Shown: positions 1 through 64,000 of the stretch, in pieces
How the letters are laid out: every line of letters begins with the position of its first letter
Position numbering within the stretch: position 1 is the stretch's first letter
IMG/VR virus record: IMGVR_UViG_3300023296_001674
DNA: 64,000 bases
Source of the DNA: a virus
Direction: 5' to 3' (one strand)
Made by a program: the position numbers and the translations under genes
Notes under the pieces: generated by a model
Database searches by the model: none
Told to the model about the DNA's origin: nothing
What the model saw: the letters and a program-made list of their open reading frames with translations, nothing else

Positions 1-239
1 ATATTGGATAAGATAATAAATTCATTCAATGTTCTTGTTTGTGTGATATTGCAACACTTATTGCATCCAATGCTACGTATATGATCGGCTGCACGTTGTT
101 CAAATATACCATGATCGTCGCATATTATTTTTATTTTAGAATGTGAATGACTATATTCAACTAATGAATAATCATATACATCACCGTGAACGGCGATAGC
201 TTCTTGTATGAATTTAGTGGTGGTTTTTCTTCTTGACAT
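1..239 (-). CDS. homing-endonuclease-like protein, N-terminal part of a third paralog (gene runs off left edge)
   Basis: Minus-strand ATG at 239..237 translates MSRRKTTTKFIQEAIAVHGDVYDYSL..KIKIICDDHGIFEQ, near-identical to N-termini of CDS 6537..7271 and 11698..12435; 5' leader (241-330) also conserved with 12436-12530. Confidence 0.55.
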   Translation of the reverse strand, partial: MSRRKTTTKFIQEAIAVHGDVYDYSLVEYSHSHSKIKIICDDHGIFEQRAADHIRSIGCNKCCNITQTRTLNEFIILSN

Positions 240-408
240 GTGTTATCCTTCCGGGTTATAAATACGTGTGGCGGTTGGATTACCTTCCGGTGTCCAATGT
301 GATGAATGTTCGTAGCAAACATCACGCCGTCATTTTTATTTATCATTATTTCCTTGACATATAATATCAAACTGGTATTATAATAAAAACCACATAGGAG
401 ATTTAACA

Positions 409-618
409 ATGAAAAAGTTCTGGATTATTTTTAGCACTACGTCTGACCCAAGACGATGTTCGAAACCAACACGAGAGGCGAAAAAGCATTATGATAAAGA
501 AAAAGCCTTGACTGAGTTGAACAGACTTGCTAAACAAGAACGAGGCAGAGAATTTATTTTGTTGGAATCTATTTGTTCTGCTGTTGTAACAGATGTTGCA
601 ATCACGCCGCATACCTGA
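409..618 (+). CDS. hypothetical small early protein
   Basis: ORF track; TTGACA-N17-ATTATAAT promoter ~358-390; RBS taggag; stop overlaps next start (TGATG). Confidence 0.6.
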   Translation: MKKFWIIFSTTSDPRRCSKPTREAKKHYDKEKALTELNRLAKQERGREFILLESICSAVVTDVAITPHT

Positions 619-824
619 TGCAAATATTTTGGATCATATTTAACTTATCAGGCAATCCAGAACGGGAATCAAAACCCGCCTATAAGTTAAAGCAATACAC
701 CGATGAACAAAAAGCATTGGCAGAATTGGAACGCTTATCAAAGTTTTATACTGGACAAAAATATGTCCTAATGGAAACCGTTGGTTATGCCGACAAAGAT
801 GGAGTTAAAAATGCCAAAATCTAA
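618..824 (+). CDS. hypothetical small early protein, tandem paralog of 409..618
   Basis: Internal ATG of track ORF 573..824; shares FWIIF...KAL(T/A)EL(N/E)RL with upstream gene; translationally coupled. Confidence 0.55.
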   Translation: MQIFWIIFNLSGNPERESKPAYKLKQYTDEQKALAELERLSKFYTGQKYVLMETVGYADKDGVKNAKI

Positions 825-1344
825 AGGAATGATTCTACCTAACCCAAATCGTAAGGCTGGCGACTTGGTTGTATATGGCTTGATCCCCACCGATCTACCG
901 TCGTTGCGTGAACCTAATGGCGTTGGCTCTAAGGGTGGAAAATGCGCAGCGCATGGGCATCACGGGGGCGTTCAAATGCTTAAGTATGCCAATCATCCAG
1001 ACGTCCAAGCATACATCGAAGACGGTAATGCACATGGCGCGGATTACTTTAATACGTGTATCACACTTGATGCACATAGCAAACAGATTGATTCAATCAT
1101 CGAAACCGCACAGTTGTTGGGTTATGTTGCTGATAAAGTAACTGACCCAGAATATCCGTGGTTCGTTGATCGTGAGACTGCTAAGTGGATGGACACTGAT
1201 AACGTTCAGATCATTTGGGACGTCCAGAAAGGTAACACGGTTCTTGCTCTTCGTAAAGCAACGACGTTTGGTTGGTTGCTAGGCGACAAAGGTAATGATC
1301 CAATTTTTCGTGGGCTGGTTGGCGCACTTACATTAGCTGAATAG
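811..1344 (+). CDS. hypothetical protein
   Basis: Track ORF 781..1344 trimmed to ATG with GGAG RBS. Confidence 0.55.
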   Translation: MPKSKGMILPNPNRKAGDLVVYGLIPTDLPSLREPNGVGSKGGKCAAHGHHGGVQMLKYANHPDVQAYIEDGNAHGADYFNTCITLDAHSKQIDSIIETAQLLGYVADKVTDPEYPWFVDRETAKWMDTDNVQIIWDVQKGNTVLALRKATTFGWLLGDKGNDPIFRGLVGALTLAE

Positions 1345-1356
1345 AAAGGGCACATT

Positions 1357-1569
1357 ATGACACTTAATGAATGGTCAACCATCTGCACAATCAAACAAGA
1401 GCCTTCATACCGATTCGTCGGCAATGAAGGCGTTGTTGCTCTACGCATGGAACGTAAGTGTTGGCTGCGTGTCAAAGGCGACAAGACATATACCGTAACC
1501 CCATTGGGTGAAGGAATTTACACTGAAAACAAAGACACGTGGAACGACGAAAGTCGTTTCAAACTTTGA
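1357..1569 (+). CDS. hypothetical protein
   Basis: ORF track; RBS aaaggg. Confidence 0.55.
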   Translation: MTLNEWSTICTIKQEPSYRFVGNEGVVALRMERKCWLRVKGDKTYTVTPLGEGIYTENKDTWNDESRFKL

Positions 1570-1594
1570 ATACGCATACCAGAAGGAACGAGTA

Positions 1595-1795
1595 ATGAAT
1601 AAACAATATGAAGACGTCGACTTTGATACACTTAATAACGAATTTGCGAACGAACGAATAAGTGATTTTCCAGATGGATTAATCAAAGATACGACAATAG
1701 TCGTCGATCAGTATGGATTTAAAATAAAAAACCCAACATTAGAAATCGAAGAGGATGGATTCATAACTGTATTCCCACCAATCATAAAAGAATAA
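1595..1795 (+). CDS. hypothetical protein
   Basis: Track ORF 1508..1795 trimmed to ATG after aaggaacgag RBS; followed by bidirectional terminator. Confidence 0.5.
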   Translation: MNKQYEDVDFDTLNNEFANERISDFPDGLIKDTTIVVDQYGFKIKNPTLEIEEDGFITVFPPIIKE

Positions 1796-1797
1796 AA

Positions 1798-1843
1798 GAA
1801 AACCCATAGGTCTAATTCAATAGCACCTATGGGTTTTTCTATA
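1798..1843. terminator. bidirectional rho-independent terminator between convergent genes
   Basis: aaaacCCATAGGTctaattcaatagcACCTATGGGttttt; A-run one side, T-run other. Confidence 0.6.
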
Positions 1844-1852
1844 TGGGTTCTA

Positions 1853-2503
1853 TTAGAATGTCATGCAATTTTCTATGACTCGAAGTTGAACATTTCCTAA
1901 ACTGCGATGTCTGGTTTGTTTTAGGTTGAGTTTGAATTTAATATCATCACTTTCTTCTAAGACTTTAGCAAACAGTTCGGGTTGCATTGTTAATCCAATA
2001 TACAATAACCGCATAGTGCTTAATATCTTTCTTATTGGTTTGTCGAGTACAACTATTTCCTTGCCGGTAATAAGTGCGATAAACTTATCAAGGTTCATAC
2101 AACCACGCACTGAGTTGCATTCGGAACAAGCCATAGCAAAGTTATGCTTGAAATTAGAACCACCTTTTGTCCTTGCAACAACATGTTCAACCGTGGCGCG
2201 GTTAGTGTCGTGGTGTGGAATCGCATCACCGTCGTCCAGTTTTGGATACCACATTGGGTCACCACAATAGCAGCATCTATGATTTTGTGCTTCTAATAAT
2301 TTGATATTGCGGCGGCGGAGAAATCGAGTATTTCTACCGCGTTTATTTTTACGCGTATTTTCTTTAGTTTTTTCTACGTTGCCACCATTAGCCGCATCAT
2401 TCTCGAGACGTAGCGCACGCACTTCTTCGAGAGACATGCCTTTTTCTCGCTCACGTTTGTGTTTTCGTTTTTCGGTTCGTCTGAGTTTTCCTAATGGTGT
2501 CAT
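1853..2503 (-). CDS. HNH endonuclease with basic N-terminal region
   Basis: CxxC...HHDTNRATVEHVVARTKGGSNFKHNFAMACSECNSVRG = HNH motif. Confidence 0.75.
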   Translation of the reverse strand: MTPLGKLRRTEKRKHKREREKGMSLEEVRALRLENDAANGGNVEKTKENTRKNKRGRNTRFLRRRNIKLLEAQNHRCCYCGDPMWYPKLDDGDAIPHHDTNRATVEHVVARTKGGSNFKHNFAMACSECNSVRGCMNLDKFIALITGKEIVVLDKPIRKILSTMRLLYIGLTMQPELFAKVLEESDDIKFKLNLKQTRHRSLGNVQLRVIENCMTF

Positions 2504-2556
2504 TACAAATCCTTTCAGTGGGGATAGTATAGAACCATCCCCACTGATGTCAAGGG

Positions 2557-3096
2557 TTATCGCATTTGTTTATGAATCAGTGAACCACCGTTTGGCTTAC
2601 GCTTACACTTAGGGTGATATCGATTTTCTGCGTTTGCAAGTTTACGCTGTCTTGGTATCACTGTGCCACAATCTTTGCATGTATATGTATGCTTTGCGAC
2701 TTTCTTGCGTATTTCGTTAAGAATGGTAGATGAACCACATCGTTTAACGTTCGTTATTCCAAGATCAAACATTATTACACGCCATTCTCTACCATGTGCA
2801 GCAATCTTTCTGCCATTGATATAAGAACCAAATCGTTCTTTGACGAGTATGTGTGCTGTTTCATGTAGCAGTGTGTTAATAAAATCATCCATTTCTTCTG
2901 GTTTCACTGCACCATGCAAATAATATTCGCTGGTTACTTCGACCAGTTTCTTGGAATACTTACAGCAACCAAAGCGATTCTTTGCACGCCAATTGATTGC
3001 GAATTTCCATTGTTCTAATGCATCAAAATCATCACCAGCCGCGTTTCTAACACGATCTAATAAATCGAATTTTTCAAGATATGTAAGAAGTTTCAT
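2557..3096 (-). CDS. SprT-like zinc metallopeptidase-domain protein with C-terminal zinc ribbon
   Basis: LLHETAHILV (HExxH) ...HGREW; C-terminal CKDCG...HPKCK. Confidence 0.6.
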   Translation of the reverse strand: MKLLTYLEKFDLLDRVRNAAGDDFDALEQWKFAINWRAKNRFGCCKYSKKLVEVTSEYYLHGAVKPEEMDDFINTLLHETAHILVKERFGSYINGRKIAAHGREWRVIMFDLGITNVKRCGSSTILNEIRKKVAKHTYTCKDCGTVIPRQRKLANAENRYHPKCKRKPNGGSLIHKQMR

Positions 3097-3222
3097 GGTA
3101 GTTCCTTCCGTTTCAATAAGTGCATTAGATACTATAGTGTATATGATGTCAACACTTTATTTTCACTTGACACCATTGTGCAATCGTGTATAGTGATAAT
3201 CCAAACAACGAAAGGAACCGTT

Positions 3223-3414
3223 ATGTTATCAGAAGAAGAAAAACGTTTTATTGCATTTTGTGCCGAACTTGGCAAACTTTCCGTGAAACATGGCGTTACC
3301 ATTTATTCATGTGGTGGTGTTACTATTCACGACGTGCCATTATTAGAAGTGCTTTACATCGACGATGTATCAAGTGGTGATTTGGATTCAGTTATTGTAG
3401 AAAAGGAAATATAA
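3223..3414 (+). CDS. hypothetical protein
   Basis: Track ORF 3178..3414 trimmed; TTGACA-N17-TATAGT promoter ~3156-3184; RBS aaaggaa. Confidence 0.55.
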   Translation: MLSEEEKRFIAFCAELGKLSVKHGVTIYSCGGVTIHDVPLLEVLYIDDVSSGDLDSVIVEKEI

Positions 3415-3800
3415 TGCCAACACTAAACATATGGGAATTACCGGACAACACTGAAGTTGTTTATATCGACGTTGAAGGAAATCGTGTAACTGGTCGATTG
3501 GTAGAGAATTATGGTTCATATTTTGAATTCGTGCCAAAAGACGAAGATGCAAGTATGATGATTATGCATGACGTGGTTGATACCGTTGTTAAAGTCAGCG
3601 CAATAAAAACGGTTTCATTTGATTTTATCATGGATTCGTTTGTGTCTATACAGGCACCCGAAGGCACTGATCCTGATACATTGATTGAAAAAGCGATGAT
3701 TGCGTTTCATGATTTATTGGCTGCGAATCAAGCCGATGTCATATTTGATTCAACCATTCCAACATCTGAAAACACCGACCCATATGGAAACAAGTTATGA
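3414..3800 (+). CDS. hypothetical protein
   Basis: ORF track; start overlaps upstream stop (TAATG). Confidence 0.6.
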   Translation: MPTLNIWELPDNTEVVYIDVEGNRVTGRLVENYGSYFEFVPKDEDASMMIMHDVVDTVVKVSAIKTVSFDFIMDSFVSIQAPEGTDPDTLIEKAMIAFHDLLAANQADVIFDSTIPTSENTDPYGNKL

Positions 3801-4150
3801 AAATATTTGAACCCATCGAACAATTATTTGATGAAATGGAAGAGACCGGCATTAATATTGCACGCGCCGCAATAAGTGTCGAACTGAAAGCATTGAATGA
3901 AATGTTTCCGCGTCATACGTTCATGTATGAAGGACGACAATGTTTGGATTATGTCAAGGTTTCGCCGCCGTTGCTTGGTGAAGAAAAACTTGTACCTTGG
4001 ACATTTTCTGGTCCTAATTATTGGGATGGCAGGGCGAGTCAATTCCCCGCAATACAAAACATGGTGGAACACTTACAGCGGATTAATGATATCCATACCG
4101 AGTTGACTGTAATTACCCGCCGCAATACTGGTGTAGAAGAAGTTTTCTAA
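3797..4150 (+). CDS. hypothetical protein
   Basis: ORF track; ATGA overlap. Confidence 0.6.
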   Translation: MKIFEPIEQLFDEMEETGINIARAAISVELKALNEMFPRHTFMYEGRQCLDYVKVSPPLLGEEKLVPWTFSGPNYWDGRASQFPAIQNMVEHLQRINDIHTELTVITRRNTGVEEVF

Positions 4151-4159
4151 ACAAAGGGG

Positions 4160-4208
4160 TTGACATAGCCCCTTGACTTCCCTACTATACTGGTAGGGAG
4201 GGATGAGG
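4160..4208 (+). repeat. E-element copy 1 (sigma70-like promoter + TAGGGAGGGATGAGG box), plus orientation
   Basis: TTGACA-N17-TACTAT then ctggTAGGGAGGGATGAGG; one of 12 copies of this module. Confidence 0.6.
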
Positions 4209-4325
4209 TTTATTTGGCTGCGAAAAATAACTGCACCAAAATGAAATAAAGTATTGACACCTTCTATCCAACCTGTATAATACCCACAGATTGAACGAAA
4301 CGACTTACCCCGAAGGAACGAACAA

Positions 4326-4664
4326 ATGGCTGATTCAAATTTTGTAGCGAAGCGAGTAGATGCCGGTGTCCCAATATGGACAATATTTGCTTACGGTAGG
4401 GACATTGGTTCTGCTACGGTTTTCGATTGGGAAGACGAAGGCCCAATGGCAACTGTTCGTTATGGGTATGATGATTTACCAGTTACGTTTTCGGGTTCTT
4501 CTATACGCGATGTATTGGCTAAGGTTGGCGCATTTTTGCGCACCATTGATTCTGATATGGAAGGCGAAGCCGCCGCCGAGTATTATAGCGAAGTTACAGG
4601 ACCAATGGAAGCGGCGGAGCGTTTAGCAGAACGCGGGTATCGGGATGATGACCCTATTTGGTAA
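4326..4664 (+). CDS. hypothetical protein
   Basis: ORF track; TTGACA-N16-TATAAT ~4254-4282; RBS gaaggaa. Confidence 0.6.
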   Translation: MADSNFVAKRVDAGVPIWTIFAYGRDIGSATVFDWEDEGPMATVRYGYDDLPVTFSGSSIRDVLAKVGAFLRTIDSDMEGEAAAEYYSEVTGPMEAAERLAERGYRDDDPIW

Positions 4665-4727
4665 TAGGGGTTGACATTAGGAATTGGGTGGTCTATAACG
4701 CCCTGAACTTAACAAAGGAACAAACAA

Positions 4728-4952
4728 ATGTATAGCGTATATGATAGTTCGAGAGACCCGCGCATGGTAATACCCGAAGTTATGGCACGGACTGTATTCG
4801 ATAGTATTATCGGCGAGTGGAAAATTGCCAAGTTAAAGGGTGGCGAAACTGAACGACGGTTTAAAGTTAAAGAATCGGCGCAATTCGTATTCGATAAACT
4901 TGGCGGTTTTACTATTTGTTTTATTGAAGGCGACTTAATAATTAAGGGTTGA
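4728..4952 (+). CDS. hypothetical protein
   Basis: ORF track; promoter TTGACA..TATAAC ~4669-4697. Confidence 0.55.
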   Translation: MYSVYDSSRDPRMVIPEVMARTVFDSIIGEWKIAKLKGGETERRFKVKESAQFVFDKLGGFTICFIEGDLIIKG

Positions 4953-5002
4953 CTCGCCCAATCCAATAGGCTATACAATAGGTCAACCAACGGAGAGAGA
5001 TT

Positions 5003-6511
5003 ATGCAAATACCAGAAATCACACTTTCAACGCAGCAAGTTAATATTCTTGATTGGGTTAAATCAGGAAAAGGTAATGTCATTATCGAAGCTGTAGCTGG
5101 CAGTGGTAAGACCTTCACATTGGTTGAAGCCGTTAAGTTGATGGTAGGCACTGTATTCCTTGGTGCTTATAACTCTGCTATGGGTTATGAGTTGAAGGAA
5201 AAAACCAAGGGCATGAAAAATGTTCGGGCTGGCACGTTCCATAGTGCAGGCTTTGGCGCACTTCAATATCGTTACGGAAAAATGCAAGTTGATGCTAACA
5301 AAGTGCGAGATATCGTTAATGGTATGGCGGAGGGCGACGACTTGTTTGCTGTATACGGCAACTTCATTAACAAGATGGTAGCACTTGCCAAGGATTCCGG
5401 CATTGGGTTCTTTAATAAAATTAACGACCCTATCATGTGGAATGAACTTGTTGATAAGCACGACCTTATGGATCAACTCGACGAACACTTAACAGTTGAT
5501 GTTGGTATTCAGTTATCAATGGACGTCTTAAAGGCATCTAACTCTAATCTTAAAGTTATTGATTTTAGTGATATGATTTATCTTGTATTGTTAAACAACC
5601 TCCGCCTTTTCCAACAAGATTGGGTTTTGGTTGACGAAGCCCAAGATACCAATAGCACGCGACGCGCACTGGCAAAGAAAATGTTAAAACCCGGTGGGCG
5701 TTTGATCGCGGTTGGTGATCCTCGCCAAGCAATCTTTGGCTTCACTGGTGCTGATTCCGATGCGCTGGACTTGATCTCCAAGGACTTCGGTACAACGACG
5801 CTTCCTTTGACTAGCACGTTCCGTTGCCCTAAATCGGTTGTTAAACACGCCCAACAATGGGTATCACACATTGAAGCGTATGATACTAATATCGAAGGCG
5901 AAGTTATCAACGCTAAATTCGACGACGTGTTCGGTGAAAAATCCGAATATAAGTTTACCGGTTCCGATGCAATCATTTGCCGCCTTAACGCGCCTATCGT
6001 TGAACTTGCATTCAAGTTGATTCGTAAGGGTGTTCCTTGCCGCATTGAAGGTAGAGATATCGGCACACAACTTGCAGCACTTGCAAACAAGTGGAAAGTA
6101 GTCCGCCTTGACGCCTTACGCAATCGCCTTGAGAAGTATAAGGAACGTGAAGTATCTAAGGCTATGGCAAAAGGGCAAGAACAGAAAGCCGGTAGCATTA
6201 CTGACCGCGTGGGCTGCCTTAATGTTCTTATCGAACGCGCCGAAGAAAAGAAACTTGACGTTGCTGGTTTGATTGTAATGATCAAGGGCATGTTTTCAGA
6301 CGCCCAAGATAAAACCACAAATAAGAACATTTTGGTTTTATCATCCGTTCATAAATCAAAAGGTAAAGAATGGCCTAGAGTGTTCTTGTTAGGACGCCAA
6401 GAAAATATGCCAAGTCCTTTTGCTAGACAGACATGGCAACTTTTACAAGAGGATAACCTTATCTACGTTGCTGTAACGAGGGCGATGGAAACGTTAATCG
6501 AAGTGGATTAA
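5003..6511 (+). CDS. SF1 UvrD/PcrA-like DNA helicase
   Basis: AVAGSGKTFTL (Walker A), VDEAQDTN, GDPRQAIFGFTGA, TFRCP, VLSSVHKSKGKEWPRVFL. Confidence 0.8.
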   Translation: MQIPEITLSTQQVNILDWVKSGKGNVIIEAVAGSGKTFTLVEAVKLMVGTVFLGAYNSAMGYELKEKTKGMKNVRAGTFHSAGFGALQYRYGKMQVDANKVRDIVNGMAEGDDLFAVYGNFINKMVALAKDSGIGFFNKINDPIMWNELVDKHDLMDQLDEHLTVDVGIQLSMDVLKASNSNLKVIDFSDMIYLVLLNNLRLFQQDWVLVDEAQDTNSTRRALAKKMLKPGGRLIAVGDPRQAIFGFTGADSDALDLISKDFGTTTLPLTSTFRCPKSVVKHAQQWVSHIEAYDTNIEGEVINAKFDDVFGEKSEYKFTGSDAIICRLNAPIVELAFKLIRKGVPCRIEGRDIGTQLAALANKWKVVRLDALRNRLEKYKEREVSKAMAKGQEQKAGSITDRVGCLNVLIERAEEKKLDVAGLIVMIKGMFSDAQDKTTNKNILVLSSVHKSKGKEWPRVFLLGRQENMPSPFARQTWQLLQEDNLIYVAVTRAMETLIEVD

Positions 6512-6536
6512 CTATGGTTTTTTGATAAATACTTAT

Positions 6537-7271
6537 ATGGTAAAACGCAAAACAACAGAACAGTTTATACAAGAATCGACTGCAATTCATGGTGATGTAT
6601 ATGATTATTCATTGACCAATTATATCAATAGACGTACCAAAGTAAAAATAATATGCACCGTTCATGGTATATATGAACAAACTGCGGGAAATCATTTATA
6701 TCAAAAACAAGGTTGCTCAAAATGTGCCGGTGATAAACAGGCATCGAGACAGCGAAAATCACTATCACAGTTTATTCAAGAGGCAACAATAGTTCACGAT
6801 TCTTTATATGATTATTCGTTGGTGGATTACAATCATACTGATATAAAAGTAAAAATAATATGCCCAACGCATGATATATTTAAGCAAACGCCGCATGATC
6901 ATTTACATGGAAAAGGTTGCCCTAAATGCGTTCATACTATATCAAAAGGTGAAACTAACTGGCTTAATCGCATTGGTTTACCAGACGATACACAACATAG
7001 ACAAGTGCGCTTGCCTATGAATAATAATAAAAATCGAAGGGTTGATGGTTATGATCCATTAACCAATACTGTTTATGAATTTCATGGTGATTACTGGCAT
7101 GGCAACCCCGCACGTTTTAATCTCGATGATATAAACCCAACCATTAAAAAACCATACAGACAACTCTATGAAGCCACCTTAACCAAGGAAGTGCTTATCA
7201 AAGATTCCGGTTATAATCTTGTAGTTATGTGGGAGCATGATTGGAAAGCTCATCCCTCCCTAACAGTATAA
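6537..7271 (+). CDS. homing-endonuclease-like protein (tandem zinc-ribbon-like repeats + C-terminal EDxHD/Vsr-like nuclease motif)
   Basis: Two repeats KVKIICxxHGIFxQTPxxHLxGKGCxKC; C-terminus VDGYDPLTNTVYEFHGDYWHGNP; paralog of 11698..12435 and 1..239; start uncertain (track gives TTG 6522). Confidence 0.6.
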   Translation: MVKRKTTEQFIQESTAIHGDVYDYSLTNYINRRTKVKIICTVHGIYEQTAGNHLYQKQGCSKCAGDKQASRQRKSLSQFIQEATIVHDSLYDYSLVDYNHTDIKVKIICPTHDIFKQTPHDHLHGKGCPKCVHTISKGETNWLNRIGLPDDTQHRQVRLPMNNNKNRRVDGYDPLTNTVYEFHGDYWHGNPARFNLDDINPTIKKPYRQLYEATLTKEVLIKDSGYNLVVMWEHDWKAHPSLTV

Positions 7272-7404
7272 TATTAAATTACTCGTAAAAAAGCAATGAT
7301 TATTTTTATAATATGACGTAAATTACTTGTTGACATTGGTTCAGTTAGTTTGTAATATCTTTTTATCAGAACATCATACATTCACAAATGAAAGATTGAA
7401 AATA

Positions 7405-7824
7405 ATGCCAACATATCGAAAAAGAATACTCATATCAGAATTCGCTGAACCAGAAATATTTTTTGAATATAAAGGTGTGAAAATATATCATACTTATACA
7501 GACAATGCTGAAACACTTTCATCATTGAATTTTGACCGTGATTGTAAAAGCAAGCGGTTGTTTACCACGAACAAAAAATGCGGCATGGTTCCCATGTTTG
7601 ATGTTTATTTTGAAAACGATCTTCGTGTATGGGACAAACAATCAAAAAATGAAACCCGTGGGGTGTTTAACATTCAAAACATTCCAAATCCTAAAGGGCA
7701 TCATATTACGACTCATGCTGGTATTTCAAGAGTTCTTATGGAAGCAATTGACACCGGTTGGATTAAAACTAATAAAACACCAGAGTGTATTCACGATTGT
7801 CATATACTCGCACATCCAAAATAA
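7405..7824 (+). CDS. hypothetical protein (Cys/His-rich C-terminus)
   Basis: Track ORF trimmed; TTGACA-N17-TAATAT ~7330-7358. Confidence 0.5.
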   Translation: MPTYRKRILISEFAEPEIFFEYKGVKIYHTYTDNAETLSSLNFDRDCKSKRLFTTNKKCGMVPMFDVYFENDLRVWDKQSKNETRGVFNIQNIPNPKGHHITTHAGISRVLMEAIDTGWIKTNKTPECIHDCHILAHPK

Positions 7825-7913
7825 TCACATCAAGGGGAGAAGTAAAACCTTTTCCCCTTGACTAACTTTAATAAGTGTGCTATGAATATATCATAATTGA
7901 AAAGGATACGAAA

Positions 7914-8138
7914 ATGCATAACGCAGATGTTCTACATAATGCCTTACTTACCGCAACGATGATGATGCGTAAAGGTCGTGCGTTTAAGATTGTTAGATAT
8001 TCACCCAAACAAGAAACGGTTTATTATAGACCATTTTTCGCCAACGACCTGACTGACATACGCACTGACGAGTTGGATCACTTGTGCGACGATGATTCGA
8101 TTCAGTTATTCACCACAACGCAACTCGAAACACAATAA
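7914..8138 (+). CDS. hypothetical protein
   Basis: Track ORF trimmed to ATG after aaaaggatacgaaa. Confidence 0.5.
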   Translation: MHNADVLHNALLTATMMMRKGRAFKIVRYSPKQETVYYRPFFANDLTDIRTDELDHLCDDDSIQLFTTTQLETQ

Positions 8139-8147
8139 GGAAAACCG

Positions 8148-8345
8148 ATGCAAACTTATACCACCCCACGCTTAACGAACATAAGTGATACATTTCGCGC
8201 CGACGTTGCTGCGGGTGAATTAACTACATGGTGTGAAGAAAACAGTGTAGGTGCTTGGTTCATCCACGCCGTTGATCATGTGGAGTTTGAATTCCCCACA
8301 GATGCCAAACAATTTATGATGAAGTTTTGGGAGCTAGACTCCTAA
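8148..8345 (+). CDS. hypothetical protein
   Basis: ORF track; RBS aaggaaa. Confidence 0.55.
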   Translation: MQTYTTPRLTNISDTFRADVAAGELTTWCEENSVGAWFIHAVDHVEFEFPTDAKQFMMKFWELDS

Positions 8346-8426
8346 AAATCCCCCCGCATGTTCCTACGCAAGTAATGAAGACACTCCATGCGGGGGTTCT
8401 TTTTGTTTTGGCGCACCCAAAAAAAG

Positions 8427-8473
8427 CTCATCCCTCCCTATCAGCATAATAGCAGGGTCAATAGATAAGTCAA
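8427..8473 (-). repeat. E-element copy 2, minus orientation
   Basis: plus strand reads aaaaaaaGCTCATCCCTCCCTATCAG..CATAAT..N17..AGTCAA; i.e. minus-strand TTGACT-N17-ATTATG-ctgaTAGGGAGGGATGAGC-T7; ~90% identical to copy at 18201. Confidence 0.6.
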
Positions 8474-8550
8474 CCATTATTATTAAAAATAAACCATTGA
8501 CAACGGCTTTTGTATTTTATATAATATATAGATTGAAAAGGAGAATTGAA

Positions 8551-8958
8551 ATGTCGCGCACTTATCGTAAGCTTCCTTATTGGTCAAATGATCCAAAATT
8601 AACACGTGAGCGAGGCTCCAAATGGACTGGCATGCGTGTTTTTGTTGCTCCTAATGGAAATGTATTCGGTTGGGATGATGAAGCCCTACGTAAAAAATCA
8701 TCTAAACGTCGCACCAATCGCATTCGCCGTTTGATGGGCAAGAAAGAAATTGTTCTTGCCGTTGCTGCTATGGCAGAAGACGCAATGGAAGACCTCAACG
8801 AAATGATGGATTGGGAAGCCGAAGAGTATTGCGATACATATTACGACGAGTATGAATTGTCTGAATGGGCTGATTGGAAACAGCGTGAAATTGATGATCA
8901 AGCAATTGAAGAATATTATTTAAATGAAGACCCATATTATTACGATTTTGATTATTAA
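8551..8958 (+). CDS. hypothetical protein with acidic/aromatic C-terminus
   Basis: Track ORF trimmed; TTGACA-N18-TATAAT ~8494-8525; RBS aaaggag. Confidence 0.55.
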   Translation: MSRTYRKLPYWSNDPKLTRERGSKWTGMRVFVAPNGNVFGWDDEALRKKSSKRRTNRIRRLMGKKEIVLAVAAMAEDAMEDLNEMMDWEAEEYCDTYYDEYELSEWADWKQREIDDQAIEEYYLNEDPYYYDFDY

Positions 8959-9035
8959 GGGTTGACATCACTATTTGATTTCGTTATGATTCATCCAAGC
9001 TAACAACACAACATAAATCTTGAAAGGATTTAACT

Positions 9036-9293
9036 ATGGCTAATAAATTCACAATCACACGCACTTATGATCGCGATGAAATTATTGACACAGTTAATAA
9101 ATCCATTGAACAAAACGGAACATATCATCAAATCAAATCGTTGCTTGATACTTTATATACTGGATGGTTTTTTGATATAGAAACGGCTTGCGAAGTTGAA
9201 TTGATTTTACGCGAAAAGGGCGATTTTATTCGCGAGTTTTATCAAGAACGGCTAGACGAAATGAATGCTGCCAAGAAATTTGACTTGGTATAA
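9036..9293 (+). CDS. hypothetical protein
   Basis: ORF track; leader aacaacacaacataaatcttgaaaggatttaac repeated at 9308-9342. Confidence 0.55.
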   Translation: MANKFTITRTYDRDEIIDTVNKSIEQNGTYHQIKSLLDTLYTGWFFDIETACEVELILREKGDFIREFYQERLDEMNAAKKFDLV

Positions 9294-9342
9294 CTATTCA
9301 CTTAAGATAACAACACAACATAAATCTTGAAAGGATTTAACA

Positions 9343-9672
9343 ATGTCTAAAACAATTTCCCGCGTAGACTTCATTGAACTTATGGCAGATGCTGCAATGC
9401 GACTTCCAGTAACACGCAAGCGCAAGCCAGAGGATGACCCATCTGAATTCATCGACTTGTTTGATTATGATGCAATGTCAAACGAATGGTCGAAAGGTGT
9501 TCAGTGGCTTCGTGGCGTTGGTGATAGTGGCACTTATAAAGTTCCGACACCCGATGGAACATTCAAGCGCGTTCCAATGCGAACTATTGCTGAAATGCCA
9601 GCGTTCATTCAAGAGATTGTTACCGAGGCACAAACTCATTTGAATATCGATTCGATTGTCGAGATCGCTTAA
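9343..9672 (+). CDS. hypothetical protein
   Basis: ORF track; duplicated leader. Confidence 0.55.
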   Translation: MSKTISRVDFIELMADAAMRLPVTRKRKPEDDPSEFIDLFDYDAMSNEWSKGVQWLRGVGDSGTYKVPTPDGTFKRVPMRTIAEMPAFIQEIVTEAQTHLNIDSIVEIA

Positions 9673-9723
9673 CTAATCTTTAATCATTCGGTGCGATACT
9701 TCTTTATGAAAGGAGTATCGCAC

Positions 9724-9879
9724 ATGATTGATTTTTTATTATACTATTCACTTGGTGGGGTTGTTTGGTGTGTATGGACTGAAGTTCTACACCGGAAAGG
9801 ATTCTTAGCCAGACTAGGGTTGATTGTATTCATCCCTTTTGTTGCAATCACTTTAATGTTGGAATCAATACGAAATTAG
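9724..9879 (+). CDS. small membrane protein
   Basis: Track ORF trimmed to ATG after aaaggag; hydrophobic. Confidence 0.45.
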   Translation: MIDFLLYYSLGGVVWCVWTEVLHRKGFLARLGLIVFIPFVAITLMLESIRN

Positions 9880-9951
9880 TTATTGACTCTTTTATTAAAA
9901 AATGGTACACTTAGTTATACACTTATTATTAACATTTGAAAAGGAATTGTA

Positions 9952-10452
9952 ATGAGACGTTCATTAAAATTAGTATTAGCCTCGATGTTGATCGTGGCGC
10001 TATCCGGTTGTGTTACACAAGGGAGTGGCGGCGGCGTTGGCACTAAAGGTTTGCTTGGCGGTCTTCTAGGGGCTGGCGTTGGCGGATATGCCGGTTCAAA
10101 TATCGGCGGTGGTAAAGGCAAACTTGCTGCTACTGCAATCGGCGTTCTTGCTGGTGCATGGCTTGGAAATAACGTTGGAAACACGCTTGACGACGTTGAT
10201 CGGTTGAAATCGCAAAAGGTAACACAACGCGCACTTGAACGAAATCCGCAAGGTTCTCCAGCGGTTTGGTCGAACCCCACCAATCGAACCTCGGGAACCA
10301 CGACACCGACTCGAACGTATAAGTCACGAAATAATGAAGATTGTCGAACATATAAACAATCAATAGTTATCAATGATAAAATTGAAACAAAACATGGAAC
10401 TGCATGTAGAATAAATGGGCTTTGGGTAGAACAACAACCGCCCGGCTCATAA
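9952..10452 (+). CDS. outer-membrane lipoprotein with glycine-zipper domain (SlyB/17-kDa-antigen-like)
   Basis: Signal peptide + lipobox LSGC; GGLLGAGVGGYAGSNIGGG..AIGVLAGAWLGNNVG. Confidence 0.6.
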   Translation: MRRSLKLVLASMLIVALSGCVTQGSGGGVGTKGLLGGLLGAGVGGYAGSNIGGGKGKLAATAIGVLAGAWLGNNVGNTLDDVDRLKSQKVTQRALERNPQGSPAVWSNPTNRTSGTTTPTRTYKSRNNEDCRTYKQSIVINDKIETKHGTACRINGLWVEQQPPGS

Positions 10453-10577
10453 TATTAAAGATAAAACCAATCTTTTTTTCTATCATCTTTTAAATATTTA
10501 ATAGTTGACAAACTGAAATAATTTGGTATAGTTAAATCATCAACAAACACAAACAACGAAAGAAGAGGCTTAAGACG

Positions 10578-10775
10578 ATGGGTAAAACATTTTCGCGTGA
10601 TCCAGATAGTGACAATTATGCAGGTGGACATATGAAGGCAAATCGCCAAGAAACAAAATTCCGCCGACAAAAATCGGTTCGGAAAGATGCATTGCTAGAC
10701 GAAAGCATGCAACCTGATGAACCAACTTATGGCAAACACACGGATGATTTTAGCCCACGGAAAGACGGCTGGTAA
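10578..10775 (+). CDS. hypothetical basic protein
   Basis: ORF track; TTGACA-N17-TATAGT ~10505-10533; terminator 10781-10812. Confidence 0.55.
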   Translation: MGKTFSRDPDSDNYAGGHMKANRQETKFRRQKSVRKDALLDESMQPDEPTYGKHTDDFSPRKDGW

Positions 10776-10941
10776 TCAATTAAAAAGGGAAGCAGAAATG
10801 CTTCCCTTTTTTTATGCTTGACACTGGTTTAGTTAATTGCTATGTTAAATCGTCGTTGCCCAAGAAAGCGGGTTGATAAAGACTTGACTGACACTACGAA
10901 GTGTTCTATTGATTAATCATAACAACAAAAAGGAACCGAGT

Positions 10942-11301
10942 ATGACTACAGCAGAAGTAATCCCTTTCGCCGTTCTTAAAGCCAAGATCGATGACCGTGA
11001 CATTACACCAGAAGCAATTGAAGAAGCATCGTTTTCACCCGAGGTTGAAGCTGATGTTTTGACAAATTTGCTGGTATCCGGTTTATACAAAGGCATGACG
11101 AATTCTGGCATTGACACCCTTTCGGATGTAAATCAAGAATTACTTGGTGTTATATATGAAATGGTTGGCGCGGTTGTTGATCGCAAATATAAATTGTTTA
11201 ATGAATTCAATGCAATACGTGATATTCAAGCCGAAAAGGGCGATGTTCAACTTGAAACAAATGTTTTTCTAAAACCAAAACAGGAGACAACTGATGCCTA
11301 A
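10942..11301 (+). CDS. hypothetical protein
   Basis: Track ORF trimmed; promoter TTGACA..TATGTT ~10815-10843; RBS aaaaagga. Confidence 0.5.
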   Translation: MTTAEVIPFAVLKAKIDDRDITPEAIEEASFSPEVEADVLTNLLVSGLYKGMTNSGIDTLSDVNQELLGVIYEMVGAVVDRKYKLFNEFNAIRDIQAEKGDVQLETNVFLKPKQETTDA

Positions 11302-11704
11302 AGCCGTAACGCAATATGAAACATTCGACGGAAAAGTATTCTCCGACGAAAATGCCGCTGAACAATGGGAACGCAATACAAATAAAGCAAACGCAATCAT
11401 ATCGATGTTTCCGAACAACGGTCATCTTTCATCTGGCGATTTCTATCAGTTATCAAGAGATTTGATTAGCACCGCGAGAATTAAACTTGCCGATGCTTTA
11501 ACTCGTGGCGGCTTCGATGACGAAATGATTAAAGCATTTCGTGATAATACCAGCGATGTAATCGGACGCTATCTCGACGACGGCGGTTCAACATATTATA
11601 AAGCATGGTGGTTATTTTCTTGTATTGACAATCAAGGGCGGATGTTCAATCAACCGTTCTTTGCCAATAATCCAAGAGAAATAAGAGATGAAGTTTCCTA
11701 TTGA
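11294..11704 (+). CDS. hypothetical protein
   Basis: ORF track; overlaps upstream by 8 nt. Confidence 0.55.
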   Translation: MPKAVTQYETFDGKVFSDENAAEQWERNTNKANAIISMFPNNGHLSSGDFYQLSRDLISTARIKLADALTRGGFDDEMIKAFRDNTSDVIGRYLDDGGSTYYKAWWLFSCIDNQGRMFNQPFFANNPREIRDEVSY

Positions 11705-12435
11705 TTCTTCCAATCATTTTCCCATATCGTGACAAGATTATAGCCGTGAGATTTAATAAGAGTCTCACGGTTCATAGTCTTTTGATATAACTCGCCGAAT
11801 GATTTTTTATTATTGGTGTTGATATGTTCGGGATTGTGTGTATTAGGATTCCCATGCCAATAATCACCATAGAACTCATATATGGTATTTGTGTCAGGGT
11901 CATAACCGTCTGGATATATCCATTGATTATTTAATATTAAAGTTCGTCGCCTATAATCATTTGTATCAGGTAATCCAATATGATCAAGCCACGATTTTTC
12001 CATATATGATTTATTCTGTATAGTTAATGGTCGCAACATAATGGCGCACTTATTACATCCATGATTTAAATGTGCTGATGGTTCTTGTTGAAATATTCCA
12101 TGTTCAGGGCAAATGATATTCACCTTTGTATGCGTGTTATGATAATCAACTAATGAATAATTATATTTATCGCCATGTTTTATCAACGATTTTTGTATAA
12201 ATTTTAATGTAGTTCCCCGTATTTTATCTGAATTATTTTTTATTGCACATTTAATACAGCCTTTTCCACTACTAGTGTGCGAACAAGGCGTCTGTTCAAA
12301 TATTCCATGAGTTGTGCATATTATTTTAACTTTGGTATGGGCGGCAATATATATAGACAATGAATAGTCATATCTATCACCATGAATGGCGATAGCATCT
12401 TGAATGAATTTTGAGGTAGTTTTTCTTCTTGACAT
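11698..12435 (-). CDS. homing-endonuclease-like protein (paralog of 6537..7271)
   Basis: MSRRKTTSKFIQDAIAIHGDRYDYSL..KVKIICTTHGIFEQTP..GKGCIKCA, second repeat, C-terminus YEFYGDYWHGNP. Confidence 0.65.
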   Translation of the reverse strand: MSRRKTTSKFIQDAIAIHGDRYDYSLSIYIAAHTKVKIICTTHGIFEQTPCSHTSSGKGCIKCAIKNNSDKIRGTTLKFIQKSLIKHGDKYNYSLVDYHNTHTKVNIICPEHGIFQQEPSAHLNHGCNKCAIMLRPLTIQNKSYMEKSWLDHIGLPDTNDYRRRTLILNNQWIYPDGYDPDTNTIYEFYGDYWHGNPNTHNPEHINTNNKKSFGELYQKTMNRETLIKSHGYNLVTIWENDWKNQ

Positions 12436-12616
12436 GTGATATCCTTCCGGTTATAAATACATTGGCGGTAGGACTTACCTTCCGGTGTCCATGTGATACA
12501 TACTTGAAATATGTATCACACCGCTCCTATCTATTTATCTTTTTTATTATTAAAACCCTTGACAATGATGGATGTTTGCTTTATATCTAAATCAACTTTA
12601 ATGAAAAGGAATTATT

Positions 12617-13462
12617 ATGAAACTCATAGCGATTAATGCAGATATCACCACGTTGGAAGTTGATTGTATCGTAAATGCATCTAATCCAGCACTAATGCAT
12701 GGCGGTGGGGTATGCGGTGCAATATTTGAAGCCAGTGGCGCAAATGAACTTGCGGGATTTATTGCGCAGAACTATGGGCTAGGATGCTTAACAGGGCAAG
12801 TAGTTGTGACTCCGGGGTTCAACCTACCGGCGAAGTTCATCTTGCACACTGTCGGGCCTGATATGCGCCTATATGCACAAGAAGCGGGTGATACATTGTT
12901 GCAGTTATGTTATATCAACTGTATTGAGGCGGCATTCGATGAAGGGTTGACTTCTATTGCCTTCCCTGCTATCAGTACTGGAATCTTTGGATTTGATAAA
13001 AAACGTGCTGCTACGATTGCAGTTACTACATTGATGGACTACAGTGGTAGCGAAGATATCGAAATTACCTTTGCTTGCTTTGGCGATGAAGATACCGCAA
13101 TAGTTCAAGCCGCGATTGATGATGAAGATGCATCACGGCATTATCTATCATGGTCAATGTATAATGAACAATACGATATTGATTCGGCGGCTGGAAAGTG
13201 TGACATTGAAGGCGATTGGGAAGTGTTATACGCTGACTTATCTACGGATGTTCCTACTGGCATTTACATGGTATCAACAACCTATGATGGCAACCTCGGT
13301 GTAGCGAAAGGCGTTGTTATCAATGATGGTGTATTCGATATCGACCAAACCCTACGCGCTTGTGCGGTTGCCCGTAACAATGCAGGATATTGGGGAACTT
13401 TTCTTGAAGGATTGGATTGGAATAGCGAAACCGAAGAATTTACAGCACACTTCGGTTCTTAA
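12617..13462 (+). CDS. macro-domain (ADP-ribose-binding/processing) protein with unknown C-terminal domain
   Basis: VDCIVNASNPALMHGGGVCGAIFEASG macro signature; promoter TTGACA-N17-TTATAT ~12557-12586. Confidence 0.7.
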   Translation: MKLIAINADITTLEVDCIVNASNPALMHGGGVCGAIFEASGANELAGFIAQNYGLGCLTGQVVVTPGFNLPAKFILHTVGPDMRLYAQEAGDTLLQLCYINCIEAAFDEGLTSIAFPAISTGIFGFDKKRAATIAVTTLMDYSGSEDIEITFACFGDEDTAIVQAAIDDEDASRHYLSWSMYNEQYDIDSAAGKCDIEGDWEVLYADLSTDVPTGIYMVSTTYDGNLGVAKGVVINDGVFDIDQTLRACAVARNNAGYWGTFLEGLDWNSETEEFTAHFGS

Positions 13463-13520
13463 CACTTGACATCATCGATTAAGTGTTCTATGGTTCACTT
13501 AACAACGAAAGGATAATACA

Positions 13521-13763
13521 ATGTCGGAAATTCGCCACAAAGTAACATTCATGCATGAGGTAGATGGAAAAGACGAACCCTTGACCGTGATGTATGTTTA
13601 TCGTATTCCACAACTCAACGAAATTGTAGTTATGTTGGATTCGAAAATTCGATATCGGGTTCTTGAGGTTCTTAATATTATTGATGATCGAAACATCGAT
13701 TTTAAAAAAGATTATATAACGATGTGTGAAATCGAATATTTCATCAAAGTGTCTTGGAAATAA
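13521..13763 (+). CDS. hypothetical protein
   Basis: ORF track; own promoter; RBS aaaggat. Confidence 0.55.
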   Translation: MSEIRHKVTFMHEVDGKDEPLTVMYVYRIPQLNEIVVMLDSKIRYRVLEVLNIIDDRNIDFKKDYITMCEIEYFIKVSWK

Positions 13764-13808
13764 TATACAAAGCCTTGACTCTATTATCTAATAGTGTTAA
13801 ATAACATC

Positions 13809-14096
13809 ATGGAACTAAACGACCTCCCATCGGTTGCAGCAATGCACCAACACAAGAACCCCGATCAGAAACGGAATGAACGTCGTATGCAGGAATTTAT
13901 AACTGACGATATGATACACCCCGACGAGCCAGCACCACAACATAGGTCGCCTTCGTTGTTGAATGACACCGCCTCGACAGTTGTGTTCGAGGCTGGCATT
14001 GATACACCGCAAATGAGCCGCGATTGTATCATTGCTATATATGAAAAAATATTGGGTGGCAATCCAGAAACTGAACTTAAAAATCTTTTTGCTTGA
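13809..14096 (+). CDS. hypothetical protein
   Basis: Track ORF trimmed; promoter TTGACT ~13776. Confidence 0.45.
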   Translation: MELNDLPSVAAMHQHKNPDQKRNERRMQEFITDDMIHPDEPAPQHRSPSLLNDTASTVVFEAGIDTPQMSRDCIIAIYEKILGGNPETELKNLFA

Positions 14097-14121
14097 CATT
14101 GGTTCAGTTAGTTGCTATAAA
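14093..14121 (+). promoter_or_regulatory. sigma70-type early promoter, cassette family G1
   Basis: TTGACAttggttcagttagttgcTATAAA; leader gtaggtaacttaacccgaaaggaaaca; ~60 bp near-identical at 14713 and 21794. Confidence 0.6.
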
Positions 14122-14147
14122 GTAGGTAACTTAACCCGAAAGGAAAC

Positions 14148-14456
14148 ATGATGAGTGATCAAGTAGAAAGCCTGTTAAATGACGTCGTGAAAGATTTTCG
14201 CGAAAAAACTCTCGCCAAAGCAATTGGTGATCATGTCGGAAAAGTCACAGTTCAACATGCAATCACCCTTTTCAAACTGACGACAATTATTTCTGCATTC
14301 ATGGCAATGTTTAAGTTTGCCGCGTTGGGTGGATTCGTAACGATGAGTTGGGGTTGGGTTGCATTTGTATTCTTGTTGCCACTTCCAATTGCGTTTTTTG
14401 ATGCAATCGCTCTTTCATATGTTGCACATCGTATATATGATAAGGACGAGTCATGA
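14148..14456 (+). CDS. membrane protein (2 predicted TM segments)
   Basis: ORF track; hydrophobic. Confidence 0.55.
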   Translation: MMSDQVESLLNDVVKDFREKTLAKAIGDHVGKVTVQHAITLFKLTTIISAFMAMFKFAALGGFVTMSWGWVAFVFLLPLPIAFFDAIALSYVAHRIYDKDES

Positions 14457-14716
14457 AAATTGATACCTCACGACTTGCAAATATTATGCGCATCGCGTAT
14501 AACAATCATCACATGAACATGGGTAGCCGTTATTTCTGCAATCGCACCGATGAGATATTATATAACACAATGCGTCGGGCAAACTTAACTGGTTTAGATT
14601 TTTTGGATTGCAGCACGATGTCAAAGAACATATCAACAGTTATGCATGGGTTGTTGCCGTGGAGCAATGATTTATATGAAGAACTTCGTGCATTGTTATT
14701 TGTAGAAACCGCTTGA
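14453..14716 (+). CDS. hypothetical protein
   Basis: ORF track; ATGA overlap. Confidence 0.55.
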   Translation: MKIDTSRLANIMRIAYNNHHMNMGSRYFCNRTDEILYNTMRRANLTGLDFLDCSTMSKNISTVMHGLLPWSNDLYEELRALLFVETA

Positions 14717-14741
14717 CTCTGGTTCAGTTAGTTGCTATAAA
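14713..14741 (+). promoter_or_regulatory. sigma70-type early promoter, cassette family G1 (duplicate of 14093)
   Basis: cgcTTGACTctggttcagttagttgcTATAAAgtaggtaacttaacccgaaaggaaacacaATG. Confidence 0.6.
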
Positions 14742-14770
14742 GTAGGTAACTTAACCCGAAAGGAAACACA

Positions 14771-15610
14771 ATGTTCACTTATACCGCAAAAGAAATCAAA
14801 AGCCATATATACAATCATTATAAAATTGATGATGATACTGGCAGGGTCGACGAAGTGTTCGGATGGACTAACTACGGCGTTGATGATTTTCGTGAAGCAT
14901 TGTCGCACGGTATCGAAGTGGCGTTACATAATCACATCGAAAAATCAAAGAAATTATCTACGCGTTTGCGTATTTTGGCTGGTAAGTGGTTGAAATCTAA
15001 AACCATTATCGACGCCATATTTAAATTGGAAGGCAATGTTGTCGACCTGCATGATACCATCACATTGCTCATCGCGTTAAAGCATCGTATCAGAAACGCA
15101 ACCGATCTATCCGACGCAGATCGCCCATCTTATACATATCGTGCCAAAGTGTCCGATTCGTTGCGCGACGAATGTAGCAAATATATTAAAATTACAACAT
15201 TGCGCGACGATGAATTGTTTGTATTGGATTCTCCTCTTTTGGTATGGAGGAACAACGACGACAACAAGTTTTATTCGGTTGCCCACGACTTCGAAATCCG
15301 CGAACATCGCGTAGGTGTAGCGGGTTATGAACATGATCTTGCCAAAGGGGCTGTATCGGTTTCATACTTGATGCATAACTTTAAAACTGATTACACACAA
15401 TATGGTGTATCATATGATGCAGAAACCGGAAACTATTTGCATTGTTCAGTGAATTGTAATGGACCCGAACGCATCGAAAGTTATGAAATTTTCTATGCCA
15501 ATATCGAAGACGCGATTATGGAATCTAAAAAAGGAATTGCGGCATTGAAGAAGAAAAATCGTGCTGTAACAAAAGCCGCAACTGAACACCTTGATAGATT
15601 AGCCGCATGA
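14771..15610 (+). CDS. hypothetical protein (279 aa)
   Basis: ORF track. Confidence 0.6.
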   Translation: MFTYTAKEIKSHIYNHYKIDDDTGRVDEVFGWTNYGVDDFREALSHGIEVALHNHIEKSKKLSTRLRILAGKWLKSKTIIDAIFKLEGNVVDLHDTITLLIALKHRIRNATDLSDADRPSYTYRAKVSDSLRDECSKYIKITTLRDDELFVLDSPLLVWRNNDDNKFYSVAHDFEIREHRVGVAGYEHDLAKGAVSVSYLMHNFKTDYTQYGVSYDAETGNYLHCSVNCNGPERIESYEIFYANIEDAIMESKKGIAALKKKNRAVTKAATEHLDRLAA

Positions 15611-15738
15611 TCGGATATTTTATCGCTATCGTTTTTGCCTTGACACTTGTGTTGTTTGGTTCTATAACTGTAACCAACGACGCCGAGACGTGTGTCAAGG
15701 CGGAACGCGAGATTTACATGACCTGCACTGAAAGGTAA
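15607..15738 (+). CDS. small hydrophobic peptide (43 aa)
   Basis: Not in track (<60 aa); ATGA overlap with upstream stop; MIGYFIAIVFALTLVLFGSITV... Confidence 0.35.
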   Translation: MIGYFIAIVFALTLVLFGSITVTNDAETCVKAEREIYMTCTER

Positions 15739-15742
15739 TACA

Positions 15743-15922
15743 ATGGATTTTACTGGAATATTTTACTTACTTGTCGTGATGTATAATTTGTTTATGCTTT
15801 GGAATATATCTGCTTACAGTTTTTCCGCGTTCGTGATATACAAAGTGCCGACATTTTTAATCGCGGGTGGTATGCTTTGGCTTGCGTTGACCCATTTCGG
15901 TTTTCTTATACAGGTGGGATAA
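15743..15922 (+). CDS. small membrane protein (59 aa, two hydrophobic segments)
   Basis: Not in track; RBS gaaaggtaataca-ATG; MDFTGIFYLLVVMYNLFMLW...; stop overlaps next start (TAATG). Confidence 0.4.
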   Translation: MDFTGIFYLLVVMYNLFMLWNISAYSFSAFVIYKVPTFLIAGGMLWLALTHFGFLIQVG

Positions 15923-16278
15923 TGTATTTTCTTGGCGGCATAGTTGCGCTATTGCCTTGGTTGGGGGGTGTCTACCATGTAATCGTAGCACCCAAACCTG
16001 AAAAAAAGAAACGAGAGAAAAACGAACATCTTTCGATGTGTTATCCAAACCCATCTACAACTATAATTCGTGCTTCAAGATATACATCGTTCATGATAGT
16101 TCGTGAACACGATGAAACATACACTGTTTATGAATGCAGGCACCTTACCAAACTTCGAGCAAACATGAATAGTAAATTGAGGTGCGGCAACAAATTAACC
16201 GCCGAAGGTGCTAGAGCACTTGTAACTGCATTAAGCATTGAAAGCGAATGGGTCGATACACCAATAGTATTCGATTAG
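15922..16278 (+). CDS. membrane-anchored protein
   Basis: Track ORF 15799..16278 trimmed to ATG after aggtggg; N-terminal TM MYFLGGIVALLPWLGG. Confidence 0.5.
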   Translation: MYFLGGIVALLPWLGGVYHVIVAPKPEKKKREKNEHLSMCYPNPSTTIIRASRYTSFMIVREHDETYTVYECRHLTKLRANMNSKLRCGNKLTAEGARALVTALSIESEWVDTPIVFD

Positions 16279-16335
16279 TGCTTGACAGTGGTTCAGTTAG
16301 TTGCTATAACAAGGCAACAGATAAAGGACAATCAA

Positions 16336-16944
16336 ATGAAAACGCTTCGTAAAAAACTTCTTGAACTTGAACAGATAAATGTTGATCTGCACAAACTCAA
16401 AGCACCCATCGATAAGAAACTTAAAAAGAATTGGGAAGCGATCAAAGTCGTCAGAAAATCTATTGATGAAGAAGACATTGCGACAATGCTCAAGTTAGGC
16501 GTTGATTGGAAATTTCTTTTGAAACCGGCTAATGATTTTGGCAGTACCGAGATGTATAATTATTTCGACACCCAAGTGCATGAATTGGGAATGCATTCCG
16601 GCGGACGCTGGAGAGACACGCGACAGCCAGTGGTGTCAATCATGCTAACACATGGCGACGAGAAAAGCCTTATGAATAACATCGCAGGAGTTAAACTTCT
16701 TTCACCGTTTTATGAACAGGTTGACGGTGCGGTTCCGTTTGCAATATTTGATCATGGTTTGTCAGAATATGCAGTATATTCAATGACTTATAACCCAACA
16801 ACCAATGAAGTTATTCTAAAGACATTGCGTCATGGCAGAACCGAAGAGAATTTCCTTGGGGCGTTGCCGGATGCTATGAAGCACATACAAGATCATCATT
16901 GGTATGATGGGAAAGAAGAAGATCATGACGACGATGATTATTAA
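16336..16944 (+). CDS. hypothetical protein with acidic C-terminal tail
   Basis: Track ORF trimmed; promoter TTGACA-N17-TATAAC ~16286-16314. Confidence 0.55.
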   Translation: MKTLRKKLLELEQINVDLHKLKAPIDKKLKKNWEAIKVVRKSIDEEDIATMLKLGVDWKFLLKPANDFGSTEMYNYFDTQVHELGMHSGGRWRDTRQPVVSIMLTHGDEKSLMNNIAGVKLLSPFYEQVDGAVPFAIFDHGLSEYAVYSMTYNPTTNEVILKTLRHGRTEENFLGALPDAMKHIQDHHWYDGKEEDHDDDDY

Positions 16945-17000
16945 TTAGTGCTTGACAGCGATTTGGATAACTGCTATACAATGATCATCTTAAACAAAAG

Positions 17001-17216
17001 GTGGACAACATGACCGACAAACCAAAATTCTTATTCGAATATACAGTTGTGTATTCAAAAGGTGCAACGTCAGCACGGTCTGATCTTAAAGACCGAGTCG
17101 AAGAACTTCTTAATGATGGATGGGAGTTGGCTGGCGGTGTTGCTATGAATGAAACCGATAAATTGTTCAGTATATGTCAGGCATTAACCAAAAAGGTGGA
17201 ACTTCACTATGATTAA
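17001..17216 (+). CDS. hypothetical protein
   Basis: ORF track; promoter TTGACA ~16951. Confidence 0.55.
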   Translation: MDNMTDKPKFLFEYTVVYSKGATSARSDLKDRVEELLNDGWELAGGVAMNETDKLFSICQALTKKVELHYD

Positions 17217-17451
17217 TACATTTGCAAAAGGCGACAGCGTTCGCGTGCATCATCAGTATACGCATTTCACCACCATTGGTGTTGATATGACTGTCACCGA
17301 CGTTGTCATTGAAGACGTTGACGGCGAACTGGTAACGTTTTATGAAACCAATAAGCCATGTTCAGTTAATGGCCCATATTACAACGACTTTGAGTTGGTC
17401 AAACTGGACGATACATCGAAACCATTTATCTTTAAGATGGCAATCGCATAG
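17209..17451 (+). CDS. hypothetical protein
   Basis: ORF track; followed by terminator ~17470-17512. Confidence 0.55.
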   Translation: MINTFAKGDSVRVHHQYTHFTTIGVDMTVTDVVIEDVDGELVTFYETNKPCSVNGPYYNDFELVKLDDTSKPFIFKMAIA

Positions 17452-17569
17452 CTTCCATAGCAAAATAGCCATAGCACCTATAGGAAATAACCTATAGAAG
17501 CTATGGTTTTTTCACTCGACAATGGTATAGTTAATTGGTATAACTGTATCAACTTGAAAAGGAACCGTT

Positions 17570-17854
17570 ATGAAATTCACATACAGAACACGCCACATTC
17601 CTTCTGGATCAATATCAGATACCGATGTTGAATGCTATACCGAAGTTGATTTTTTACGGTACTTGAACAAATGGAATGTTGAAGGTAGGGGTTGGTATAT
17701 ATACACCGCTGTTAGCATAACGAATCATTTCCCAATGGCAGGCGCTGCACACGCCCTGAGTAATACAGTTATCGTCCGTAAACCATTGCGCGATATGGAT
17801 GGAGTCAACGCGGACGGTGGATACTGGCAGTCAATTACCGAAACAACCCATTAA
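17570..17854 (+). CDS. hypothetical protein
   Basis: ORF track; promoter cTCGACA..TATAAC ~17517-17546. Confidence 0.55.
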   Translation: MKFTYRTRHIPSGSISDTDVECYTEVDFLRYLNKWNVEGRGWYIYTAVSITNHFPMAGAAHALSNTVIVRKPLRDMDGVNADGGYWQSITETTH

Positions 17855-17875
17855 CATTAACAAAAGGGAACGATC

Positions 17876-18091
17876 ATGACCGACAATAAACGAAAGACTG
17901 AACTCGATGCCGCTGACATAGCCAAGATCATCGGAACTATTTGTGGTCTTATTGCAATCGCTTTTGCAATGTGGCATCTTGGCAGTTGGATTCATTGGGA
18001 ATACTTAACCAAGCCGCATGTTCTCGATGCGATGTGTGAAGTTATCGACCCGGCGACGTTCAATGACCCGACAATTTGTCATCGGGAATAA
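17876..18091 (+). CDS. small membrane protein
   Basis: ORF track; TM IIGTICGLIAIAFAMWHLGSWI. Confidence 0.55.
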   Translation: MTDNKRKTELDAADIAKIIGTICGLIAIAFAMWHLGSWIHWEYLTKPHVLDAMCEVIDPATFNDPTICHRE

Positions 18092-18177
18092 GTGTGTCAT
18101 AAATGACACAGGTGTGATATAATTATCACACATTGAAAACTGCCTCGATTGGTGGTGTATTCATACCGATAAAAAAA

Positions 18178-18212
18178 GATAAGTCAACCTAAAATAATGG
18201 TTGACTTATCTA
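18178..18212. repeat. perfect 13-bp inverted repeat (hairpin) flanking E-element copy 3
   Basis: aaaaaaAGATAAGTCAACCtaaaataatGGTTGACTTATCT; right arm supplies the -35 TTGACT of the E promoter; would be a minus-strand terminator (stem + U7). Confidence 0.5.
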
Positions 18213-18248
18213 TTGACTCTGTTATTATACTGGTAGGGAGGGATGACC
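18201..18248 (+). repeat. E-element copy 3, plus orientation
   Basis: TTGACT-N17-ATTATA-ctgGTAGGGAGGGATGACC-T5. Confidence 0.6.
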
Positions 18249-18338
18249 TTTTTATAAATAAAATGATTAAAATAAGGTGTTGACTATGATTCACTTATCC
18301 TTTATAACTGAACCAACGCTTTAACAAGGAGATTTTTT

Positions 18339-18569
18339 ATGAGTGTATTCAAAGACGTTCCAAAGATTGTTTGGACTAATTTTTATTTGGTCGTTGATAC
18401 GGCGGAGTTGGAATATGTCGATAATGGACGCGCTTATCGTGTTAAAGATGATTTTTTGAAAGAAGAATATCTTACCGCCAAGTCAGAAGGATGTTGTGGA
18501 TTTTTCGACACTGTTATCTTTGACGATATTGGTGACGAATGGATGGTTGGTTGCAATCACGGGCATTGA
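18339..18569 (+). CDS. hypothetical protein
   Basis: ORF track; promoter TTGACT..TATAAC ~18274-18303. Confidence 0.55.
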   Translation: MSVFKDVPKIVWTNFYLVVDTAELEYVDNGRAYRVKDDFLKEEYLTAKSEGCCGFFDTVIFDDIGDEWMVGCNHGH

Positions 18570-18582
18570 AAGGAATTAAATC

Positions 18583-18789
18583 ATGATACATTGTAGATTC
18601 AGGGATATTCGAGGTATGGGCATTGAAGTCGTTAGAGTCGATCAAGTGCCACCCGTTGATGATATAATTACAATCAATTATGTTATGTATGAAATATTTT
18701 CACGCGAATGGTCGGTGATCGATGCTGAAAAAGATACGCGAATGCTTGCTTGTGATGTATGGTTAACGGAATATAAAAAATCAAGATAA
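18583..18789 (+). CDS. hypothetical protein
   Basis: ORF track. Confidence 0.55.
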   Translation: MIHCRFRDIRGMGIEVVRVDQVPPVDDIITINYVMYEIFSREWSVIDAEKDTRMLACDVWLTEYKKSR

Positions 18790-18849
18790 TGTGTTGACTC
18801 TGGTTTGATTGTTCTTTATAACTTAATAATCAAACCAAGGAGAGATACA

Positions 18850-19050
18850 ATGTTAGTTCAATTATCCGGTAAAACAAACCACGGCAAAAACCGTATTCGT
18901 GAACATGGTTCGAGTTGGATGGTTCAAGACCTTCCGACTGGTGTAATATCAGCAAACCCAATGCCTACCCGCAAAACCCTAGTGTCTGTTTTAACAGGCG
19001 CGGAACGTTGGGTGAGTATGACAAACGATAAAGATTTTATTATCGCTTGA
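18850..19050 (+). CDS. hypothetical protein
   Basis: Track ORF trimmed; palindromic promoter cassette G3 ~18795-18840; RBS aaggag. Confidence 0.5.
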   Translation: MLVQLSGKTNHGKNRIREHGSSWMVQDLPTGVISANPMPTRKTLVSVLTGAERWVSMTNDKDFIIA

Positions 19051-19109
19051 CTCTGATTCGATTGTTCTTTATAACTGAATAATCAAAACAACCCCGAAGG
19101 ATTAAGCAA

Positions 19110-19448
19110 ATGACAGGCATGAATTTTTCAGTATATCGTAACGGACGCGGCGACACTACTAACGGCGGCGTTTCCAGTTATCACGAGTCGCTGAACGTAT
19201 GCGCCGAAGGCATTGCGGAAATCTTTGACGCGACGTATGACACTCCAGCGGTTGCGCTTGTTATTCGTAATGTTTGCAACACCGCTTTTCCGATCATCGT
19301 TCCCATTGACAGCACTGAGGCAGGTGGGACAGAGCGTTACATGTTCGGCGGTAACTTTGCATGGACTTCCGATTCCCGTGTTTCGGAATGGTTGGAAGAA
19401 CGCGGATTTACAAACGCCCCAATCAAAATATTTGACCGACAGGAGTAG
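19110..19448 (+). CDS. hypothetical protein
   Basis: ORF track; G3 promoter ~19048-19078. Confidence 0.55.
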   Translation: MTGMNFSVYRNGRGDTTNGGVSSYHESLNVCAEGIAEIFDATYDTPAVALVIRNVCNTAFPIIVPIDSTEAGGTERYMFGGNFAWTSDSRVSEWLEERGFTNAPIKIFDRQE

Positions 19449-19451
19449 GCA

Positions 19452-19556
19452 ATGAGAAACGAAGGCACACTCGAAGAACGATATGAAATTTATAAAACCA
19501 ACGCGGAACTTTTGGGTTGGTACATTAAAACTTTTGATGAATGGATGAACAGCTAA
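19452..19556 (+). CDS. small protein (34 aa)
   Basis: Not in track; RBS caggag; MRNEGTLEERYEIYKTNAELLGWYIKTFDEWMNS; followed by terminator 19560-19588. Confidence 0.35.
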   Translation: MRNEGTLEERYEIYKTNAELLGWYIKTFDEWMNS

Positions 19557-19608
19557 AAAGGAGACGGGGTTCGCCCCGTTTTCTTTTAGGTATATATTCC
19601 AGAAAAAA

Positions 19609-19655
19609 CTCATCCCTCCCTACCGTAATAATACCACAATCAACCAAAGAGTCAA
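19609..19655 (-). repeat. E-element copy 4, minus orientation
   Basis: plus: aaaaaaCTCATCCCTCCCTACCGtAATAAT..N17..AGTCAA. Confidence 0.6.
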
Positions 19656-19671
19656 GCGTTAAAGACAAAAA

Positions 19672-19788
19672 AAGACCCGCCAATTATTAGCGAGTCTTTT
19701 TTCTTTCTCAGGGTACGCCCTCCGATAGCCGAAGGGCAAAATGAATTCGCTACTTAACCGATCCCTCAATTATTTTCGCTGCATCAGA
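19672..19788 (-). ncRNA. candidate ~115-nt minus-strand small RNA (promoter-to-terminator unit, no ORF)
   Basis: Minus-strand TTGACT-N17-TATATT (plus 19795-19823) reads leftward into hairpin gactcgc-taataattg-gcgggtc+T7 (plus 19673-19702); internal GCCCUUCGGC..GGGC structure; no plausible ORF. Confidence 0.3.
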
Positions 19789-19899
19789 AGTTATAATATA
19801 CCACCTACATTAAAAAGAGTCAACATCTATTATTCGCTTGACTATGGTTCAGTTATGTTCTATGTTTAATCATCAATAACAAATAGAAAGGTTTCAACC

Positions 19900-20445
19900 A
19901 TGAAAATCAAACACGCAAAATTCGGACTGGCAGCAAAGAACATCAAGGTATCTGATACGGATGATGGATATATGTGGAGTGCATCTTTTTATCTTGATGG
20001 TGCAAAAATTGGAACTGCACACGATCAAGGGCATGGCGGCGAAATGAATACACGCGGCATAGATAAAACGGCAATGGCGAAAATCGAAACATATGCGGCA
20101 AGTTTGCCACATGATACCACTTACGGACTCGATATGGCACAAAGTGCCGAAATTGTTCTTGAAGAAAACGCAATGAGTACCGATTCATTCAACAGCGTTC
20201 TAAAGAAAACAAAAGCCGCATTGCGAAAGAAAGTTATGGCAAAAGGTAATAAAGAAGGAATTTTTCGCACTTGGAAAATTCCCACTGGTATGACTGCTGA
20301 AACGAAAATGACTAAACTCCGCGAACAAAAAATCGGTGAAACGTTTGAATTTTTGAACGAACTACCACCAGAAGATGCAATGGATTTTCTTTATGTGGTT
20401 GAACCAGAACCCGATTTTAGCAAGCCGTTTGAACTGGTAACATAA
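19900..20445 (+). CDS. hypothetical protein
   Basis: ORF track; promoter TTGACT ~19838; terminator 20453-20482. Confidence 0.6.
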   Translation: MKIKHAKFGLAAKNIKVSDTDDGYMWSASFYLDGAKIGTAHDQGHGGEMNTRGIDKTAMAKIETYAASLPHDTTYGLDMAQSAEIVLEENAMSTDSFNSVLKKTKAALRKKVMAKGNKEGIFRTWKIPTGMTAETKMTKLREQKIGETFEFLNELPPEDAMDFLYVVEPEPDFSKPFELVT

Positions 20446-20506
20446 GTAAAACAAAGGGTGGGGATATTCCCCATCCTTTTTTACATCCATTAACATCCAT
20501 AAAATG

Positions 20507-20554
20507 CTCATCCCTCCCTATCATCACAATACGACCTAACTGTATCAAAGTCAA
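20507..20554 (-). repeat. E-element copy 5, minus orientation
   Basis: plus: aaaatGCTCATCCCTCCCTATCAtCACAAT...AGTCAA. Confidence 0.55.
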
Positions 20555-20618
20555 CACTTATTTTTCACTTGACATATAATATTTTAATGGTATTATACTT
20601 ACAGAAAGGACAAAAATT

Positions 20619-20924
20619 ATGAAACGATTATTAGTAATAGCCGCAGCATTATTAATTATTTCTTCTAATGTTGCAAAAGCAGAACCAGAAATCACTTATG
20701 AGAAATGCACTTCATCGTTGGTGAATGGATTTACATCTGGTATAACTGCATTCAAATGCAATGACAAATACTCCCTTCCGAGTGCATTCATGTATAAGTG
20801 TTCGTATATTGAAAAATATCCTAACAATAAAACACTTGTGGAAGAATGTGAAATATTTTTGAAATCATTGAAGGCTAAACGCCTCAGTCGATTAATGCGC
20901 CAAGGTAAAAAAATATCAATATAA
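20619..20924 (+). CDS. secreted Cys-containing small protein
   Basis: Signal peptide MKRLLVIAAALLIISSNVAKA; promoter TTGACA-N17-TATTAT ~20566-20595. Confidence 0.55.
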   Translation: MKRLLVIAAALLIISSNVAKAEPEITYEKCTSSLVNGFTSGITAFKCNDKYSLPSAFMYKCSYIEKYPNNKTLVEECEIFLKSLKAKRLSRLMRQGKKISI

Positions 20925-20934
20925 GGAGTCGACC

Positions 20935-21186
20935 ATGCGATCCAATGAAGTAATATTTTACAGAACCATAAATATATTTTTTGGTATATATCAATGGTTT
21001 ACCGAACATGATTTTCTACGTTGTTTCGCGATAGGATTGTCATCTTTATATCTTCTTATCGCGTTTATATCGTGGGACTTAATGTGGGTTTCGTTTGTTA
21101 CAACGGATGCCAGATTAGAATTCGTGTTTTATACGTTTATTTCCATCGTTATTTCTTGGGCAGTTTGGGGAATTAAATACAAATAA
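20935..21186 (+). CDS. membrane protein
   Basis: ORF track; RBS aaggag; hydrophobic. Confidence 0.55.
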   Translation: MRSNEVIFYRTINIFFGIYQWFTEHDFLRCFAIGLSSLYLLIAFISWDLMWVSFVTTDARLEFVFYTFISIVISWAVWGIKYK

Positions 21187-21250
21187 TCATTGACACCGCC
21201 TATCTTTCTTGCTAAGTTCTAATCATCAATCAAACAAAAGGAACTGAACC

Positions 21251-21511
21251 ATGAAATTCATATATAAAGATTTAACAGTTTGCGATTTCGATGCGATGTG
21301 TGATATGTTCGCGTCAAACTGCGAAGTGGTCGATTACGTTTATTATGACGGCGAATACGTTGTCGGTGATATCACCGGTATAACAAGTGACCGCCGTTTC
21401 GTGTTAAGTGTGGATGGCGTTGGAACTGAATTGTATTCTAATGCTGGCACGATGTTCGCCGTTGAAGATTATGGTTCTGAAATGCAGGTTCGTATTATTT
21501 CTATAAAATAA
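21251..21511 (+). CDS. hypothetical protein
   Basis: ORF track; promoter TTGACA ~21190. Confidence 0.55.
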   Translation: MKFIYKDLTVCDFDAMCDMFASNCEVVDYVYYDGEYVVGDITGITSDRRFVLSVDGVGTELYSNAGTMFAVEDYGSEMQVRIISIK

Positions 21512-21570
21512 CTGTTGACTCTGGTGTAGTTAGTTCGTATATTAACTACACCAGAACAAAGGAACTGAAT

Positions 21571-21786
21571 ATGCAAAACGCAATCGAACAAGCGACGCAC
21601 CTCGGAATTCAATCATTTAACTCGGGCGAGTCGCTTGTGCCATTCCGCAATAATTCATTGATGGATTTGCTGGAAACACAACGAAATCGCTCATGGGATT
21701 GCACCCCGATTTTAACTGCATATCAAAACGGATTCATAACCGCGCAACAATCTGCGCCCGTACCGGAGGAATTGTTAGTTGCGTAA
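21571..21786 (+). CDS. hypothetical protein
   Basis: ORF track; palindromic promoter cassette G2 ~21516-21555. Confidence 0.55.
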   Translation: MQNAIEQATHLGIQSFNSGESLVPFRNNSLMDLLETQRNRSWDCTPILTAYQNGFITAQQSAPVPEELLVA

Positions 21787-21793
21787 AAACCCC

Positions 21794-21822
21794 TTGACTC
21801 TGGTTCAGTTAGTTGCTATAAC
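21794..21822 (+). promoter_or_regulatory. sigma70-type early promoter, cassette family G1
   Basis: cccTTGACTctggttcagttagttgcTATAACtgtatcaacttaacccgaaaggaacacacaATG. Confidence 0.6.
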
Positions 21823-21852
21823 TGTATCAACTTAACCCGAAAGGAACACACA

Positions 21853-22278
21853 ATGTCTGATGAACTTCCAGTAACACAAACGAAAATCTTGCGCGAAGGT
21901 TTTGTCGCATGTTATGAACACAGAATATGGGGAACTGGATATTTGGACTCCAGCGGCGGAGGTAATTCATTTGTTCAAAAATTGCCCGATAACAAAATTC
22001 GTGACGATATTGAAAAGGCTAATAACGACGCCAAAAGCATCAAATCGATGACAAATTATTATGGCAAAGAACAGGTATCATTCGATACAGTTAAGGTCGT
22101 TTATTATATGGAACGTGCCACACACACAGACGTCACGAATGAAACCGTGTTGAAAAATTTCATCGCTGAACGCGCCTTGAAAAAACTATCCGAGGCCGAA
22201 GTCGAAGCACTTCAAGAATATTATCGATCAGCGGCGATCAGCGAAGATGATGGTCGCCACGGAATGCAAACCCGATAA
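21853..22278 (+). CDS. hypothetical protein
   Basis: ORF track. Confidence 0.6.
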   Translation: MSDELPVTQTKILREGFVACYEHRIWGTGYLDSSGGGNSFVQKLPDNKIRDDIEKANNDAKSIKSMTNYYGKEQVSFDTVKVVYYMERATHTDVTNETVLKNFIAERALKKLSEAEVEALQEYYRSAAISEDDGRHGMQTR

Positions 22279-22348
22279 TAACTGTTGACAATGGTGTAGT
22301 TATATCGTATAACTACATCAACGTTTAACCACTTAAAGGATTTCAATC

Positions 22349-22885
22349 ATGGGAACTTGGGCTGTACCATTTACCGAAAAACAAGCAAACGAACTTCGTG
22401 TTATCATGTCAAAGCATGTTGACGTAAAAGACGCCGCCGAGGTATTTTATAATTATGTTGGCGATGATGGGTTGTTTGATTTGTTCATTGATACCGAACG
22501 CAAAAATGGTTCCGAACAAGATTCTCGTGCGTATGTTATGGATCATTTACAAACTTGGTTTGGTGCAACTGGTGATAGCGAACAGGTTCGCAAAGATTGG
22601 AATTTTAGCCAAAAATTCGAACCGGGCGCACTTGATATCATTCGCCTAATGCTTACCGATTGGCATTTGGATACTACATTTCCAAAATGCACAGAACTAA
22701 GCGCGACAAGTATGTTAAACGGTCTTGCGCAAATGTTGGAGACCGATGGTTGGGATTCATTGAGAGAAACCGGCGTCGAAATTGAACAAATAAGTGTTGC
22801 GCTGAATGGCATCATGTATTTAACCCTTGGCGATGGTAGCGGAAATAGAAAGGCGTTTCGTGTTTCTGTTGTTGACGACGAATAA
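22349..22885 (+). CDS. hypothetical protein
   Basis: ORF track; palindromic promoter ~22280-22320. Confidence 0.6.
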   Translation: MGTWAVPFTEKQANELRVIMSKHVDVKDAAEVFYNYVGDDGLFDLFIDTERKNGSEQDSRAYVMDHLQTWFGATGDSEQVRKDWNFSQKFEPGALDIIRLMLTDWHLDTTFPKCTELSATSMLNGLAQMLETDGWDSLRETGVEIEQISVALNGIMYLTLGDGSGNRKAFRVSVVDDE

Positions 22886-22951
22886 CCCTTGACACTGGTT
22901 CAGTTAATCGCTATAACTTAATCAACGAAACACCAACAGAAAGACAATCAA

Positions 22952-23248
22952 ATGTCAATCGGACAAACAATCATTAGCCAGATCAACGAAATCGATTTTT
23001 GGGCACGCGCCCGTTGGGGTGTAACCGGTGGAACTGGACGAAGACCCATCAAAATCGAGAACGGCGTTAAGTTCAAAACGTGCGGAATAGTTAAGTGGAA
23101 AGGTTGGGTTTCAATTACCCTGAACGGTATGGACACTTATGATATCTCATTCTTTCGTATTCGTGCCGGTGAAATTAGGGTTGACAAGGTGGTTAATAAT
23201 GTTTACAATGACCAACTTGTAACAATCATTGACGAACAGGTTGGTTAA
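22952..23248 (+). CDS. hypothetical protein
   Basis: ORF track; G1-like promoter ~22891-22920. Confidence 0.55.
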   Translation: MSIGQTIISQINEIDFWARARWGVTGGTGRRPIKIENGVKFKTCGIVKWKGWVSITLNGMDTYDISFFRIRAGEIRVDKVVNNVYNDQLVTIIDEQVG

Positions 23249-23249
23249 A

Positions 23250-23420
23250 ATGGATATACTTTTAAGTTTTTTCTTCGGATACATATATTTAATATGTTTT
23301 ATGGTTAGAATATCATGGATTGATACATTTCCAATTAGGAATTGGAAAGATTTGATCTTGCTTCAAACTTCCACTTATCGCCATTACGACGGCACGGAAT
23401 CTAAATCTAGGAAATACTAA
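23250..23420 (+). CDS. small membrane protein
   Basis: Track ORF 23229..23420 trimmed; hydrophobic. Confidence 0.4.
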   Translation: MDILLSFFFGYIYLICFMVRISWIDTFPIRNWKDLILLQTSTYRHYDGTESKSRKY

Positions 23421-23683
23421 TGACTGAATATCGCATTGTAACAACACATGATGAAACCAAAGTGACGATTGACGAGCAAACTGCGAGTCAGCTTGCATTG
23501 GCTTCAAATGGTGAATGGACACACGAAACCTTTACGAAGGCTGGTAAATGCAGAGTCCTTGTATTTACTGAAAACCATTCATTGGCTGAACGCGACTATT
23601 GGGGCAACGCCAAAATGGTTGTATATATCAATCCTAACGATAAAATGGTTGTTATCGAAAAAGACTTGACACTGTATCGCTAA
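23420..23683 (+). CDS. hypothetical protein
   Basis: ORF track; TAATG coupling. Confidence 0.55.
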   Translation: MTEYRIVTTHDETKVTIDEQTASQLALASNGEWTHETFTKAGKCRVLVFTENHSLAERDYWGNAKMVVYINPNDKMVVIEKDLTLYR

Positions 23684-23728
23684 GACGCTAAGTTCTAATC
23701 ATCGAAACACAAACAGAAAGCAAAACCA

Positions 23729-24010
23729 ATGACCGACGAAACCGAAACCCCCGAATTGATTTCAGTTACAGAATTTTACAAACGGACGGTTAGTTTCCGT
23801 GAAAAATTCGGAACCAAACTCGAGCCGGAAATGTATGCAAATCTCAGCAAGATGTATACGATATCCTACTTTCGAATGGATAACAAAGACCCAATGTGGG
23901 ACGTCGCCGTTGAGATCTATCAATCAACTATCGATGAATTTCATCGCCGTATGGAAATGATGGGATACCCCGACATCACTGAATATGAAATGGTCGAAGA
24001 CAATGGCTGA
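23729..24010 (+). CDS. hypothetical protein
   Basis: ORF track; promoter TTGACA ~23668. Confidence 0.55.
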   Translation: MTDETETPELISVTEFYKRTVSFREKFGTKLEPEMYANLSKMYTISYFRMDNKDPMWDVAVEIYQSTIDEFHRRMEMMGYPDITEYEMVEDNG

Positions 24011-24209
24011 TTCAGAACGCGACTGTTTGCTGGTGTTCGCTGGTGAAACTCATTATCCCCTTGGTGGTTACGAGGACTGTAAAGGTATGTTCACCAGCGA
24101 AGCGCAAGCAATGGAACACATCGCAAAAATACATTGTGAATGGTGGCAAGTGTGTCGCATGGATGAACTAATTGGTATGGTTCTTATTAATAGCGGCAAA
24201 CGAAAATAA
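24003..24209 (+). CDS. hypothetical protein
   Basis: Track ORF 23985..24209 trimmed to ATG overlapping upstream stop (ATGGCTGA). Confidence 0.45.
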   Translation: MADSERDCLLVFAGETHYPLGGYEDCKGMFTSEAQAMEHIAKIHCEWWQVCRMDELIGMVLINSGKRK

Positions 24210-24273
24210 GTGCTTGACAGTGGTTCAGTTAATTGCTATGTTAAATCATCGAAACGAACAAAGGATGACCCAG

Positions 24274-24519
24274 ATGAGAAAAACAATTTTTGCTAACGTT
24301 GATCGCAAGCCTCACCAAGCACCCGGCGGCGAGTTTGAAGTTTTCGACACCGCCACTTCGATGACTATGACGACGGGTATGGGTTGGAAGGCAGCATGGG
24401 AAGAATTCGATAAACTCCACGTTGACGGCGATAACTTAGACGTTCGCCCAAGCACCCCAATTCCTGTTGTTGGTTTCGTTGGTAATATCAATCCGTTATT
24501 GTTGACCGAATTTCGTTAA
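24274..24519 (+). CDS. hypothetical protein
   Basis: Track ORF trimmed; G1-like promoter ~24210-24238; terminator ~24553-24597. Confidence 0.5.
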   Translation: MRKTIFANVDRKPHQAPGGEFEVFDTATSMTMTTGMGWKAAWEEFDKLHVDGDNLDVRPSTPIPVVGFVGNINPLLLTEFR

Positions 24520-24629
24520 AAGTTTCATGGTAAACTAAGGGTTTTCCCCTACCCGGTGAATTGAGCGCAAGTTCTTCATCGGGATTTTTTTGTCTTGACA
24601 TTATTAAAACGTCGTGGTATAGTTAAATC

Positions 24630-24743
24630 TAAATAGGGTGAAAGTTCAGTTAGACCTAGTTCAAGTAGCCCGAACATTATAAAGATGAATAATTCTTAAA
24701 CAAACATAAAGGGAAACACCGGAATGATTCCGGTGTTTTTTTG
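24630..24743 (+). ncRNA. candidate ~114-nt plus-strand small RNA
   Basis: TTGACA-N17-TATAGT (24595-24623) then no ORF beyond 4 codons, ending at hairpin aacaccggaatgattccggtgtt+T7 (24716-24743). Confidence 0.3.
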
Positions 24744-24750
24744 TCTGGAA

Positions 24751-24820
24751 CCCATAGCATCAACAGGTTTTTTCCTATAGCATCAACAGGTTTTTTCCTA
24801 TAGCATCTATGGAATTTTCC
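24751..24820. repeat. three tandem ~23-bp direct repeats (iteron-like)
   Basis: cccatagcatcaacaggttttttc / ctatagcatcaacaggttttttc / ctatagcatctatggaattttcc; CCATAG and its complement CTATGG recur through 24850. Confidence 0.6.
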
Positions 24821-24880
24821 CCTTGACTCCTATGGCTTTACTTGCTATGGTTCTATCAATTCAAACGAAAGGACAATATT

Positions 24881-25327
24881 ATGATTACCGGAAGTCGCGC
24901 ACGAATATTGGCAGAAACCACTTGGGGAACTGGTGGGACTCACTCTGCAAGAACCAATCGCAAAGGTGCATTCTATTATTCGTGTTCAGGACATGGTGGA
25001 TACATCGTCGACGGTAATGCCCTAACCGTTGCGGAGCGTGATCACATAGACCGATTTAAAAAACCTGAATATGTATGGGCAATTATCAACGATGAAACCA
25101 GTGCGGTTCGTAAAACATCGAACCCGTTTTCAACTAAACGTTTCTTTGCCCATATGCGCGTAGGTGAAAGACTGGACAAAAACTATCCGATTTATTATTT
25201 TGAAGAAGATTGCGACTGGTCAATCCTTGAAAAGTTCACTGACATTCGCGCAGGTGGTAAGGATACCGACGCAGATACAATTCTCAATATATTCTATCGC
25301 TGGTGCCATGATCGCGAGGCGGCATAA
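24881..25327 (+). CDS. hypothetical protein
   Basis: Track ORF trimmed; promoter TTGACT-N17-TATGGT ~24824-24852; followed by 13-bp perfect palindrome 25335-25362. Confidence 0.55.
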   Translation: MITGSRARILAETTWGTGGTHSARTNRKGAFYYSCSGHGGYIVDGNALTVAERDHIDRFKKPEYVWAIINDETSAVRKTSNPFSTKRFFAHMRVGERLDKNYPIYYFEEDCDWSILEKFTDIRAGGKDTDADTILNIFYRWCHDREAA

Positions 25328-25382
25328 AGTGATCAAAGAGGTTACATTTATGTAACCTCTTTGACTAACTTAAAATAGTTCT

Positions 25383-25428
25383 TGCATTATCGATTGACTC
25401 GTGTATGATCATATCAGGGAGGGATCAG
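25383..25428 (+). repeat. E-element copy (variant), plus orientation
   Basis: TTGCAT..TATGAT..catatCAGGGAGGGATCAGcg-T6. Confidence 0.45.
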
Positions 25429-25577
25429 CGTTTTTTATGGCGCAAGATTATTACAAAATTAAGTGAAACAAAGTAATAAAATAATGCATTATTCGGTTGA
25501 CCATGTTACAGTTATTTGCTATATTTAAATTGTTCCAAGGCACTAACGCCTAACACAGATTGAAAGGGAACCACAAA

Positions 25578-26054
25578 ATGTTAAACCGCAACCAAGTAAA
25601 TGAGATTTTAGCCCCGCTTAACGGAAACACGTTTATCGGCTTAACCGCCACAACGATTCCAAAATTAACTGGCGGCAAGAAAAACGATATGCAGGGTGAA
25701 ATCACCAAACGCACCGTTTCTGTTGTTCAGGTTTTCCAGAACAAATCCACGAACGGATATGAAAACAAGCGCTTGAAAGCGAATCCAGACTTCAAATTGG
25801 GTGATCGCCCTTGGGGAACACGCGTTAAAGGAACACCGTTCATTGAACATAAAGGCGCGGATTACATGGAAGTAATTTTCGTAAGCACCGATTCAGTTGA
25901 TTATTTTCGCAATGGCGAACCAATCGAAAAAGATCAAATCGTTGGTTTGCCTGCCAGCCGCCCCGCTGGTGATACGGATAATGTAATTATTCGAACATAT
26001 AAACTGGAAAGCATCGATTCACTTCGGGCGTTTGGGGCGGAATACACCGCCTAA
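25578..26054 (+). CDS. hypothetical protein
   Basis: Track ORF 25560 (TTG) trimmed to ATG after gaaagggaac; promoter TTGACC-N17-TATATT ~25499-25527. Confidence 0.55.
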   Translation: MLNRNQVNEILAPLNGNTFIGLTATTIPKLTGGKKNDMQGEITKRTVSVVQVFQNKSTNGYENKRLKANPDFKLGDRPWGTRVKGTPFIEHKGADYMEVIFVSTDSVDYFRNGEPIEKDQIVGLPASRPAGDTDNVIIRTYKLESIDSLRAFGAEYTA

Positions 26055-26069
26055 CCGATTCATACAAGG

Positions 26070-26104
26070 AAAAGAAAGTCAAGAGAAATCTTGACTTTCT
26101 TTTC
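26070..26104 (+). terminator. rho-independent terminator (repeated hairpin type containing TTGAC)
   Basis: gAAAGTCAAGAgaaaTCTTGACTTTCttttcg; same core hairpin at 27834-27872. Confidence 0.6.
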
Positions 26105-26152
26105 GATTCATTTGTTCACGTTTTGTTCTTATAAGATGATACCCAAAAAAAA

Positions 26153-26201
26153 CTCATCCCTCCCTGATACAAAATTACCACGTTTACCCCATACGAGTCA
26201 A
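26153..26201 (-). repeat. E-element copy 6, minus orientation
   Basis: plus: aaaaaaaaCTCATCCCTCCCTGATAC...GAGTCAA. Confidence 0.55.
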
Positions 26202-26292
26202 CACTTAATTTATTTTTATTTAGGGGGTTGACTCATCTGATGCCTACCTTTATAACTACAAATAGAAACCAACCACATAAGGAATTGCCCAC

Positions 26293-26595
26293 ATGAAAAA
26301 CACTTACATAAACGCAGTATTCTTTAATGTATCTAACGAAAACGGTTTGGATACGTTTGCCGATAAGGTCCAGAAAGCATTGGATTGCGAATTGTTTTAT
26401 TATGAAAATGGTAGGGAAATAGGCGTGGTTACGTGTGGCGGTTCCCCATCTGGCAAGGATTACCAGTTTGGCATGGGTGGTGGCAACTTTGATTTGGATC
26501 ATAACGTGGTGCTATATTCCGAACCCGCTACCGTGTTCGTTATGTTCGATGACGCTAGTGGTAGCAGGTGCGTTCAGCCAGTAAGCCACCGATAA
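26293..26595 (+). CDS. hypothetical protein
   Basis: ORF track; G4 promoter cassette catttagggggTTGACTcatctgatgcctaccttTATAAC ~26215-26252 (duplicated at 26716). Confidence 0.55.
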   Translation: MKNTYINAVFFNVSNENGLDTFADKVQKALDCELFYYENGREIGVVTCGGSPSGKDYQFGMGGGNFDLDHNVVLYSEPATVFVMFDDASGSRCVQPVSHR

Positions 26596-26648
26596 GAAAA
26601 GAAATCGGCGCGGGGGCAAATTAGCCCTTGCGCCTTTTTTTGTTTCGT

Positions 26649-26677
26649 GGTATAAAATCCGTAGGGGGGGATGAGCC
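26649..26677 (+). repeat. degenerate E-like box (GGGGGGG variant)
   Basis: gtggTATAAAatccGTAGGGGGGGATGAGCC. Confidence 0.3.
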
Positions 26678-26790
26678 GATTTTATCATCAAAATTTATTT
26701 TAATAATAGTGCATTTAGGGGGTTGACTCATCTGATGCCTACCTTTATAACTACAAATAGAAACCAACCACAACCCCGAAGGAACTTATC

Positions 26791-27168
26791 ATGCAAAAAG
26801 TAATCGCCCACATCGAAGCAATCAACGCAGCAACCGGCAGCACTTGGGTTTTGAACGCGGATCATTGGGCTGGCTACGAAATAACCACACCCGAAGCGTT
26901 TGATCGTTATGTGCTTACCACAAGCATTTGGGATGCATACAAATATGGCTTGGGCTTTAAGCCACACGGCATGATGATGGAAGCAATGAGCATGGAACAG
27001 TTGGAACGCGAACTGGAAAGCGTTCGCGCTTCAATCGATGCGAACGCCGAACACGAAGCCGAACGGGAACGGGTGAACAATTTCACTTGGCAAGAACATC
27101 TTGCTTGCGCCAACATGCCAGCAATGGCAAACGACTCCCCCTTCGCAGTGTTGCAGGGGGTGCGATAA
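26791..27168 (+). CDS. hypothetical protein
   Basis: ORF track; duplicated G4 promoter 26716-26753; terminator 27180-27206. Confidence 0.55.
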   Translation: MQKVIAHIEAINAATGSTWVLNADHWAGYEITTPEAFDRYVLTTSIWDAYKYGLGFKPHGMMMEAMSMEQLERELESVRASIDANAEHEAERERVNNFTWQEHLACANMPAMANDSPFAVLQGVR

Positions 27169-27228
27169 CCAACCGAAAGGGGCGGGGGATTTTCCCCCGT
27201 TTTTTCGCGCCAGCAATTCCAAAAAAAA

Positions 27229-27277
27229 GACATCCCTCCCTATGGTGATATTAGCACTATTGCCCAAACAGAGTCAA
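27229..27277 (-). repeat. E-element copy 8 (GACATCC variant), minus orientation
   Basis: plus: aaaaaaaaGACATCCCTCCCTATGGTGATATTA..N18..AGTCAA. Confidence 0.55.
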
Positions 27278-27333
27278 CACTTATTTTCGCCCCCAAATTT
27301 CAGGCATCACCCAATCTTACCACGTTTTCGAAT

Positions 27334-27375
27334 TACAAGTCAACCCCCTATTTTAATTCATTTAAGGGGTTGACT
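27334..27375. repeat. 11-bp perfect inverted repeat around promoter -35
   Basis: GAGTCAACCCCctattttaattcatttaaGGGGTTGACTC. Confidence 0.5.
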
Positions 27376-27431
27376 CTGTTTGGGTTGGGTAGTAATATCC
27401 CTTTATCAACTTAACAAAAGGAAACAAACAC

Positions 27432-27821
27432 ATGGATTCATTAAACGTTTTTGCGGATTCGAAAGTTGGCGATGGTGCAACGATCAATATGTATAGCGAT
27501 TCAAAGGCTTGCACGATTGTGGCGATTAGTGATAAGCGTATCACGGTTCAATATGACGATGTTAAATTGTTGAACGGTGCGAAATCTGGCGAACCCGATG
27601 CACTGGTTTTTGATGTAGGCGGATTTTCCGCACACTGTTCAGGTCGCCAGCGTTGGGAAACAACACCAAACCCCGAAGGCGGCAAGGTGACTTATTCCCT
27701 GCGCAAGTGGAACGACTACAAAAATGAACCAGTTATGCGGTGGGCACCAGTTGGCAGCAAACGCCACGAAGGTTCAGGCTTAACCGAAGGAAGGCATCAC
27801 CACTACGATTTCAATTTCTAG
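27432..27821 (+). CDS. hypothetical protein
   Basis: ORF track; promoter TTGACT..TAATAT ~27371-27400. Confidence 0.55.
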   Translation: MDSLNVFADSKVGDGATINMYSDSKACTIVAISDKRITVQYDDVKLLNGAKSGEPDALVFDVGGFSAHCSGRQRWETTPNPEGGKVTYSLRKWNDYKNEPVMRWAPVGSKRHEGSGLTEGRHHHYDFNF

Positions 27822-27833
27822 GCACAAGGAAAA

Positions 27834-27872
27834 AGGAGAGTCAAGAGAAATCTTGACTTTTCTTTTTTTATT
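27834..27872 (+). terminator. rho-independent terminator (second copy of TTGAC-containing hairpin)
   Basis: ggAGAGTCAAGAgaaaTCTTGACTtttcttttttt. Confidence 0.6.
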
Positions 27873-27891
27873 TTTTCCGCCGCCAAAAAAA

Positions 27892-27939
27892 GGTCATCCC
27901 TCCCTACCACCATAATACACTATTCGAACAACGAGTCAA
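27892..27939 (-). repeat. E-element copy 9, minus orientation
   Basis: plus: aaaaaaaGGTCATCCCTCCCTACCACCATAATAC..N17..GAGTCAA. Confidence 0.6.
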
Positions 27940-27944
27940 GACTA

Positions 27945-28072
27945 TAAACGGGGAACCACGAATGATTCCCCGTTTTCTTTTCTATAATGGCTTGGCTTGC
28001 CGTGTCGCCAGACGATTAGATCATGATGTCAAATCCTTCCGTTAATTTTTATCCGGTGTTTGAACTTACTCT
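27945..28072 (-). ncRNA. candidate ~125-nt minus-strand small RNA
   Basis: Minus TTGACA-N16-TATTAT (plus 28080-28107) reading left into hairpin aaacggggaaccacgaatgattccccgttt (27947-27976); no ORF. Confidence 0.3.
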
Positions 28073-28180
28073 CTACACCATAATACATTAAACAAAATAG
28101 ATGTCAACACTTATTTTAGGGGTTGACACTAACAATCGAAACCGCTATAACTGTATCAACTTAACCAAAAGGAACACCCA

Positions 28181-28390
28181 ATGTCAAACCAAGCATTTGT
28201 AGTTTATAACGGCAAAATCACAGTCAAGACTGAGATTTACGACGGCGGTTTATATTTCGCCGACACCGTGAAAGAAGTGACACAACGCTTGCGCGATTGC
28301 GAGACGTTGGTTGTTAAATCTGGCAGTGAACGCGACCTTAAGAAAATCGTCACCGTCGCCGACCTTTTCACAAACAATCCCCAAGGATAA
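28181..28390 (+). CDS. hypothetical protein
   Basis: ORF track; promoter TTGACA..TATAAC with G5 leader. Confidence 0.55.
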   Translation: MSNQAFVVYNGKITVKTEIYDGGLYFADTVKEVTQRLRDCETLVVKSGSERDLKKIVTVADLFTNNPQG

Positions 28391-28394
28391 GACA

Positions 28395-28889
28395 ATGTCA
28401 AATCCCAAACACATAAACGATTTTTGCAAAGAACTTCGCGCACTTATGGAAAAGCACGGAATTGATTCATTAGGTGTCGAAATTGAGGGCGACACACACG
28501 GCATAAGTGAACAATTCGTTATCGATGATAATCAAAATAAAACACACGTGATCGACGGATTTTCAAGTTATTTGGATAAATCAGATTTGCGTGATTATAT
28601 CGAAGTAACCAGCGAATTATTGAAACGCGACGACGTTCAATTTGTTATCAACGATTTGCAAGATGATGGAGAAGAAAGTTCCGCTAAACTTTTTGAAGAC
28701 TATATCATCAAAGCGGAAAACAACGGCTTAAACATCGACCAAGCATTCCAAGGCACTATCGCACTAAGGGAAGCAATGAATATTATGGGAAGTTATTTCG
28801 ACGCCCTGAATACTAATAATCTTGTTTTTGTTAATCAAATCAATGCGATTGATTCAGCAATGCTACATTATAAAGATAGTTTAAAATAA
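28395..28889 (+). CDS. hypothetical protein
   Basis: Track ORF 28311..28889 trimmed to ATG after aaggataagaca. Confidence 0.5.
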   Translation: MSNPKHINDFCKELRALMEKHGIDSLGVEIEGDTHGISEQFVIDDNQNKTHVIDGFSSYLDKSDLRDYIEVTSELLKRDDVQFVINDLQDDGEESSAKLFEDYIIKAENNGLNIDQAFQGTIALREAMNIMGSYFDALNTNNLVFVNQINAIDSAMLHYKDSLK

Positions 28890-28950
28890 CCGTTGACACT
28901 GGTACATGAAACCGATATAACTGTATCAACTTAACCAAAAGGATCATATC

Positions 28951-29310
28951 ATGGAAACAATATCGCGGTTTTATGCGCACGCTGGCAAAATTGCCATAAC
29001 GATTGGCGCGGGTGATACTACATATATCACCACAGACCAAGCCGAAATGATCGGCGCTAAATTATCTGAACTTGCCAGTCAAGTGAAAAACGGCAATCAT
29101 TCGACTACGGTTGAAGTTCCCGCAACTGAAGAACAAATGAAACGGATGCGTGAGGATGCGCCCGAAATTTATAAAATCATTCGTTGTTATCGCAATGGCA
29201 ATAGCCCCCGCACAATTGCACGTAGTGTAACGATTTTCGAAGCGCAAGAACATTGTAGCGATCCATCAACCTCAAACACCAAATATTTTGATGGATATGA
29301 GTTGAAATAG
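28951..29310 (+). CDS. hypothetical protein
   Basis: ORF track; promoter TTGACA..TATAAC + G5 leader. Confidence 0.55.
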   Translation: METISRFYAHAGKIAITIGAGDTTYITTDQAEMIGAKLSELASQVKNGNHSTTVEVPATEEQMKRMREDAPEIYKIIRCYRNGNSPRTIARSVTIFEAQEHCSDPSTSNTKYFDGYELK

Positions 29311-29370
29311 GTCTTGACTCTGGTGTAGTTAGTTCGTATATTAACTACACCAGAACAAAGGAACAAACAA

Positions 29371-29511
29371 ATGTCAAACGCTGAAATGTATCTCGATTGG
29401 GTTAACAATTTTTTAACTGTTGCACGGTTCGCCGAATATTACAATATCTCCGAGACCGAAGCTCTTGCCGTGATCGAAAAAGGTCGCATCGACCACCACG
29501 CAAATCTGTAA
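29371..29511 (+). CDS. small protein (46 aa)
   Basis: Not in track; palindromic G2 promoter 29313-29357 (identical to 21516); RBS caaaggaacaaacaa-ATG. Confidence 0.4.
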   Translation: MSNAEMYLDWVNNFLTVARFAEYYNISETEALAVIEKGRIDHHANL

Positions 29512-29529
29512 ACAACGAAAGACAAACCC

Positions 29530-29829
29530 ATGCAAGTCACAACCGAACAACTCGAAACTTTCCTAACTAAAGCGCAAGCACATGTAAACGCTGATTACAG
29601 CACTAACTTTGAAGGCGATGCGCCAACACTTTCGATTGACCCAATGACCGAACGATCTAAGTACGCCAAAATCGTGAAAGATACCGGTCAACGTTCATTG
29701 TGGGGTTTCGTTGAACTATCAACCGGCAATCTGTTGACAGGCAGTTGGAAAGCACCACGCAAATCAAAATCAACATGCGGTCATATTGACGAGCCATTCT
29801 TACCACGGACTCGCTGGATGAGTGTATAA
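29530..29829 (+). CDS. hypothetical protein
   Basis: ORF track. Confidence 0.55.
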   Translation: MQVTTEQLETFLTKAQAHVNADYSTNFEGDAPTLSIDPMTERSKYAKIVKDTGQRSLWGFVELSTGNLLTGSWKAPRKSKSTCGHIDEPFLPRTRWMSV

Positions 29830-29895
29830 TAAACCCTTGACTCTGATTCAGTTATTCTTTATAACTGAATAATCAGAACAACGAAAGAAAATCCA

Positions 29896-30072
29896 ATGGT
29901 AGGCAAACTTAATTTTCGTGTATTCCAAGATGGCAAACAACACATTGTTTCCGCACGTAGCATCGTGGTTCGTTTTGAACAAGGTGCATTCATATCAGCT
30001 AACATAAGACAAGATAGTGCCGAATATCTTGAAGCATGTGAAGCAATGGTTAAACATGATATGGGCGAATGA
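29896..30072 (+). CDS. small protein (58 aa)
   Basis: Not in track; G3 palindromic promoter 29838-29880; RBS gaaagaaa. Confidence 0.35.
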   Translation: MVGKLNFRVFQDGKQHIVSARSIVVRFEQGAFISANIRQDSAEYLEACEAMVKHDMGE

Positions 30073-30073
30073 T

Positions 30074-30253
30074 ATGACTGAAATTGCACAAGGCACTGAA
30101 GTCAAATTAAAATTCATTAACGGCGAAAATCGTTATGGCGCACTTATGGATAATCGAAAAAAACATTTGATTTATCGCCCCGTTGATGGTATCAATACCA
30201 TTGTTTTTCATAAAGACTTGAAAAGTGTTGCACCCGTATATATTCCATCTTAA
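30074..30253 (+). CDS. hypothetical protein
   Basis: Track ORF 30017..30253 trimmed; followed by terminator 30266-30299. Confidence 0.4.
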   Translation: MTEIAQGTEVKLKFINGENRYGALMDNRKKHLIYRPVDGINTIVFHKDLKSVAPVYIPS

Positions 30254-30282
30254 TAAAAACAACAGCCGGAGTCACTTAGGTG

Positions 30283-30329
30283 TTGACTCCGGCATTTTTC
30301 CTGCTAATATACTATCAGGGAGGGATGAG
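30283..30329 (+). repeat. E-element copy 11, plus orientation (its -35 lies in the upstream terminator stem)
   Basis: CCGGAGTCActtaggtgTTGACTCCGGcatttttcctgctAATATActaTCAGGGAGGGATGAG. Confidence 0.6.
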
Positions 30330-30444
30330 TAAAATTCGCCCCGAAAAAAACTTTCATTTTATTTCATTTAAGGGGTTGACTCTGATCGGGTTGGGTAGTA
30401 ATATCACTACATCAAAACAAACCAACAACCCAAGGAACAAAACC

Positions 30445-31029
30445 ATGGCAACCGATAAAAATGGCTTAACACTTTCAAACGCTTCTGATTCTGGTTATAA
30501 ATTTGTAACTACTTTGTTTGAAGGACCGCTGGCTGGAAAGTTCGTCGCCTTCGCGGATGTTAAAACCGCCGAATTGCAACGCCTGAACAAATCTCACGCG
30601 CACGGAATAAACGGTTTCTTTGGATTCAAAAACGTTGTTCCGTTGGGCGTTTTCGATGATGTGCGCGACGCCGCATACGTTGGACAAACATTCCACGCAG
30701 GGAACGCAGATGACCGCGACGACAACCTTGCCGAATTATACGCTGGCAATGAGTCAGTTATCCCTAAATCATTGACCGATTGGGATAATCCCGCCGATGT
30801 TACTTCAATGAAAAAAGCCGCAACCCGCGCAAAAACCCGACGCATGGGTAAAACATTCGATGCAAAAAAAGCCGAGACCGCAATCGATAAGTTTGCCAAC
30901 AATTTCAAATCATACAAAATCGGTAACATGGATGTCCGCGTAATCTTGGAACGCATGAAAGAACTGTTTGATAACGGAACAAGCTTAACCCTTTCCGCCG
31001 AAACCGTTTGCTCCGATTACCAGCGATAA
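30445..31029 (+). CDS. hypothetical protein (194 aa)
   Basis: Track ORF 30280..31029 trimmed (N-terminal extension would translate the promoter region); promoter TTGACT..TAATAT ~30368-30397. Confidence 0.55.
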   Translation: MATDKNGLTLSNASDSGYKFVTTLFEGPLAGKFVAFADVKTAELQRLNKSHAHGINGFFGFKNVVPLGVFDDVRDAAYVGQTFHAGNADDRDDNLAELYAGNESVIPKSLTDWDNPADVTSMKKAATRAKTRRMGKTFDAKKAETAIDKFANNFKSYKIGNMDVRVILERMKELFDNGTSLTLSAETVCSDYQR

Positions 31030-31060
31030 CCCTTGACTCTGGTGTAATTGATAAGTATAA

Positions 31061-31363
31061 TTGATTACACCAGAACAAAAGGAATTTAACATGGATAAAC
31101 GCGATGTGATTGTAATTTGCGTTGGCAGTGCCGCCGATGATATACGCGCACTTAATCACGCAACAAACTCCGCAGTTCTAGTCGTTGAAGATAAACCCGC
31201 AATTCACGAAATGGCATTGATGGATGATATATTTTTAACCGATGAAGCAAAAGATATGTTTGTGCTTGAATTAATCGAAGACGCGTTGCCAAAGAATTTT
31301 CTAAGTGAACCAAAACCCCGAAAGGCTTGGAAAAACGAATTCGAAAATCTAGGTCGTAAATAA
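31061..31363 (+). CDS. hypothetical acidic protein
   Basis: ORF track; palindromic promoter 31033-31078. Confidence 0.55.
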   Translation: MITPEQKEFNMDKRDVIVICVGSAADDIRALNHATNSAVLVVEDKPAIHEMALMDDIFLTDEAKDMFVLELIEDALPKNFLSEPKPRKAWKNEFENLGRK

Positions 31364-31387
31364 ATCAAAACCAGAGTCACTTAGGTG

Positions 31388-31434
31388 TTGACTCTGGATT
31401 TCTTTCTGCTATTATACTGTCAGGGAGGGATGAC
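31388..31434 (+). repeat. E-element copy 12, plus orientation
   Basis: CCAGAGTCActtaggtgTTGACTCTGGatttctttctgctATTATActgTCAGGGAGGGATGAC. Confidence 0.6.
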
Positions 31435-31461
31435 TTTATTTTATTCCCGCACTTATAATAA

Positions 31462-31556
31462 AAGCCAGACTCGCGTCTGACCTTTATCCTTTCTTTCTAT
31501 CCGGTTTATGTCCGCCACGTCGGGTCGGAACTATGTATCGCCGAACGCGTCGGCTA
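31462..31556 (-). ncRNA. candidate ~95-nt minus-strand small RNA
   Basis: Minus TTGACA-N16-TATTAT (plus 31564-31591) converging on bidirectional hairpin gccagactcgcgtctgacc (31464-31482); E-copy-12 transcript converges from the other side. Confidence 0.3.
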
Positions 31557-31672
31557 GATTTATATAATACCACAACAACCAAACATGTCAACAAAAAAGA
31601 TTCAATAATAACACTTGACTCCGTTTGGGTTGGGTGTATACTATCCATAGATTGAAACAAAGGATTAATCAA

Positions 31673-32593
31673 ATGGCAAAAGCAACCCGCACCAAAATCG
31701 ATCATGAGCAACAAATCACTAACGCTATTGTCGCCCACGTTGAAGGGTATATCGCCGCCGAGGCTACAGGCGAAGAGATCGCACGTTGGGAAAGCCCCTT
31801 CGGAAAATTCTTCCGTGAAGGCCATTTTTGCGCCGCAACCGATAACCAGTATAAAGGCTGGACTAACAATTTTTTCCTTACACTTATGGCGCACGCAAGC
31901 GGATTCAATTCCGATGCATGGGGAACATTCAAGCAATGGAAAAGCATGGGAACGGATGAAACACCCGTATCTGTTAAGCATGGTCAAAAAGGTTCCGCTT
32001 GGATTGCTTTTCCATATATCAACAAAGATAAAGTAACCGGCGACGACACCGTAACCGGATTCGGATATCGCGCCGTATTCAATGCCGATCAAATCGAAGG
32101 ATATACGCCCGAGGTTGTTGAACTACCAGAGTCGCAGGTTGTGCAACATGCCAAAGCTGAAACATTCTTGAAAAATCTGGACGTAACATTCCAGCATATC
32201 GGAAACCGCGCTTTCTATAGCCCTGCTAGTGATGCAATCAGCATGCCCCCAGAAGGCGCGTTTAAGGCGACTGAATACAGTACCGCAACCGAAGGCTACT
32301 ATGGCACCAAGTTTCATGAATACGCCCACGCAACCCTGCACGCTAGCCGGTGCAATCGCGAACAAGGCGCGGATAAAGCTTCATACGCTTTCGAAGAGTT
32401 GGTCGCCGAATTGACCTCGACTATCCTATGTTCGCGCTTTGGTATATCCGCACAACCACGCGAAGACCACGCTAAGTATATACATTCATGGTTGAAAGCA
32501 CTGAAAAGCGACAAGACCATGATTATGAAGGCAATGAAGAAAGCAAGCCAAGCAATCGCTTGGATGGATAAAAAGCAACCAACATCAAAATAA
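31673..32593 (+). CDS. ArdC-like protein (DUF1738-type ssDNA-binding N-domain + zincin HExxH metallopeptidase-like C-domain)
   Basis: ASGFNSDAWGTFKQWKSMG..KGSAWIAF ; FHEYAHATLH (HExxH); track ORF 31625 trimmed; promoter TTGACT..TATACT ~31615-31644. Confidence 0.5.
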   Translation: MAKATRTKIDHEQQITNAIVAHVEGYIAAEATGEEIARWESPFGKFFREGHFCAATDNQYKGWTNNFFLTLMAHASGFNSDAWGTFKQWKSMGTDETPVSVKHGQKGSAWIAFPYINKDKVTGDDTVTGFGYRAVFNADQIEGYTPEVVELPESQVVQHAKAETFLKNLDVTFQHIGNRAFYSPASDAISMPPEGAFKATEYSTATEGYYGTKFHEYAHATLHASRCNREQGADKASYAFEELVAELTSTILCSRFGISAQPREDHAKYIHSWLKALKSDKTMIMKAMKKASQAIAWMDKKQPTSK

Positions 32594-32654
32594 AAGGTTG
32601 ACAGTAAGGATATGATATCGTATTATATCCTTACTGAAACGAAAGGAACACACA

Positions 32655-32756
32655 ATGACACACGGTAACGGCAAGATCAGGCGATTCGCAGGCAATCTAG
32701 GGGCGCTAATGCTGGCAGCGCTGGCAGGCTACGCGACGCTGGTGGTCCTAGCATAA
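32655..32756 (+). CDS. small hydrophobic peptide (33 aa)
   Basis: Not in track; strong palindromic promoter 32589-32640; RBS gaaaggaacacaca-ATG; MTHGNGKIRRFAGNLGALMLAALAGYATLVVLA. Confidence 0.4.
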   Translation: MTHGNGKIRRFAGNLGALMLAALAGYATLVVLA

Positions 32757-32807
32757 CGCCAGAACCGAGTCAAGCACTTATTTCACGGTGTTGCACTTAT
32801 GACACAG

Positions 32808-32855
32808 TCAAGTCTTTTATTATAAAATAAAAATAAAAAAAGACTTGACATTCGA
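32808..32855. repeat. 13-bp perfect inverted repeat with AT-only loop
   Basis: GTCAAGTCTTTTTattataaaataaaaataAAAAAGACTTGAC. Confidence 0.55.
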
Positions 32856-32939
32856 AAAAAAGAGTGCTCGTGCAGTGTTTTGAAGTTTTTTATTTAATGG
32901 ATACCTTACCCTTAGCTCGAAATACGCCAAAATTTTTCA

Positions 32940-33075
32940 GGCTAAATCGGAACTCTGGCTATCGTGACACTTATCGTGACAAAATGTCGCGATACCATTA
33001 TAATGGGTCATTTATTCATCCTATCGTGACATTTGACCCATTATAATGGGTCAATACACCCCCCACCCCCTTTTC
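32940..33075. repeat. cluster of short repeats and palindromes at early-region/AT-island boundary
   Basis: TATCGTGACA x3 (one inverted as TGTCGCGATA); palindromic CCCATTATAATGGG x2 (second within 22-bp palindrome TTGACCCATTATAATGGGTCAA); then C6AC5. Confidence 0.55.
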
Positions 33076-33163
33076 TATGAAACACTTATTCATTCAATAT
33101 AAAAAAAATTCTGCGCCAAAATTTTAATAAATAATATTAGGTTTTTAACATAGGAACATTTAA

Positions 33164-33319
33164 CATGAAAACATTATCCGATAAACAACATGCTACCATT
33201 AAAGAGAACATGCGTGCTATTCCAAAAGCATCATATACAGACATTGATCGCACCGCAGTTCTTAAAGAAGAATATGCTGAATTTATAAAAAATATCAACG
33301 AAAGCGACAAACCAGAATA
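33164..33319 (+). CDS. small protein (~51 aa)
   Basis: Not in track; MKTLSDKQHATIKENMRAIPKASYTDIDRTAVLKEEYAEFIKNINESDKPE; coordinates approximate. Confidence 0.3.
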
Positions 33320-33323
33320 AACA

Positions 33324-33755
33324 ATGAGAGCATCCGACTTCATCGCTGAAACACTTATATCTGTTTCGCACGGAACCAATACCGATTTTGATCAATTAGA
33401 TGTGGCAAAAACATCCGATGGTGGAATTCACTTTGGTTCCAATCAACAAGCAGCGTTACGATCAACTGGAAAAAATTCGCGCATCATCGATACACAAATT
33501 GATGTTAGAAAACCAAAACGTTGCAAAGACGATGGATCAGGATGGAAAAACAAAATAAAATCCGCCAAACGTTCTGGATATGACAGTATTGTATATTTGA
33601 ACCGTTATGAAAATATGACCACTGAACGAGTAGAACAGTTATCACAATCCGGCAAACTAGATACTTTGGATTCATTATCCGATGCCGCATTCAAAAAATT
33701 AGTTCCTGAAGCACAAGACAGTTATATTGTGTTCGACAACGATCAAATAAAATAG
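33324..33755 (+). CDS. hypothetical protein (N-terminus MRASD.. shared with next gene)
   Basis: ORF track. Confidence 0.5.
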   Translation: MRASDFIAETLISVSHGTNTDFDQLDVAKTSDGGIHFGSNQQAALRSTGKNSRIIDTQIDVRKPKRCKDDGSGWKNKIKSAKRSGYDSIVYLNRYENMTTERVEQLSQSGKLDTLDSLSDAAFKKLVPEAQDSYIVFDNDQIK

Positions 33756-33765
33756 GACACTTATC

Positions 33766-34152
33766 ATGAGAGCATCCGAAATCACAGAAACAACAACGTC
33801 TTTAAAATGGGCAACCCGCAACCCATCACCAAAAGATTATGAAATAGTTATGATCGACATTAAAGCACTTATGGATAATACCAATCGCATACAAAAAATT
33901 TCATTATCTGCTGTAACCAAAGCAGACGATGAAAACATTATAGGTGATCGCGTTTCAAGAGCAAAACAATTTTGGCTAGATGGTGGCGAAATGCGACTAT
34001 CAATGGTTGGATACAGTGATTATTCCAAGATGGTAGACTTCACCGACGGTAGACACCGCCTAATAGCCGCGTATCAACTTGGTGAACGCCATGCACCCGT
34101 ATTGGCAGACAAGGACGGCATAGAAGAATTTAAAGCGCTGGTAGGGGCTTAA
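33766..34152 (+). CDS. ParB-like nuclease (ParB/Srx fold) domain protein
   Basis: DGRHRLIAAYQLG resembles ParB N-domain DGxHR motif. Confidence 0.45.
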   Translation: MRASEITETTTSLKWATRNPSPKDYEIVMIDIKALMDNTNRIQKISLSAVTKADDENIIGDRVSRAKQFWLDGGEMRLSMVGYSDYSKMVDFTDGRHRLIAAYQLGERHAPVLADKDGIEEFKALVGA

Positions 34153-34227
34153 AACCCATCACCCCCAAACTATATTGACACCGTAAAACCACAATGATAT
34201 ACTTATTCTTTAATAAAAGGAAATAAT

Positions 34228-34338
34228 ATGATAAAAGGCAATGACGACAATTTCAGTAGCGATACAGGCAATACCATCGAATGGGGTTTGATCGTTATTT
34301 TACTATTAGGATTTCTTATAATTCCCCTGTTCGGGTAA
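34228..34338 (+). CDS. small membrane peptide (36 aa)
   Basis: Not in track; RBS aaaagg; MIKGNDDNFSSDTGNTIEWGLIVILLLGFLIIPLFG. Confidence 0.3.
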   Translation: MIKGNDDNFSSDTGNTIEWGLIVILLLGFLIIPLFG

Positions 34339-34434
34339 TTAATCATTTGTTAGATTATACCAGTAACGACATATTTGGAATACTTATTGTTATTGTGTGT
34401 ATAGTCCTTATTATATTTGGCCCCATATATATTT

Positions 34435-34665
34435 TTATGTAGTACCCACAATATTTACATTATGCTGCGTGCTAGGAAAATTCAATAGATCATATTGTGT
34501 TATATTATGATTAGCAAATGACATATCATGTGGAAATTTTATTGTTGTATACATTATTGATCCATTAATATTTGCTGTTATATCATGATACCGTTCACGC
34601 GATGGTGATTTATCAATGTTTATTACTGTAAACATCAAAATATTGTTAGTATCGCAGCAGTGCAT
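34435..34665 (-). CDS. hypothetical protein (paralog of 34700..34924)
   Basis: ORF track; AT-rich island minus-strand operon; shared ..ITQ..LL....NV.I motif. Confidence 0.45.
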   Translation of the reverse strand: MHCCDTNNILMFTVINIDKSPSRERYHDITANINGSIMYTTIKFPHDMSFANHNITQYDLLNFPSTQHNVNIVGTT

Positions 34666-34699
34666 ATTAACAATACGGCTAATATATCATCATTAAACC

Positions 34700-34924
34700 T
34701 CACGATATAGTTACATTATTAACTGTGCCATAATACATCAATAATGATTGTTGTGTTATGCTATTATCATTGATAAATTCATTTAACGGATAAGCCAACG
34801 CTACTCGCATAGCCCTCATTTTACCGTCAACAAATGCTTTTTCCACAAAGTCATATTTAATTTCATATTTATGATGTAGTTTAGGTTTAGTTTTTGTTTT
34901 CGTAATATCTATTATGTTTATCAT
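34700..34924 (-). CDS. hypothetical protein
   Basis: ORF track. Confidence 0.45.
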   Translation of the reverse strand: MINIIDITKTKTKPKLHHKYEIKYDFVEKAFVDGKMRAMRVALAYPLNEFINDNSITQQSLLMYYGTVNNVTIS

Positions 34925-35109
34925 TTTAATTCACTTATTTCCACACGTTTTTTTGTACTGATTATTGACAGTAAATCACGTTGTGATAATGTCATATTAT
35001 GAACAATGGATACTACGCTATATTTCATAGTCACATCCATAATTATACCATCCTTCCAATATACAATATAATGCATACGATTGAAAACAATATCTGTTCC
35101 ATTTCTCAT
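34921..35109 (-). CDS. hypothetical protein
   Basis: ORF track; overlaps neighbour by 4 nt. Confidence 0.45.
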   Translation of the reverse strand: MRNGTDIVFNRMHYIVYWKDGIIMDVTMKYSVVSIVHNMTLSQRDLLSIISTKKRVEISELK

Positions 35110-35299
35110 TTATTGGTTGCCCCCAAACAGTATTGCATTATGGTTACATTATTTTTAGTATCGTATAACGGTAGGAGATCACATTCATAATATCATAATG
35201 CAAAAAGCAAAGAATACGTTGACTACCACCAATGATTCAGTATCCATTATACGACAGCCAATATTATAAAAATCATAAAAATCCAATCATCATCATCCA

Positions 35300-35509
35300 T
35301 TATTCAAATCCTTTTATTACGGTACAAGTCATTTTGTTACCTGGGTATCGTTCAGTATCCCACGATTCTTCTGGTTGGGAGAATGTATATTCACCGTGAT
35401 TAACGCAGTCATCATAAATGGATGACGTTGTCATTGTATAAGTGAGCGAAAATGTAAGTACTGCTACGCAAGCAAGCAAACATCATAGTAACTTTGTATC
35501 ATTATTCAT
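35300..35509 (-). pseudogene. frameshifted third copy of the TM + Cys-x3-G-x-Y/E-F small-protein family
   Basis: Minus strand: MNNDTKLL-stop, then other frame ..LLACVAVLTFSLTYTMTTSSIYDDCVNHGEYTFSQPEESW..C.V matching paralogs 35502..35708 and 35705..35899. Confidence 0.35.
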
Positions 35510-35708
35510 TTTCAATTACCTTACATCTAATTGTTTTACCGAAATATTGGTGTGATGAGTATGCTGTATCAAATGTTGAGAATTTGTATGTCCCGTTGGT
35601 ATTGCAATGGTTATATATGGTACCAATTGTGCTATAATAAGTGATACTCACCGTGGTAAGTCCTAATATTAATATTATCACACTTATAGCAATTGTATTA
35701 AAGATCAT
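35502..35708 (-). CDS. small membrane-anchored protein (family with conserved C-x3-G-x-Y-x-F ... C)
   Basis: ORF track; N-terminal TM then IYNHCNTNGTYKF..C. Confidence 0.5.
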   Translation of the reverse strand: MIFNTIAISVIILILGLTTVSITYYSTIGTIYNHCNTNGTYKFSTFDTAYSSHQYFGKTIRCKVIENE

Positions 35709-35899
35709 TTATCGATACTCCTTATTTGGCAATCCATTATTCTATCATCGAAAGGACGTGTGTCAATAGCATTACGTGAAATGAATTCATGATTGCCATA
35801 TGTTGCACAATTTTCAAACACAGCGGTCAATGCGACTGAATAGGAAACATATGATGTAATCAAAATTGTAACGATTGCTGGTAGCACCATATCTCTCAT
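35705..35899 (-). CDS. small membrane-anchored protein (paralog)
   Basis: ORF track; VFENCATYGNHEF..C. Confidence 0.5.
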   Translation of the reverse strand: MRDMVLPAIVTILITSYVSYSVALTAVFENCATYGNHEFISRNAIDTRPFDDRIMDCQIRSIDK

Positions 35900-36537
35900 T
35901 GTTTTTTCTCCTTTTCGAATTGTTTGACTTCATCAAGAAATTTTCTAATATCTTTATTTCCACCACCGAATATACCAAGCTCTATCATTTCTTGTCGTTT
36001 TCTAAGGTAATCAAAATCACAATTACCATCATATAATCCAGAACCGGTTTGCATAGACCAAAACCGATACATCATGGCTCTTGATGTGTAATGTGGTCCA
36101 TGGTGGTATGATTGTTTTTCAACATCCCAACTACAATCATCTATTAGTTTAAATGCTAACTGCACGTATGCGATAGCAGGGTCTGATAGCCAATCTCTTA
36201 CATTGGTATCGAAGTAACCGGGATCACGGTTCCATTCACGGTCAGCCATTTCGGTAGCCCTACGTATTTCTTTTAGGTAGTCGGGTGGTATGGCATATTT
36301 AAGTTGTGTTATCATATCGAGGTATGGTTTAGGGAGCGCTGTTTTACCATTTTGCAATTTGTCATTATTCGACCAAGCTAAGTGATATATGACTACATCA
36401 TCGGTTTTTTGGGCACCATCGATCAAAGTAGGAAAGACGAGATTAATATCTTTGGTATTAAACAGCATCTTTGATATCGATATCATTTTCAAAATATTTA
36501 ACTGAGGACATAACGACAACTTGATTATATGATTCAC
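35896..36537 (-). CDS. hypothetical protein (213 aa; start uncertain, GTG in track)
   Basis: ORF track; overlaps 36458..36643 so true start may be ATG at 36486 or 36468. Confidence 0.45.
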   Translation of the reverse strand: MNHIIKLSLCPQLNILKMISISKMLFNTKDINLVFPTLIDGAQKTDDVVIYHLAWSNNDKLQNGKTALPKPYLDMITQLKYAIPPDYLKEIRRATEMADREWNRDPGYFDTNVRDWLSDPAIAYVQLAFKLIDDCSWDVEKQSYHHGPHYTSRAMMYRFWSMQTGSGLYDGNCDFDYLRKRQEMIELGIFGGGNKDIRKFLDEVKQFEKEKKQ

Positions 36538-36643
36538 GTTTCATTATTAATTCGTCGCGATTATGGCTGATATAAGTGCCACTTAGGTATGATCTGCTAT
36601 TTGTTTCTCTAAAGTACACTTTTATTTTATCACCGTTTTTCAT
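36458..36643 (-). CDS. small beta-rich protein (possible Sm/SH3-like), paralog of 36643..36870
   Basis: GDKIKVYF..SYLSGTYISHNRDELIMKRE vs GTRIKVFI..TTIGEFYSYSEDSLIIHRD. Confidence 0.45.
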   Translation of the reverse strand: MKNGDKIKVYFRETNSRSYLSGTYISHNRDELIMKRESYNQVVVMSSVKYFENDIDIKDAV

Positions 36644-36870
36644 TATATTTCCTCTATGAGTAATATTTTATCTAGTGGGATGAATGCTCGAAGGGGTTGA
36701 TCATTTACACCAACGATATTGTTTATATCACGATGTATGATAAGACTATCTTCAGAATATGAATAAAATTCACCTATTGTAGTTGATTTATCGGTACTGT
36801 AACGGACATCGATAAACACTTTTATTCTAGTGCCTACCATTAATTGTCTTAATGTATGAGTGTCGATCAT
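36643..36870 (-). CDS. small beta-rich protein (first gene of minus-strand operon)
   Basis: ORF track. Confidence 0.45.
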   Translation of the reverse strand: MIDTHTLRQLMVGTRIKVFIDVRYSTDKSTTIGEFYSYSEDSLIIHRDINNIVGVNDQPLRAFIPLDKILLIEEI

Positions 36871-37327
36871 TTATATCTCCTATGTTTTTTATAGTATATA
36901 GGATAATTGATCATTGTCAAGGGAATAGTGGATTACGGTTTTGGGCGGACTGATTTTACATTGTGGGGAAATTATGGTTCACTTATCGGGTTTATAAGTG
37001 AAAAGGTTTCCACAGTAGAAGCATGCGGTTACGTTTCTTTTATGAAGGGGGATTGTATAGTATACGATGGGGTGATTATGCGGGGGATTTGGTCCTGCGC
37101 ACTTAACATTTGGTGTATTTGTGTAGATTATTTTGGGATTATGTGTCATAAGTGTATTTATTATGGGGTATTATGGGGTATAAGCGCTCAAAAAATTTGC
37201 TTAAAGCCTACGGCTTTTTATGATTTCGTTGTTTAATTGTTGAAGGGCGGCGGCGTAAAACACCGATTGTTACTGTTGATCTATTGTGTCATTACTAAAT
37301 AACATCGTATTTAACAGGAGAAGTAGT

Positions 37328-37543
37328 ATGAATAACAAATTAGGATTGATGGTATTTTATATACATGTTGGAACGTTACCAATGCATAGATCGATGTCAT
37401 ATATAGAGTCGATAAAAAAACAAATAATGGATGGTAAGAAAGAAACGCAGTTAACAAGGAATTATGATACCATGTTTATTCCGTCGTCTGATCCAGATAA
37501 TCGAGATACTGTAATAGAGATGTTTCCATACGAGAATGTATAA
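37328..37543 (+). CDS. hypothetical protein
   Basis: Track ORF 37286..37543 trimmed to ATG after aggagaag. Confidence 0.5.
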   Translation: MNNKLGLMVFYIHVGTLPMHRSMSYIESIKKQIMDGKKETQLTRNYDTMFIPSSDPDNRDTVIEMFPYENV

Positions 37544-37595
37544 ATATATATATAATAATAAATAACATTAGACTTTACTTATCGGAGATATAACA

Positions 37596-38357
37596 ATGTC
37601 ACAGAATGCAACAAACATGCGAAAATTAATGGAAAGCGTTAATCCAGTGCAACATATGGAAATGAGCGATATTCCTGTTGATAACATGGGCGCAATTGAT
37701 AACAATGGCGACATGGACGCACAAGTAGGCGGCGACATGGCTCCTGATATGGGAATGGACGCTGCTCCTGAAGCACCAGCACCAGATATGGGCATGGAAA
37801 TGCCTGATATGGGAATGGATATGGCAGCACCTGAAGGCGCAAGCAGTGACATCATTGATGCACTTGACGGCGAATTCAAGCGTTTGACAACTGAATTCTT
37901 GCAAACCGGTGGTGAACTGGATGAAGCGGGACTTGGTGATGTTCGTGAAAAACTAGGTAAGCATATGACAAGTATTCTTGATGTATTGCATTCTGGTTGG
38001 ATGGATAACATGATGGATCAAGGCGCTAACGAAGAAGCACCATCTTTTGGTGGTGATTCTGACGGCGACGCACCTGATTTCAGTGGTGGCGATAGTGATG
38101 ATTCCGATGATTCTTCTTCAGATGACGACTCTGGTGATTCCGATGATAAAGCACCTAACTTTGGTGGTGATGATTCTGATGATTCCGGCGACGATGAAGA
38201 AAAAGATTCTGATGACTCTGATGATGATAAATCTGATGACGACGATGGTGACAAAGAAGATAAAGAAGTTGACGAAAGCGAAAATCCTCTTAAGAATGCA
38301 CACATCAATGAATCAACAAAAATGCGCAATTTACAAAATATCATACTAAACGGTTAA
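37596..38357 (+). CDS. hyper-acidic low-complexity protein (DMGM and D/S-rich GGDSDD repeats)
   Basis: ORF track; PDMGMDAAPEAPAPDMGMEMPDMGMD..; GGDSDGDAPDFSGGDSDDSDDSSSDDDSGDSDD.. Confidence 0.6.
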   Translation: MSQNATNMRKLMESVNPVQHMEMSDIPVDNMGAIDNNGDMDAQVGGDMAPDMGMDAAPEAPAPDMGMEMPDMGMDMAAPEGASSDIIDALDGEFKRLTTEFLQTGGELDEAGLGDVREKLGKHMTSILDVLHSGWMDNMMDQGANEEAPSFGGDSDGDAPDFSGGDSDDSDDSSSDDDSGDSDDKAPNFGGDDSDDSGDDEEKDSDDSDDDKSDDDDGDKEDKEVDESENPLKNAHINESTKMRNLQNIILNG

Positions 38358-38431
38358 TACACTATGATTAAAGAATTATAGAAACCCTACCATTAATTTG
38401 GTGGGGTTTTTTTTAATTACTAAATAAATCC

Positions 38432-38740
38432 ATGCTTTCAAAGAATGATATCAAACATCACATAGCGTTAAATGAAATGGGAATGTATTCTACATTAGAA
38501 CATGTAGCTCCTGGAGCACTTAGTTTTATTGATTCTGTGATAATGATGATGAACTCACAGGGTTGGTATGACTTAGCGTGGTGTCTATCAGAAGATGTTA
38601 AGCGTGGGGTTTATCCACCGCGCAAAGATTCGATACATCGCACCCTAACTTATAAGTATCTCAAAATCAATAAACCTTTATCTAATATGGATAAAATGAT
38701 ATTGACTTTAAAGAATCTATATAATACAATATCACGATAA
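38432..38740 (+). CDS. hypothetical protein
   Basis: ORF track. Confidence 0.5.
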   Translation: MLSKNDIKHHIALNEMGMYSTLEHVAPGALSFIDSVIMMMNSQGWYDLAWCLSEDVKRGVYPPRKDSIHRTLTYKYLKINKPLSNMDKMILTLKNLYNTISR

Positions 38741-38753
38741 TAAAGGAGTTAAT

Positions 38754-39134
38754 ATGTTTGAAGAAGATAAACCAACTGCATGTATAATTGGTAGATTTAG
38801 TCCATGGAATGATGGTCATACTAAACTTATCCAAACCACAATAAAATATTGTGATCCTACATATAAGAATAAAAAATCAGAAGCAGAACAATTGCTTGTT
38901 TTGGTTCGTGATACTGGACAGGATATAAGTGGCATAGAAAACAAAATATCCAGTTTAATTGATAATGATTTTAAAGTAGTTAAGATACCCAATATAACAG
39001 ATATGTTTTTTGGTAAACAATTAACTGTTGATATGCATAGAATAGACATTGGTGATGAAGAACCGGTGAATTTACAGAAAACGTCTGCTGAAGAGGGTGC
39101 CTTTCAAAAGGATTTTTTTAAAAACAGAGGTTAA
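38754..39134 (+). CDS. hypothetical protein
   Basis: ORF track; RBS aaggag. Confidence 0.55.
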   Translation: MFEEDKPTACIIGRFSPWNDGHTKLIQTTIKYCDPTYKNKKSEAEQLLVLVRDTGQDISGIENKISSLIDNDFKVVKIPNITDMFFGKQLTVDMHRIDIGDEEPVNLQKTSAEEGAFQKDFFKNRG

Positions 39135-39152
39135 CAACAAAAGAGATATATT

Positions 39153-39536
39153 ATGAAAAAATTATTATTAGCGGCAACACTTATGGTATTGCCATTTACT
39201 GCGATGGCAGAAGAACAAACAGTTGGAATGTCTGCTACATTTATGTGTAGAGTGGCATCAACAGTAGACGCGCATTTAACTAGATTGGGTTATACCAAAG
39301 GTGTTGAACTTGATGGATTAAATATGGGAACCATTATTATATGGTACGGAACAGAAAACGGCATCAAATCTTGGATGCTTACTGCGAATACACCCAATGG
39401 TTTAACTTGCAAATTAGATAATGGTTATGTTGATCTCAAAAACCCAACCGAAACTACTCCTGAATCGTCAAAACCAAAACTGGATGAAGAATCATTAAAG
39501 AAAATGATGGACAACGCGAAAAAAGACTCACTTTAA
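39153..39536 (+). CDS. secreted protein
   Basis: Signal peptide MKKLLLAATLMVLPFTAMA. Confidence 0.55.
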   Translation: MKKLLLAATLMVLPFTAMAEEQTVGMSATFMCRVASTVDAHLTRLGYTKGVELDGLNMGTIIIWYGTENGIKSWMLTANTPNGLTCKLDNGYVDLKNPTETTPESSKPKLDEESLKKMMDNAKKDSL

Positions 39537-40207
39537 CATTTGATTATATAAATATAATTTGGAAAATTGACCGACTTCAATCTCCTTCTTACAGTTTCTT
39601 CGCCGAGTTTTAATATTTTTGCCGACTCGATGACTGATGAATATATAACGTCGTCTATTTTAACAGATTTTTTGCGATGATTATTTTCTGGATGTTTTCC
39701 ATATAACGGATGTTTATCACCGATTTTTCCATACATGCCATTTTTTTCACCAGAATTTTTTTCACTTATTTTTTGTTTAGTTTCATCTGTTCTTGGCACA
39801 CCGAATAATGGATTATTTTTTCCAGTTCTGCCCCACATTGGATTATTTTTTCCTTTCATTTTCTCTGCAAATTTAGGTCTTTTAACACCTGTTCTGTTGG
39901 GTGGTCTTCTATCAACGCAAATATTAGTAAGTATGCCATTTTTGTCATAACCATTTCGACCAAGTTTTTTAATCCACGTTTTTTCTAAATCATATGCATC
40001 CTTTTCTGGCATATTTTTTTCTATGAATTTAACACCAGGTTCTAATCCTTCTTTTCGTATCGCATTTATTTTATTCCATTTTTGTATATTTTCTGTTGTG
40101 TGTATAGTTTCCGTCAGATGTCTCTTCCATCGGTCTTTTGATCCTTTTCCTATATAAAATTCTATATTATCATGTCTTGGGTCTAGCAATGCGTATACGT
40201 AATACAT
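39533..40207 (-). CDS. GIY-YIG homing endonuclease with NUMOD3-type repeats
   Basis: MYYVYALLDPR..FYIGKGSKDRWKRH; repeated GKNNPMWG/KNNPLFG/KHPLYG motifs. Confidence 0.75.
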   Translation of the reverse strand: MYYVYALLDPRHDNIEFYIGKGSKDRWKRHLTETIHTTENIQKWNKINAIRKEGLEPGVKFIEKNMPEKDAYDLEKTWIKKLGRNGYDKNGILTNICVDRRPPNRTGVKRPKFAEKMKGKNNPMWGRTGKNNPLFGVPRTDETKQKISEKNSGEKNGMYGKIGDKHPLYGKHPENNHRKKSVKIDDVIYSSVIESAKILKLGEETVRRRLKSVNFPNYIYIIKC

Positions 40208-40288
40208 GTATATCCTTATTCGTTATATGTTTTATCCCATCATATATTTATAATAAATATTAATAATGTATAAAATAAGGAATATATC

Positions 40289-40642
40289 ATGACTGAAAAA
40301 ATTATAAACGAGCATCCATTTAAAAAATATTGGCGTCCAGCAGCGGCTACGGTATATTTAATAATATGCATATTCGATTTTATAATAATGCCATCAATAA
40401 TAGAAATTTCTAACACTAAAATAACAAATCAGCAAGCAATAACGCTGGCGTTAAAATTTAATGATTCAGCATCACAAATGCAATCATTGAGTGTGTTTAT
40501 GGAAAAGCGAACATGGAACCCATTAACCCTTCTGGGTAGTGGGTTTTTTCACCTTAGTTTTGGTGCGTTGTTAACAGGTTCGGCTATCACACGTGGCTTA
40601 GAGAAGAAGCAGCACGCTAGCAATGGCAAAGTTATGAAATAA
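40289..40642 (+). CDS. membrane protein
   Basis: ORF track; TM segments. Confidence 0.5.
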   Translation: MTEKIINEHPFKKYWRPAAATVYLIICIFDFIIMPSIIEISNTKITNQQAITLALKFNDSASQMQSLSVFMEKRTWNPLTLLGSGFFHLSFGALLTGSAITRGLEKKQHASNGKVMK

Positions 40643-41120
40643 TAAGTTCTACGCTTACAAAACCTTCTGATTTTGTAGGTCGTTCGTATGTTTCTATCAT
40701 TTGGTTAACTATCTTGTCGCTAACACTTTTACCAGTTTCGTTCTGGCGCTTTTCAAGGCGGCGGAACAATTCGTCATAATCCAATTCGAATGCAACTGCC
40801 TTATGAACATACTTAGGGGTTTGCAACATCTTCTTACGACGAATTTTAATCGAAAGGTTAGTTTGATCCCAAATGATGTGTTTTTTTTTGTTGACAGCCT
40901 CGCGCAGAGCGATGTTGAACTTAGTCTTAGTTTTGAACGGCAACTTGTAGAATGCTTCAGAGTAGGTGATACCTTGCTCCGCAGCATACTTTTCAATGAA
41001 GACGTCGGTGCTAATAACGGTCCAATCGTTTGAATCGTTTTCCATGAACTGCTTAATCCAAGTTGATTTACCGGAACCTGGTGGTCCGATTAACATCATA
41101 ATTGTTGGTTTGTGTAACAT
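40632..41120 (-). CDS. P-loop polynucleotide-kinase-like protein (T4 Pnk kinase-domain-like; no phosphatase domain)
   Basis: IMMLIGPPGSGKSTWIKQF; VISTDVF; IIWDQTNLS; LEKRQNETG pattern parallels T4 Pnk N-domain. Confidence 0.55.
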   Translation of the reverse strand: MLHKPTIMMLIGPPGSGKSTWIKQFMENDSNDWTVISTDVFIEKYAAEQGITYSEAFYKLPFKTKTKFNIALREAVNKKKHIIWDQTNLSIKIRRKKMLQTPKYVHKAVAFELDYDELFRRLEKRQNETGKSVSDKIVNQMIETYERPTKSEGFVSVELIIS

Positions 41121-41131
41121 AATATTATTCC

Positions 41132-41536
41132 TTAGTGTTTATTTCTTTTCTTTCCAAGATTAATAACGTCAATACCTTCGTTATGTAAATCATATTGTTC
41201 GTGTGCTGTTGCGGTTCCATGTATGCCGCGCTCTTCTTTGTCGCCATAATGGATAGCACGCACTTCGTCAGCAAATCTTTCTCCTACATCTTCGCAGTTT
41301 TTTTCAACCCACTCTAATGCTTGTTGTTCATTATCTGATGACTTAGCATAATCTGATTTAGGGCGCGAACCTTTTTTCGAAATATTAGGAGCCATCAATG
41401 CTTTGCTGGTGTGTGTATCACCGCATACAGGGCATTCAATCGCCTTGGTTCCAAGCAGTTCATCGCATTTTGCGGAACTTACGAACCAAGACTCGAACAC
41501 GTGTTCATTTTTGCACTTAATATTATATTTTATCAT
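41132..41536 (-). CDS. zinc-ribbon protein (DUF1178-like)
   Basis: MIKYNIKCKNEHVFESWFVSS..CDELLGTKAIECPVCGDTHTSKALMAP. Confidence 0.45.
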   Translation of the reverse strand: MIKYNIKCKNEHVFESWFVSSAKCDELLGTKAIECPVCGDTHTSKALMAPNISKKGSRPKSDYAKSSDNEQQALEWVEKNCEDVGERFADEVRAIHYGDKEERGIHGTATAHEQYDLHNEGIDVINLGKKRNKH

Positions 41537-41556
41537 GTTGTTATTATATATGGTTT

Positions 41557-41844
41557 GTGCAATATGTCAAGATGTTTATTATTGACTTATGGACGGTGTT
41601 TTTATATAATGATATTATGAGATATTTACATGTAGAAGCACATAGTGGTCGTCCATATTGGATTGTGATTGAAGAAAAAAACAAAGATAATCATTGGGGT
41701 CAAATGTTGAATATAGGAATGAGTGTTTGGTTGTGTGAAAATATATCAACATCGGGCGATGATTGGTGTTTTTTAGACACTAACAATGCAGTTAGTTTTT
41801 TAAATCTTGATGATGCGATGGCATTCATTTTGCGATGGGCATAA
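41557..41844 (+). CDS. hypothetical protein with C-terminal ..DDAMAFILRWA motif
   Basis: ORF track; TTGACT-N17-TATAAT ~41505-41533. Confidence 0.5.
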   Translation: MQYVKMFIIDLWTVFLYNDIMRYLHVEAHSGRPYWIVIEEKNKDNHWGQMLNIGMSVWLCENISTSGDDWCFLDTNNAVSFLNLDDAMAFILRWA

Positions 41845-42098
41845 ATATAGATATGATAACTGTTAAATTATGCGATCACGGAATAAATGTTACCATGCAT
41901 CAAGATGCCGAATTTATTGAAACTGAAAAGGGTATATGGTTAGAGGATAATAACATCGATTATCGCATTTGTTCTATTGTTAATATCTTGGCTATGAATA
42001 TAGACGGTAAGACAATTGATGCGATATCTATTGAAAATATGTCATTTTTTAGCGAAGAAGACTTTATGGCATTTAAATTGCGATGGAGCAATCAATAA
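41835..42098 (+). CDS. hypothetical protein with C-terminal ..EEDFMAFKLRWSNQ motif (paralog)
   Basis: ORF track. Confidence 0.5.
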   Translation: MGINIDMITVKLCDHGINVTMHQDAEFIETEKGIWLEDNNIDYRICSIVNILAMNIDGKTIDAISIENMSFFSEEDFMAFKLRWSNQ

Positions 42099-42580
42099 GA
42101 AGCAAGTTTGGGTGCAAGGAAATCCATATGTGACATAGGGGTATTAATGACAACTGAAAAAGGTAACATCGAAAAATCACCAGCCCAATCTGTACCATTA
42201 TATAACACTTGGTTTAAGAATCTATCATATTTCAATCTAATACTTGAGACTGTTATTACGCATTGTATGCCATCGTCGTTGATATAATATCGCAATCGAT
42301 TGTTATGCAAATCGACAAATCCACCATAATGCATAGTGCCATCTATTAAAATGGTCGCATTACGATAATCATAGCAGTCAGTTCCACCACGTCTTGCTTT
42401 ATACACTTTTTCTTGTTTCCAATTCAATGAATAAGTATTATCTTGATATGTATGTATGCCATCTATTTTTAAGGCGTTACCGTGGAGAACTTTTTGTTTA
42501 AATGAGTTTTCTGTTTGAACGGTTAATGCTTCACCATGAAGTAAATAGCATCCAGTTTCTGATTGTTTTATTGTATTCAT
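42092..42580 (-). CDS. hypothetical protein
   Basis: ORF track. Confidence 0.45.
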   Translation of the reverse strand: MNTIKQSETGCYLLHGEALTVQTENSFKQKVLHGNALKIDGIHTYQDNTYSLNWKQEKVYKARRGGTDCYDYRNATILIDGTMHYGGFVDLHNNRLRYYINDDGIQCVITVSSIRLKYDRFLNQVLYNGTDWAGDFSMLPFSVVINTPMSHMDFLAPKLASY

Positions 42581-42655
42581 AAGTATTCCTATACTAAATA
42601 TTAAAACAGGATATAATAAATCACAGTAAAAGTCAATAAAACAGGAAAGTATATT

Positions 42656-43045
42656 ATGAGTTTTAATAAAATCATCGACGATATTAAGATTAAGTATTTA
42701 ACGATGGACCCAAGCGTTGATCCAAAGAATAAAGAATCGCGCCGGAACTGGATATTATTCATGGCGAACAAGACACAACGGTTTCCTGTACGTCAGGTAT
42801 ATGATAGATTGATACCGTCTGTAACAAAGATGACAGTCAATACAGATATGAAATACCTTGAAGATCAAGGACTTATCAGGCGCGAGAAAGAAAGTGATGG
42901 AACATCGCATATCGTTCCATTGTTTGATGATTCAGGTGAAGCACCTGAACCAAAGCACGTCATATATAAAAGATGGGCGAAAAATGTAATATTACCACTT
43001 ATTGCCTTGACATTACTTGTCGTATTTGTTATTATCAGTGGTTGA
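42656..43045 (+). CDS. winged-helix-like protein with C-terminal transmembrane anchor
   Basis: VRQVYDRL..VTKMTVNTDMKYLEDQGLIRRE; C-terminal ILPLIALTLLVVFVIISG. Confidence 0.4.
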   Translation: MSFNKIIDDIKIKYLTMDPSVDPKNKESRRNWILFMANKTQRFPVRQVYDRLIPSVTKMTVNTDMKYLEDQGLIRREKESDGTSHIVPLFDDSGEAPEPKHVIYKRWAKNVILPLIALTLLVVFVIISG

Positions 43046-43065
43046 TATTAACGAGGAAAAAGAAT

Positions 43066-43803
43066 ATGTTATACAGTATAGGCGACGTTCATGGAAGATA
43101 TGATTTACTTAGATATCTTCATGAAAAAATAATGGAACATTCTAAACAATTTGATGAAGTGCATACAATAGTTATGTTGGGCGATTATATTGATCGTGGT
43201 CCAGATAGTAAACAAGTCATTGATTTTTTGATAACTGAACCATTTACAGATTTTAAGCATGTATATTTAAAAGGCAATCATGAAGATATGATGATAAAGT
43301 CATTATATAGTGATGAAGAAACCGTTATATATGATGTATACAAACAAGATATGTATAATGCTAGGAATATATTCTTAGGCAATGGTGGAACAACGACGTT
43401 AGAATCATTCGGGGTTGAATATATCAGACTAATGAATGATAAAGAATCCTTGGATCATGTATTTTTGCCATATTTGCCATTTTTCATGGGTTTAGAATAT
43501 TATTATGATGTTAATGGATATTATTTTGTTCATGCTGGCATTGTTCCTGGTGTTCCATTGGATCAGCAAGACCCTAACGCTGTGCTTTGGATACGTGATA
43601 GGTTTTTAAATAATACTGATGATCATGGCAGATTGATAATACACGGACACACGCCCACGACAACGCGTGGTATGGGTGCTCATCCAGAAGTTAAACCCAA
43701 CCGTATTAATATAGATACGTGTGCATATCGTACTGGAATTTTAACAGCGGTATGTCTCGACGAAGCGCATCTCCGAGTGCCAGAGTTTATTAGCACAGAA
43801 TAA
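43066..43803 (+). CDS. Ser/Thr protein phosphatase (lambda-PPase/calcineurin-like)
   Basis: GDVHGRYD, GDYIDRGPDS, GNHEDM, HGHTPT. Confidence 0.75.
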   Translation: MLYSIGDVHGRYDLLRYLHEKIMEHSKQFDEVHTIVMLGDYIDRGPDSKQVIDFLITEPFTDFKHVYLKGNHEDMMIKSLYSDEETVIYDVYKQDMYNARNIFLGNGGTTTLESFGVEYIRLMNDKESLDHVFLPYLPFFMGLEYYYDVNGYYFVHAGIVPGVPLDQQDPNAVLWIRDRFLNNTDDHGRLIIHGHTPTTTRGMGAHPEVKPNRINIDTCAYRTGILTAVCLDEAHLRVPEFISTE

Positions 43804-43886
43804 ATTGTTTTTTATTTGACATATGTGATATATATATGTTACTATCATGTTATAAAATAACAATAATCTTTAATATGGAGTAACAA

Positions 43887-44288
43887 ATGAATAAAAATCT
43901 GCTTACAACTTTGATAAATATTAATATAGTAAAGCCCGGAACCGAAATAGCAATGTTGCGTATCGGAAACTCGATGGTTGGATCAGGAGCAACCTCTTTG
44001 AAAATGAGGGTGTTTAGCACAGAAGATAAGGACGGTAATCAACAACAAATAGAAGTGAATGCAAATCATCTCGTAGAAATATATAAGTGTGAAATAATCG
44101 ATGAAGAAATATCTATATATGCACATAGCGTTGTAGATGGCGAAAAATTCATATTAAATGACGAAGATATTGTATTGATTGACAGCATGTTACCAGAAAA
44201 ATTAGCTGCGGTTTACGGATACACACCAGACGGAATCAAAAAGATACAAGGCAAAAAGCGGGGGCGTAAACCAAAAATAAGAGAGTAA
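43887..44288 (+). CDS. hypothetical protein with basic AT-hook-like C-terminus (KKRGRKPKIRE)
   Basis: ORF track; promoter TTGACA ~43815. Confidence 0.5.
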   Translation: MNKNLLTTLININIVKPGTEIAMLRIGNSMVGSGATSLKMRVFSTEDKDGNQQQIEVNANHLVEIYKCEIIDEEISIYAHSVVDGEKFILNDEDIVLIDSMLPEKLAAVYGYTPDGIKKIQGKKRGRKPKIRE

Positions 44289-44296
44289 CATAACAT

Positions 44297-44590
44297 ATGG
44301 GCAAATTAATAAGTTTTCATGATAATCCAGTAACAAGTTTAAAAAAAGAATTGATCGAAACAGAAGAAAAATTAAAAATTGCCCAACATGAGTTATCGTT
44401 TTTTAAAAGTATATATTCTACAACGCATTCAATTGGTGATTTAATAAAATTGCAGTTGGCGGATTTATCACAAAATGTAATGACGCATCAAGGACATCTT
44501 AAAATGGTTCAAGAAAATATAAATGCAATCAGAGTTAAGTTGGAAAACCTTGAAGAAATGAAGAATAGAGTAAAAATGATTGATGAATAA
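44297..44590 (+). CDS. coiled-coil protein
   Basis: ORF track; terminator ~44596-44628. Confidence 0.5.
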   Translation: MGKLISFHDNPVTSLKKELIETEEKLKIAQHELSFFKSIYSTTHSIGDLIKLQLADLSQNVMTHQGHLKMVQENINAIRVKLENLEEMKNRVKMIDE

Positions 44591-44669
44591 CAAAAAATCC
44601 ACCCTGCGAGGGTGGATTTTTTGTCTCTAATAATAAATAATAGTAGGTTTTTATTTAGAGGAATAAAAA

Positions 44670-44858
44670 ATGGCAAAATTAGCAACACAAACATTTACCA
44701 TAACATTATCTAGAGCCGTTCCATCCGATGCGTCGGGTGGTATCACTGCTTTAAATGAAGAAGCAATAGATCAATTAAAAGAAGCAATAGTTGCTTTAGC
44801 AAATGATGATAGCATAGTGGTTGATTTTGTAGAAGCATTATATGTAGGAGATGAATAA
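44670..44858 (+). CDS. hypothetical protein
   Basis: ORF track. Confidence 0.45.
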   Translation: MAKLATQTFTITLSRAVPSDASGGITALNEEAIDQLKEAIVALANDDSIVVDFVEALYVGDE

Positions 44859-45330
44859 AATGAATGATATACAATTGAGTGGAAATTTTAAATTATCAGA
44901 GTTGGTTAAGTCAGATACGGCGGAAAGGTTAGATATTGATAACTGGCCCACAGACAATGATACTATTGAAGCGTTAAGGGTGACAGCAAACAGAATATTG
45001 CAGCCCGTCAGAATGAATTACGGTATTTCTTTTTCGCCTACTAGCGGGTTTCGTTGCTTAACCTTGAATAGAGCATTAAAATCGAAAGATACATCTGATC
45101 ATGTTTTAGGTAGAGCAGTAGATTTTGAAGTACCAGGAATACCAAATAAAGATTTGGCTGTGTGGATACGAGATAACCTATCTTTTGATCAGGTTATATT
45201 AGAATTTTGGGATGGGATAAATCCAAACTCTGGGTGGGTGCATTGTTCTTTTAGATCAGAAACTGAAAATAGAAATCAGTGTTTAACTATTAATAAAAAT
45301 GGCGTATTTAATGGATTTAGAGCAAATTAA
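44851..45330 (+). CDS. peptidase M15-like zinc peptidase (candidate cell-wall hydrolase/endolysin)
   Basis: SDHVLGRAVDFEV (S-x-H-x2-G-x-A-x-D) typical of M15 family. Confidence 0.5.
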   Translation: MNKMNDIQLSGNFKLSELVKSDTAERLDIDNWPTDNDTIEALRVTANRILQPVRMNYGISFSPTSGFRCLTLNRALKSKDTSDHVLGRAVDFEVPGIPNKDLAVWIRDNLSFDQVILEFWDGINPNSGWVHCSFRSETENRNQCLTINKNGVFNGFRAN

Positions 45331-46024
45331 ACAAGAAATTTATTATTTATATGAAATTGAAAATATTATCAATGGAAAGAAATATATCGGATATACTAAT
45401 AATCCAAGACTTCGCCAAAAAGCACATTTTGTTTGGAAAAATAGTGGGTCTATATTGGTTGAACATGCTATTAAAAAATATGGATTAGATTCATTGCGGT
45501 TTAAAATACTTGTTAAATCAGACAATGAAGTATATATTAAAGATTTAGAAATTGCAGCCATTAGCTCTCTTAATACCAAAGCACCACAAGGGTATAATTT
45601 AACTGATGGCGGCGAAGGAACTCGTGGTTTGACATTATCTGATAATCAAAAAGCAGATAGAAGTAAAAACATGAAAGGTAAAATGATTGGTGAGAAAAAT
45701 CCCTTTTATGGAAAGAAACATGATCCAGAAACTCTAAAAAGAATGGTAGAAACTAGAAGAAAAAATGGATCATATGTTGCGTGGAATAAAGGCGGCGGAC
45801 ATAAATTAAGTGCTAAAAGTCGCAAAAGTCTCCGTGAAAACAGACCTGTTGGCGGGACAAAAAATCCAAACGCCAAGTTGACGGAAGAAAAAGTACGAGA
45901 AATATATAATCTAAAAGGACAAATGACTGGTGAAAAGGTCGTCATGTTCTTAGGTTTGAATGTATCTGGTGAGACCGTTAGACGTATATGGAATAGAACT
46001 ACATGGTCGAGTTTAGTATATTAA
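45299..46024 (+). CDS. GIY-YIG homing endonuclease with NUMOD-like motifs
   Basis: IYYLYEIENIINGKKYIGYTNNPRLRQKAHF; GEKNPFYGKKH. Confidence 0.7.
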   Translation: MAYLMDLEQIKQEIYYLYEIENIINGKKYIGYTNNPRLRQKAHFVWKNSGSILVEHAIKKYGLDSLRFKILVKSDNEVYIKDLEIAAISSLNTKAPQGYNLTDGGEGTRGLTLSDNQKADRSKNMKGKMIGEKNPFYGKKHDPETLKRMVETRRKNGSYVAWNKGGGHKLSAKSRKSLRENRPVGGTKNPNAKLTEEKVREIYNLKGQMTGEKVVMFLGLNVSGETVRRIWNRTTWSSLVY

Positions 46025-46069
46025 TATACTATAATAAATAATACTATATTAACGTGAAGGATCAATACT

Positions 46070-46486
46070 ATGAGTAAACAAAGCATCGTAATGTTAGACG
46101 ACACCGGCATTATTCAAAGTGTCTCTGGTGAGGCAATCCGTGCTGATGCATGGTTTGGACTTAAAGATGGATTACATACCGTTACATTTCATATGGAAGA
46201 CTTTACTGGTAGAATATACATTGAAGCCTCATTAGAAACTGAACCAGCGGAAATCGATTGGTTTCCGGTTCACTTGAATGGTGGAAATGCGTATATGCAA
46301 TATCCATTAGACCCGTTGGTTCCTACTGGCACAGCCGGTGATACATTTGTTGATGCGTTTACGTTTCAAGGTAATTTTCTTTATCTTAGAGCAAGAATTG
46401 ATCGCAGTTATTATGTCCCTGTTCCAACTACAGATGACGAAAAATCACTACTTGGGTCAGTAAAGAAGATATTATTAAATCATTAA
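46070..46486 (+). CDS. hypothetical protein
   Basis: ORF track. Confidence 0.5.
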   Translation: MSKQSIVMLDDTGIIQSVSGEAIRADAWFGLKDGLHTVTFHMEDFTGRIYIEASLETEPAEIDWFPVHLNGGNAYMQYPLDPLVPTGTAGDTFVDAFTFQGNFLYLRARIDRSYYVPVPTTDDEKSLLGSVKKILLNH

Positions 46487-46551
46487 TACTTGACAGTGGC
46501 GGATTGTTTTGTTATAATTCATAATATAAAACAAGTAAAAAGAGTTCATAT

Positions 46552-47391
46552 ATGAAATCACCATTACGATATCCGGGTGGCAAAACGCGTGCAACCAAAA
46601 CATTATACTCGTTAATACAATACCATATACAACAAAATAATATAACTGATATATGTTCGCCATTTTTGGGTGGAGGATCATTTGAATTATTTTTATGTAC
46701 AACTGGCATTAATGTTACCGGATATGACATTTTTGATCCGTTGGTAGATTTTTGGCAGTGCATGTTAACTGATCCAGATAAATTAGTTGCGGTTATAGAA
46801 ACTTATAAAAAATCATATGACAGTGGAATACCAACAGCAAAAGAACAATTTTATATATTACAAAAAACACAACACGAATATTCCGACGTATGGCACAGGG
46901 CGGCAATATTTTTCACATTGAATAGATCGTCTTTTTCTGGATCGACGATGTCTGGTGGATGGTCGCCCGATTATCCACGTTTTAATGATTCTTCTATCGA
47001 AAGAGTTAAATCATTTAACGAACCATTGCTGCAAGTTAATAAATTATCGTTTGATCAATCTATAACAAAACATAAAAACAGTTTTCTATATCTCGATCCG
47101 CCATACATGATTGAACACAATCTTTATGGAAAAAAAGGAAACACCCATAAAGATTTTGATCATTTAGGATTATATGACATATTAACAACTAGAGATAATT
47201 GGATTATGTCATACAACGATGATGCTGATATTCGAAATTTATATCAGAATTATAAAATAGAAACGGTAAATTGGGCATATGGCATGACTTCTAATCGCAA
47301 ATCAAATGAAATCGTTATATTCAGTGATGATATAATATCCGACCCTTACTCTATAGATGCTATATCAAAAGGCGCGAATATAATTTGGTAG
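46552..47391 (+). CDS. dam: DNA N6-adenine methyltransferase (Dam-like, alpha group)
   Basis: RYPGGKTR; FLGGGSFEL (motif I); LDPPY (motif IV); TTGACA-N17-TATAAT ~46491-46519. Confidence 0.75.
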   Translation: MKSPLRYPGGKTRATKTLYSLIQYHIQQNNITDICSPFLGGGSFELFLCTTGINVTGYDIFDPLVDFWQCMLTDPDKLVAVIETYKKSYDSGIPTAKEQFYILQKTQHEYSDVWHRAAIFFTLNRSSFSGSTMSGGWSPDYPRFNDSSIERVKSFNEPLLQVNKLSFDQSITKHKNSFLYLDPPYMIEHNLYGKKGNTHKDFDHLGLYDILTTRDNWIMSYNDDADIRNLYQNYKIETVNWAYGMTSNRKSNEIVIFSDDIISDPYSIDAISKGANIIW

Positions 47392-47401
47392 AAATAATGC
47401 A

Positions 47402-48535
47402 ATGTCAAGTTTGAAATATAGGAAAATACGAAAACATATGCTTGAAAATGTTATTAATTGGGGCAATTTTAAATATGTCCCAACGAAAAAAATAAAGAAA
47501 AAAACGAATATCGTTGACCGCGATGCATATAAAAATGCGTTCGGGATAGATTTAGTTTTATCCAATAATAAATCTAACAAATCCGGCGACGTTCTAGAAT
47601 GCGCAACTGCTATTGTCTTATCCAAAAAATTACATGGATCGACTATATATAAAAACAACAGAAAATCTGATAGGGTACATAATGCATTTAATGAATTATC
47701 AGAAATTGAACAATTAAAATGGTTGACGTTAGTAGAAAAAAGCGTAGATGAAATTATAGCAGCAGAAAAATTAGACGAATACACTGATATAATAATATAC
47801 TTTTGCGATCAATCACTCGAAGATGATCAACGTGATATTGTAGTAAAGTCTAATAATGATGACATTTGTGGTATATCTTGCAAGAGAAACAACACCTCTA
47901 ATAAATCTATATCGTGGTATGCCCTGACGACATTTGATAATTTTATAGTTAAGTATACCAATGGATCGATAATCGCCGATGTCATAGATCAAAATATTAT
48001 TGCGGGTTTTTACCACAGGGGTATAAAATTTATTAATCACACCACCAATATCATCGATAATATCAGAAGATGGCCTTCAACAAAAAAAGGTTATTTGCAA
48101 ACACCGCGTGAAAAAGTTATATTAAGAAATAGAATAAACATGTTACAATTAATGACTGATTATATACATAAAATGTTTGTTAGATATATAGAAATGTCAT
48201 CAAATGAAGAATATGATATACGATTATTATATAACATATTGAATGGCATAGGAAAATATGATTATTATAAAGTATCGACGACTAACGATAAACCTAACGA
48301 CGTCGAATCCATCAATACTCATAACACATTGAATAATTATACAGCAATTAAAACCCCCCTTATAATACCAAAATCATTAAATATTACGATGGGTTATGAT
48401 AAACAAAATCGTGTTATAATTATATATGATTTTGGTGGTACCAATATAATGCACATGAGATTACACACCAAGTCTGGTCGTATGTTAAATTCACATATGG
48501 GCATAGAATGCGTGAACGAAACTGCTAAAAAATGA
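47402..48535 (+). CDS. hypothetical protein (377 aa; very AT-rich; immediately downstream of dam)
   Basis: ORF track; no recognisable motif. Confidence 0.5.
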   Translation: MSSLKYRKIRKHMLENVINWGNFKYVPTKKIKKKTNIVDRDAYKNAFGIDLVLSNNKSNKSGDVLECATAIVLSKKLHGSTIYKNNRKSDRVHNAFNELSEIEQLKWLTLVEKSVDEIIAAEKLDEYTDIIIYFCDQSLEDDQRDIVVKSNNDDICGISCKRNNTSNKSISWYALTTFDNFIVKYTNGSIIADVIDQNIIAGFYHRGIKFINHTTNIIDNIRRWPSTKKGYLQTPREKVILRNRINMLQLMTDYIHKMFVRYIEMSSNEEYDIRLLYNILNGIGKYDYYKVSTTNDKPNDVESINTHNTLNNYTAIKTPLIIPKSLNITMGYDKQNRVIIIYDFGGTNIMHMRLHTKSGRMLNSHMGIECVNETAKK

Positions 48536-48624
48536 CATACACAACCCCCTAATTCTATTATATAACAAACCTAAGCCATTCTAATAAATATAAAGAGAAC
48601 ATATTTAATAGGACTATTGTATCT

Positions 48625-50991
48625 ATGGCTATACATGCACAAAAAACAACATTCAGATCGTCTGCACAATTTCCTGATTTTCTTGTAACGGGTCCGTTAA
48701 CCAATGGTCATATATTAGTTTATAGTGATGAAGTCAATGCATTTATTAATACCACAGGAACTATTGGCGGTGGCGGTGATGGCACATTAGATGGCGCAGT
48801 CAATATTGGAACTGGTTCAGAAATATTTAAAGCCATTAATGTTACAGACGAATTAGAATTAAGAACGCTACTTGGCGGTCAAGGTATATCATTACTTGAA
48901 GGCGCTAATGAAATAGAAATATCCAATGATATTATAACTGATTCTGCTATTAGTGTTGCAGATTCTTTTGTTGTAACGATAGATAATGATAACACCACAA
49001 CAGACACTGCGGTATTTGGTGTTAGCACTAATAGTTCTCCTGCAACGATAGTTGTTGCACCAGTTGCCACATATGTTGCCCCAAATTTAGATATATCGGT
49101 TGTGTTACCGAGTTCATTTGTCACTGCATCTGGTGATTTCGTAGCGGACGGTTTTGTTACCGGTATGTGCTTGAAATCAACCGGAACCACTGAACAAGAT
49201 GGTATTTGGATAATAGATACGGTAACAACCAATACAATAACAATAACTGTTCCATTTACAAATCAAACCGACGCGGGTGATCAACCAGACACAACATTGG
49301 AAGGAATGTTTGTTGTATTTACTGCTACAACTTTAACGATGACAGGGCGTGATTTCTACGAAGATGGATTTAGAGTAGGATATACAGTTGACGTAACTGG
49401 AACTACTGATAATGATGGAACATATACAATTGCAGTAATATCTGGCGCAGATATGCTTATCAATGAAACATTTCCGGTAGCGGGATGTGATGTAGGAACT
49501 ATAACTGTAGCGGTTCCTGTTCAGGATCATTCAACTGGATGGTCTGTTAATGAACTTGGTGTCACAATTTCTAACGGTGGAACATTTAACGGTGATATAA
49601 CTGTCACATCTGCCAATAATATAAACATAGACCAAGGAACATTGTTAATCGATAGTGTAGATATTATTGATACTATAAACGCTGCGATATTTACAGTTCC
49701 AACTAATGGTCTTATAACACAAACAACATCGGGCAATTTCACATCCAGAGTGGTTGCAGTTAGTGGTGGATTATCCATCGTTGACGGAGATGGAATAGCA
49801 GGCGATCCTACTATAAGCGTTGATGCATTTGACATTACGTTAGATGGAGATATAACAGGAACGGCAACTGTCACGGATTTAGGTAATACAACCATAACTA
49901 CTACATTAGGAGACAATGGCGTAGTTAATGGGACATTTAACCATGTAACCGTTGATAGCACAGGACGAGTAACAAATGGAACAAATGATGCAATCGTAGG
50001 GGCGAATGGAATAACTGTTACCAATGGTGATGGTGTTGCAGGAACTCCAACTATTACGGCGGCGGATTTTGACATAACAATAGCAGGTGATGTTATTGGA
50101 ACGGCAACAGTTACTGGATTAGCTGATGTCGTTATAACTGTAGCACTAGATGCTATAGCTGCACCAGGAACTTATAACTCAGTTACGATTGATGCAACTG
50201 GTCGAGTTACTTCTGGTTCAGTGATACCGGGCGGCAGTTATCAAGCTGCTGATCCAGAGTTAGATGATTTATCTGGCGGTTTAACCGATCCCGGTTTTAC
50301 AGTATGGGATGGCACGCAATACATCGATAGAACTATAAATGGTTCTACTAATGAGATTGTGGTAACGAATGGAGACGGTGTTGCAAGCGACGCAGTAATT
50401 GGATTGGCTGATGACCCAATCATTCCGGGAACTGGTTCTATGACAATACCAAGAGGCCCAGCGGTTGATAGACCAGGGTCGGGTGTTGAAGGTATGATTA
50501 GATATCACGCTGATGCACAAGATTTCTTTGAAGGATACACCGATACAGGGTGGCTACCATTTATGATGGATGAGGGTGTTTCATTCTTACCATTGGCTGG
50601 TGGCACAATGACTGGTGATATCACTATGGATAGCAACGATATCATCGATATTGGATTAGTTGATGGTCGTGACGTTGCAGTAGATGGTGCAATATTAGAT
50701 GATTTGAATACTGGAACCGGTATCAAAGCACAAGTAGCGGCTGGCGACTTTGAAAGTAGAACAATCGTTGGTACCGCACCAATCGTAGTCACTGATGGTG
50801 ATGGCGTAGCAGGCAATCCTACGGCATCAATGGATATTACAACTGTTACTGCCCTTGAAGTTGGGCAAGTGGTTGATGAAATAAATGATGAATTAATTAT
50901 TTACGATGATTCACAATCAGCAATGAGACGTATATCGCCAAGACAATTAAATAATAGATTTGCCCGTAGATATTTTATGGCGCAATTCTAA
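48625..50991 (+). CDS. tail fiber protein (repeat-rich, Thr/Gly/Val/Asp)
   Basis: 788 aa; recurring GDGVAG.PT..A.DFDIT..GD..GTATVT repeats. Confidence 0.55.
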   Translation: MAIHAQKTTFRSSAQFPDFLVTGPLTNGHILVYSDEVNAFINTTGTIGGGGDGTLDGAVNIGTGSEIFKAINVTDELELRTLLGGQGISLLEGANEIEISNDIITDSAISVADSFVVTIDNDNTTTDTAVFGVSTNSSPATIVVAPVATYVAPNLDISVVLPSSFVTASGDFVADGFVTGMCLKSTGTTEQDGIWIIDTVTTNTITITVPFTNQTDAGDQPDTTLEGMFVVFTATTLTMTGRDFYEDGFRVGYTVDVTGTTDNDGTYTIAVISGADMLINETFPVAGCDVGTITVAVPVQDHSTGWSVNELGVTISNGGTFNGDITVTSANNINIDQGTLLIDSVDIIDTINAAIFTVPTNGLITQTTSGNFTSRVVAVSGGLSIVDGDGIAGDPTISVDAFDITLDGDITGTATVTDLGNTTITTTLGDNGVVNGTFNHVTVDSTGRVTNGTNDAIVGANGITVTNGDGVAGTPTITAADFDITIAGDVIGTATVTGLADVVITVALDAIAAPGTYNSVTIDATGRVTSGSVIPGGSYQAADPELDDLSGGLTDPGFTVWDGTQYIDRTINGSTNEIVVTNGDGVASDAVIGLADDPIIPGTGSMTIPRGPAVDRPGSGVEGMIRYHADAQDFFEGYTDTGWLPFMMDEGVSFLPLAGGTMTGDITMDSNDIIDIGLVDGRDVAVDGAILDDLNTGTGIKAQVAAGDFESRTIVGTAPIVVTDGDGVAGNPTASMDITTVTALEVGQVVDEINDELIIYDDSQSAMRRISPRQLNNRFARRYFMAQF

Positions 50992-51020
50992 TAAATATAA
51001 GATAAAAAGGGAAATTAAAA

Positions 51021-51359
51021 ATGGCAGCAAGAAGATTCGGCGCATTAGACTTAGCAGCAACTACTGATACAGTATTGATGAGTGGCGCTTCTGGTTTTGA
51101 TTCAACCGTTAATGTTAGATTTACAAATAGAAACAGTTCAGCCGTTACGGTTAGAATGGCGCTTGTTGATGATGTATCAGGTAGCGCATTGGGAAGTTTA
51201 TCTGATGAAGATTATTTAGAATACGATACAACAATAGAAGCAAATGATGTATTAGAAAATACTGGATTAGTGATACCCGAAGATCATACAATAGTGGTTA
51301 GGTCGGACACAACATTGGTTACGGTTTTATCTTACGGTTTTGAGGAGCAAATAGTTTAA
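51021..51359 (+). CDS. small virion/tail-fiber-associated protein
   Basis: ORF track; same upstream motif ttctaataaatataa as 48625. Confidence 0.45.
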   Translation: MAARRFGALDLAATTDTVLMSGASGFDSTVNVRFTNRNSSAVTVRMALVDDVSGSALGSLSDEDYLEYDTTIEANDVLENTGLVIPEDHTIVVRSDTTLVTVLSYGFEEQIV

Positions 51360-53152
51360 TGGCGAGATATTCAACAAATAATCCGGTAGCGGTATTACCC
51401 GATTCTGGCGTGACTGCTGGTTCATATACAAATGTTGACCTTACAGTCAATAGTAAAGGTATAGTAACAGTAGCGGCTAACGGTGCTTCAGTTGCATCGG
51501 TGCTTAATGATTTAACCGATGTTACACTAACTGGACCAATAACCGATCAAGTGTTACAATATGATGGTGCAGATTGGCTTAATACAACATTAACTGTTGC
51601 ATCATTGAGTGATATTAATTTATCTGGAGTAACATCTGGGGACTTTTTAACTTTTGATGGCGCAGATTGGATTAACAGCACAATAGATGTGGTGGTAACA
51701 GGCGATATAGGCACCACAGTTCAAGCGTGGGATGCCGAACTTGACGCAATGGCAGGATTAAGTGGGACAGGATATGTCATCCACACAGGCGCAGGTACAG
51801 CCGTAGAACGCACAATCACAGGCAGTGATGGAATAATTGTAACAGACGGCGACGGAGTTGCTGGAAATACTGAAATAACTGTTACCATAGACACATTGCC
51901 ATTCACAGGACCAATAGACCCAGTTAACGATTTATTGATATTTTATAATTTAGATACTACACAAAATGAGCAAGTATCAGTTGAAGACGCAGTATTATCA
52001 GCGACACCTATTACCGATGCAATCAGCGTTGGTGGCGGATTTGAGGTGTTTAAGCAAATTAATAGCAAAGTATTAGAATTTAGAGACATATCTAGCGGCA
52101 GTGCTAGCATAGTTGTTGACATACTTTCAGATAATATTAGAATTAGTGGAACTGCCGCGTTGGATAATTTGTCTGGATTGACACCAACCGATAATAATTT
52201 TATTGTTGGTAATGGTGGATCGTGGGCGGTTGAAGATGCAACTGCATCAAGAACTTCGTTAGGATTAGGAACGATGGCGGTAGAAACCGCAGCCGATTAT
52301 TTGGCATTGGCTGGTGGAGCGATGACTGGCGATATTGATATGGCAACTAATACAATATCCGATTTGAGTGATCCGGTATTAGCACAAGATGCAGCAACAA
52401 TGAATTTCGTCGAGTTGAATTTAGCCGTTGCTGGTGATGGTATGGTTAAAATCGGCAACGAAATTGATGTTGTTGGTGGCGATGGTATTACAGCAAACGC
52501 AGATGATATTGAACTTGATTTAGTATTTCTTGATGCTCACACAGATGCATTATATTATACACAAACACAATTGGCAGACACAACCGATTCAACAGAGGGT
52601 GCATCATTAATAGGTACAGAAACCAAAGTTGGATTAAGTAATGCGACAACAGTTGAAGCCGCATTGGATTATATTGATACCACATTACCTTTTGTGTTAA
52701 CTAAATTTAGTCAAGGATTGAGTTGGAATATTAATATAACTGCTCCTTCGCCAGTGTATGTCATTGTTGATACTATCCAAGTAACACAATTTGCTGAAAA
52801 CGAAGACGGATCGGCGTATAGTGATTTCTTATTACCGATAGATTTTGATACTACCAAAGAAATGACAGTATATTTATCGATGGCAAAATCTTCCGTTGTT
52901 GCTGGCAATGTTAGTGTTGCATTAGCATGGCAACATCAACGCGTACCTGGTTTCACCTCCAATTCGTTAATTGTATTTGCCCCAGGTACAACCACCGTTC
53001 CAGATGCTAGTACATTAATATGGACTATCCCTGCTTCTACTTTTTTACCTCTTGATGTAGTAACATTGCGCGTTCAACGATTGGGTACTGATAATGGAAA
53101 TGATACATACACGGACACTGTAAATTTATTTGCGGGACATATAACACAATAA
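51359..53152 (+). CDS. tail fiber protein
   Basis: 597 aa; TVNSKGIVT.., DGDGVAGNTEITV repeats; ATGG overlap. Confidence 0.55.
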   Translation: MARYSTNNPVAVLPDSGVTAGSYTNVDLTVNSKGIVTVAANGASVASVLNDLTDVTLTGPITDQVLQYDGADWLNTTLTVASLSDINLSGVTSGDFLTFDGADWINSTIDVVVTGDIGTTVQAWDAELDAMAGLSGTGYVIHTGAGTAVERTITGSDGIIVTDGDGVAGNTEITVTIDTLPFTGPIDPVNDLLIFYNLDTTQNEQVSVEDAVLSATPITDAISVGGGFEVFKQINSKVLEFRDISSGSASIVVDILSDNIRISGTAALDNLSGLTPTDNNFIVGNGGSWAVEDATASRTSLGLGTMAVETAADYLALAGGAMTGDIDMATNTISDLSDPVLAQDAATMNFVELNLAVAGDGMVKIGNEIDVVGGDGITANADDIELDLVFLDAHTDALYYTQTQLADTTDSTEGASLIGTETKVGLSNATTVEAALDYIDTTLPFVLTKFSQGLSWNINITAPSPVYVIVDTIQVTQFAENEDGSAYSDFLLPIDFDTTKEMTVYLSMAKSSVVAGNVSVALAWQHQRVPGFTSNSLIVFAPGTTTVPDASTLIWTIPASTFLPLDVVTLRVQRLGTDNGNDTYTDTVNLFAGHITQ

Positions 53153-53168
53153 TAAGGCAGAATTACAC

Positions 53169-54890
53169 ATGGCTAATGAATTTATAGTACAAAACGGATT
53201 GATAGTTGGACGGGCGAGTGGGGCGAATATAACAGTCGTGCCAGACGTGGATGGCAGTGGGTCAGTTATATTCGATGATCGTTCTGGTGGTGTAATAGGC
53301 GATGTTAATTATAATCATACAACAGACATTTTAAGTTTGGATGTTAATGGAATATCACAAATAGCCATTTCTGCAACTGGTGTTACAGTTAGTGGTGATT
53401 TAAGTGTTACAGGAACAACCACAACAACCGACGTATTAAATTTGGTCGTAACTGATAATATCATCACCATAAATGATGGCGAAGTTGGTGCTGGTGTTGC
53501 TAACGGTGTTGGTTATGCAGGGATAGATGTTGATCGCGGAACATTAGATAATTCAGGTTGGTATTATAGCGAACCGAATAATTGGTGGGGGCCAGCGGGG
53601 CCAGAAGGAACATATGGCGCTGGTATAGGAGCAACACAAACCCTTGGTAATATAGCAGCAATCGATGCAACCGATTCAACTGATCAAATTCTAACAATCG
53701 TTTCAAATGCGGCGGTTATTCTCCCTCTTGGTAGTACCGCACAGCGACCTACTGGTGCGGAGGGTATGTTACGACAAAATTCAGATACAAACACACCAGA
53801 AATATATGATGGAACTAATTGGTCGCAAATGATAGCAACTACATCGGGAACAGCAATAGCTATAACCGGTGATATAGACATGATTAATACGCATAGCTTA
53901 TTAAATCCTATTGATCCAACAACTGATTCTGAAGTTGGTGATCGCGGTTATACCGATGGAAGATATTTGCAAATAGATAATAATTTAAGTGATTTAACTA
54001 ATGTAACACGAGCAAGACTTAATTTAGGTCTTACCGCTAGTGTATTAGATGCTGTTGGACGTGATGGTGATACTATGTATGGGTCGTTAACGGTGGGTGA
54101 TACCAGCGACGTAGAAGTAGTAGCCACAACTATAGCAGTTGCAGGAACTGGTTATGTATCAGAAGAATTAGTTACAATCGTAGGCGGAACATTTTCGAAT
54201 GCATTAGTAGTAAAAGTGTTAACGGTTGGCGGTAGTGGTGAAATATTAACATATTCACGATTTTTGAAAGGTATATATACCGTAGGGCCGGGTTCTCCAG
54301 CAGCAACAACCTCGAGTGGTTCTGGTGTAAATGCTACATTTAACCTTACTGTAACAGCATCCGATGTAAGTATATTACCAGACGAAGATTATGCAACTGC
54401 GGTTGAGCCACGTGATATAGGTAAAACTAACGGCGAAGATGGATATGCTGGCGCTAATTTAAGATTTAGAACAGTTAATGCAGAAACATTTAGAGGTGTT
54501 GCAACATCAGCGTTGTATGCCGATTTGGCTGAAAGATATGAAGCTGATGATTTATATGACGAAGGAACGGTAGTTGTATTTGGCGGTGACAAAGAAATAA
54601 CAGTAACAGGATTGAGATTTGATACCAGAGTGGCAGGTGTTATATCTATCAAGCCTGCATATAGAATGAATGAAGGTGCAGGCACAGACGAAACACACCC
54701 ATTCGTTGCACTTAAAGGAAAAGTGCCATGTAAAATTATTGGTGTGGTTAAAAAAGGTGATTTATTGACAACATCACATAAACAAGGGTATGCTATAAGT
54801 AACTCCAATGCTTTACCCTATACTGCATTCGCAAGGGCGCTGGAAGATTCAGATGGTTCAAACGATATAATCTACGTAAGTATAATATAA
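53169..54890 (+). CDS. tail fiber / receptor-binding protein
   Basis: 573 aa; Gly/Thr-rich. Confidence 0.5.
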   Translation: MANEFIVQNGLIVGRASGANITVVPDVDGSGSVIFDDRSGGVIGDVNYNHTTDILSLDVNGISQIAISATGVTVSGDLSVTGTTTTTDVLNLVVTDNIITINDGEVGAGVANGVGYAGIDVDRGTLDNSGWYYSEPNNWWGPAGPEGTYGAGIGATQTLGNIAAIDATDSTDQILTIVSNAAVILPLGSTAQRPTGAEGMLRQNSDTNTPEIYDGTNWSQMIATTSGTAIAITGDIDMINTHSLLNPIDPTTDSEVGDRGYTDGRYLQIDNNLSDLTNVTRARLNLGLTASVLDAVGRDGDTMYGSLTVGDTSDVEVVATTIAVAGTGYVSEELVTIVGGTFSNALVVKVLTVGGSGEILTYSRFLKGIYTVGPGSPAATTSSGSGVNATFNLTVTASDVSILPDEDYATAVEPRDIGKTNGEDGYAGANLRFRTVNAETFRGVATSALYADLAERYEADDLYDEGTVVVFGGDKEITVTGLRFDTRVAGVISIKPAYRMNEGAGTDETHPFVALKGKVPCKIIGVVKKGDLLTTSHKQGYAISNSNALPYTAFARALEDSDGSNDIIYVSII

Positions 54891-54902
54891 GGAAATAATG
54901 TA

Positions 54903-55565
54903 ATGAGTTTTAATAATAGACCAGATAGACCTATAGAATCATCCATTTACCTACGATTGGTAACTGAAGGCGAAATGAGAAAAAACACAATAAAATCATT
55001 TTACTCTACTGTTAAAGAAAACGCACCGGAAAATGTATTAAGTCATTACGATGTTCAAGACCCTGATGGAAATCCTGCTACAACGTTGTTATTACATCGC
55101 GTTAATGAAGACAATAAGCATGAATACGAAATACCATTGGTTAGAAACCTTACACCAGATGAAATATACGAAGTAGCATTAAATCTTAACACTAAATTAA
55201 ATGAAGGTGATTTTTTATTAGAATCGAGTTCATTTGACGATGATTGCTGCCTTACGGAAGATGATGATCCATCTGAATATATGGAAGCAGACGTTTTTGA
55301 ACGATTTGCAGAGAAATTATCTGAGCGCATGCATAATGTATGGTATAAAGAACGCGAAGATGCTGGCTGGAGATTTGGTACACAGCGCCTCGAAGAAGAA
55401 AAAACACACCCATTAATGAAACCATGGAATCAATTAACCGAAGAAGATAAACAAATAGACTATTCATTGCCTGAATTTTTTATTGATTTGTTAGAAGAAT
55501 TTGGGTATGCAGTTGTAAGTCATGATGAATTAGATGGATTTTCAGAAGAAATATCTAAAAAATAA
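54903..55565 (+). CDS. RyR (ryanodine-receptor) domain-containing protein
   Basis: AEKLSERMHNVWYKEREDAGWRFGTQRLEEEKTHPLMKPWNQLTEEDKQIDYSLPEFFIDLLEEFGY matches RyR domain (HN.W..ER...GW.YG...D...K.HP....Y..L.E..K..D). Confidence 0.65.
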   Translation: MSFNNRPDRPIESSIYLRLVTEGEMRKNTIKSFYSTVKENAPENVLSHYDVQDPDGNPATTLLLHRVNEDNKHEYEIPLVRNLTPDEIYEVALNLNTKLNEGDFLLESSSFDDDCCLTEDDDPSEYMEADVFERFAEKLSERMHNVWYKEREDAGWRFGTQRLEEEKTHPLMKPWNQLTEEDKQIDYSLPEFFIDLLEEFGYAVVSHDELDGFSEEISKK

Positions 55566-55627
55566 CTTTGCATTAAATGTAATATCATGTTATAATGTTT
55601 GCTTAATAATATTATAAGGATTCCATT

Positions 55628-55882
55628 ATGGTAACTGAAAACTATCCCACTGTCCCATTAGCAAAGTTTGATGGTCGACCAATTGGGAAGGCTGGATATA
55701 AAGAACCGGTATTCAAAAGAAATATATTTCAAAATAGATTTATTGATGTGATTGTCACAGTCTATTCAGGCGAGATACAGCACCCAACATCGGGTCATGT
55801 ATTGGTTCCAGTTATGTTTGGCGAAATGAATGTCATACGATATTTAGATAAAACACAACTGGATTATACTATTGCTAATTGA
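55628..55882 (+). CDS. hypothetical protein
   Basis: ORF track; TTGCAT-N17-TATAAT ~55574-55602. Confidence 0.5.
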   Translation: MVTENYPTVPLAKFDGRPIGKAGYKEPVFKRNIFQNRFIDVIVTVYSGEIQHPTSGHVLVPVMFGEMNVIRYLDKTQLDYTIAN

Positions 55883-56657
55883 TCCACTTACCAAATATTC
55901 CAACGACGAACAAGATAAAATAATTGAGGTGGCAAAACGGCATCACGCTCATACGTATCATCGTGGAACTAACTTTGATTTATATAAAGAATATGATGCA
56001 CCATATTGGGGTGACGGCGAATGTGAACACGGGAGTTGTAAACATTGTAAATATAATACCATTGATGAAATACGTTCTAAAATGGTGTATGAAAATCATT
56101 ATGACGACAACGAAGAACGATGTTATGAATATTCAGATGGAGCATTTTATGAATGGTTTAACTCTATTATAACCAATGATGAAAAAATATGGATTGAAAA
56201 TATAGATAAACCATTTGAAAAAGCAATTGTTTTTTATGACAATGAGGAATATTGGGAGAAGATTTACGACGATTATGTCGATTTAACATTGCTGAAATGG
56301 TTAAATGATAAAAATATAACGTATCATATCATAAAAGGATTGCTTGACTTTTCTGTAAATCTGTATTATAAAAAAGAATCCATTTGGGATGATCATATAA
56401 GAGAATATAGACTTAGATTTGGTGACGCGACAACTATCGACTATATGTACGCAATATCACATTTAGGTTGGTATAGAATATCAATATATGATATGGCAAT
56501 AAATGATGATGATATCAATGATGCTATAGAATGGATAGATGAAAATCACACCGGTATTGTTCTTAAATATTCCAACGTTGATGGTTATAGTAGCAATGAT
56601 TATTTGTTTGAAAATGATGAAGATATAATGGGTTTAAAATTAAGATGGATGGAGTAA
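55872..56657 (+). CDS. hypothetical acidic protein with C-terminal ..DEDIMGLKLRWME motif (non-ATG start in track)
   Basis: ORF track (TTG); shares C-terminal motif with 41557 and 41835 products. Confidence 0.45.
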   Translation: MLIDPLTKYSNDEQDKIIEVAKRHHAHTYHRGTNFDLYKEYDAPYWGDGECEHGSCKHCKYNTIDEIRSKMVYENHYDDNEERCYEYSDGAFYEWFNSIITNDEKIWIENIDKPFEKAIVFYDNEEYWEKIYDDYVDLTLLKWLNDKNITYHIIKGLLDFSVNLYYKKESIWDDHIREYRLRFGDATTIDYMYAISHLGWYRISIYDMAINDDDINDAIEWIDENHTGIVLKYSNVDGYSSNDYLFENDEDIMGLKLRWME

Positions 56658-56661
56658 TAAA

Positions 56662-57513
56662 ATGTATAACACAAGAATAGCGCCATCACCAACGGGTGAT
56701 ATGCACCTTGGTACTGCTAGAACCGCTTATCATAATTTTTTGATGGCAAGGGCGTCCGGTGGAAAATTTATATTGCGCATCGACGATACTGATGCTGCAC
56801 GCAGTAAACAGTCGCACGTCGACGTCATCCTTGAAACTATGGATTGGTTGGGTTTAGACTACGACGAAATCGTTTATCAAAGTGATAGAAATGATCGTTA
56901 TATGGAAGTAATCAAACAGATGGATGCAGATGATCTTGTTTGCGAGTTAGACAATGGTGCATTTGGCACATTCATCGAAAGGGTTCCTGATGAATGGACA
57001 GATGAAATTGCTGGTGATATTATAGTGTCAGAGACCGATAGTGATATTAGTTCTAGTCTTATATTAATGAAAAGTGATGGAACTCCTACTTATCATTTTG
57101 CATCAGTAATAGATGATATGGATTTCAATATTAATTATATTATCAGAGGACACGATCATATATCTAATACACCAAAGCAACTCAATATTATGAACAACCT
57201 TGGTATGGTCATACCTAAGTTCGCACACGTGGGTCTTATTCACAAAGACGGTAAGAAATTATCTAAACGTGACGGCGCAGCAAGTATGTTGCACTATCGC
57301 GATCAAGGATATGACCCTGATGCAATGCTCAATTTTTTATTGAATCTTGGGTGGGCACCAACAAATCAAGGCAAGCAACATAAAATAATAGATCGTGATT
57401 TTGCTCTAGAGATTTTTATCAATGGTGGAAAATTGCGCAATCAATCAGCAAATATGGATTTAGCATTACTAGATTCATACAATAAAAAGTATAAGTATAT
57501 CAAGAGGAAATAA
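56662..57513 (+). CDS. class I aminoacyl-tRNA-synthetase paralogue: GluRS catalytic-domain only (GluQ-RS/YadB-like)
   Basis: IAPSPTGDMHLGTARTA (HIGH), RIDDTD, SDGTPTYHFASVIDDMDFNINYIIRGHDHISNTPKQ, DGKKLSKRDG (KMSKS); 283 aa, no anticodon-binding domain. Confidence 0.8.
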   Translation: MYNTRIAPSPTGDMHLGTARTAYHNFLMARASGGKFILRIDDTDAARSKQSHVDVILETMDWLGLDYDEIVYQSDRNDRYMEVIKQMDADDLVCELDNGAFGTFIERVPDEWTDEIAGDIIVSETDSDISSSLILMKSDGTPTYHFASVIDDMDFNINYIIRGHDHISNTPKQLNIMNNLGMVIPKFAHVGLIHKDGKKLSKRDGAASMLHYRDQGYDPDAMLNFLLNLGWAPTNQGKQHKIIDRDFALEIFINGGKLRNQSANMDLALLDSYNKKYKYIKRK

Positions 57514-57514
57514 A

Positions 57515-58351
57515 ATGAAGTACGATTTAGGTTCAGATTTACACGTAGATATTAATGCGGGTCGCATTGGTATGGTTAGATTTAAAGAAATGAAAAACGC
57601 AGGTAGTGATACTATAGTATTGGCAGGTGATATATCAAATGATCCAGAACTCACTGTTAAAGTATTAGCGATGGCGGCATCGGCATATGAAAATGTAATA
57701 TTTGTGGATGGAAATCACGAACATTATAGTAACGGAAAATATGGGTTAGACGTTTCTGGTGCTATGGGATTCTTCAAAGAAGCAATAGATTTAATACCAA
57801 ATGTCACATATTTATCTGGCGACAATAACGTTATTATTGACGACACGATGTTCGTTGGGGCTAATGCTTGGTATGATTTTAGAATGGCACCACCACAATA
57901 CACGCCTGAAAAATGCAAAGAAGCATGGGAAACAAGCCTAAATGATTTTAGATTATCTAATTTTGACGTAGAGCCAGAAGTATTGGCGGGTATTCAGTCT
58001 GCATTGATTGCGGATCAAGTATCCAAAGCGCAAGATAATGACGATGTTAAAAAAATAGTAGTTGTTACCCACACCGTGCCGAACACTAAAGGATTATTAG
58101 TTAAAAATAATCCATCGTGGGATATATTAAATGGCTGTTTTGGAAATTCAACGATGTCAAACGTATGGCAAGTTGATACAAATCGCAAAATTATTCACGC
58201 AGTTTGTGGACATACACATTATCCAAATGATTTTGTCGACAACGATGGTATAAGATTTGTAATAAATCCAAGAGGTTATCATGGTGCTGAAAACGAACTT
58301 GGTGATAGATGGTTTTTAGTTCAAATGGATACATCAGACGAACGTATATAA
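57515..58351 (+). CDS. metallophosphoesterase (calcineurin-like)
   Basis: GSDLHVD, LAGDISND, DGNHEHY, VVTHTVP, CGHTHYP; ATG overlaps upstream TAA. Confidence 0.7.
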   Translation: MKYDLGSDLHVDINAGRIGMVRFKEMKNAGSDTIVLAGDISNDPELTVKVLAMAASAYENVIFVDGNHEHYSNGKYGLDVSGAMGFFKEAIDLIPNVTYLSGDNNVIIDDTMFVGANAWYDFRMAPPQYTPEKCKEAWETSLNDFRLSNFDVEPEVLAGIQSALIADQVSKAQDNDDVKKIVVVTHTVPNTKGLLVKNNPSWDILNGCFGNSTMSNVWQVDTNRKIIHAVCGHTHYPNDFVDNDGIRFVINPRGYHGAENELGDRWFLVQMDTSDERI

Positions 58352-58358
58352 AATAAAA

Positions 58359-58394
58359 TAAACCGGTTGGATACAGTTCTAACCGGTTTTATTT
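58359..58394 (+). terminator. rho-independent terminator
   Basis: AACCGGTTggatacagttctAACCGGTTttatttt. Confidence 0.55.
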
Positions 58395-58426
58395 TGATAA
58401 ATACCTTTACATAAAGAGGTTTCATA

Positions 58427-60076
58427 ATGACAAAATATTACATGGGTGTATCCGCTTATCATCACGATAGTGCTGCCGCGCTAATAGATGAACACGGAAA
58501 CATTATTTGCGTTAGCCAAGAAGAACGTAGAACACTTATAAAGAATGACAAATCGTGGCCTGAAGAAAGTATTAATTTTTGTTTACGTCATGCAAAATCG
58601 CAACAGTTAGATACATCCGATATCACTTATGGATTTTATGAAAAACCATGGATTAAATTTACACGTAGATTTTGTCAAAATCCTAAAGACACCGTTCGAT
58701 ATTTCAAAGAAGCATATAATACTACGAAAAAAATAAAAGGTTATAAAACCATAATGCATCACGATGCTCATGCATTGGCTGGATGTGCAACATCGCCATT
58801 TGATAATTGTGTATATTTAATAGTTGATGCAGTGGGTGAATGGGAGACGACAACTTGGGGAACATTTAATAAAATCGATGGTATAAAAAAAGAAGGGTCT
58901 ATTAGATATCCGCACAGTATAGGATTAATGTATTCATCATTTACGAGATGGTTGGGATTAAAACCAAACGAAGATGAATATATTGTAATGGGTGCGGCGG
59001 CTTTCGGTAAACCACGATTTGCTAATAAAATAAGAAAAGATTTTTTATCAGAAGTAACAGCATCGCCACATGGAATAGAATTTAAAAAAGGAGTTCATAA
59101 CGGTATAGAGCAATACTACGGCGACGAAGTTCCCGTAAAAGATTGGTATGATTGGTGTGCGAGCATCCAGTATGTATGCGAACAAATGATGATAGATTTG
59201 GTTAGAATGTTAGAGCAACAATACGGCAAAGGTCATAATTTGGTATTAGGCGGCGGTGTAGCACTTAATTGTGTGGCAAATTCTAAAATAATGAAATCAA
59301 CGCATGTGAAAGAATTATGGATATTACCAAGCCCCGGTGATAGTGGAAACGCGCTAGGGGCTGCTGCGCACGCCGCTGGCATCAATGATTTAGTTTGGGA
59401 TAGTCCTTACCTTGGAATGGACATGGATAACGACAGTAACCCAACACAGGAACTAATACGCAACGTTGTAGCAAGATTGGATAATGGTGAAATTATAGGT
59501 TGGATACAAGGCAAAGAAGAATTTGGTCCGCGCTCTTTGGGTCATCGTTCATTGCTTGCCGATCCAAGATCATCGAAAATTAAAAATAAAATAAATTTAA
59601 TAAAAAATCGACAAACATTTAGACCTTTCGCACCGTCTGTGTTAGAAGAAGAAACATATATGTATTTTGACTTACCAAATGGCACAACAAGTAGATACAT
59701 GCAATTTACAGCAAGAGTAAAAAATCCAAATATGTTACCTGCAATATGTCATATTGATGGAACCACCAGAGTTCAAACCGTACCTAAATCAACCGATCCA
59801 TTTAGACGATTGCTTGAGCATTGGAAAGAAACCACTGGTTGTGCAGCATTGTTGAACACCAGTCTTAATATCAAAGGTCAACCATTAATGAGTAATCGAA
59901 AAGATGCTATTCAAATGTTATTAGATACACCAATGGATGCATTGGTTATAGGCAATAGATTGTACTATAAAATAACAAAAGATGGATTAAGCGATGAACC
60001 CGGCGAAACGGTTCAAATAGCAGAATGTATAGATTACAGCCAAGGCGTTGATGACATGATTAAAGGTCGTTTCTAA
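58427..60076 (+). CDS. NodU/CmcH/TobZ-family carbamoyltransferase (Kae1-like + YrdC-like architecture expected)
   Basis: MTKYYMGVSAYHHDSAAALIDEHGNIICVSQEERRTLIKNDKSWPEE N-terminus typical of Carbam_trans_N; 549 aa; RBS aagagg. Confidence 0.7.
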   Translation: MTKYYMGVSAYHHDSAAALIDEHGNIICVSQEERRTLIKNDKSWPEESINFCLRHAKSQQLDTSDITYGFYEKPWIKFTRRFCQNPKDTVRYFKEAYNTTKKIKGYKTIMHHDAHALAGCATSPFDNCVYLIVDAVGEWETTTWGTFNKIDGIKKEGSIRYPHSIGLMYSSFTRWLGLKPNEDEYIVMGAAAFGKPRFANKIRKDFLSEVTASPHGIEFKKGVHNGIEQYYGDEVPVKDWYDWCASIQYVCEQMMIDLVRMLEQQYGKGHNLVLGGGVALNCVANSKIMKSTHVKELWILPSPGDSGNALGAAAHAAGINDLVWDSPYLGMDMDNDSNPTQELIRNVVARLDNGEIIGWIQGKEEFGPRSLGHRSLLADPRSSKIKNKINLIKNRQTFRPFAPSVLEEETYMYFDLPNGTTSRYMQFTARVKNPNMLPAICHIDGTTRVQTVPKSTDPFRRLLEHWKETTGCAALLNTSLNIKGQPLMSNRKDAIQMLLDTPMDALVIGNRLYYKITKDGLSDEPGETVQIAECIDYSQGVDDMIKGRF

Positions 60077-61098
60077 TGCACCCATATATGTTTGTTTTAA
60101 AACTTGCGACACTTAAAAAAATGGCTGATAAAAAAACGGTGTTGCGCGGTGCAGCGGTAGATGGATGCATCAATTTATTTGAAGGTTTTCAATTAGCGTT
60201 TGATAAAAAACGAGTATTTCATGTTAAAAGTGTGCCATTGATTGAAATAGATGAAACAATGTCACAAGATGAAATAACCGAAAATGGAACATACACTTGG
60301 GATATGTTTAAGGCGTTGGTTGGTTTATTAGAAAAAAATGATATTGATGAAGAAACGAAAAAAACGCTATTATATGAAGCGTGTGAACAATCGGGAATAT
60401 TAGAATGGAATGGATTCTATCGTCCCATACTCATGAAAAATATTAAATGTGGGGTAATGCCAAAAACAATAAACGCGATATTGGATGAATTCGGCGGAAC
60501 GGCATTGAAATATAAAATACCAATATGGAAAATACAACGAATACATCAAAATGGATTACATGTAGGTGAAAAATATGTAGAACCATTATTAGATGGCAAA
60601 CGAGCAATCACGATTGTAAATAAAGAATTAAAAATTGCTCAAATGTTTTCTGAAACTGGTGTATTAATAAAAACCCACAAAATAGATTTGGAACCATTGG
60701 CAGAATTGTCATATCAATTTCCAGCAAGTATGGTATTCGATGGTAATATAATCGATAGAAGTTATGGTGAACTTATGGATAAATCTGGAACCGATTCATA
60801 TTATGCGATATATGACATTATTCCGTTATCTGATTTTGAAAAAAGTTATTGCCCAATGGCGCTAACAGATCGAAAAAATACATTAAATGACCTTAACCTC
60901 ATTCTACGCGAAGAAACGAATGGGCAGATATATGTCCTACCGTCTTTACTGATGGATTTTTCTGCTGAAAATAAAGAAAAGAAACTAAAAGAAATTTCCG
61001 ATGAAATAAAAAATGCCGGATTTAAAGCATCAGTTGTCAAAGATAGCAAATCATTCTACACTTGTGCACGCGATTTATCATGGTTCAAAACACAATAA
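60076..61098 (+). CDS. hypothetical protein (340 aa); weak ligase/nucleotidyltransferase-like motif spacing
   Basis: LLDGKRA, VFDGNII, GFKASVVKD in ligase-like order but motif I lacks Lys; speculative. Confidence 0.45.
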   Translation: MHPYMFVLKLATLKKMADKKTVLRGAAVDGCINLFEGFQLAFDKKRVFHVKSVPLIEIDETMSQDEITENGTYTWDMFKALVGLLEKNDIDEETKKTLLYEACEQSGILEWNGFYRPILMKNIKCGVMPKTINAILDEFGGTALKYKIPIWKIQRIHQNGLHVGEKYVEPLLDGKRAITIVNKELKIAQMFSETGVLIKTHKIDLEPLAELSYQFPASMVFDGNIIDRSYGELMDKSGTDSYYAIYDIIPLSDFEKSYCPMALTDRKNTLNDLNLILREETNGQIYVLPSLLMDFSAENKEKKLKEISDEIKNAGFKASVVKDSKSFYTCARDLSWFKTQ

Positions 61099-61191
61099 TA
61101 AAAAATCTATACTTGGTTATTATTTAAGTTGACTTATAGTTGGCGATTCATTATTATGTATCTACATTAATTAACTAGGAGATACAAAATA

Positions 61192-61461
61192 ATGGCTTTA
61201 GATTCATTAACACCAGATAACACAACCGCAATTAAACAAACTATTGAAGCAGGCGTTCAAGTATTGCGCGAAGTGGATACACTAAAAGAAGATATGAAAG
61301 TCTATGTAACAAATCTTTCCGAAGAATTGGACATCAAACCGGCAACCGTATCAAAGGCAATTCGTCTAGCGCATAAAAACGAGAAAGATGATGCCATCAA
61401 ACAAGCACAAGAAGAAATGACTGATGTAGAATTGATTCTACACGCTGCTGGAAAAATATAA
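61192..61461 (+). CDS. hypothetical protein
   Basis: ORF track; TTGACT-N17-TATTAT ~61130-61158; RBS aggag. Confidence 0.55.
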   Translation: MALDSLTPDNTTAIKQTIEAGVQVLREVDTLKEDMKVYVTNLSEELDIKPATVSKAIRLAHKNEKDDAIKQAQEEMTDVELILHAAGKI

Positions 61462-61510
61462 TAATCAGTGTTGGTTAGACACTTTAACTGTAACCAAAAC
61501 TTTAAAGTCA

Positions 61511-61541
61511 CTCGGGACATAAACCGAGAAGGATAAGAATG
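61511..61541 (+). promoter_or_regulatory. candidate translational operator of DNA polymerase (hairpin abutting SD)
   Basis: CTCGGgacataaaCCGAGaaggataagaATG: 5-bp stem, 8-nt loop, adjacent to SD, the architecture of the T4 gene 43 autoregulatory operator. Confidence 0.4.
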
Positions 61542-64000
61542 ACATACGTAGACGCAATAAAAGTTAAAGATACCATTTATATCGCAGAACGCGATGCTAA
61601 TGGAAAAAGGATAACACAACAATATCCAGCAACATATACACTATATAAGAAACAGCCACATGGCGAACATACTTCTATCTATGGTGATTCGTTAACGAAA
61701 TACACATTCGGAACATATCAAGACCATAGAAATGCGGTGAATGGTGCGCAACCTAGCACATTATTCGAACATGATATTAATCCAGTTTTCAGTTTTCTTG
61801 AAGAACACTATTCTAATGCTCCATTGCCTATGTTGCATGTTGCATTTTTTGATATTGAGGTCGACTTTGATCCTAATATTGGTTTCTCAAGTCCTGAAGA
61901 CCCATATTGTGCTGTGAATGCTATATCGGTGCATCAATCTTGGACGGGGCAAAACCATACGGTTGTTTTGAAACCAAAAACCATAAGAAAAACACTTATG
62001 ATTAATGGCAAAGAAGTGACTAAACTAGTTCCGTTAACAGAAGAAGAAGCAGTAGAAATATGCAATAAATTCGAAAATACCATATTATGTAGAGATGAAA
62101 TCGAATTATATAATAAATTTTTCGAATTGATATATGATGCGGATATTTTAAGTGGATGGAACAGCACCGGATTTGATATACCATATTTGGTTAGACGATT
62201 AGAAAAAATCAAACATACCGAAAAAAATAAGAAGTTTTGTTTATGGGATCAAAAACCCAGAAAAAGAAATTTTGAAAAATTCGGTAAAGAGCAATTCACA
62301 TATGATTTGTTTGGTCGTGTTCATTTGGACTATCTTGATTTGTATCAAAAACATACGTATCACGAAATGCACAGTTATAGTCTAGATGCTGTTGGCGAGT
62401 ATGAAGTTAAAGAACGCAAAGTAGCATATGCTGGAAGTTTGGATATGCTATATAAGGCGGATTTTGAAAAATTTATCGAATATAACCGTCAAGACGTTAT
62501 GGTGTTAGTTAAAATCGATAAGAAAAACAAATTCATCGAGTTATCCAATAACCTTGCGCACGAAATGACTGTAACATTGCAGACTACACTTGGTTCTGTT
62601 GCGTTGATAGAATCAGCCATATGTAAGGAAATACATTCTCAGGGGCTGATAGCACCAAGTAAGAAAAAACCTTCTGGTGAGTCAACGTCGGTGGCTGGTG
62701 CCTATGTTGCTACCCCTATTAAGGGTTTGCATAATTGGGTTGGTAGCGTAGATATCAATTCGTTATATCCTTCGGTTATTCGAGCACTCAATATAAGCCC
62801 TGAAACAATAGTTGGTCAGATCAGATTAACAGAGACAATGACACACATTTCAGATTATTTGAATGAAAAATCAACCAATACGTTAGCAGAAGCGTGGGGG
62901 GATTTCTTTGGTGTTCATGAATACAATAAATTGATGAGAAAATCTCCTGATGAGAAAATCATTGTAGATTTAGAAGATGGGTCGGCATTAGAACAATCTG
63001 TCGAAGATTGGTTTAATTCTATACACGATGAAGATTCAAGTATGTGCGTAAGTAGTAATGGGACATTATTCAGAATAGACAAAAAAGGCATTATTCCAGG
63101 TTTGCTTGAACGTTGGTATAATGAACGCGTTATTATTCGCAAAGAAGCATCGGATATGTATAAGCAAGTAGAAAATATGGAAGATGGTCCCGAAAAGGAT
63201 GAACTTAATAAACAAATAGCATTCCGTGATCAACGACAATTGATTAAAAAGATTTTGCTTAACAGTTTGTATGGTGCGTTACTTAATCCATATTGTAGAT
63301 TTTTTGATCAACGTATGGGACAGTCAGTTACATTAACTGGGCGTTGTATTACCAAACACATGATGTCAAAAATGAATGAAATATTTACCGGTGAATATGA
63401 TCATGAAGGTGAATCGATAATTTATGGCGATACTGATTCTGCATATTTCTCCGCGTATCCAATTTTCAAAGATATAAAAGATTTTGACTGGTCTGCGGAT
63501 AATATAATTGAATTATATGATACCGTATCAAGTCAAATGAATGAATCGTTTCCGGGTTATATGGTAGATGCGTTTCATACATCATTAGAAAACGGAAAGA
63601 TAATTGAAGCAGGGCGCGAAGTTATTGCACAGAAAGGTGTATTCATTAAAAAGAAACGTTATGCTTTATTATGTAATGATATTGAAGGTAGACGTTTTGA
63701 TCAAGGTGATGAACCAGGAAAAATGAAAGCGATGGGCGTTGAACTTAAACGTTCTGATACACCCGCAAGCATTCAAGTGTTTCTAAAAGACACATTAATG
63801 ATGGCACTATCTGGTTCCAGCGAAGAAGAAATTAGATTATACATTAAAGATTTCCGTGAAGATTTTAGATCATGGGATGGATGGAATAAAGGCGCACCAA
63901 AACGCGTCAACAATCTTACAGAAAAAGTCGATAAAGAAAAAACGTTGGGAATGAGAACCAGCATGGCAGGACATCAACGTGCATCAATGGCATGGAATGA
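61539..64000 (+). CDS. family B DNA polymerase, T4 gp43-like (5' part; continues beyond window)
   Basis: FFDIEVD (ExoI), SGWNSTGFDIPYL, YNRQDV, SLYPSVIR, KKILLNSLYGALLN, IYGDTDSAYF; no stop before window end. Confidence 0.85.
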   Translation, partial: MTYVDAIKVKDTIYIAERDANGKRITQQYPATYTLYKKQPHGEHTSIYGDSLTKYTFGTYQDHRNAVNGAQPSTLFEHDINPVFSFLEEHYSNAPLPMLHVAFFDIEVDFDPNIGFSSPEDPYCAVNAISVHQSWTGQNHTVVLKPKTIRKTLMINGKEVTKLVPLTEEEAVEICNKFENTILCRDEIELYNKFFELIYDADILSGWNSTGFDIPYLVRRLEKIKHTEKNKKFCLWDQKPRKRNFEKFGKEQFTYDLFGRVHLDYLDLYQKHTYHEMHSYSLDAVGEYEVKERKVAYAGSLDMLYKADFEKFIEYNRQDVMVLVKIDKKNKFIELSNNLAHEMTVTLQTTLGSVALIESAICKEIHSQGLIAPSKKKPSGESTSVAGAYVATPIKGLHNWVGSVDINSLYPSVIRALNISPETIVGQIRLTETMTHISDYLNEKSTNTLAEAWGDFFGVHEYNKLMRKSPDEKIIVDLEDGSALEQSVEDWFNSIHDEDSSMCVSSNGTLFRIDKKGIIPGLLERWYNERVIIRKEASDMYKQVENMEDGPEKDELNKQIAFRDQRQLIKKILLNSLYGALLNPYCRFFDQRMGQSVTLTGRCITKHMMSKMNEIFTGEYDHEGESIIYGDTDSAYFSAYPIFKDIKDFDWSADNIIELYDTVSSQMNESFPGYMVDAFHTSLENGKIIEAGREVIAQKGVFIKKKRYALLCNDIEGRRFDQGDEPGKMKAMGVELKRSDTPASIQVFLKDTLMMALSGSSEEEIRLYIKDFREDFRSWDGWNKGAPKRVNNLTEKVDKEKTLGMRTSMAGHQRASMAWN

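Follow-up and report, generated by a model that had tools for sequence, protein, structure and literature searches.

Candidate small non-coding RNA units among the accessory genes of a putative very large phage

The DNA analysed here is a 64,000-nt stretch of a virus genome (IMG/VR record IMGVR_UViG_3300023296_001674), referred to as the window. Identical copies of its proteins are encoded by metagenomic contigs some 570 kb long, such as k141_202852 of ENA ERZ27315719 (570,549 bp); a nucleotide search of GenBank phages and PLSDB plasmids gave no match. The window encodes GIY-YIG/NUMOD3 and HNH homing endonucleases, a Dam methyltransferase, a UvrD helicase, a Macro domain and ArdC, as well as a ligase-like protein, a GluRS-like protein and proteins with tail-fibre-type PHROG hits. 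Such a set of domains suggests a very large phage, with a phage-like genome of about 570 kb. The presence of ArdC also raised the idea of a conjugative-plasmid leading region, which was dropped in favour of a phage in view of the homing endonucleases, the Dam methyltransferase, the ligase, the tail-fibre PHROG hits and the lack of any plasmid match. No tRNA or tmRNA was found in the window.

In the first 34 kb, small accessory genes on the plus strand form an array, and some of them have anti-restriction-type domains. Between about 12.6 and 34 kb, all credible genes are small and plus-strand, in agreement with an initial annotation that had described all genes near the features discussed here as plus-strand. 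Most of these genes have their own TTGACa-N16-18-TAtaaT promoter, a ribosome site of the ACGAAAGGA type and a hairpin terminator. As every gene comes with a sigma70-type promoter and a terminator of its own, the array is presumably transcribed by the host RNA polymerase. Plain junctions between genes measure about 60-110 nt. A few junctions are considerably longer (309-359 nt), and these carry promoter-to-terminator units encoding no protein, four in all, placed between small same-strand accessory genes (Table 1). Units 1, 2 and 3 have minus-strand promoters that stand back-to-back with the next plus-strand gene's promoter, and they lie beside a repeated sequence that we call the E-element. 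The initial annotation had proposed these three promoters, and all of them were recovered at the same positions; its fourth, plus-strand unit (24595-24743) was confirmed as well.

Table 1. Predicted features of the four units and of the neighbouring E-element copies (positions in the window)
Feature	Position	Strand	Details
Unit 1 promoter	19795-19823	minus	-35 TTGACT 19823-19818, 17-nt spacer, TG-extended -10 TATATT 19800-19795
Unit 1 transcript	19664-19788	minus	about 121 nt, non-coding; predicted start about 19788, from the position of the -10
Unit 1 internal stem-loop	19716-19738	minus	UGCCCUUCG-GCUAU-CGGAGGGCG, 9 bp
Unit 1 terminator	19667-19703	minus	A-run, GACUCGC...GCGGGUC stem with two G-U pairs, U7
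E-element copy	19557-19655	minus	promoter 19655-19628; invariant start AGGGAGGGATGA 19621-19610; RNA about 60 nt
Promoter of plus gene 19900-20445	19838-19866	plus	14 bp between its -35 and the unit 1 -35
Unit 2 promoter	28080-28107	minus	TTGACA-16-TATTAT; preceded by AAAATAAGTG, as in E promoters
Unit 2 transcript	27942-28074	minus	about 128 nt, no ORF; terminator hairpin 27948-27980
E-element copy	27828-27939	minus	promoter 27939-27912, core 27905-27894; RNA ends in gene terminator 27828-27869
Unit 3 promoter	31564-31591	minus	TTGACA-16-TATTAT with TG
Unit 3 transcript	31455-31558	minus	about 102 nt, no credible ORF; terminator 31462-31486 shared with converging plus-strand E RNA
E-element copy	31388-31486	plus	promoter 31388-31415, core 31422-31433; short RNA to shared hairpin
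Unit 4	24595-24745	plus	promoter 24595-24623 (TTGACA-17-TATAGT), ORF-less RNA about 115 nt, terminator 24712-24740

Matching of promoter hexamers alone (at least 10 of 12 positions, minus strand, 17-34 kb) gave 6 sites against 3.4 expected, which is not beyond chance. Because such counts were unconvincing, a two-block position weight matrix (PWM) was trained on the 28 plus-strand gene promoters of the window that are not E-elements, and scored against the 34 kb. On the minus strand, the promoters of units 2, 3 and 1 rank second (22.3 bits), third (22.2 bits) and fourth (20.5 bits), respectively, and simulated sequence gives at most 0.03 such hits per 34-kb strand. The remaining top ranks on this strand are occupied by E-elements and by the promoter of a real minus-strand gene. 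The unit 4 promoter scores 23.3 bits.

Each of the three minus-strand promoters leads into an ORF-less stretch close to the 95-125 nt first proposed (see Table 1 for the individual lengths). All minus frames of units 1-3 are interrupted by stops, and no ORF is preceded by a Shine-Dalgarno (SD) sequence; the only ORFs of at least 20 aa run through the terminators and lack an SD. A plus-strand ORF of 42 aa (19741-19869) within unit 1 was rejected as a gene, since substitutions relative to the relative L059 (see below) are not enriched at third codon positions and the start codon is missing there. A fifth candidate unit (10505-10811) was likewise discarded; it contains a 65-aa ORF with an SD and is an ordinary gene.

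The terminators had been described as symmetric and bidirectional, and in this respect the initial annotation needs to be corrected. The hairpins of units 1-3 are directional, 4-8 kcal/mol more stable in the minus sense than in the plus sense: -14.9 versus -7.3 kcal/mol in unit 1, -17.1 versus -12.8 in unit 2 and -12.0 versus -6.1 in unit 3. This bias arises because G-U pairs turn into A-C mismatches when the opposite strand is read. In ordinary gene terminators the bias is reversed, the plus sense being the stronger. The tail of the unit 1 terminator has 8 T in the minus sense versus 4 T in the plus sense; the U-tail of unit 2 is weak (UUUAUAG). A-rich tracts lie upstream of all four terminators; an Hfq-type trans-acting sRNA would show such an A-rich (ARN) or AU-rich single-stranded site together with a U-tailed terminator hairpin, but the tracts may equally be explained as the A-run of two-way terminators.

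The E-element is defined by the motif AGGGAGGGATGA, found 13 times in the window with one mismatch allowed (6 plus, 7 minus) versus 0.14 expected. In every window copy the motif lies exactly 6 nt past a TG-extended -10, with a TTGACT -35 upstream, and AGGGAGGGAT is found exactly 6 nt past the -10 in at least 20 copies from the window and its relatives. By this fixed position, the E-element is itself a promoter together with an invariant transcript start, AGGGAGGGAT. The relatives were reached through protein homologues: L055/L056 (ArdC 72% identical) carry seven copies and L059 (neighbour protein 67% identical) carries three. In these copies only AGGGAGGGAT is invariant, and some L055 copies have ATA or ATT instead of the ATG. 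Pattern scans for the E-element in IMG/VR, JGI metagenomes and GTDB genomes returned single chance hits or none.

Two other readings of the E-element were considered and rejected. Most window copies could encode a mini-ORF, MSFFW (ATG AGC TTT TTT TGG). However, several copies have ATA, ATT or ATC in place of its ATG, the SD is directly adjacent to the ATG, and the frames cross terminators without a consistent stop. The likeness to TAGGGAG could indicate a promoter of a T7-like single-subunit polymerase, but the positions from -17 to -1 are conserved only as an extended -10, and the TTGACT -35 is present.

Downstream of most plus-oriented E copies lie a second promoter and a gene. Minus-oriented copies run for 50-95 nt into the terminator of the upstream plus-strand gene, as in the copy beside unit 1, whose RNA ends in the terminator at 19561-19584. 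The 3′ ends of these RNAs would therefore be antisense to the 3′ end of the upstream mRNA. Altogether, seven E copies head RNAs of only 50-95 nt. The copy at 7261 is without a nearby terminator and runs antisense into the gene at 6522-7271. Pairing of the E leader with the 16S anti-SD is predicted at -13 kcal/mol, versus -6 to -9.5 kcal/mol for the SDs of genes. The E-element may arguably be a more unusual and more general feature than the units themselves. At units 1 and 2 the E-element follows the unit terminator in the same orientation, as had been noticed initially, with the E -35 hexamer starting 6-9 nt past the terminator. At unit 3, again as proposed, a plus-oriented copy converges on the unit at a single hairpin. 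Five other junctions with a minus-oriented E-element have the E-element alone and no second unit.

For unit 1, one relative retains the locus, L059 (contig L060 is identical to it). The proteins encoded by the flanking genes are 68-80% identical between the window and L059, and the fourfold-degenerate sites of four flanking genes are 33-58% identical, so that neutral positions are near saturation. Nevertheless, L059 keeps the order of the whole compound junction: gene terminator, minus-oriented E-element, unit terminator, body, unit promoter, plus-strand promoter and gene. The unit 1 homologue lies at 6476-6591 on the minus strand of L059. The promoter hexamers are kept (6625-6598) around a spacer that differs in sequence and is 16 rather than 17 nt long. 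The terminator is 79% identical, with both G-U pairs retained. The most strongly conserved non-coding sequence of the junction is the E-element, whose RNA is 88-92% identical and whose promoter is 79% identical; the plus-strand promoter at 19838-19866 is 80% identical.

The body of unit 1 is similar in length in the two genomes (81 nt in the window versus 77 nt in L059) and 52% identical overall, not clearly above the approximately 45% at neutral sites. Within it there are two conserved islands, GAUGnAGCGAAAA and AAGUAGCGnAAUCA, with 12/13 and 12/14 matches. On a 45% background, two islands of at least 12/14 have a probability of about 0.005, by a rough binomial estimate that takes no account of alignment optimisation. 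The GCCC...GGGC stem-loop seen initially at 19.7 kb is also retained: in this comparison of two sequences, the L059 stem has 8 bp, and its inner pairs are changed from U-A to C-G, from C-G to U-A and from U-G to C-G. Folded without the terminator, the body gives z = -0.8 in the window and z = -2.6 in L059. Substitutions between the two genomes show no 3-periodicity on either strand. An intact minus-strand ORF in a relative had been named as the finding that would reveal gene remnants; L059 shares no ORF with unit 1 on either strand, so that for this unit the refutation fails. L055 has a more distant homologue of the 181-aa gene, and there the junction carries the minus-oriented E-element and the gene promoter without unit 1.

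For the other units the relatives give a different picture. No comparator was found for unit 2, all assemblies with its neighbour being identical. At the syntenic ArdC junction of L055, unit 3 is absent, and only the plus-oriented E-element and the gene promoter are present. The gaps preceding the homologues of gene 24881-25327 in L055 and L059 are short and lack unit 4. Taken together with the absence of unit 1 from L055, this indicates that the units are lineage-specific, as mosaic accessory genes are. Further searches for relatives yielded assemblies of the same phage with identical sequence; blastn and megablast against GenBank phages and plasmids gave nothing useful. The ArdC relatives in IMG/VR are all at most 40% identical and lack E-elements, and distant homologues of the flanking proteins sit among tightly packed genes without units.

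The initial annotation had emphasised a recurrent architecture. The architecture does recur, but the units do not make up a single RNA family: alignment of the four RNA bodies found similarity confined to promoters and terminators, and blastn and tblastx of the units against each other, the window and L055 gave no hits, tblastx revealing no remnant of a protein encoded by the window or L055. Apart from unit 1 itself, the covariance model built on it recovers just the L059 orthologue (unit 2 reaches 15.8 bits, E = 0.075). With the terminators removed before folding, the bodies of units 2-4 are no better than shuffled sequences (z about 0). In Rfam searches, the 64 kb contained no family at the gathering score, and a permissive scan of 17-34 kb (E up to 5) returned sub-threshold noise only, the best hit having 25.8 bits versus a threshold of 56. 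The Rfam families of phage pRNA, CRISPR direct repeats, 6S, tmRNA and known sRNAs were not matched. In a target scan of 74 translation-initiation regions of the window, the unit RNAs never exceeded shuffled controls.

Several properties that generally mark a small-RNA gene are present in the units: a promoter of their own (ranked by the PWM, with the unit 1 hexamers kept in L059), a terminator on the transcribed strand (minus-sense hairpins of -12 to -17 kcal/mol) and a lack of coding capacity, visible in the interrupted minus frames, the missing SDs and the absence of 3-periodicity. Strong promoters of the genome's own type, terminators tuned to one strand and the retention of the extra DNA favour dedicated transcription units. 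The constraint inside unit 1 speaks for a functional RNA product. Since one unit is conserved in a relative, the units may well be small regulatory RNAs. The reading that we prefer, in which they are lineage-specific genes for small non-coding RNAs, presumably transcribed by the host polymerase and acting in trans, is tentative, and from the sequence we would give it a probability of roughly 0.4. With regard to its layout, unit 1 resembles chaperone-dependent bacterial sRNAs, having two single-stranded AGCG(A/G)AA islands, a hairpin, an A-rich tract and a U-tailed terminator. The two islands could also be DNA sites, spaced by about 30 bp and reading TTCGCT on the plus strand, at which a regulator of the neighbouring plus-strand promoter would bind.

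The alternative that survives best is an architectural role, in which the units are short, strongly transcribed divergent dummies and the act of transcription beside a gene promoter is what matters, through activation by supercoiling, recruitment of polymerase or shielding of the E promoter from transcription upstream, the RNA being a by-product. Every unit promoter and minus-oriented E promoter lies back-to-back with a plus-strand gene promoter at a distance of 14-26 bp. Such a role would also agree with the better conservation of the hexamers and terminator of unit 1 than of its body, and with the unstructured and unrelated bodies of units 2-4. However, the five junctions that are divergent with an E-element alone leave a second unit of about 150 bp unaccounted for; as these junctions manage with the E-element, the units appear to add something beyond divergent transcription. 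Moreover, the interior of unit 1 keeps its two islands and a compensated stem, and unit 4 points the same way as its neighbours instead of diverging from them. We regard an architectural role as less likely than genes for small RNAs, but as the main rival.

Somewhat less plausible is the possibility that the units are decayed gene cassettes. Here, inverted or co-directional cassettes composed of promoter, SD, ORF and terminator would have lost their ORF by deletion or degradation, and the remaining signals would be without function. Inverted cassettes with real genes do exist elsewhere in the window (1853-3096 and 11698-12435), and the units have been gained and lost between relatives in the manner of mosaic accessory genes. 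In addition, the 5′ island of unit 1, which reads AGCGAAAAGG in L059, resembles the SD context usual in the 5′ UTRs of genes. On the other hand, the promoter, G-U-paired terminator, stem and body length of unit 1 have survived a divergence close to saturation, none of the frames is protein-like or periodic, and the tblastx search brought up no relic. For unit 1 at least, the initial view that these ORF-less minus-strand units are not random decay holds up; the description of them as antisense does not, because they are wholly intergenic and overlap no gene.

For the same reason we consider it quite improbable that the units are cis-antisense regulators in the style of lambda OOP, pairing with neighbouring plus-strand transcripts. 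The orientation of the minus-strand units, opposite to all nearby genes, would suit such a role, as would the shared terminator of unit 3 and its converging E RNA. Minus-oriented E RNAs, which end inside the terminators of upstream mRNAs, would even provide 3′-overlapping partners. But units 1 and 2 lie between an E promoter and a plus-strand promoter and overlap no plus-strand ORF, 5′ UTR or terminator, the overlap of unit 3 with the E RNA is confined to about 25 nt of terminator, and unit 4 is itself plus-strand. Least probable of all, and hardly credible, are chance promoter and hairpin sequences or unrecognised small-protein genes: about 3.4 random 10/12 hexamer matches are expected per 17-kb strand, but the PWM ranks of the units, their intergenic placement, the constant distance to a terminator and the fact that unit 1 is conserved argue against chance, as the lack of an SD-preceded ORF and of periodicity does against small proteins.

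If the units are indeed genes for small trans-acting RNAs, they might work as follows. The host polymerase would read the array, and the units would be transcribed early, the three minus-strand ones divergently from the promoter of the next gene. Transcription of the minus-strand units would stop just before, or against, an E-element. The RNAs would be stable and would act in trans, their partners being either RNAs of the host or the phage, to which they would base-pair, or a host protein. The transcription itself, its earliness, the stability of the RNAs and their action in trans are all inferred. A more specific version is a long shot: the unit RNAs may be RNA-based effectors of counter-defence or host takeover, encoded in an ArdC/Macro counter-defence island and acting together with E RNAs whose invariant super-SD at the 5′ terminus would load or sequester 30S subunits. 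Such effectors might, for example, be decoys or sponges that engage a host RNA chaperone or a host defence based on RNA guides or RNA sensing. If this were true, the units and E-elements would form a modular system of promoter-leader and small-RNA cassettes that is not described for huge phages.

Huge uncultured phages are annotated almost wholly by their proteins, and their non-coding RNAs are essentially uncharted. If expressed, the units would count as some of the earliest small-RNA gene candidates from a phage of this size (about 570 kb) and would mark a region dense in transcription signals of the host type. In practical terms, they offer exact predicted 5′ and 3′ ends that can be looked up in metatranscriptomes.

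ORF-less RNAs running from promoter to terminator are a known type of phage feature, of which lambda OOP, P22 sar and phi29 pRNA are the classical cases. The predicted units are new and unrelated examples of this type and belong to no described RNA family. Lambda OOP is a 77-nt antisense RNA, expressed from a constitutive sigma70 promoter, that overlaps the 3′ end of cII. Common to both are a sigma70 promoter, an intrinsic terminator, an orientation opposed to the neighbouring genes and an RNA of about 80-120 nt that has no ORF. Unlike OOP, units 1 and 2 are clear of any gene or mapped UTR, and the analogy fits the minus-oriented E RNAs better. The pRNA of phi29 likewise has a strong early promoter, a discrete ORF-less RNA and a terminator, but the units differ from it in size and position, gave no Rfam match at the gathering score or at E up to 5, and nothing points to a role in packaging. 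RNA anti-CRISPRs are solitary repeat units carried by phages, which give rise to small promoter-driven hairpin RNAs among counter-defence genes. A speculative parallel may be drawn between these and the units, which would also be hairpin RNAs among counter-defence genes, although no Rfam CRISPR direct repeat was matched.

According to transcriptomic studies of PAK_P3, phiKZ, LUZ19, YuA and LUZ24, virulent phages commonly produce antisense and non-coding RNAs from defined transcription start sites (PMC10914365). The predicted units resemble these RNAs in being short, in having their own promoter, in often lying opposite to the gene block and in encoding no protein, the function of the phage RNAs being mostly unclear. 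They differ in being predicted from sequence rather than found by transcriptomics, in having terminators tuned to the minus strand, in being wholly intergenic and in coming from an uncultured genome of about 570 kb.

The E leader, by inference, recalls the SD-type 5′ stabilisers of Bacillus, where a bound ribosome blocks a 5′-dependent RNase and the RNA lives longer. In PMC3997798, a strong SD is described as stabilising even without a start codon, and STAB-SD and polypurine 5′ stabilisers of Bacillus are attributed to Agaisse & Lereclus 1996 and Hue et al. 1995. In the E-element there is a strong SD-like polypurine at the very start of the transcript, with no need for a start codon. As in STAB-SD sequences, the predicted E transcript begins with a polypurine stretch, AGGGAGGGAU, and the ATG is dispensable in the relatives. 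Unlike the Bacillus sequences, the E sequence is located at +1 instead of inside a leader, and it is repeated 13 times on both strands.

The E-element, a promoter with a conserved transcript start, is found in 13 copies in the window, 7 in L055 and 3 in L059, the contigs of two relatives found through protein homologues. Each copy consists of a sigma70-type promoter and, exactly 6 nt past its -10, the invariant AGGGAGGGAT. Pairing of this motif with the anti-Shine-Dalgarno of 16S rRNA amounts to -13 kcal/mol, and the ATG that follows it is not kept in the relatives. A possible role of the E-element is that of a 5′ stabiliser or of a leader that binds ribosomes. Minus-strand copies, E(-), are predicted to give RNAs of 50-95 nt with their 3′ end at the terminator of the upstream gene. 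One of them has a second minus-strand promoter-like site upstream, with no terminator between the two; this tandem arrangement differs from that of units 1 and 2, two of the minus-strand promoter-RNA-terminator units that lack an ORF.

Many terminator stems throughout the window are built as GAGTCAA...TTGACTC, which places a -35 hexamer within the hairpin arm. One gene's terminator thereby also supplies the -35 of the promoter that comes next, on either strand. There are 13 copies of the sequence GAGTCAAG, where chance would give 0.68. Near-identical promoter/5′-UTR modules, GGGGGTTGACTCATCTGATGCCTACCTTTATAACTACAAATAGAAACCAACCAC, precede two consecutive genes, suggesting that intergenic cassettes have been duplicated or exchanged.

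Positions of the promoter, terminator, repeat and regulator features in the window and in two relatives
Feature	Location	Strand	Remark
E-element motif	window 4195-4206, 7250-7261, 8428-8439, 18235-18246, 19610-19621, 20508-20519, 25416-25427, 26154-26165, 26663-26674, 27230-27241, 27894-27905, 30317-30328, 31422-31433		
GAGTCAA...TTGACTC stems	window 26069-26104, 27828-27869, 31366-31396; L055 3216-3243, 8994-9028		examples
GGGGGTTGACTCATCTGATGCCTACCTTTATAACTACAAATAGAAACCAACCAC module	window 26205-26280, 26715-26770		
TTGACT-18-TAAGAT	window 27338-27343 / 27272-27277	minus	66 nt upstream of E(-) promoter at 27277
GTGTCATAAATGACAC, GTGTGATATAATTATCACAC	window 18092-18135; L059 4805-4850		overlap promoter-like site
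TTGACT/TATGAA	~18187	minus	further conserved site
CATAGCATCAACAGGTTTTTTCCTATAG	window 24745-24815		direct repeat, 2-3 copies
ORF-poor stretch, ~400-700 nt	window 32760-33160		repeats at ~32960-33050
Two response-regulator receiver proteins, sigma70 region-4 protein	L055 11559-14006		just downstream of ArdC
Ros/MucR-type protein	L059 7288-7671		

The receiver and sigma70 region-4 proteins of L055, next to the gene for the anti-restriction-type protein ArdC, and the Ros/MucR-type protein of L059 are possible phage-borne transcription regulators of these promoter arrays.

From ~34000 onward the GC content of the window drops from 0.40-0.44 to 0.33-0.36, the E-elements end, and minus-strand genes and homing endonucleases (39533-40207, 45299-46024) begin. 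This position marks the boundary of two genome modules. Position 41020 corresponds to position 1 of the 570,549-bp ENA contig; thus the window spans the break point of that assembly, which would fit a genome that is circular or permuted.

Copies of CATAGCATCAACAGGTTTTTTCCTATAG lie between the terminator of the plus-strand unit 4 and the promoter of the next gene. The palindromes GTGTCATAAATGACAC and GTGTGATATAATTATCACAC, conserved in a relative, look like operators. The ORF-poor stretch downstream of ArdC contains TATCGTGACA three times and CCATTATAATGGGTCA twice; these repeats resemble iterons or operators and may point to an origin or to a region with a regulatory role.

Follow-up and report, generated by a model that had tools for sequence, protein, structure and literature searches.

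A subset of the promoters predicted in a 64,000-nucleotide stretch of DNA from an uncultured phage (the window, as a whole) is merged with stem-loops whose arms lie on either side of the -10 box or include it, and these composite elements are probably cassettes of the PeSL (promoter-early stem-loop) type, an architecture that is already known. PeSLs are repeated intergenic motifs, described in the hyperplastic, ORFan-rich regions of T4-type phages by Arbiol et al. 2010 (PMC2839356). The phage studied here is apparently of another lineage. The ArdC-like protein encoded in the window (Table 1) is located on a 570,750-bp contig, and the source is thus an uncultured giant phage.

Between about 3 and 34 kb of the window, nearly all genes are small, lie on the plus strand and are without a family match. 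Almost every one of these small genes has its own predicted promoter of the form TTGAC(A/T)-N16-18-TAnnnT, and about 60 such cassettes were counted within this region. The sites singled out in the preliminary description all read TTGAC(A/T)-N17-TAnnn(T/C), that is, they carry near-consensus boxes of the sigma70 type. The stop codon of the upstream gene is found 3–8 nt ahead of the -35 box (at 19047 it overlaps this box), in surroundings which are mostly A/T-rich (aaaataactg, aaaataaaagg), less so at 31033, and a Shine-Dalgarno sequence (AAGGA/AGGAG) is present 5–9 nt before the ATG, 15–35 nt after the right arm. At 21515, for example, the stem is followed by AACAAAGGAAC, which holds the Shine-Dalgarno sequence, and then by an ATG at 21571. 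In the stem-bearing subset, the spacer just past the -35 is complementary to a stretch that opens with the end of the -10 and reaches about +6. The register of the stem is fixed. Its left arm begins 4–9 nt beyond the first base of the -35, and its right arm ends about 15 nt beyond the first base of the -10. Stems vary from 10 to 16 bp and loops from 3 to 15 nt, and neither stem nor loop bases are conserved. Two other functions of such palindromes were considered and discarded. Bidirectional promoters were ruled out by eye, a mirrored -35 being absent at the right distance, and sequestration of the Shine-Dalgarno sequence by the hairpin was ruled out on the grounds that the right arm ends at least 6 nt upstream of it.

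Table 1. Predicted promoters, stem-loops, terminator and genes discussed in the text, with their positions in the window.
Feature	Position	Strand	Description
Sigma70-type promoter 21515	21515-21543	+	-35 TTGACT at 21515-21520, 17-nt spacer, -10 TATATT at 21538-21543
Gene upstream of promoter 21515	21251-21511		Promoter begins 4 nt past its stop
Stem-loop of 21515	21520-21555	+	Arms TCTGGTGTAGTTA (21520-21532) and TAACTACACCAGA (21543-21555), 13 bp perfect; 10-nt loop containing most of the -10; RNA fold -23 kcal/mol, z -6.1
Second copy of the 21515 cassette	29314-29354	+	Arms 29319-29331 and 29342-29354, 13 bp perfect, 10-nt loop
Promoter 31033	31033-31074	+	TTGACT-N17-TATAAT; 11 bp perfect (31038-31048/31064-31074); RNA fold -22.3 kcal/mol, z -7.2; gene 31091-31363 follows
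Promoter 22285	22285-22320	+	TTGACA-N17-TATAAC; arms 22292-22304 and 22308-22320, loop TCG; 10 bp perfect, or 13 pairs including one G.T; -10 inside right arm
Promoter 29837	29837-29876	+	TTGACT-N17-TATAAC; two-part stem: inner ATTCAGTTAT/ATAACTGAAT, 10 bp perfect, and outer 6-bp helix CTGATT/AATCAG across a 3-nt bulge
Promoter 18794	18794-18837	+	Arms 18801-18813 and 18825-18837, 13 pairs with one G.T, 11-nt loop
Degenerate/hybrid copy of the 18794/29837 cassette	19047-19084	+	8-pair stem only (19060-19067/19077-19084); weak fold, -7.3 kcal/mol, z -2.6
Promoter 32598, 3' of the ardC-like gene	32598-32636	+	TTGACA-N17-TATTAT; 12 bp perfect, or 16 pairs including one G.T (32602-32617/32621-32636), loop TCG
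Minus-strand promoter 2553	2515-2553	-	-35 at 2553-2548; between SprT-like and HNH genes; stem 2534-2547/2515-2528 (minus-strand reading), 14 pairs, of which one is G.T on the promoter's sense strand; -28 kcal/mol
Promoter 3' of the Macro-domain gene	13466-13502	+	7-bp remnant stem, 13479-13485/13496-13502
13-bp stem, other cassette subclass	18177-18211	+	Right arm holds the -35 of promoter 18201
Further stems overlapping a -35	25333-25364, 30265-30293, 31371-31397		
Canonical intrinsic terminator	10782-10811	+	13-bp stem, T-run; just upstream of promoter 10818
UvrD-type helicase gene	5003-6511		
Macro-domain protein gene	12617-13462		
ArdC-like protein gene	31673-32593		

The preliminary description had reported perfect inverted repeats at a series of these promoters, with a different stem sequence each time. 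Inverted repeats are indeed present at the positions it cited or within a few bases of them, except that 32589 should read 32598, and two more sites, the minus-strand promoter 2553 and the promoter 3' of the Macro-domain gene, were missing from it. The stems are perfect over 13 bp at 21515 and 29314 and over 12 bp at 32598, but several others are perfect only when G.T pairs are admitted. The stem of 31033 extends from its perfect 11 bp to 15 pairs (31038–31052/31060–31074) through tandem U.G/G.U and two A-T pairs. The stem sequences do differ from site to site, yet several of them are variants of a single spacer family, tGGTnnAGTTA. As had been noted, the cassettes at 21515 and 29314 are identical; alignment places the identity over about 50 bp, from TTGACT to AAAGGAAC, with unrelated sequence outside, and the ORFan behind the second copy (29371–29511) is different from the gene behind the first. 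The supposed identity of 19047 with 29837 did not survive inspection, 19047 being the degenerate or hybrid copy listed in Table 1.

Perfect inverted repeats of at least 10 bp, running from the spacer to about +6, occur at 7 of 82 promoter-like sites, against 0.03 expected from 200 shuffles in which spacer and downstream bases were shuffled separately and which never yielded more than 1 site; 31033 counts as the seventh once loops of up to 15 nt are permitted. Across the 82 sites, the longest repeat per promoter is bimodally distributed, with 6 sites at 10 bp or more and the remainder at 7 bp or less. Furthermore, the entire window holds 20 perfect repeats of at least 10 bp with a loop of 3–15 nt, compared with 1.4 in Markov simulations, and most of these 20 touch a promoter. 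Folded as RNA, the sites have energies between -14 and -28 kcal/mol, with z between -3.7 and -7.2, and the sense RNA is more stable than the antisense RNA at 12 of 16 sites.

The preliminary description had also suggested that the stem-bearing promoters form a separate temporal class. No evidence favours this proposal: their -35 and -10 boxes are the same as those of neighbouring promoters, the stem is gained and lost among orthologs, and other promoters have stems positioned elsewhere. Among 69 promoter-like sites at 1–35 kb, the stem extends from the spacer to the -10/+1 region in 10 cases, lies over the -35 in 9 and is upstream in 4.

The imperfections of the stems indicate which strand is likely to pair. 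As stems were detected by Watson-Crick pairs only, G.T and A.C mismatches were penalised equally. In a sample of 261 promoter-like sites from the window and eight related loci, in which duplicate cassettes were collapsed for the first 215 only, internal mismatches amount to 14 G.T, 2 A.C and 5 others, small numbers all the same; with one triplicated cassette collapsed, G.T falls to 12, and 12 versus 2 has a probability of about 0.007 in a one-sided binomial test. Two more wobble pairs are found where the 31033 stem extends beyond its perfect part. In every case the G.T lies on the promoter-carrying strand, including at the minus-strand promoters 2553 of the window and 7775 of the related locus L112, and the bias thus tracks the direction of transcription rather than the strand of the genome. 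Equal numbers of G.T and A.C would be expected of a duplex operator or a symmetric cruciform, whereas a hairpin of sense polarity predicts the excess that is observed. Judged from this pattern of mismatches, the arms would act as a sense-strand hairpin, most probably in RNA and less likely in the non-template DNA strand. C-to-T deamination on the non-template strand is a further process that could add to a G.T excess.

The location of the repeats has nevertheless to be weighed against a switch operating on the DNA, in which a supercoil-driven cruciform or a hairpin in the non-template strand would block or assist the open complex, so that the promoters would sense supercoiling. The repeats are centred near -12 and cover exactly the region that melts, in a fixed register with the -35 and -10; their centre is AT-rich, the arms at 21515 and 29314 are perfect over 13 bp, and DNA hairpins of sense polarity would tolerate G.T as well, this being the least destabilising mismatch in single-stranded DNA hairpins too. 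However, in a cruciform, one of the options raised in the preliminary description, one of the two hairpins would carry A.C mismatches, and the bias of 14 to 2 argues against a symmetric structure. Loops of 10–15 nt at several sites would make extrusion costly, and the sigma70-type boxes indicate the host polymerase, which needs no hairpin. Moreover, stems of the PeSL family are also found upstream of or over the -35, both in the window and in PMC2839356, positions at which no effect on melting is expected. A DNA switch is accordingly quite unlikely.

Dyad symmetry over the -10 is also the classic position of an operator, and binding of dimeric phage or host repressors, as in LexA, KorA or Arc-type control, could provide a timed shut-off; in addition, GGTGTA...TACACC is common to four sites. 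Yet the outer half-sites of these GGTGTA sites span 29, 34 or 35 bp, which amounts to no fixed geometry, and the remaining sites have unrelated sequences. Orthologs covary instead of conserving a recognition sequence, and a double-stranded operator predicts no excess of G.T over A.C. Control by such repressors is therefore very improbable. The preliminary description was right to argue from the differing stem sequences against one repressor operator, and the variable spans of the GGTGTA type agree with it; its other suggestion, a family of specific regulators, meets with the lack of a fixed half-site or spacing.

Comparison with related phages points to the pairing itself as the conserved property. 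Relatives were found via a large protein index and contig look-ups, L027 through its ArdC-like protein (72% identical) and L110, L112, L113 and L115–L118 through the helicase (63–78%). The intergenic promoter between the SprT-like and HNH genes aligns readily between the window (2553), L112 (7775) and L110 (7761), and the -35 and -10 are conserved across the three orthologs. The helix of these three phages comprises 15 pairs and is 95.5% paired, 5 pairs differing at both partners and one position being occupied by three distinct Watson-Crick pairs, whereas sliding the partners by 1–3 columns as a control leaves 24–45% paired. At other loci the element differs as a whole. Downstream of ardC, the window (TTGACAGTAAGGATATGATAtcgTATTATATCCTTACTG) and L027 (TTGACTCAAGGGGGATTGTatggcACAATCCCCCTAG) have the same architecture with an unrelated stem, which is AGGGGGATTGT/ACAATCCCCCT in L027. 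After the Macro gene, L110 has a stem of 13 bp and L112 one of 10 bp, whereas the window has a 7-bp remnant. Promoter 31033 has an ortholog in L027 that lacks a stem, and L027 in turn has a stem where promoter 24823 of the window has none. In the more distant relatives L116–L118, stems are rare and added almost nothing to the mismatch sample. As far as these alignments go, the pairing appears to be kept where it is present, and the element to be gained, lost and replaced quickly between relatives. Taken together, the covariation and the sense-strand G.T bias are comparative evidence that points to selection on the pairing itself. It counts against the PeSL reading that the stems are dispensable, being decayed at 13466 and 19047, absent from the L027 ortholog of 31033 and rare in L116–L118.

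Rapid turnover also invites a neutral reading, in which template switching would perfect quasi-palindromes and the cassettes would persist as recombination points, as with PeSL mini-circles, with no role in expression. Gain, loss and replacement between relatives are fast, identical cassettes of about 50 bp precede unrelated genes, and gene order between the window and L027 is a shuffled mosaic, the available relatives being only about 70% identical. The 19047 element resembles a hybrid of 18794 and 29837, and in some cassettes the spacer copies are direct and not inverted, such as at L027 7572, where ACTTATTG occurs twice. According to PMC2839356, PeSL cassettes recombine with each other, and a crossover in RB49 was mapped inside the loop of a stem-loop. 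Template switching leaves unexplained, however, why G.T falls on the sense strand at plus- and minus-strand promoters alike, and neutral turnover does not account for the concentration of long repeats at promoters in a fixed register. As a full explanation it is unlikely; as a contributor it is plausible. It is compatible with a role at the RNA level and does not exclude one. With regard to the covariation described above, correction of quasi-palindromes by template switching can mimic compensatory change without selection.

What the hairpin may do follows from promoter geometry. Transcription starts about 7 nt past a -10, which here falls within the right arm. RNA initiated at the embedded promoter would thus be devoid of the left arm and unable to fold into the hairpin. 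Both arms are present only in transcripts that come from the upstream gene, and for this reason we favour a stem-loop acting on read-through transcripts; among the options put forward in the preliminary description, a hairpin in read-through RNA serving as attenuator or processing site is the best fit. Its more general proposal of a structure-based function is borne out by the sense-strand bias of G.T over A.C, the covariation of orthologs and the PeSL precedent of PMC2839356. Under the read-through model, the transcript of the upstream gene would carry both arms and fold into a stem-loop of 10–16 bp at the gene boundary, which would attenuate or end read-through or give a processed and protected 3' end. 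Each ORFan would then be expressed mainly from its own predicted promoter, whose transcript, starting within the right arm, would be unaffected. The overlap of promoter and stem would hold the intergenic gap at about 60 nt, and the repeated cassettes of about 50 bp would probably double as recombination points for the shuffling of ORFans. Attenuation or pausing, RNase processing and 3'-end protection are possible effects of the stem on the RNA.

Intrinsic termination in its canonical form is unlikely to be among these effects. An intrinsic terminator and the stems of the window both place a stable stem-loop in the transcript right after a stop codon, but the former is GC-rich and followed by a U-run, while the stems are moderately GC-rich and are followed by A-rich sequence (AACAAAGGAAC, AAACGAAAGG) with no U-tract, and the terminator scan of the window listed none of the stem sites. 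Ordinary terminators with a T-run are found elsewhere in the window (10782–10811, 24714–24738 and 44590–44624). The first of these stands just upstream of promoter 10818, so the phage also places ordinary terminators before promoters. Four promoters are preceded by a canonical terminator and none of them has a -10-spanning stem, which hints that such stems and upstream terminators are alternative answers to one problem. With ordinary terminators such as 10782–10811 and 24714–24738 at the disposal of the phage, the stems may also do something different.

A more speculative combination, which we hold to be improbable, is a two-state device, in which the DNA palindrome or non-template hairpin would switch a subset of early promoters off with supercoiling and the same sequence, as RNA, would mark the end of the upstream message. 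If true, it would constitute a protein-free switch of early promoters as the topology of the injected genome changes, and promoter-embedded hairpins would be more than compact terminators and would represent a general regulatory principle in the early regions of giant phages.

Besides the genes of Table 1, the window encodes HNH endonucleases, a tail-fibre-like protein and a carbamoyltransferase, and SprT-like and HNH genes flank the minus-strand promoter 2553. Among the genes tested downstream of cassettes, no match to Pfam or PHROG was obtained. The tRNA scan returned nothing, and Rfam 15 gave zero matches above the gathering score anywhere in the window. When the region was compared with 50,697 phage records by megablast and blastn, no DNA match to any phage emerged. 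The best phage matches of the helicase are from Brevundimonas siphoviruses (51%), relatives carry a Phage_T4_rIIB gene, and searches of IMG/VR (with the ArdC-like protein and a 178-aa ORFan) and of JGI metagenomes (with the ArdC-like protein) returned only distant relatives (at most 42%) or none. An exact-motif scan of IMG/VR with TTGACTCTGGTGTAGTTA gave 5 matches, all within coding sequences of unrelated phages, and these are attributed to chance. The cassettes would mark a plastic, ORFan-rich early region of giant phages that includes anti-defence candidates (the ArdC-like and Macro-domain genes), and they could serve as short, strong, self-insulating expression parts.

Several known systems share single features with these elements. 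The RNase III sites of T7 early genes are about 20 bp long, contain an internal loop and lie apart from promoters. They, too, are hairpins between genes, in early transcripts that the host polymerase makes across several genes, and they leave the upstream message with a 3' stem that protects it, an outcome that would be hypothetical at the 10–16-bp, promoter-overlapping stems of the window. An inverted repeat in or around the -10 or start region is common to the window sites and to two further systems, one engineered and one natural, that are precedents for the DNA switch. In the first, which Horwitz and Loeb are said to have described in 1988 (Science 241:703), a palindromic -10 region was reportedly repressed by cruciform extrusion; that promoter was engineered, and the mismatch bias in the window suggests a sense-strand hairpin and not a cruciform. 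In the other, the virion RNA polymerase of phage N4, a phage-encoded single-subunit enzyme, uses hairpin promoters with 5–7-bp stems, 3-nt loops and conserved bases, whereas the window has stems of 10–16 bp, loops of 3–15 nt, no conserved bases and sigma70 boxes.

The closest likeness, one that the preliminary description did not recognise, is with the PeSLs of T4-type phages. As outlined in PMC2839356, these have a stop codon in an AT-rich stretch, sigma70 -35 and -10 boxes and then a Shine-Dalgarno sequence and ATG, the order found in the window, where the promoter likewise follows the stop codon at once. G-T pairs occur in PeSL stems too, and both systems share a stem-loop between the boxes or over the -10, the lack of a U-tract, the positional subclasses (stems before the -35, on it or on the -10), the frequent repetition in arrays of small ORFans and a gene content that varies between relatives. 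The dense ORFan array of the window, the mosaic order of its genes relative to L027 and the restriction of cassette identity to about 50 bp fit this picture. In phi1 (EF437941), checked directly, TTGACATAACAGAGGGTGTATatcataATACACCC and TTGACACCGGATCGGGGATATagcataATATCCCC have the layout of the window, without a U-tract, and the intergenic examples TTGACATAACAGAGGGTGTATatcataATACACCCATACC and TTGACACCGGATCGGGGATATagcataATATCCCCATC have the left arm in the spacer, the -10 in the loop and the right arm reaching into the start region. A leader seen by eye, ATCGAAACGA, was tried as a sign of sequence homology to the phi1 PeSLs and rejected, as it is not enriched (7 matches against 6.8 expected), and no homology in sequence was detected between the cassettes of the window and those of T4-type phages. 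The stem-loops were proposed to attenuate or terminate transcription coming from upstream, and one of them lowered downstream lacZ as much as rrnB T1, according to PMC2839356. Comeau et al. 2014 (PMC4122927) later added further T4-like phages, whose PeSL stems differ in sequence, and the two papers name the stem-loops terminators or attenuators and cover RB49/phi1, T4/PST and KVP40/nt-1.

The window departs from the PeSLs in its host phage, found on a contig of about 570 kb without DNA similarity to the phage collection searched, and in its stems, which have 10–16 pairs of mixed sequence, as compared with 7–8 pairs of a G-run with a C-run, and occupy the entire spacer, starting at the edge of the -35. 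In the literature searched, PeSLs are described from T4-like myoviruses only. The occurrence of the PeSL design in a giant phage of an apparently non-T4 lineage, there with longer stems of mixed sequence that take up the whole spacer, is thus new. So is, as far as seen, the comparative evidence that suggests selection on sense-strand pairing, a comparable analysis of pairing not being found in the available portions of PMC2839356 or PMC4122927. The same design in an unrelated-looking lineage of about 570 kb suggests either a general way of running long arrays of small genes with one promoter each or a transfer of such cassettes between phages.

In a second class of cassettes, a TTGACT promoter has the invariant motif AGGGAGGGAT(G/A) 5-7 nt past its -10, and a T-run often comes next. 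These cassettes occur on both strands and are kept in all the related phages, with copies at locus L027, found via an ArdC-like protein, and at L110, L112, L113 and L115, found via a helicase. Several copies lie antisense within the plus-strand gene array. Downstream of the ATG the ORF is anything from 0 to 234 aa long, and some copies lack the ATG altogether; the motif thus probably serves as an RNA 5' signal (a small RNA, a ribosome-binding decoy or a stabiliser) rather than as a coding start.

Coordinates of the promoter-associated, leader and intergenic features (window positions unless L027 is stated)
Feature	Locus	Positions	Strand
AGGGAGGGAT(G/A) cassettes	window	4195, 18235, 25416, 30317, 31422	+
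AGGGAGGGAT(G/A) cassettes	window	27905, 27241, 26165, 20519, 19621, 8439, 7261	-
Mirrored -35 repeats	window	27343/27370, 28107/28123	-/+
Mirrored -35 repeats	window	26069-26104, 27830-27867	
TATAAC cassettes	window	4671, 15640, 16282, 18280, 18794, 19047, 21794, 22285, 22889, 26228, 26723, 28123, 28893, 29837	
ggggTTGACTcatctgatgcctaccttTATAACtacaaatagaaaccaaccaca cassettes	window	26228-26290, 26723-26785	
11-bp inverted repeat	window	12492-12520	
10-bp hairpin	window	9691-9723	
ttgttccaaggcaNtaNcgcctaacacagattgaaaggg leader	window	25525-25577	
ttgttccaaggcaNtaNcgcctaacacagattgaaaggg leader	L027	3373-3425	
Promoter of ttgttccaaggcaNtaNcgcctaacacagattgaaaggg leader	window	25497	
Promoter of ttgttccaaggcaNtaNcgcctaacacagattgaaaggg leader	L027	3345	
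Non-coding array end	window	32760-33160	
Non-coding array end	L027	11120-11560	
Insertion	L027	11559-14006	

An 11-bp perfect inverted repeat, TGTGATACATA-cttgaaa-TATGTATCACA, occupies the divergent intergenic region that separates the gene at 11698-12435, on the minus strand, from the Macro-domain gene's promoter, a position that is classically operator-like. A 10-bp perfect hairpin, GTGCGATACT...AGTATCGCAC, holds a Shine-Dalgarno sequence inside its loop, with an ATG (9724) directly adjoining its right arm, and is a candidate translational control element. A 5' leader, ttgttccaaggcaNtaNcgcctaacacagattgaaaggg, which contains a small aaggc/gcctt hairpin, is conserved downstream of orthologous promoters in the window and L027, and more strongly so than the spacers of these two promoters.

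Where divergent promoters are arranged back to back, their mirrored -35 boxes (AGTCAA...TTGACT) make long inverted repeats, two of which are 16-19-bp hairpins with A/T runs on their flanks that could double as bidirectional terminators.

The small-gene array is closed by a non-coding stretch of ~400 bp, directly past which GC falls from ~40% to ~34%. Within this stretch, TATCGTGACA occurs three times and the palindrome TGACCCATTATAATGGGTCA twice, alongside a C-run (CCCCCCACCCCC). Its ortholog in L027 likewise has no coding sequence and bears similar motifs. The stretch may serve in replication or regulation. Adjoining the array end, L027 has an insertion that the window lacks and that codes for two response-regulator receiver-domain proteins and one Sigma70_r4 protein.

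Two identical promoter cassettes of ~55 bp (ggggTTGACTcatctgatgcctaccttTATAACtacaaatagaaaccaaccaca), 495 bp apart and followed by different genes, are a further example of cassette duplication. In 14 cassettes of the window, the -10 hexamer is TATAAC, with C at the last position and usually T next. This last position is normally invariant, and a C there is unusual for sigma70 promoters.

Follow-up and report, generated by a model that had tools for sequence, protein, structure and literature searches.

In phage lambda, the OR and OL regions carry multiple copies of an operator over a promoter. Rut sites, where Rho loads, are expected to be C-rich, G-poor and weakly structured, and a perfect C6AC5 run is not one of their defining features. 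To our knowledge, nothing is known about how half-megabase phages organize their temporal programme or where their replication starts. In T4, the origins oriF and oriG consist of a promoter and an A/T-rich unwinding element, and oriE combines direct repeats spaced by 12 nt with an early promoter (PMC3016281). The late promoters of the same phage follow the consensus (A/T)ATAAATA at −13 to −6 (PMC1524935). Moreover, T4-type phages carry promoter/stem-loop cassettes, termed PeSLs, at indel and mosaic breakpoints of their hyperplastic early region (PMC4122927).

The locus considered here is a dense cluster of repeats and palindromes in a 408-bp non-coding gap of a 64-kb window, by which the whole analysed stretch of viral DNA is meant. 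The cluster may be the core of a single-copy, cis-acting control region of about 350 bp, which would close an early block of host-takeover and anti-defence genes and separate it from the first late-type transcription unit.

The setting of the cluster in the phage genome

Proteins encoded in the window are found on contigs of up to 570,750 bp and its PHROG and Pfam content is phage-like and, thus, the source is considered a very large phage. To the left of the gap, an ArdC-like gene (ArdcN and MPTase-PolyVal domains) is followed by a plus-strand ORF for a hydrophobic peptide of 33 aa (32655–32756), the final gene of the early block, whose counterpart in the relative L023 encodes 40 aa (10991–11113). 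To the right, a plus-strand operon (33165–34152) comprises a 51-aa ORF, an ART-PolyVal protein (33324–33755) and a 128-aa protein with a DGRHRL motif (33766–34152). A preliminary description, made from the sequence, regarded the region as non-coding and placed it at a compositional junction, and both points are confirmed. No ORF of the region is conserved in the relative, a small conserved ORF having been considered and rejected since the two phages agree in neither its frame nor its length, and GC content falls from 44–50% to 30–39% across the cluster within the 64-kb window. The "AT island" of that description is the beginning of the lower-GC, later-expressed part of the phage genome. Megablast and blastn searches with the region returned no match in phage and plasmid collections. 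An independent Logan assembly is 100% identical to the window over 14.4 kb and, therefore, the cluster is not an assembly artefact.

The distribution of promoters gives this junction a further meaning. When every CTTGAC is listed, about 30 near-consensus sigma70 promoters (CTTGACW-N17-TAtaAT), all of them rightward, fill positions 1–33000, often with an inverted repeat running through the spacer and start site. The last member of this family (TTGACA-17-TATTAT, 32598–32636, plus strand, 11 of 12 consensus positions) drives the 33-aa ORF and is spanned by such an inverted repeat over its spacer, −10 box and start site. A second motif, TAATAAATA, came to light when the element was compared with the remainder of the window by local similarity; it matches the T4 late-promoter consensus (A/T)ATAAATA (PMC1524935). 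On the plus strand it has seven copies, none of them before 33125 and every one 33–43 nt 5' of an ATG (33165, 37596, 40289, 44670, 46070, 48625 and 51022), and the first of them, TAATAAATAATATTAG (33125–33140, plus strand), stands 40 nt before the ATG at 33165. Since the early promoters fill 1–33000 and the TAATAAATA sites start at 33125, the cluster falls precisely into the interval that separates the last early unit from the first late-type promoter. This boundary between promoter classes had been overlooked in the preliminary description. An antisense promoter facing the 33-aa ORF, as in type I toxin–antitoxin systems, was also considered and rejected, its −10 box being poor and not conserved in L023.

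Anatomy of the element and its counterpart in a relative

The repeats of the cluster are genuine and statistically exceptional. Among about 2550 sliding 276-bp windows, positions 32800–33075 rank first, with 118 nt under repeated 10-mers (mean 10, sd 15), a value that none of 2000 first-order Markov simulations reaches (simulated maximum, 67). The preliminary description had listed four components here, i.e., an inverted repeat, a set of short repeats, a pair of palindromes and a C-tract, and all four were found in place by reading 32500–33400 and by a repeat finder, with the corrections of detail given below.

Parts of promoter modules that lie elsewhere in the window recur in the left third of the element. 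Here, two plus-strand 16-mers (32774–32808) contain GCACTTAT, a motif kept in L023; on the minus strand these 16-mers read AAATAAGTGCTTGACT, a fragment of a minus-strand promoter module that occurs elsewhere in the 64-kb window. The inverted repeat follows (32807–32849), formed by two back-to-back, −35-like AAAAGACTTGAC arms flanking a pure A/T run of 27 nt (32815–32841), which is the joint second longest in the window; as RNA it would form a hairpin of −16.1 kcal/mol. It had been described as a perfect 13-bp repeat with a 19-nt loop; 19 nt do separate the arms, but the perfect part, GTCAAGTCTTTT (32807–32818) with AAAAGACTTGAC (32838–32849), measures 12 bp, the 13th base being A rather than T. 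If one mismatch is allowed, the arms extend to 17 nt and the loop shrinks to 9 nt. The arms reproduce the −35 region found in the early promoters of this phage, and a usable −10 box is absent from both; rightward and leftward sigma70 promoters starting from them were rejected, as there is no −10 at 16–18 bp in either phage. Copies of AAAAGACTTGAC also occur at 10879 and 23661 and GTCAAGCACTTATTT occurs at 24204–24218, while a comparable GTCAA...A/T...TTGAC pair is located at 27344–27378. The block TGCTCGTGYAGTGT, unique in the window and conserved, comes next on the plus strand, followed by a T-rich tract (32865–32895).

The core of the element is bracketed by a 12-bp direct repeat, CGCCAAAATTTT, with its left member at 32925–32936 (plus strand). 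Four TATCGTGACA sites occupy 32960–33031, spaced by 12, 13 and 37 bp. Instead of the two direct copies and one inverted copy first reported, three are perfect direct copies (32960, 32972 and 33022) and one is inverted with one mismatch (32985–32994), so that copy 2 and the inverted copy make up a 23-bp near-palindrome (32972–32994). A further exact copy at 11725 lies inside a minus-strand ORF and is taken as chance. The 16-mer CCATTATAATGGGTCA is present twice, at 32995 and 33038, 43 bp from start to start (32995–33054). Its second copy sits, as first described, within the perfect 22-bp palindrome TTGACCCATTATAATGGGTCAA (33033–33054), but in the first copy, with ACC in place of CCC, the palindrome is limited to 12 bp. 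With only two copies in the 64 kb, the palindrome is not regarded as a general phage promoter. The C6AC5 tract, at 33059–33070 as described, is followed by TTTTCTATGAAACA and by a C-rich, G-poor tail, which contains the right CGCCAAAATTTT copy (33114–33125), the whole plus-strand segment extending over 33055–33125. A MotA-box middle promoter at TGCTCGT was rejected, as no TAnnnT stands at the right distance. The palindromes, the C-tract and TGCTCGTGYAGTGT are each unique within the 64-kb window. In IMG/VR, a scan for the 22-bp palindrome gave no match and a scan for the C-tract gave 44 matches, none of them related. A scan of JGI metagenomes for two CCATTANANTGG sites 25–35 bp apart, a loose pattern, found at least 119 loci, and among the matches listed none is homologous beyond the pattern and the source phage does not appear.

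The sole informative relative is L023, an ENA phage contig reached through protein searches, whose ArdC protein is 72% identical to that of the window. A second contig, L024, is identical to it across the element and, since it is the same phage, adds no variation. The L023 counterpart of the gap, again between the small ORF and the gene that follows, has a homologous architecture, and GC content drops at the homologous point from 0.50 to 0.36. The coincidence of the island boundary with the repeats, which the preliminary description proposed to check in related phages, is thus seen in the one informative relative. The shared parts comprise GCACTTAT; GTCAAG, about 30 A/T positions and CTTGAC; TGCTCGTGYAGTGT; two ACCATTAYARTGG palindromes exactly 43 bp apart, over a spacer unrelated to that of the window; CCCCCACCCCCTTTTC.TAT.AAACA and CGCC..AATTTT; and C5-6AC5TTTTC, with a perfectly conserved C-tract. 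At the place of TATCGTGACA, L023 carries TCTGGTCAT twice plus an imperfect inverted copy, so that the short repeats are identical within each phage and different between the two. Both the exact 43-bp spacing over an unrelated spacer and the perfect identity of the repeats within a phage indicate selection. As judged by sequence comparison, the architecture of the element is conserved in its only known relative. More distant relatives found through a 195-aa neighbour (L194–L200) do not have the element, the contexts of P0003, P0004, P0005 and P0020 either do not extend downstream or are not syntenic, and no ArdC relative in IMG/VR exceeds 40% identity. Since neither the distant relatives nor the DNA-pattern scans yielded the element, the evolutionary evidence amounts to two independent sequences and, consequently, conservation and covariation weigh little.

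Gene synteny with L023 breaks at the right edge of the element, homology ending within the tail at 33055–33125. The genes that follow in L023 are different (receiver-domain and Sigma70_r4 proteins, the latter 1.6 kb downstream of the element), and synteny resumes at a fusion of the ART and ParB-like proteins. These genomes are mosaic at many intergenic sites and not solely at this one. The break is compatible with a junction scarred by recombination and devoid of dedicated function, in which repeated module exchange would have left decayed promoter/stem-loop modules and gene-start fragments. The PeSLs of T4-type phages, which are known to mediate such shuffling, are likewise near-consensus sigma70 early promoters with stem-loops, repeated through the early region and located at mosaic breakpoints (PMC4122927). 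The left third of the element is assembled from fragments of this kind, both −35-like arms lack a −10, and in L074 a piece of the palindrome, CATTATAATGGAATACTT, adjoins a different gene. However, the −35-like arms without −10 boxes also set the element apart from PeSLs, and the palindrome pair, the C-tract and the short repeats are single-copy features rather than promoter cassettes. The uniqueness in the window of the central and right parts, together with the signs of selection noted above, makes a mere scar unlikely. A site-specific recombination locus, another of the functions first proposed, found no counterpart in the form of an integrase or resolvase among the scanned ORFs.

Proposed termination and promoter gating, and the question of an origin

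Two features of the element bear on a possible end of early transcription here. Firstly, the segment 32757–32960 folds as RNA at −54.4 kcal/mol (z = −4.75). In the predicted structure, a stem of GCACU/RCAC with GUGY/AGUGU, in which the TGCTCGTGYAGTGT block pairs upstream, encloses the A/T hairpin, and the resulting composite stem-loop (−26 kcal/mol) precedes a U-rich run (UUUUGAAGUUUUUUAUUU). Compared with L023, the composite stem holds one compensatory change, from G–C to A–U, in a comparison of two sequences; L023 forms a different hairpin, with other partners, and it also precedes a U-rich run. No canonical intrinsic terminator was called by the scan at the element, while the phage has canonical ones elsewhere. 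Secondly, the tail of the element is strongly biased in composition, with 24 C and 7 G over the 111 nt of 33055–33165 and 25 C and 7 G over 91 nt in L023, which places it third in C-over-G among the 100-nt windows of the 64 kb and second in L023. Judged by base composition, this resembles a rut site, with about 100 nt of C-rich, G-poor and weakly structured sequence downstream of a gene block, and it surpasses the approximately 80 nt expected of a Rho-dependent terminator.

The same fold might instead belong to a structured RNA, which would be either a 3' UTR or stabilizer of the final early mRNA, or else a small RNA transcribed from the promoter P1 described below. In the small RNA, the 22-nt palindrome would fold into a hairpin and the C-tract would provide a single-stranded seed resembling an anti-Shine–Dalgarno sequence. 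The folding z-score, the single compensatory pair and the perfectly conserved C-tract agree with this proposal, as does a T-to-G change in the second palindrome of L023, which is tolerated as a G–U pair on the plus strand only. Nevertheless, Rfam returned, even at a permissive threshold, only chance microRNA-like hairpin matches (E of 0.5 or worse), the P1 transcript region folds with a z-score of only −1.81, no terminator would define a discrete small RNA, and the hairpins of L023 use different partners in a pair of sequences too small for covariation. A dedicated RNA is, thus, considered improbable.

The near-consensus sigma70 promoter P1 (GTGACA-17-TATAAT, 32976–33004, plus strand, 11 of 12 consensus positions) is made from the repeats themselves. 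Its −35 box lies inside copy 2 of TATCGTGACA and its −10 box is the centre of the first palindrome, while the −35 and spacer are covered by the 23-bp near-palindrome. Two more TATCGTGACA copies flank it, one 12 bp upstream and the other at about +12 to +21. The surroundings of P1 are a classic operator-over-promoter geometry. They parallel lambda OR/OL in that a short site, present several times and once as a palindromic pair, overlaps the −35, the spacer and the early transcribed region of a strong promoter, and in that the sequence of the site is phage-specific. They differ from it in that no repressor gene was found, there is no sign of lysogeny and the geometry is not conserved in L023. 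This relative has no sigma70 promoter at its palindromes and no equivalent of P1, its rightward early promoter following just after the element and, therefore, the overlap of a promoter with repeated and palindromic sites is limited to the phage of the window.

The reading that we favour, although tentatively and with less than even confidence, is that of a composite transcription boundary and control region, i.e., a termination zone plus a protein-gated rightward promoter. Rightward early transcription would stop at the element, at the stem-loop and U-tract, through Rho acting on the C-rich tract, or both. The short repeats and the two phased palindromes would serve as candidate binding sites for sequence-specific dimeric proteins. 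Since the repeats differ between phages yet are identical within each, they would be bound by a phage-specific protein, and the palindromes by a conserved one. The bound proteins may gate the rightward promoter and, hence, control early access to the genes for the ART and nuclease-like effectors, which would otherwise be expressed from the late-type promoter. Several observations sit less well with this reading. A search for a candidate repressor detected no HTH or RHH DNA-binding protein nearby in the window, transcripts from P1 would themselves traverse the C-rich tract, and such repeats would suit an origin equally well.

A replication origin is, in fact, the main rival, possible but rather doubtful. 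The unwinding element would be either the A/T run that the inverted repeat flanks or the A/T-rich stretch that follows P1, the phage-specific repeats would be iterons for an initiator, and P1 would supply a primer or an R-loop transcript, as at T4 oriF/oriG or oriE. The pure A/T runs of 27 nt (from 32815) and 22 nt (from 33118) fall within the 10–12 least stable 30-bp windows in the 64 kb, and the 30-bp window at 32813 is surpassed in instability by no more than 63 of 63,971 positions, so that A/T-rich DNA suited to unwinding adjoins the repeats. The identity of the repeats within a phage and their divergence between phages would agree with iterons, and the element is single-copy within the 64 kb and conserved in architecture. 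In both phages it lies at a GC-content boundary, 1.5–3 kb from a change of sign in GC skew, and T4 origins, which combine promoter, unwinding element and iterons, are also found near such shifts of composition or transcription (PMC3016281). The phage of the window has early and late promoters of types similar to those of T4. The order of a promoter followed by A/T-rich DNA and the 12-bp spacing of a short direct repeat are further likenesses to oriF/oriG and oriE.

However, the promoter of the element is of the sigma70 rather than the MotA type, and its position is not conserved in the relative. The repeats are only three or four, short and irregularly spaced (12, 13 and 37 bp), and neither a RepEB-like gene nor any other replication gene is found within about 26 kb in Pfam and PHROG scans of the flanking and large ORFs, the nearest being a UvrD-type helicase (5003–6511). 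DnaA boxes, IHF sites and GATC clusters are absent, as are IHF and DnaA sites in L023, and the more distant relatives lack the element. As for the skew, it turns positive 1.5–3 kb to the right of the element in both phages, at non-homologous positions over minus-strand genes, and its minima likewise coincide with minus-strand gene blocks. Gene orientation would explain the change.

A site for pausing DNA entry, similar to the injection stop signal (iss) of T5, or a genome-end or packaging site that ends the first-entering early block, was likewise weighed. [quoted passage not shown] In contrast with the iss, it lacks the defining paired DnaA boxes, which in T5 sit inside inverted repeats within a terminal repeat, measures about 0.4 kb instead of 1.2–1.7 kb, and comes with no evidence of two-step entry, of terminal repeats or of contig ends here, nor with a terminase gene nearby. 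The parallel is purely one of analogy, and an entry, end or packaging site is very improbable. Taken more broadly, the element could be a once-per-genome cis site of a phage of more than 0.5 Mb, which is possible and only a little less doubtful than an origin considered by itself: either an origin composed of promoter, iterons and unwinding element, maybe served by the adjacent injected nuclease-like protein, or an entry checkpoint resembling the T5 iss after the 33-kb host-takeover block.

The putative downstream effectors and the meaning of the element

The preliminary description had also suggested a partition site of the ParB type, because a ParB-like gene lies nearby. The 128-aa protein, encoded 691 bp from the element, carries a DGRHRL...LG motif (DGRHRLIAAYQLG) that by itself suggests a ParB/Srx fold, and palindromes are present, as a parS site bound by this neighbour would require. 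That assignment hangs on the one motif, since the protein has no Pfam match at E ≤ 10, no PDB profile match, and no HTH or dimerization region, and its AF2 model (pLDDT 40.6) is unusable for a fold search. No parS palindrome of the TGTTNCACGTGAAACA type is found at the element and no ParA among the scanned ORFs, while in L023 the counterpart of the protein is fused to the ART domain. ParB domains in the company of ArdC, MPTase and ART are considered NTP-regulated DNases unrelated to partition (PMC5512222). The partition reading is, thus, already largely refuted and its probability is close to negligible.

The ART and 128-aa proteins share the N-terminus MRAS(D/E)..I.E, which resembles the T4 capsid-targeting sequence, cleaved after L/I-x-E (PMC9026906). 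This N-terminus, together with the late-type promoter ahead of the genes, points to virion-packaged, injected effectors comparable to T4 Alt.

The element provides a precisely delimited, conserved and experimentally portable candidate of 350 bp at the seam where some 30 host-type early promoters give way to the first T4-late-like promoter. Acting as a terminator/operator switch, it would explain how virion-delivered anti-defence effectors, such as the ART and nuclease-like proteins, are kept out of the early programme or admitted to it. Should it turn out to be an origin or an entry checkpoint instead, no site of that kind would have been defined before in this group of phages.

Promoter classes on either side of the element

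The window has seven plus-strand copies of the motif TAATAAATA (33125, 37556, 40251, 44631, 46032, 48582 and 50989), each with an ATG 33-43 nt downstream (7/7), and the plus strand to the left of 33125 contains none. Since TAATAAATA matches the T4 late-promoter consensus, it is probably the late (or at least non-early) promoter of the source phage. The first half of the window (1-33000) carries approximately 30 near-identical plus-strand early promoters of the form CTTGACW-ctggttcagttagtt-GCTATAAc, e.g., at 14092, 21793, 29313, 29836, 31032 and 32598, and promoters of the same type are distributed over 942-11468 in the related phage contig L023. Many of these early promoters contain an inverted repeat that spans the spacer, the -10 and the start site, a feature kept in L023, and their organisation is similar to that of the T4 PeSL cassettes.

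Small transcription units of the early region

The early block ends with a conserved small hydrophobic ORF (33 aa at 32655-32756; 40 aa at 10991-11113 in L023), which has a strong promoter to itself, the spacer of which contains a hairpin. This ORF was also considered as a possible type I toxin, but no antisense promoter conserved between the window and L023 was found.

A mini-cassette recurs in the order promoter, TAGGGAGGGATGA (a strong Shine-Dalgarno plus ATG), short ORF beginning M(T/S/R)FFW or similar, and terminator. Copies are located at ~19600-19660, ~20500-20560, ~26150-26200 and ~27890-27945 on the minus strand and at 4172 on the plus strand, as well as at 4634 and ~5555-5600 in L023, the majority being antisense to the main gene direction. 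These mini-cassettes explain the other strongly C-skewed intervals. The palindromes AAAGAAAGTCAAGA-gaaa-TCTTGACTTTCTTT at ~26069-26105 and ~27831-27866 look like bidirectional terminators, and the pair GTCAACCCCC-A/T-GGGGTTGAC at 27344-27378 has the appearance of back-to-back divergent promoters and is the intact counterpart of the element's A/T hairpin (32807-32849).

The region second in repeat density within the window (24594-24819) harbours a candidate small RNA, in which an early promoter at 24594 is followed, after ~115 nt, by the canonical terminator AAACACCGGAAT-G-ATTCCGGTGTTTTTTT (24714-24745) and then by three tandem 23-bp repeats, CCYATAGCATCAACAGGTTTTTT.

Repeats and homing-endonuclease-type genes beyond the element

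Intergenic pairs of the palindrome CCATTATA(A/G)TGG, 40-55 bp apart, are present in unrelated metagenomic contigs among the JGI matches listed (L103, L110, L112, L147 and L158), which were selected by the palindrome-pair search pattern itself; one of these pairs adjoins a tRNA-like sequence. A further exact copy of TATCGTGACAA at 11725-11735, inside a 245-aa minus-strand ORF with no assigned function, was judged to be a chance occurrence. Several genes of homing-endonuclease type (GIY-YIG/NUMOD3, HNH) and a D12-class adenine methyltransferase gene are found at 1853-2503 (-), 6522-7271 (+), 39533-40207 (-), 45299-46024 (+) and 46552-47391 (+), and the element contains no GATC sites.

Putative injected effectors and the adjacent palindrome

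The late-region ART-PolyVal protein (ART), DGRHR-motif protein and 593-aa protein share an N-terminus, MRAS(D/E)F..(I/L)xE, encoded at gene starts 33324 and 33766 in the window, 1434 in the fragmentary relative L074, and 14653 and 15747 in L023, where the ART and DGRHR domains, two separate genes in the window, are fused. This N-terminus resembles the T4 capsid-targeting sequence with its gp21 cleavage site (PMC9026906), and the proteins that carry it here are probably head-packaged, injected anti-defence effectors. In L074, an 18-nt stretch (1413-1430) directly after a scaffold gap and immediately 5' of the DGRHR-protein gene is identical at 17/18 positions to the first L023 palindrome and its flank (CATTATAATGGAATACTT), a match that hints that the palindrome travels with effector genes or recombines beside them.
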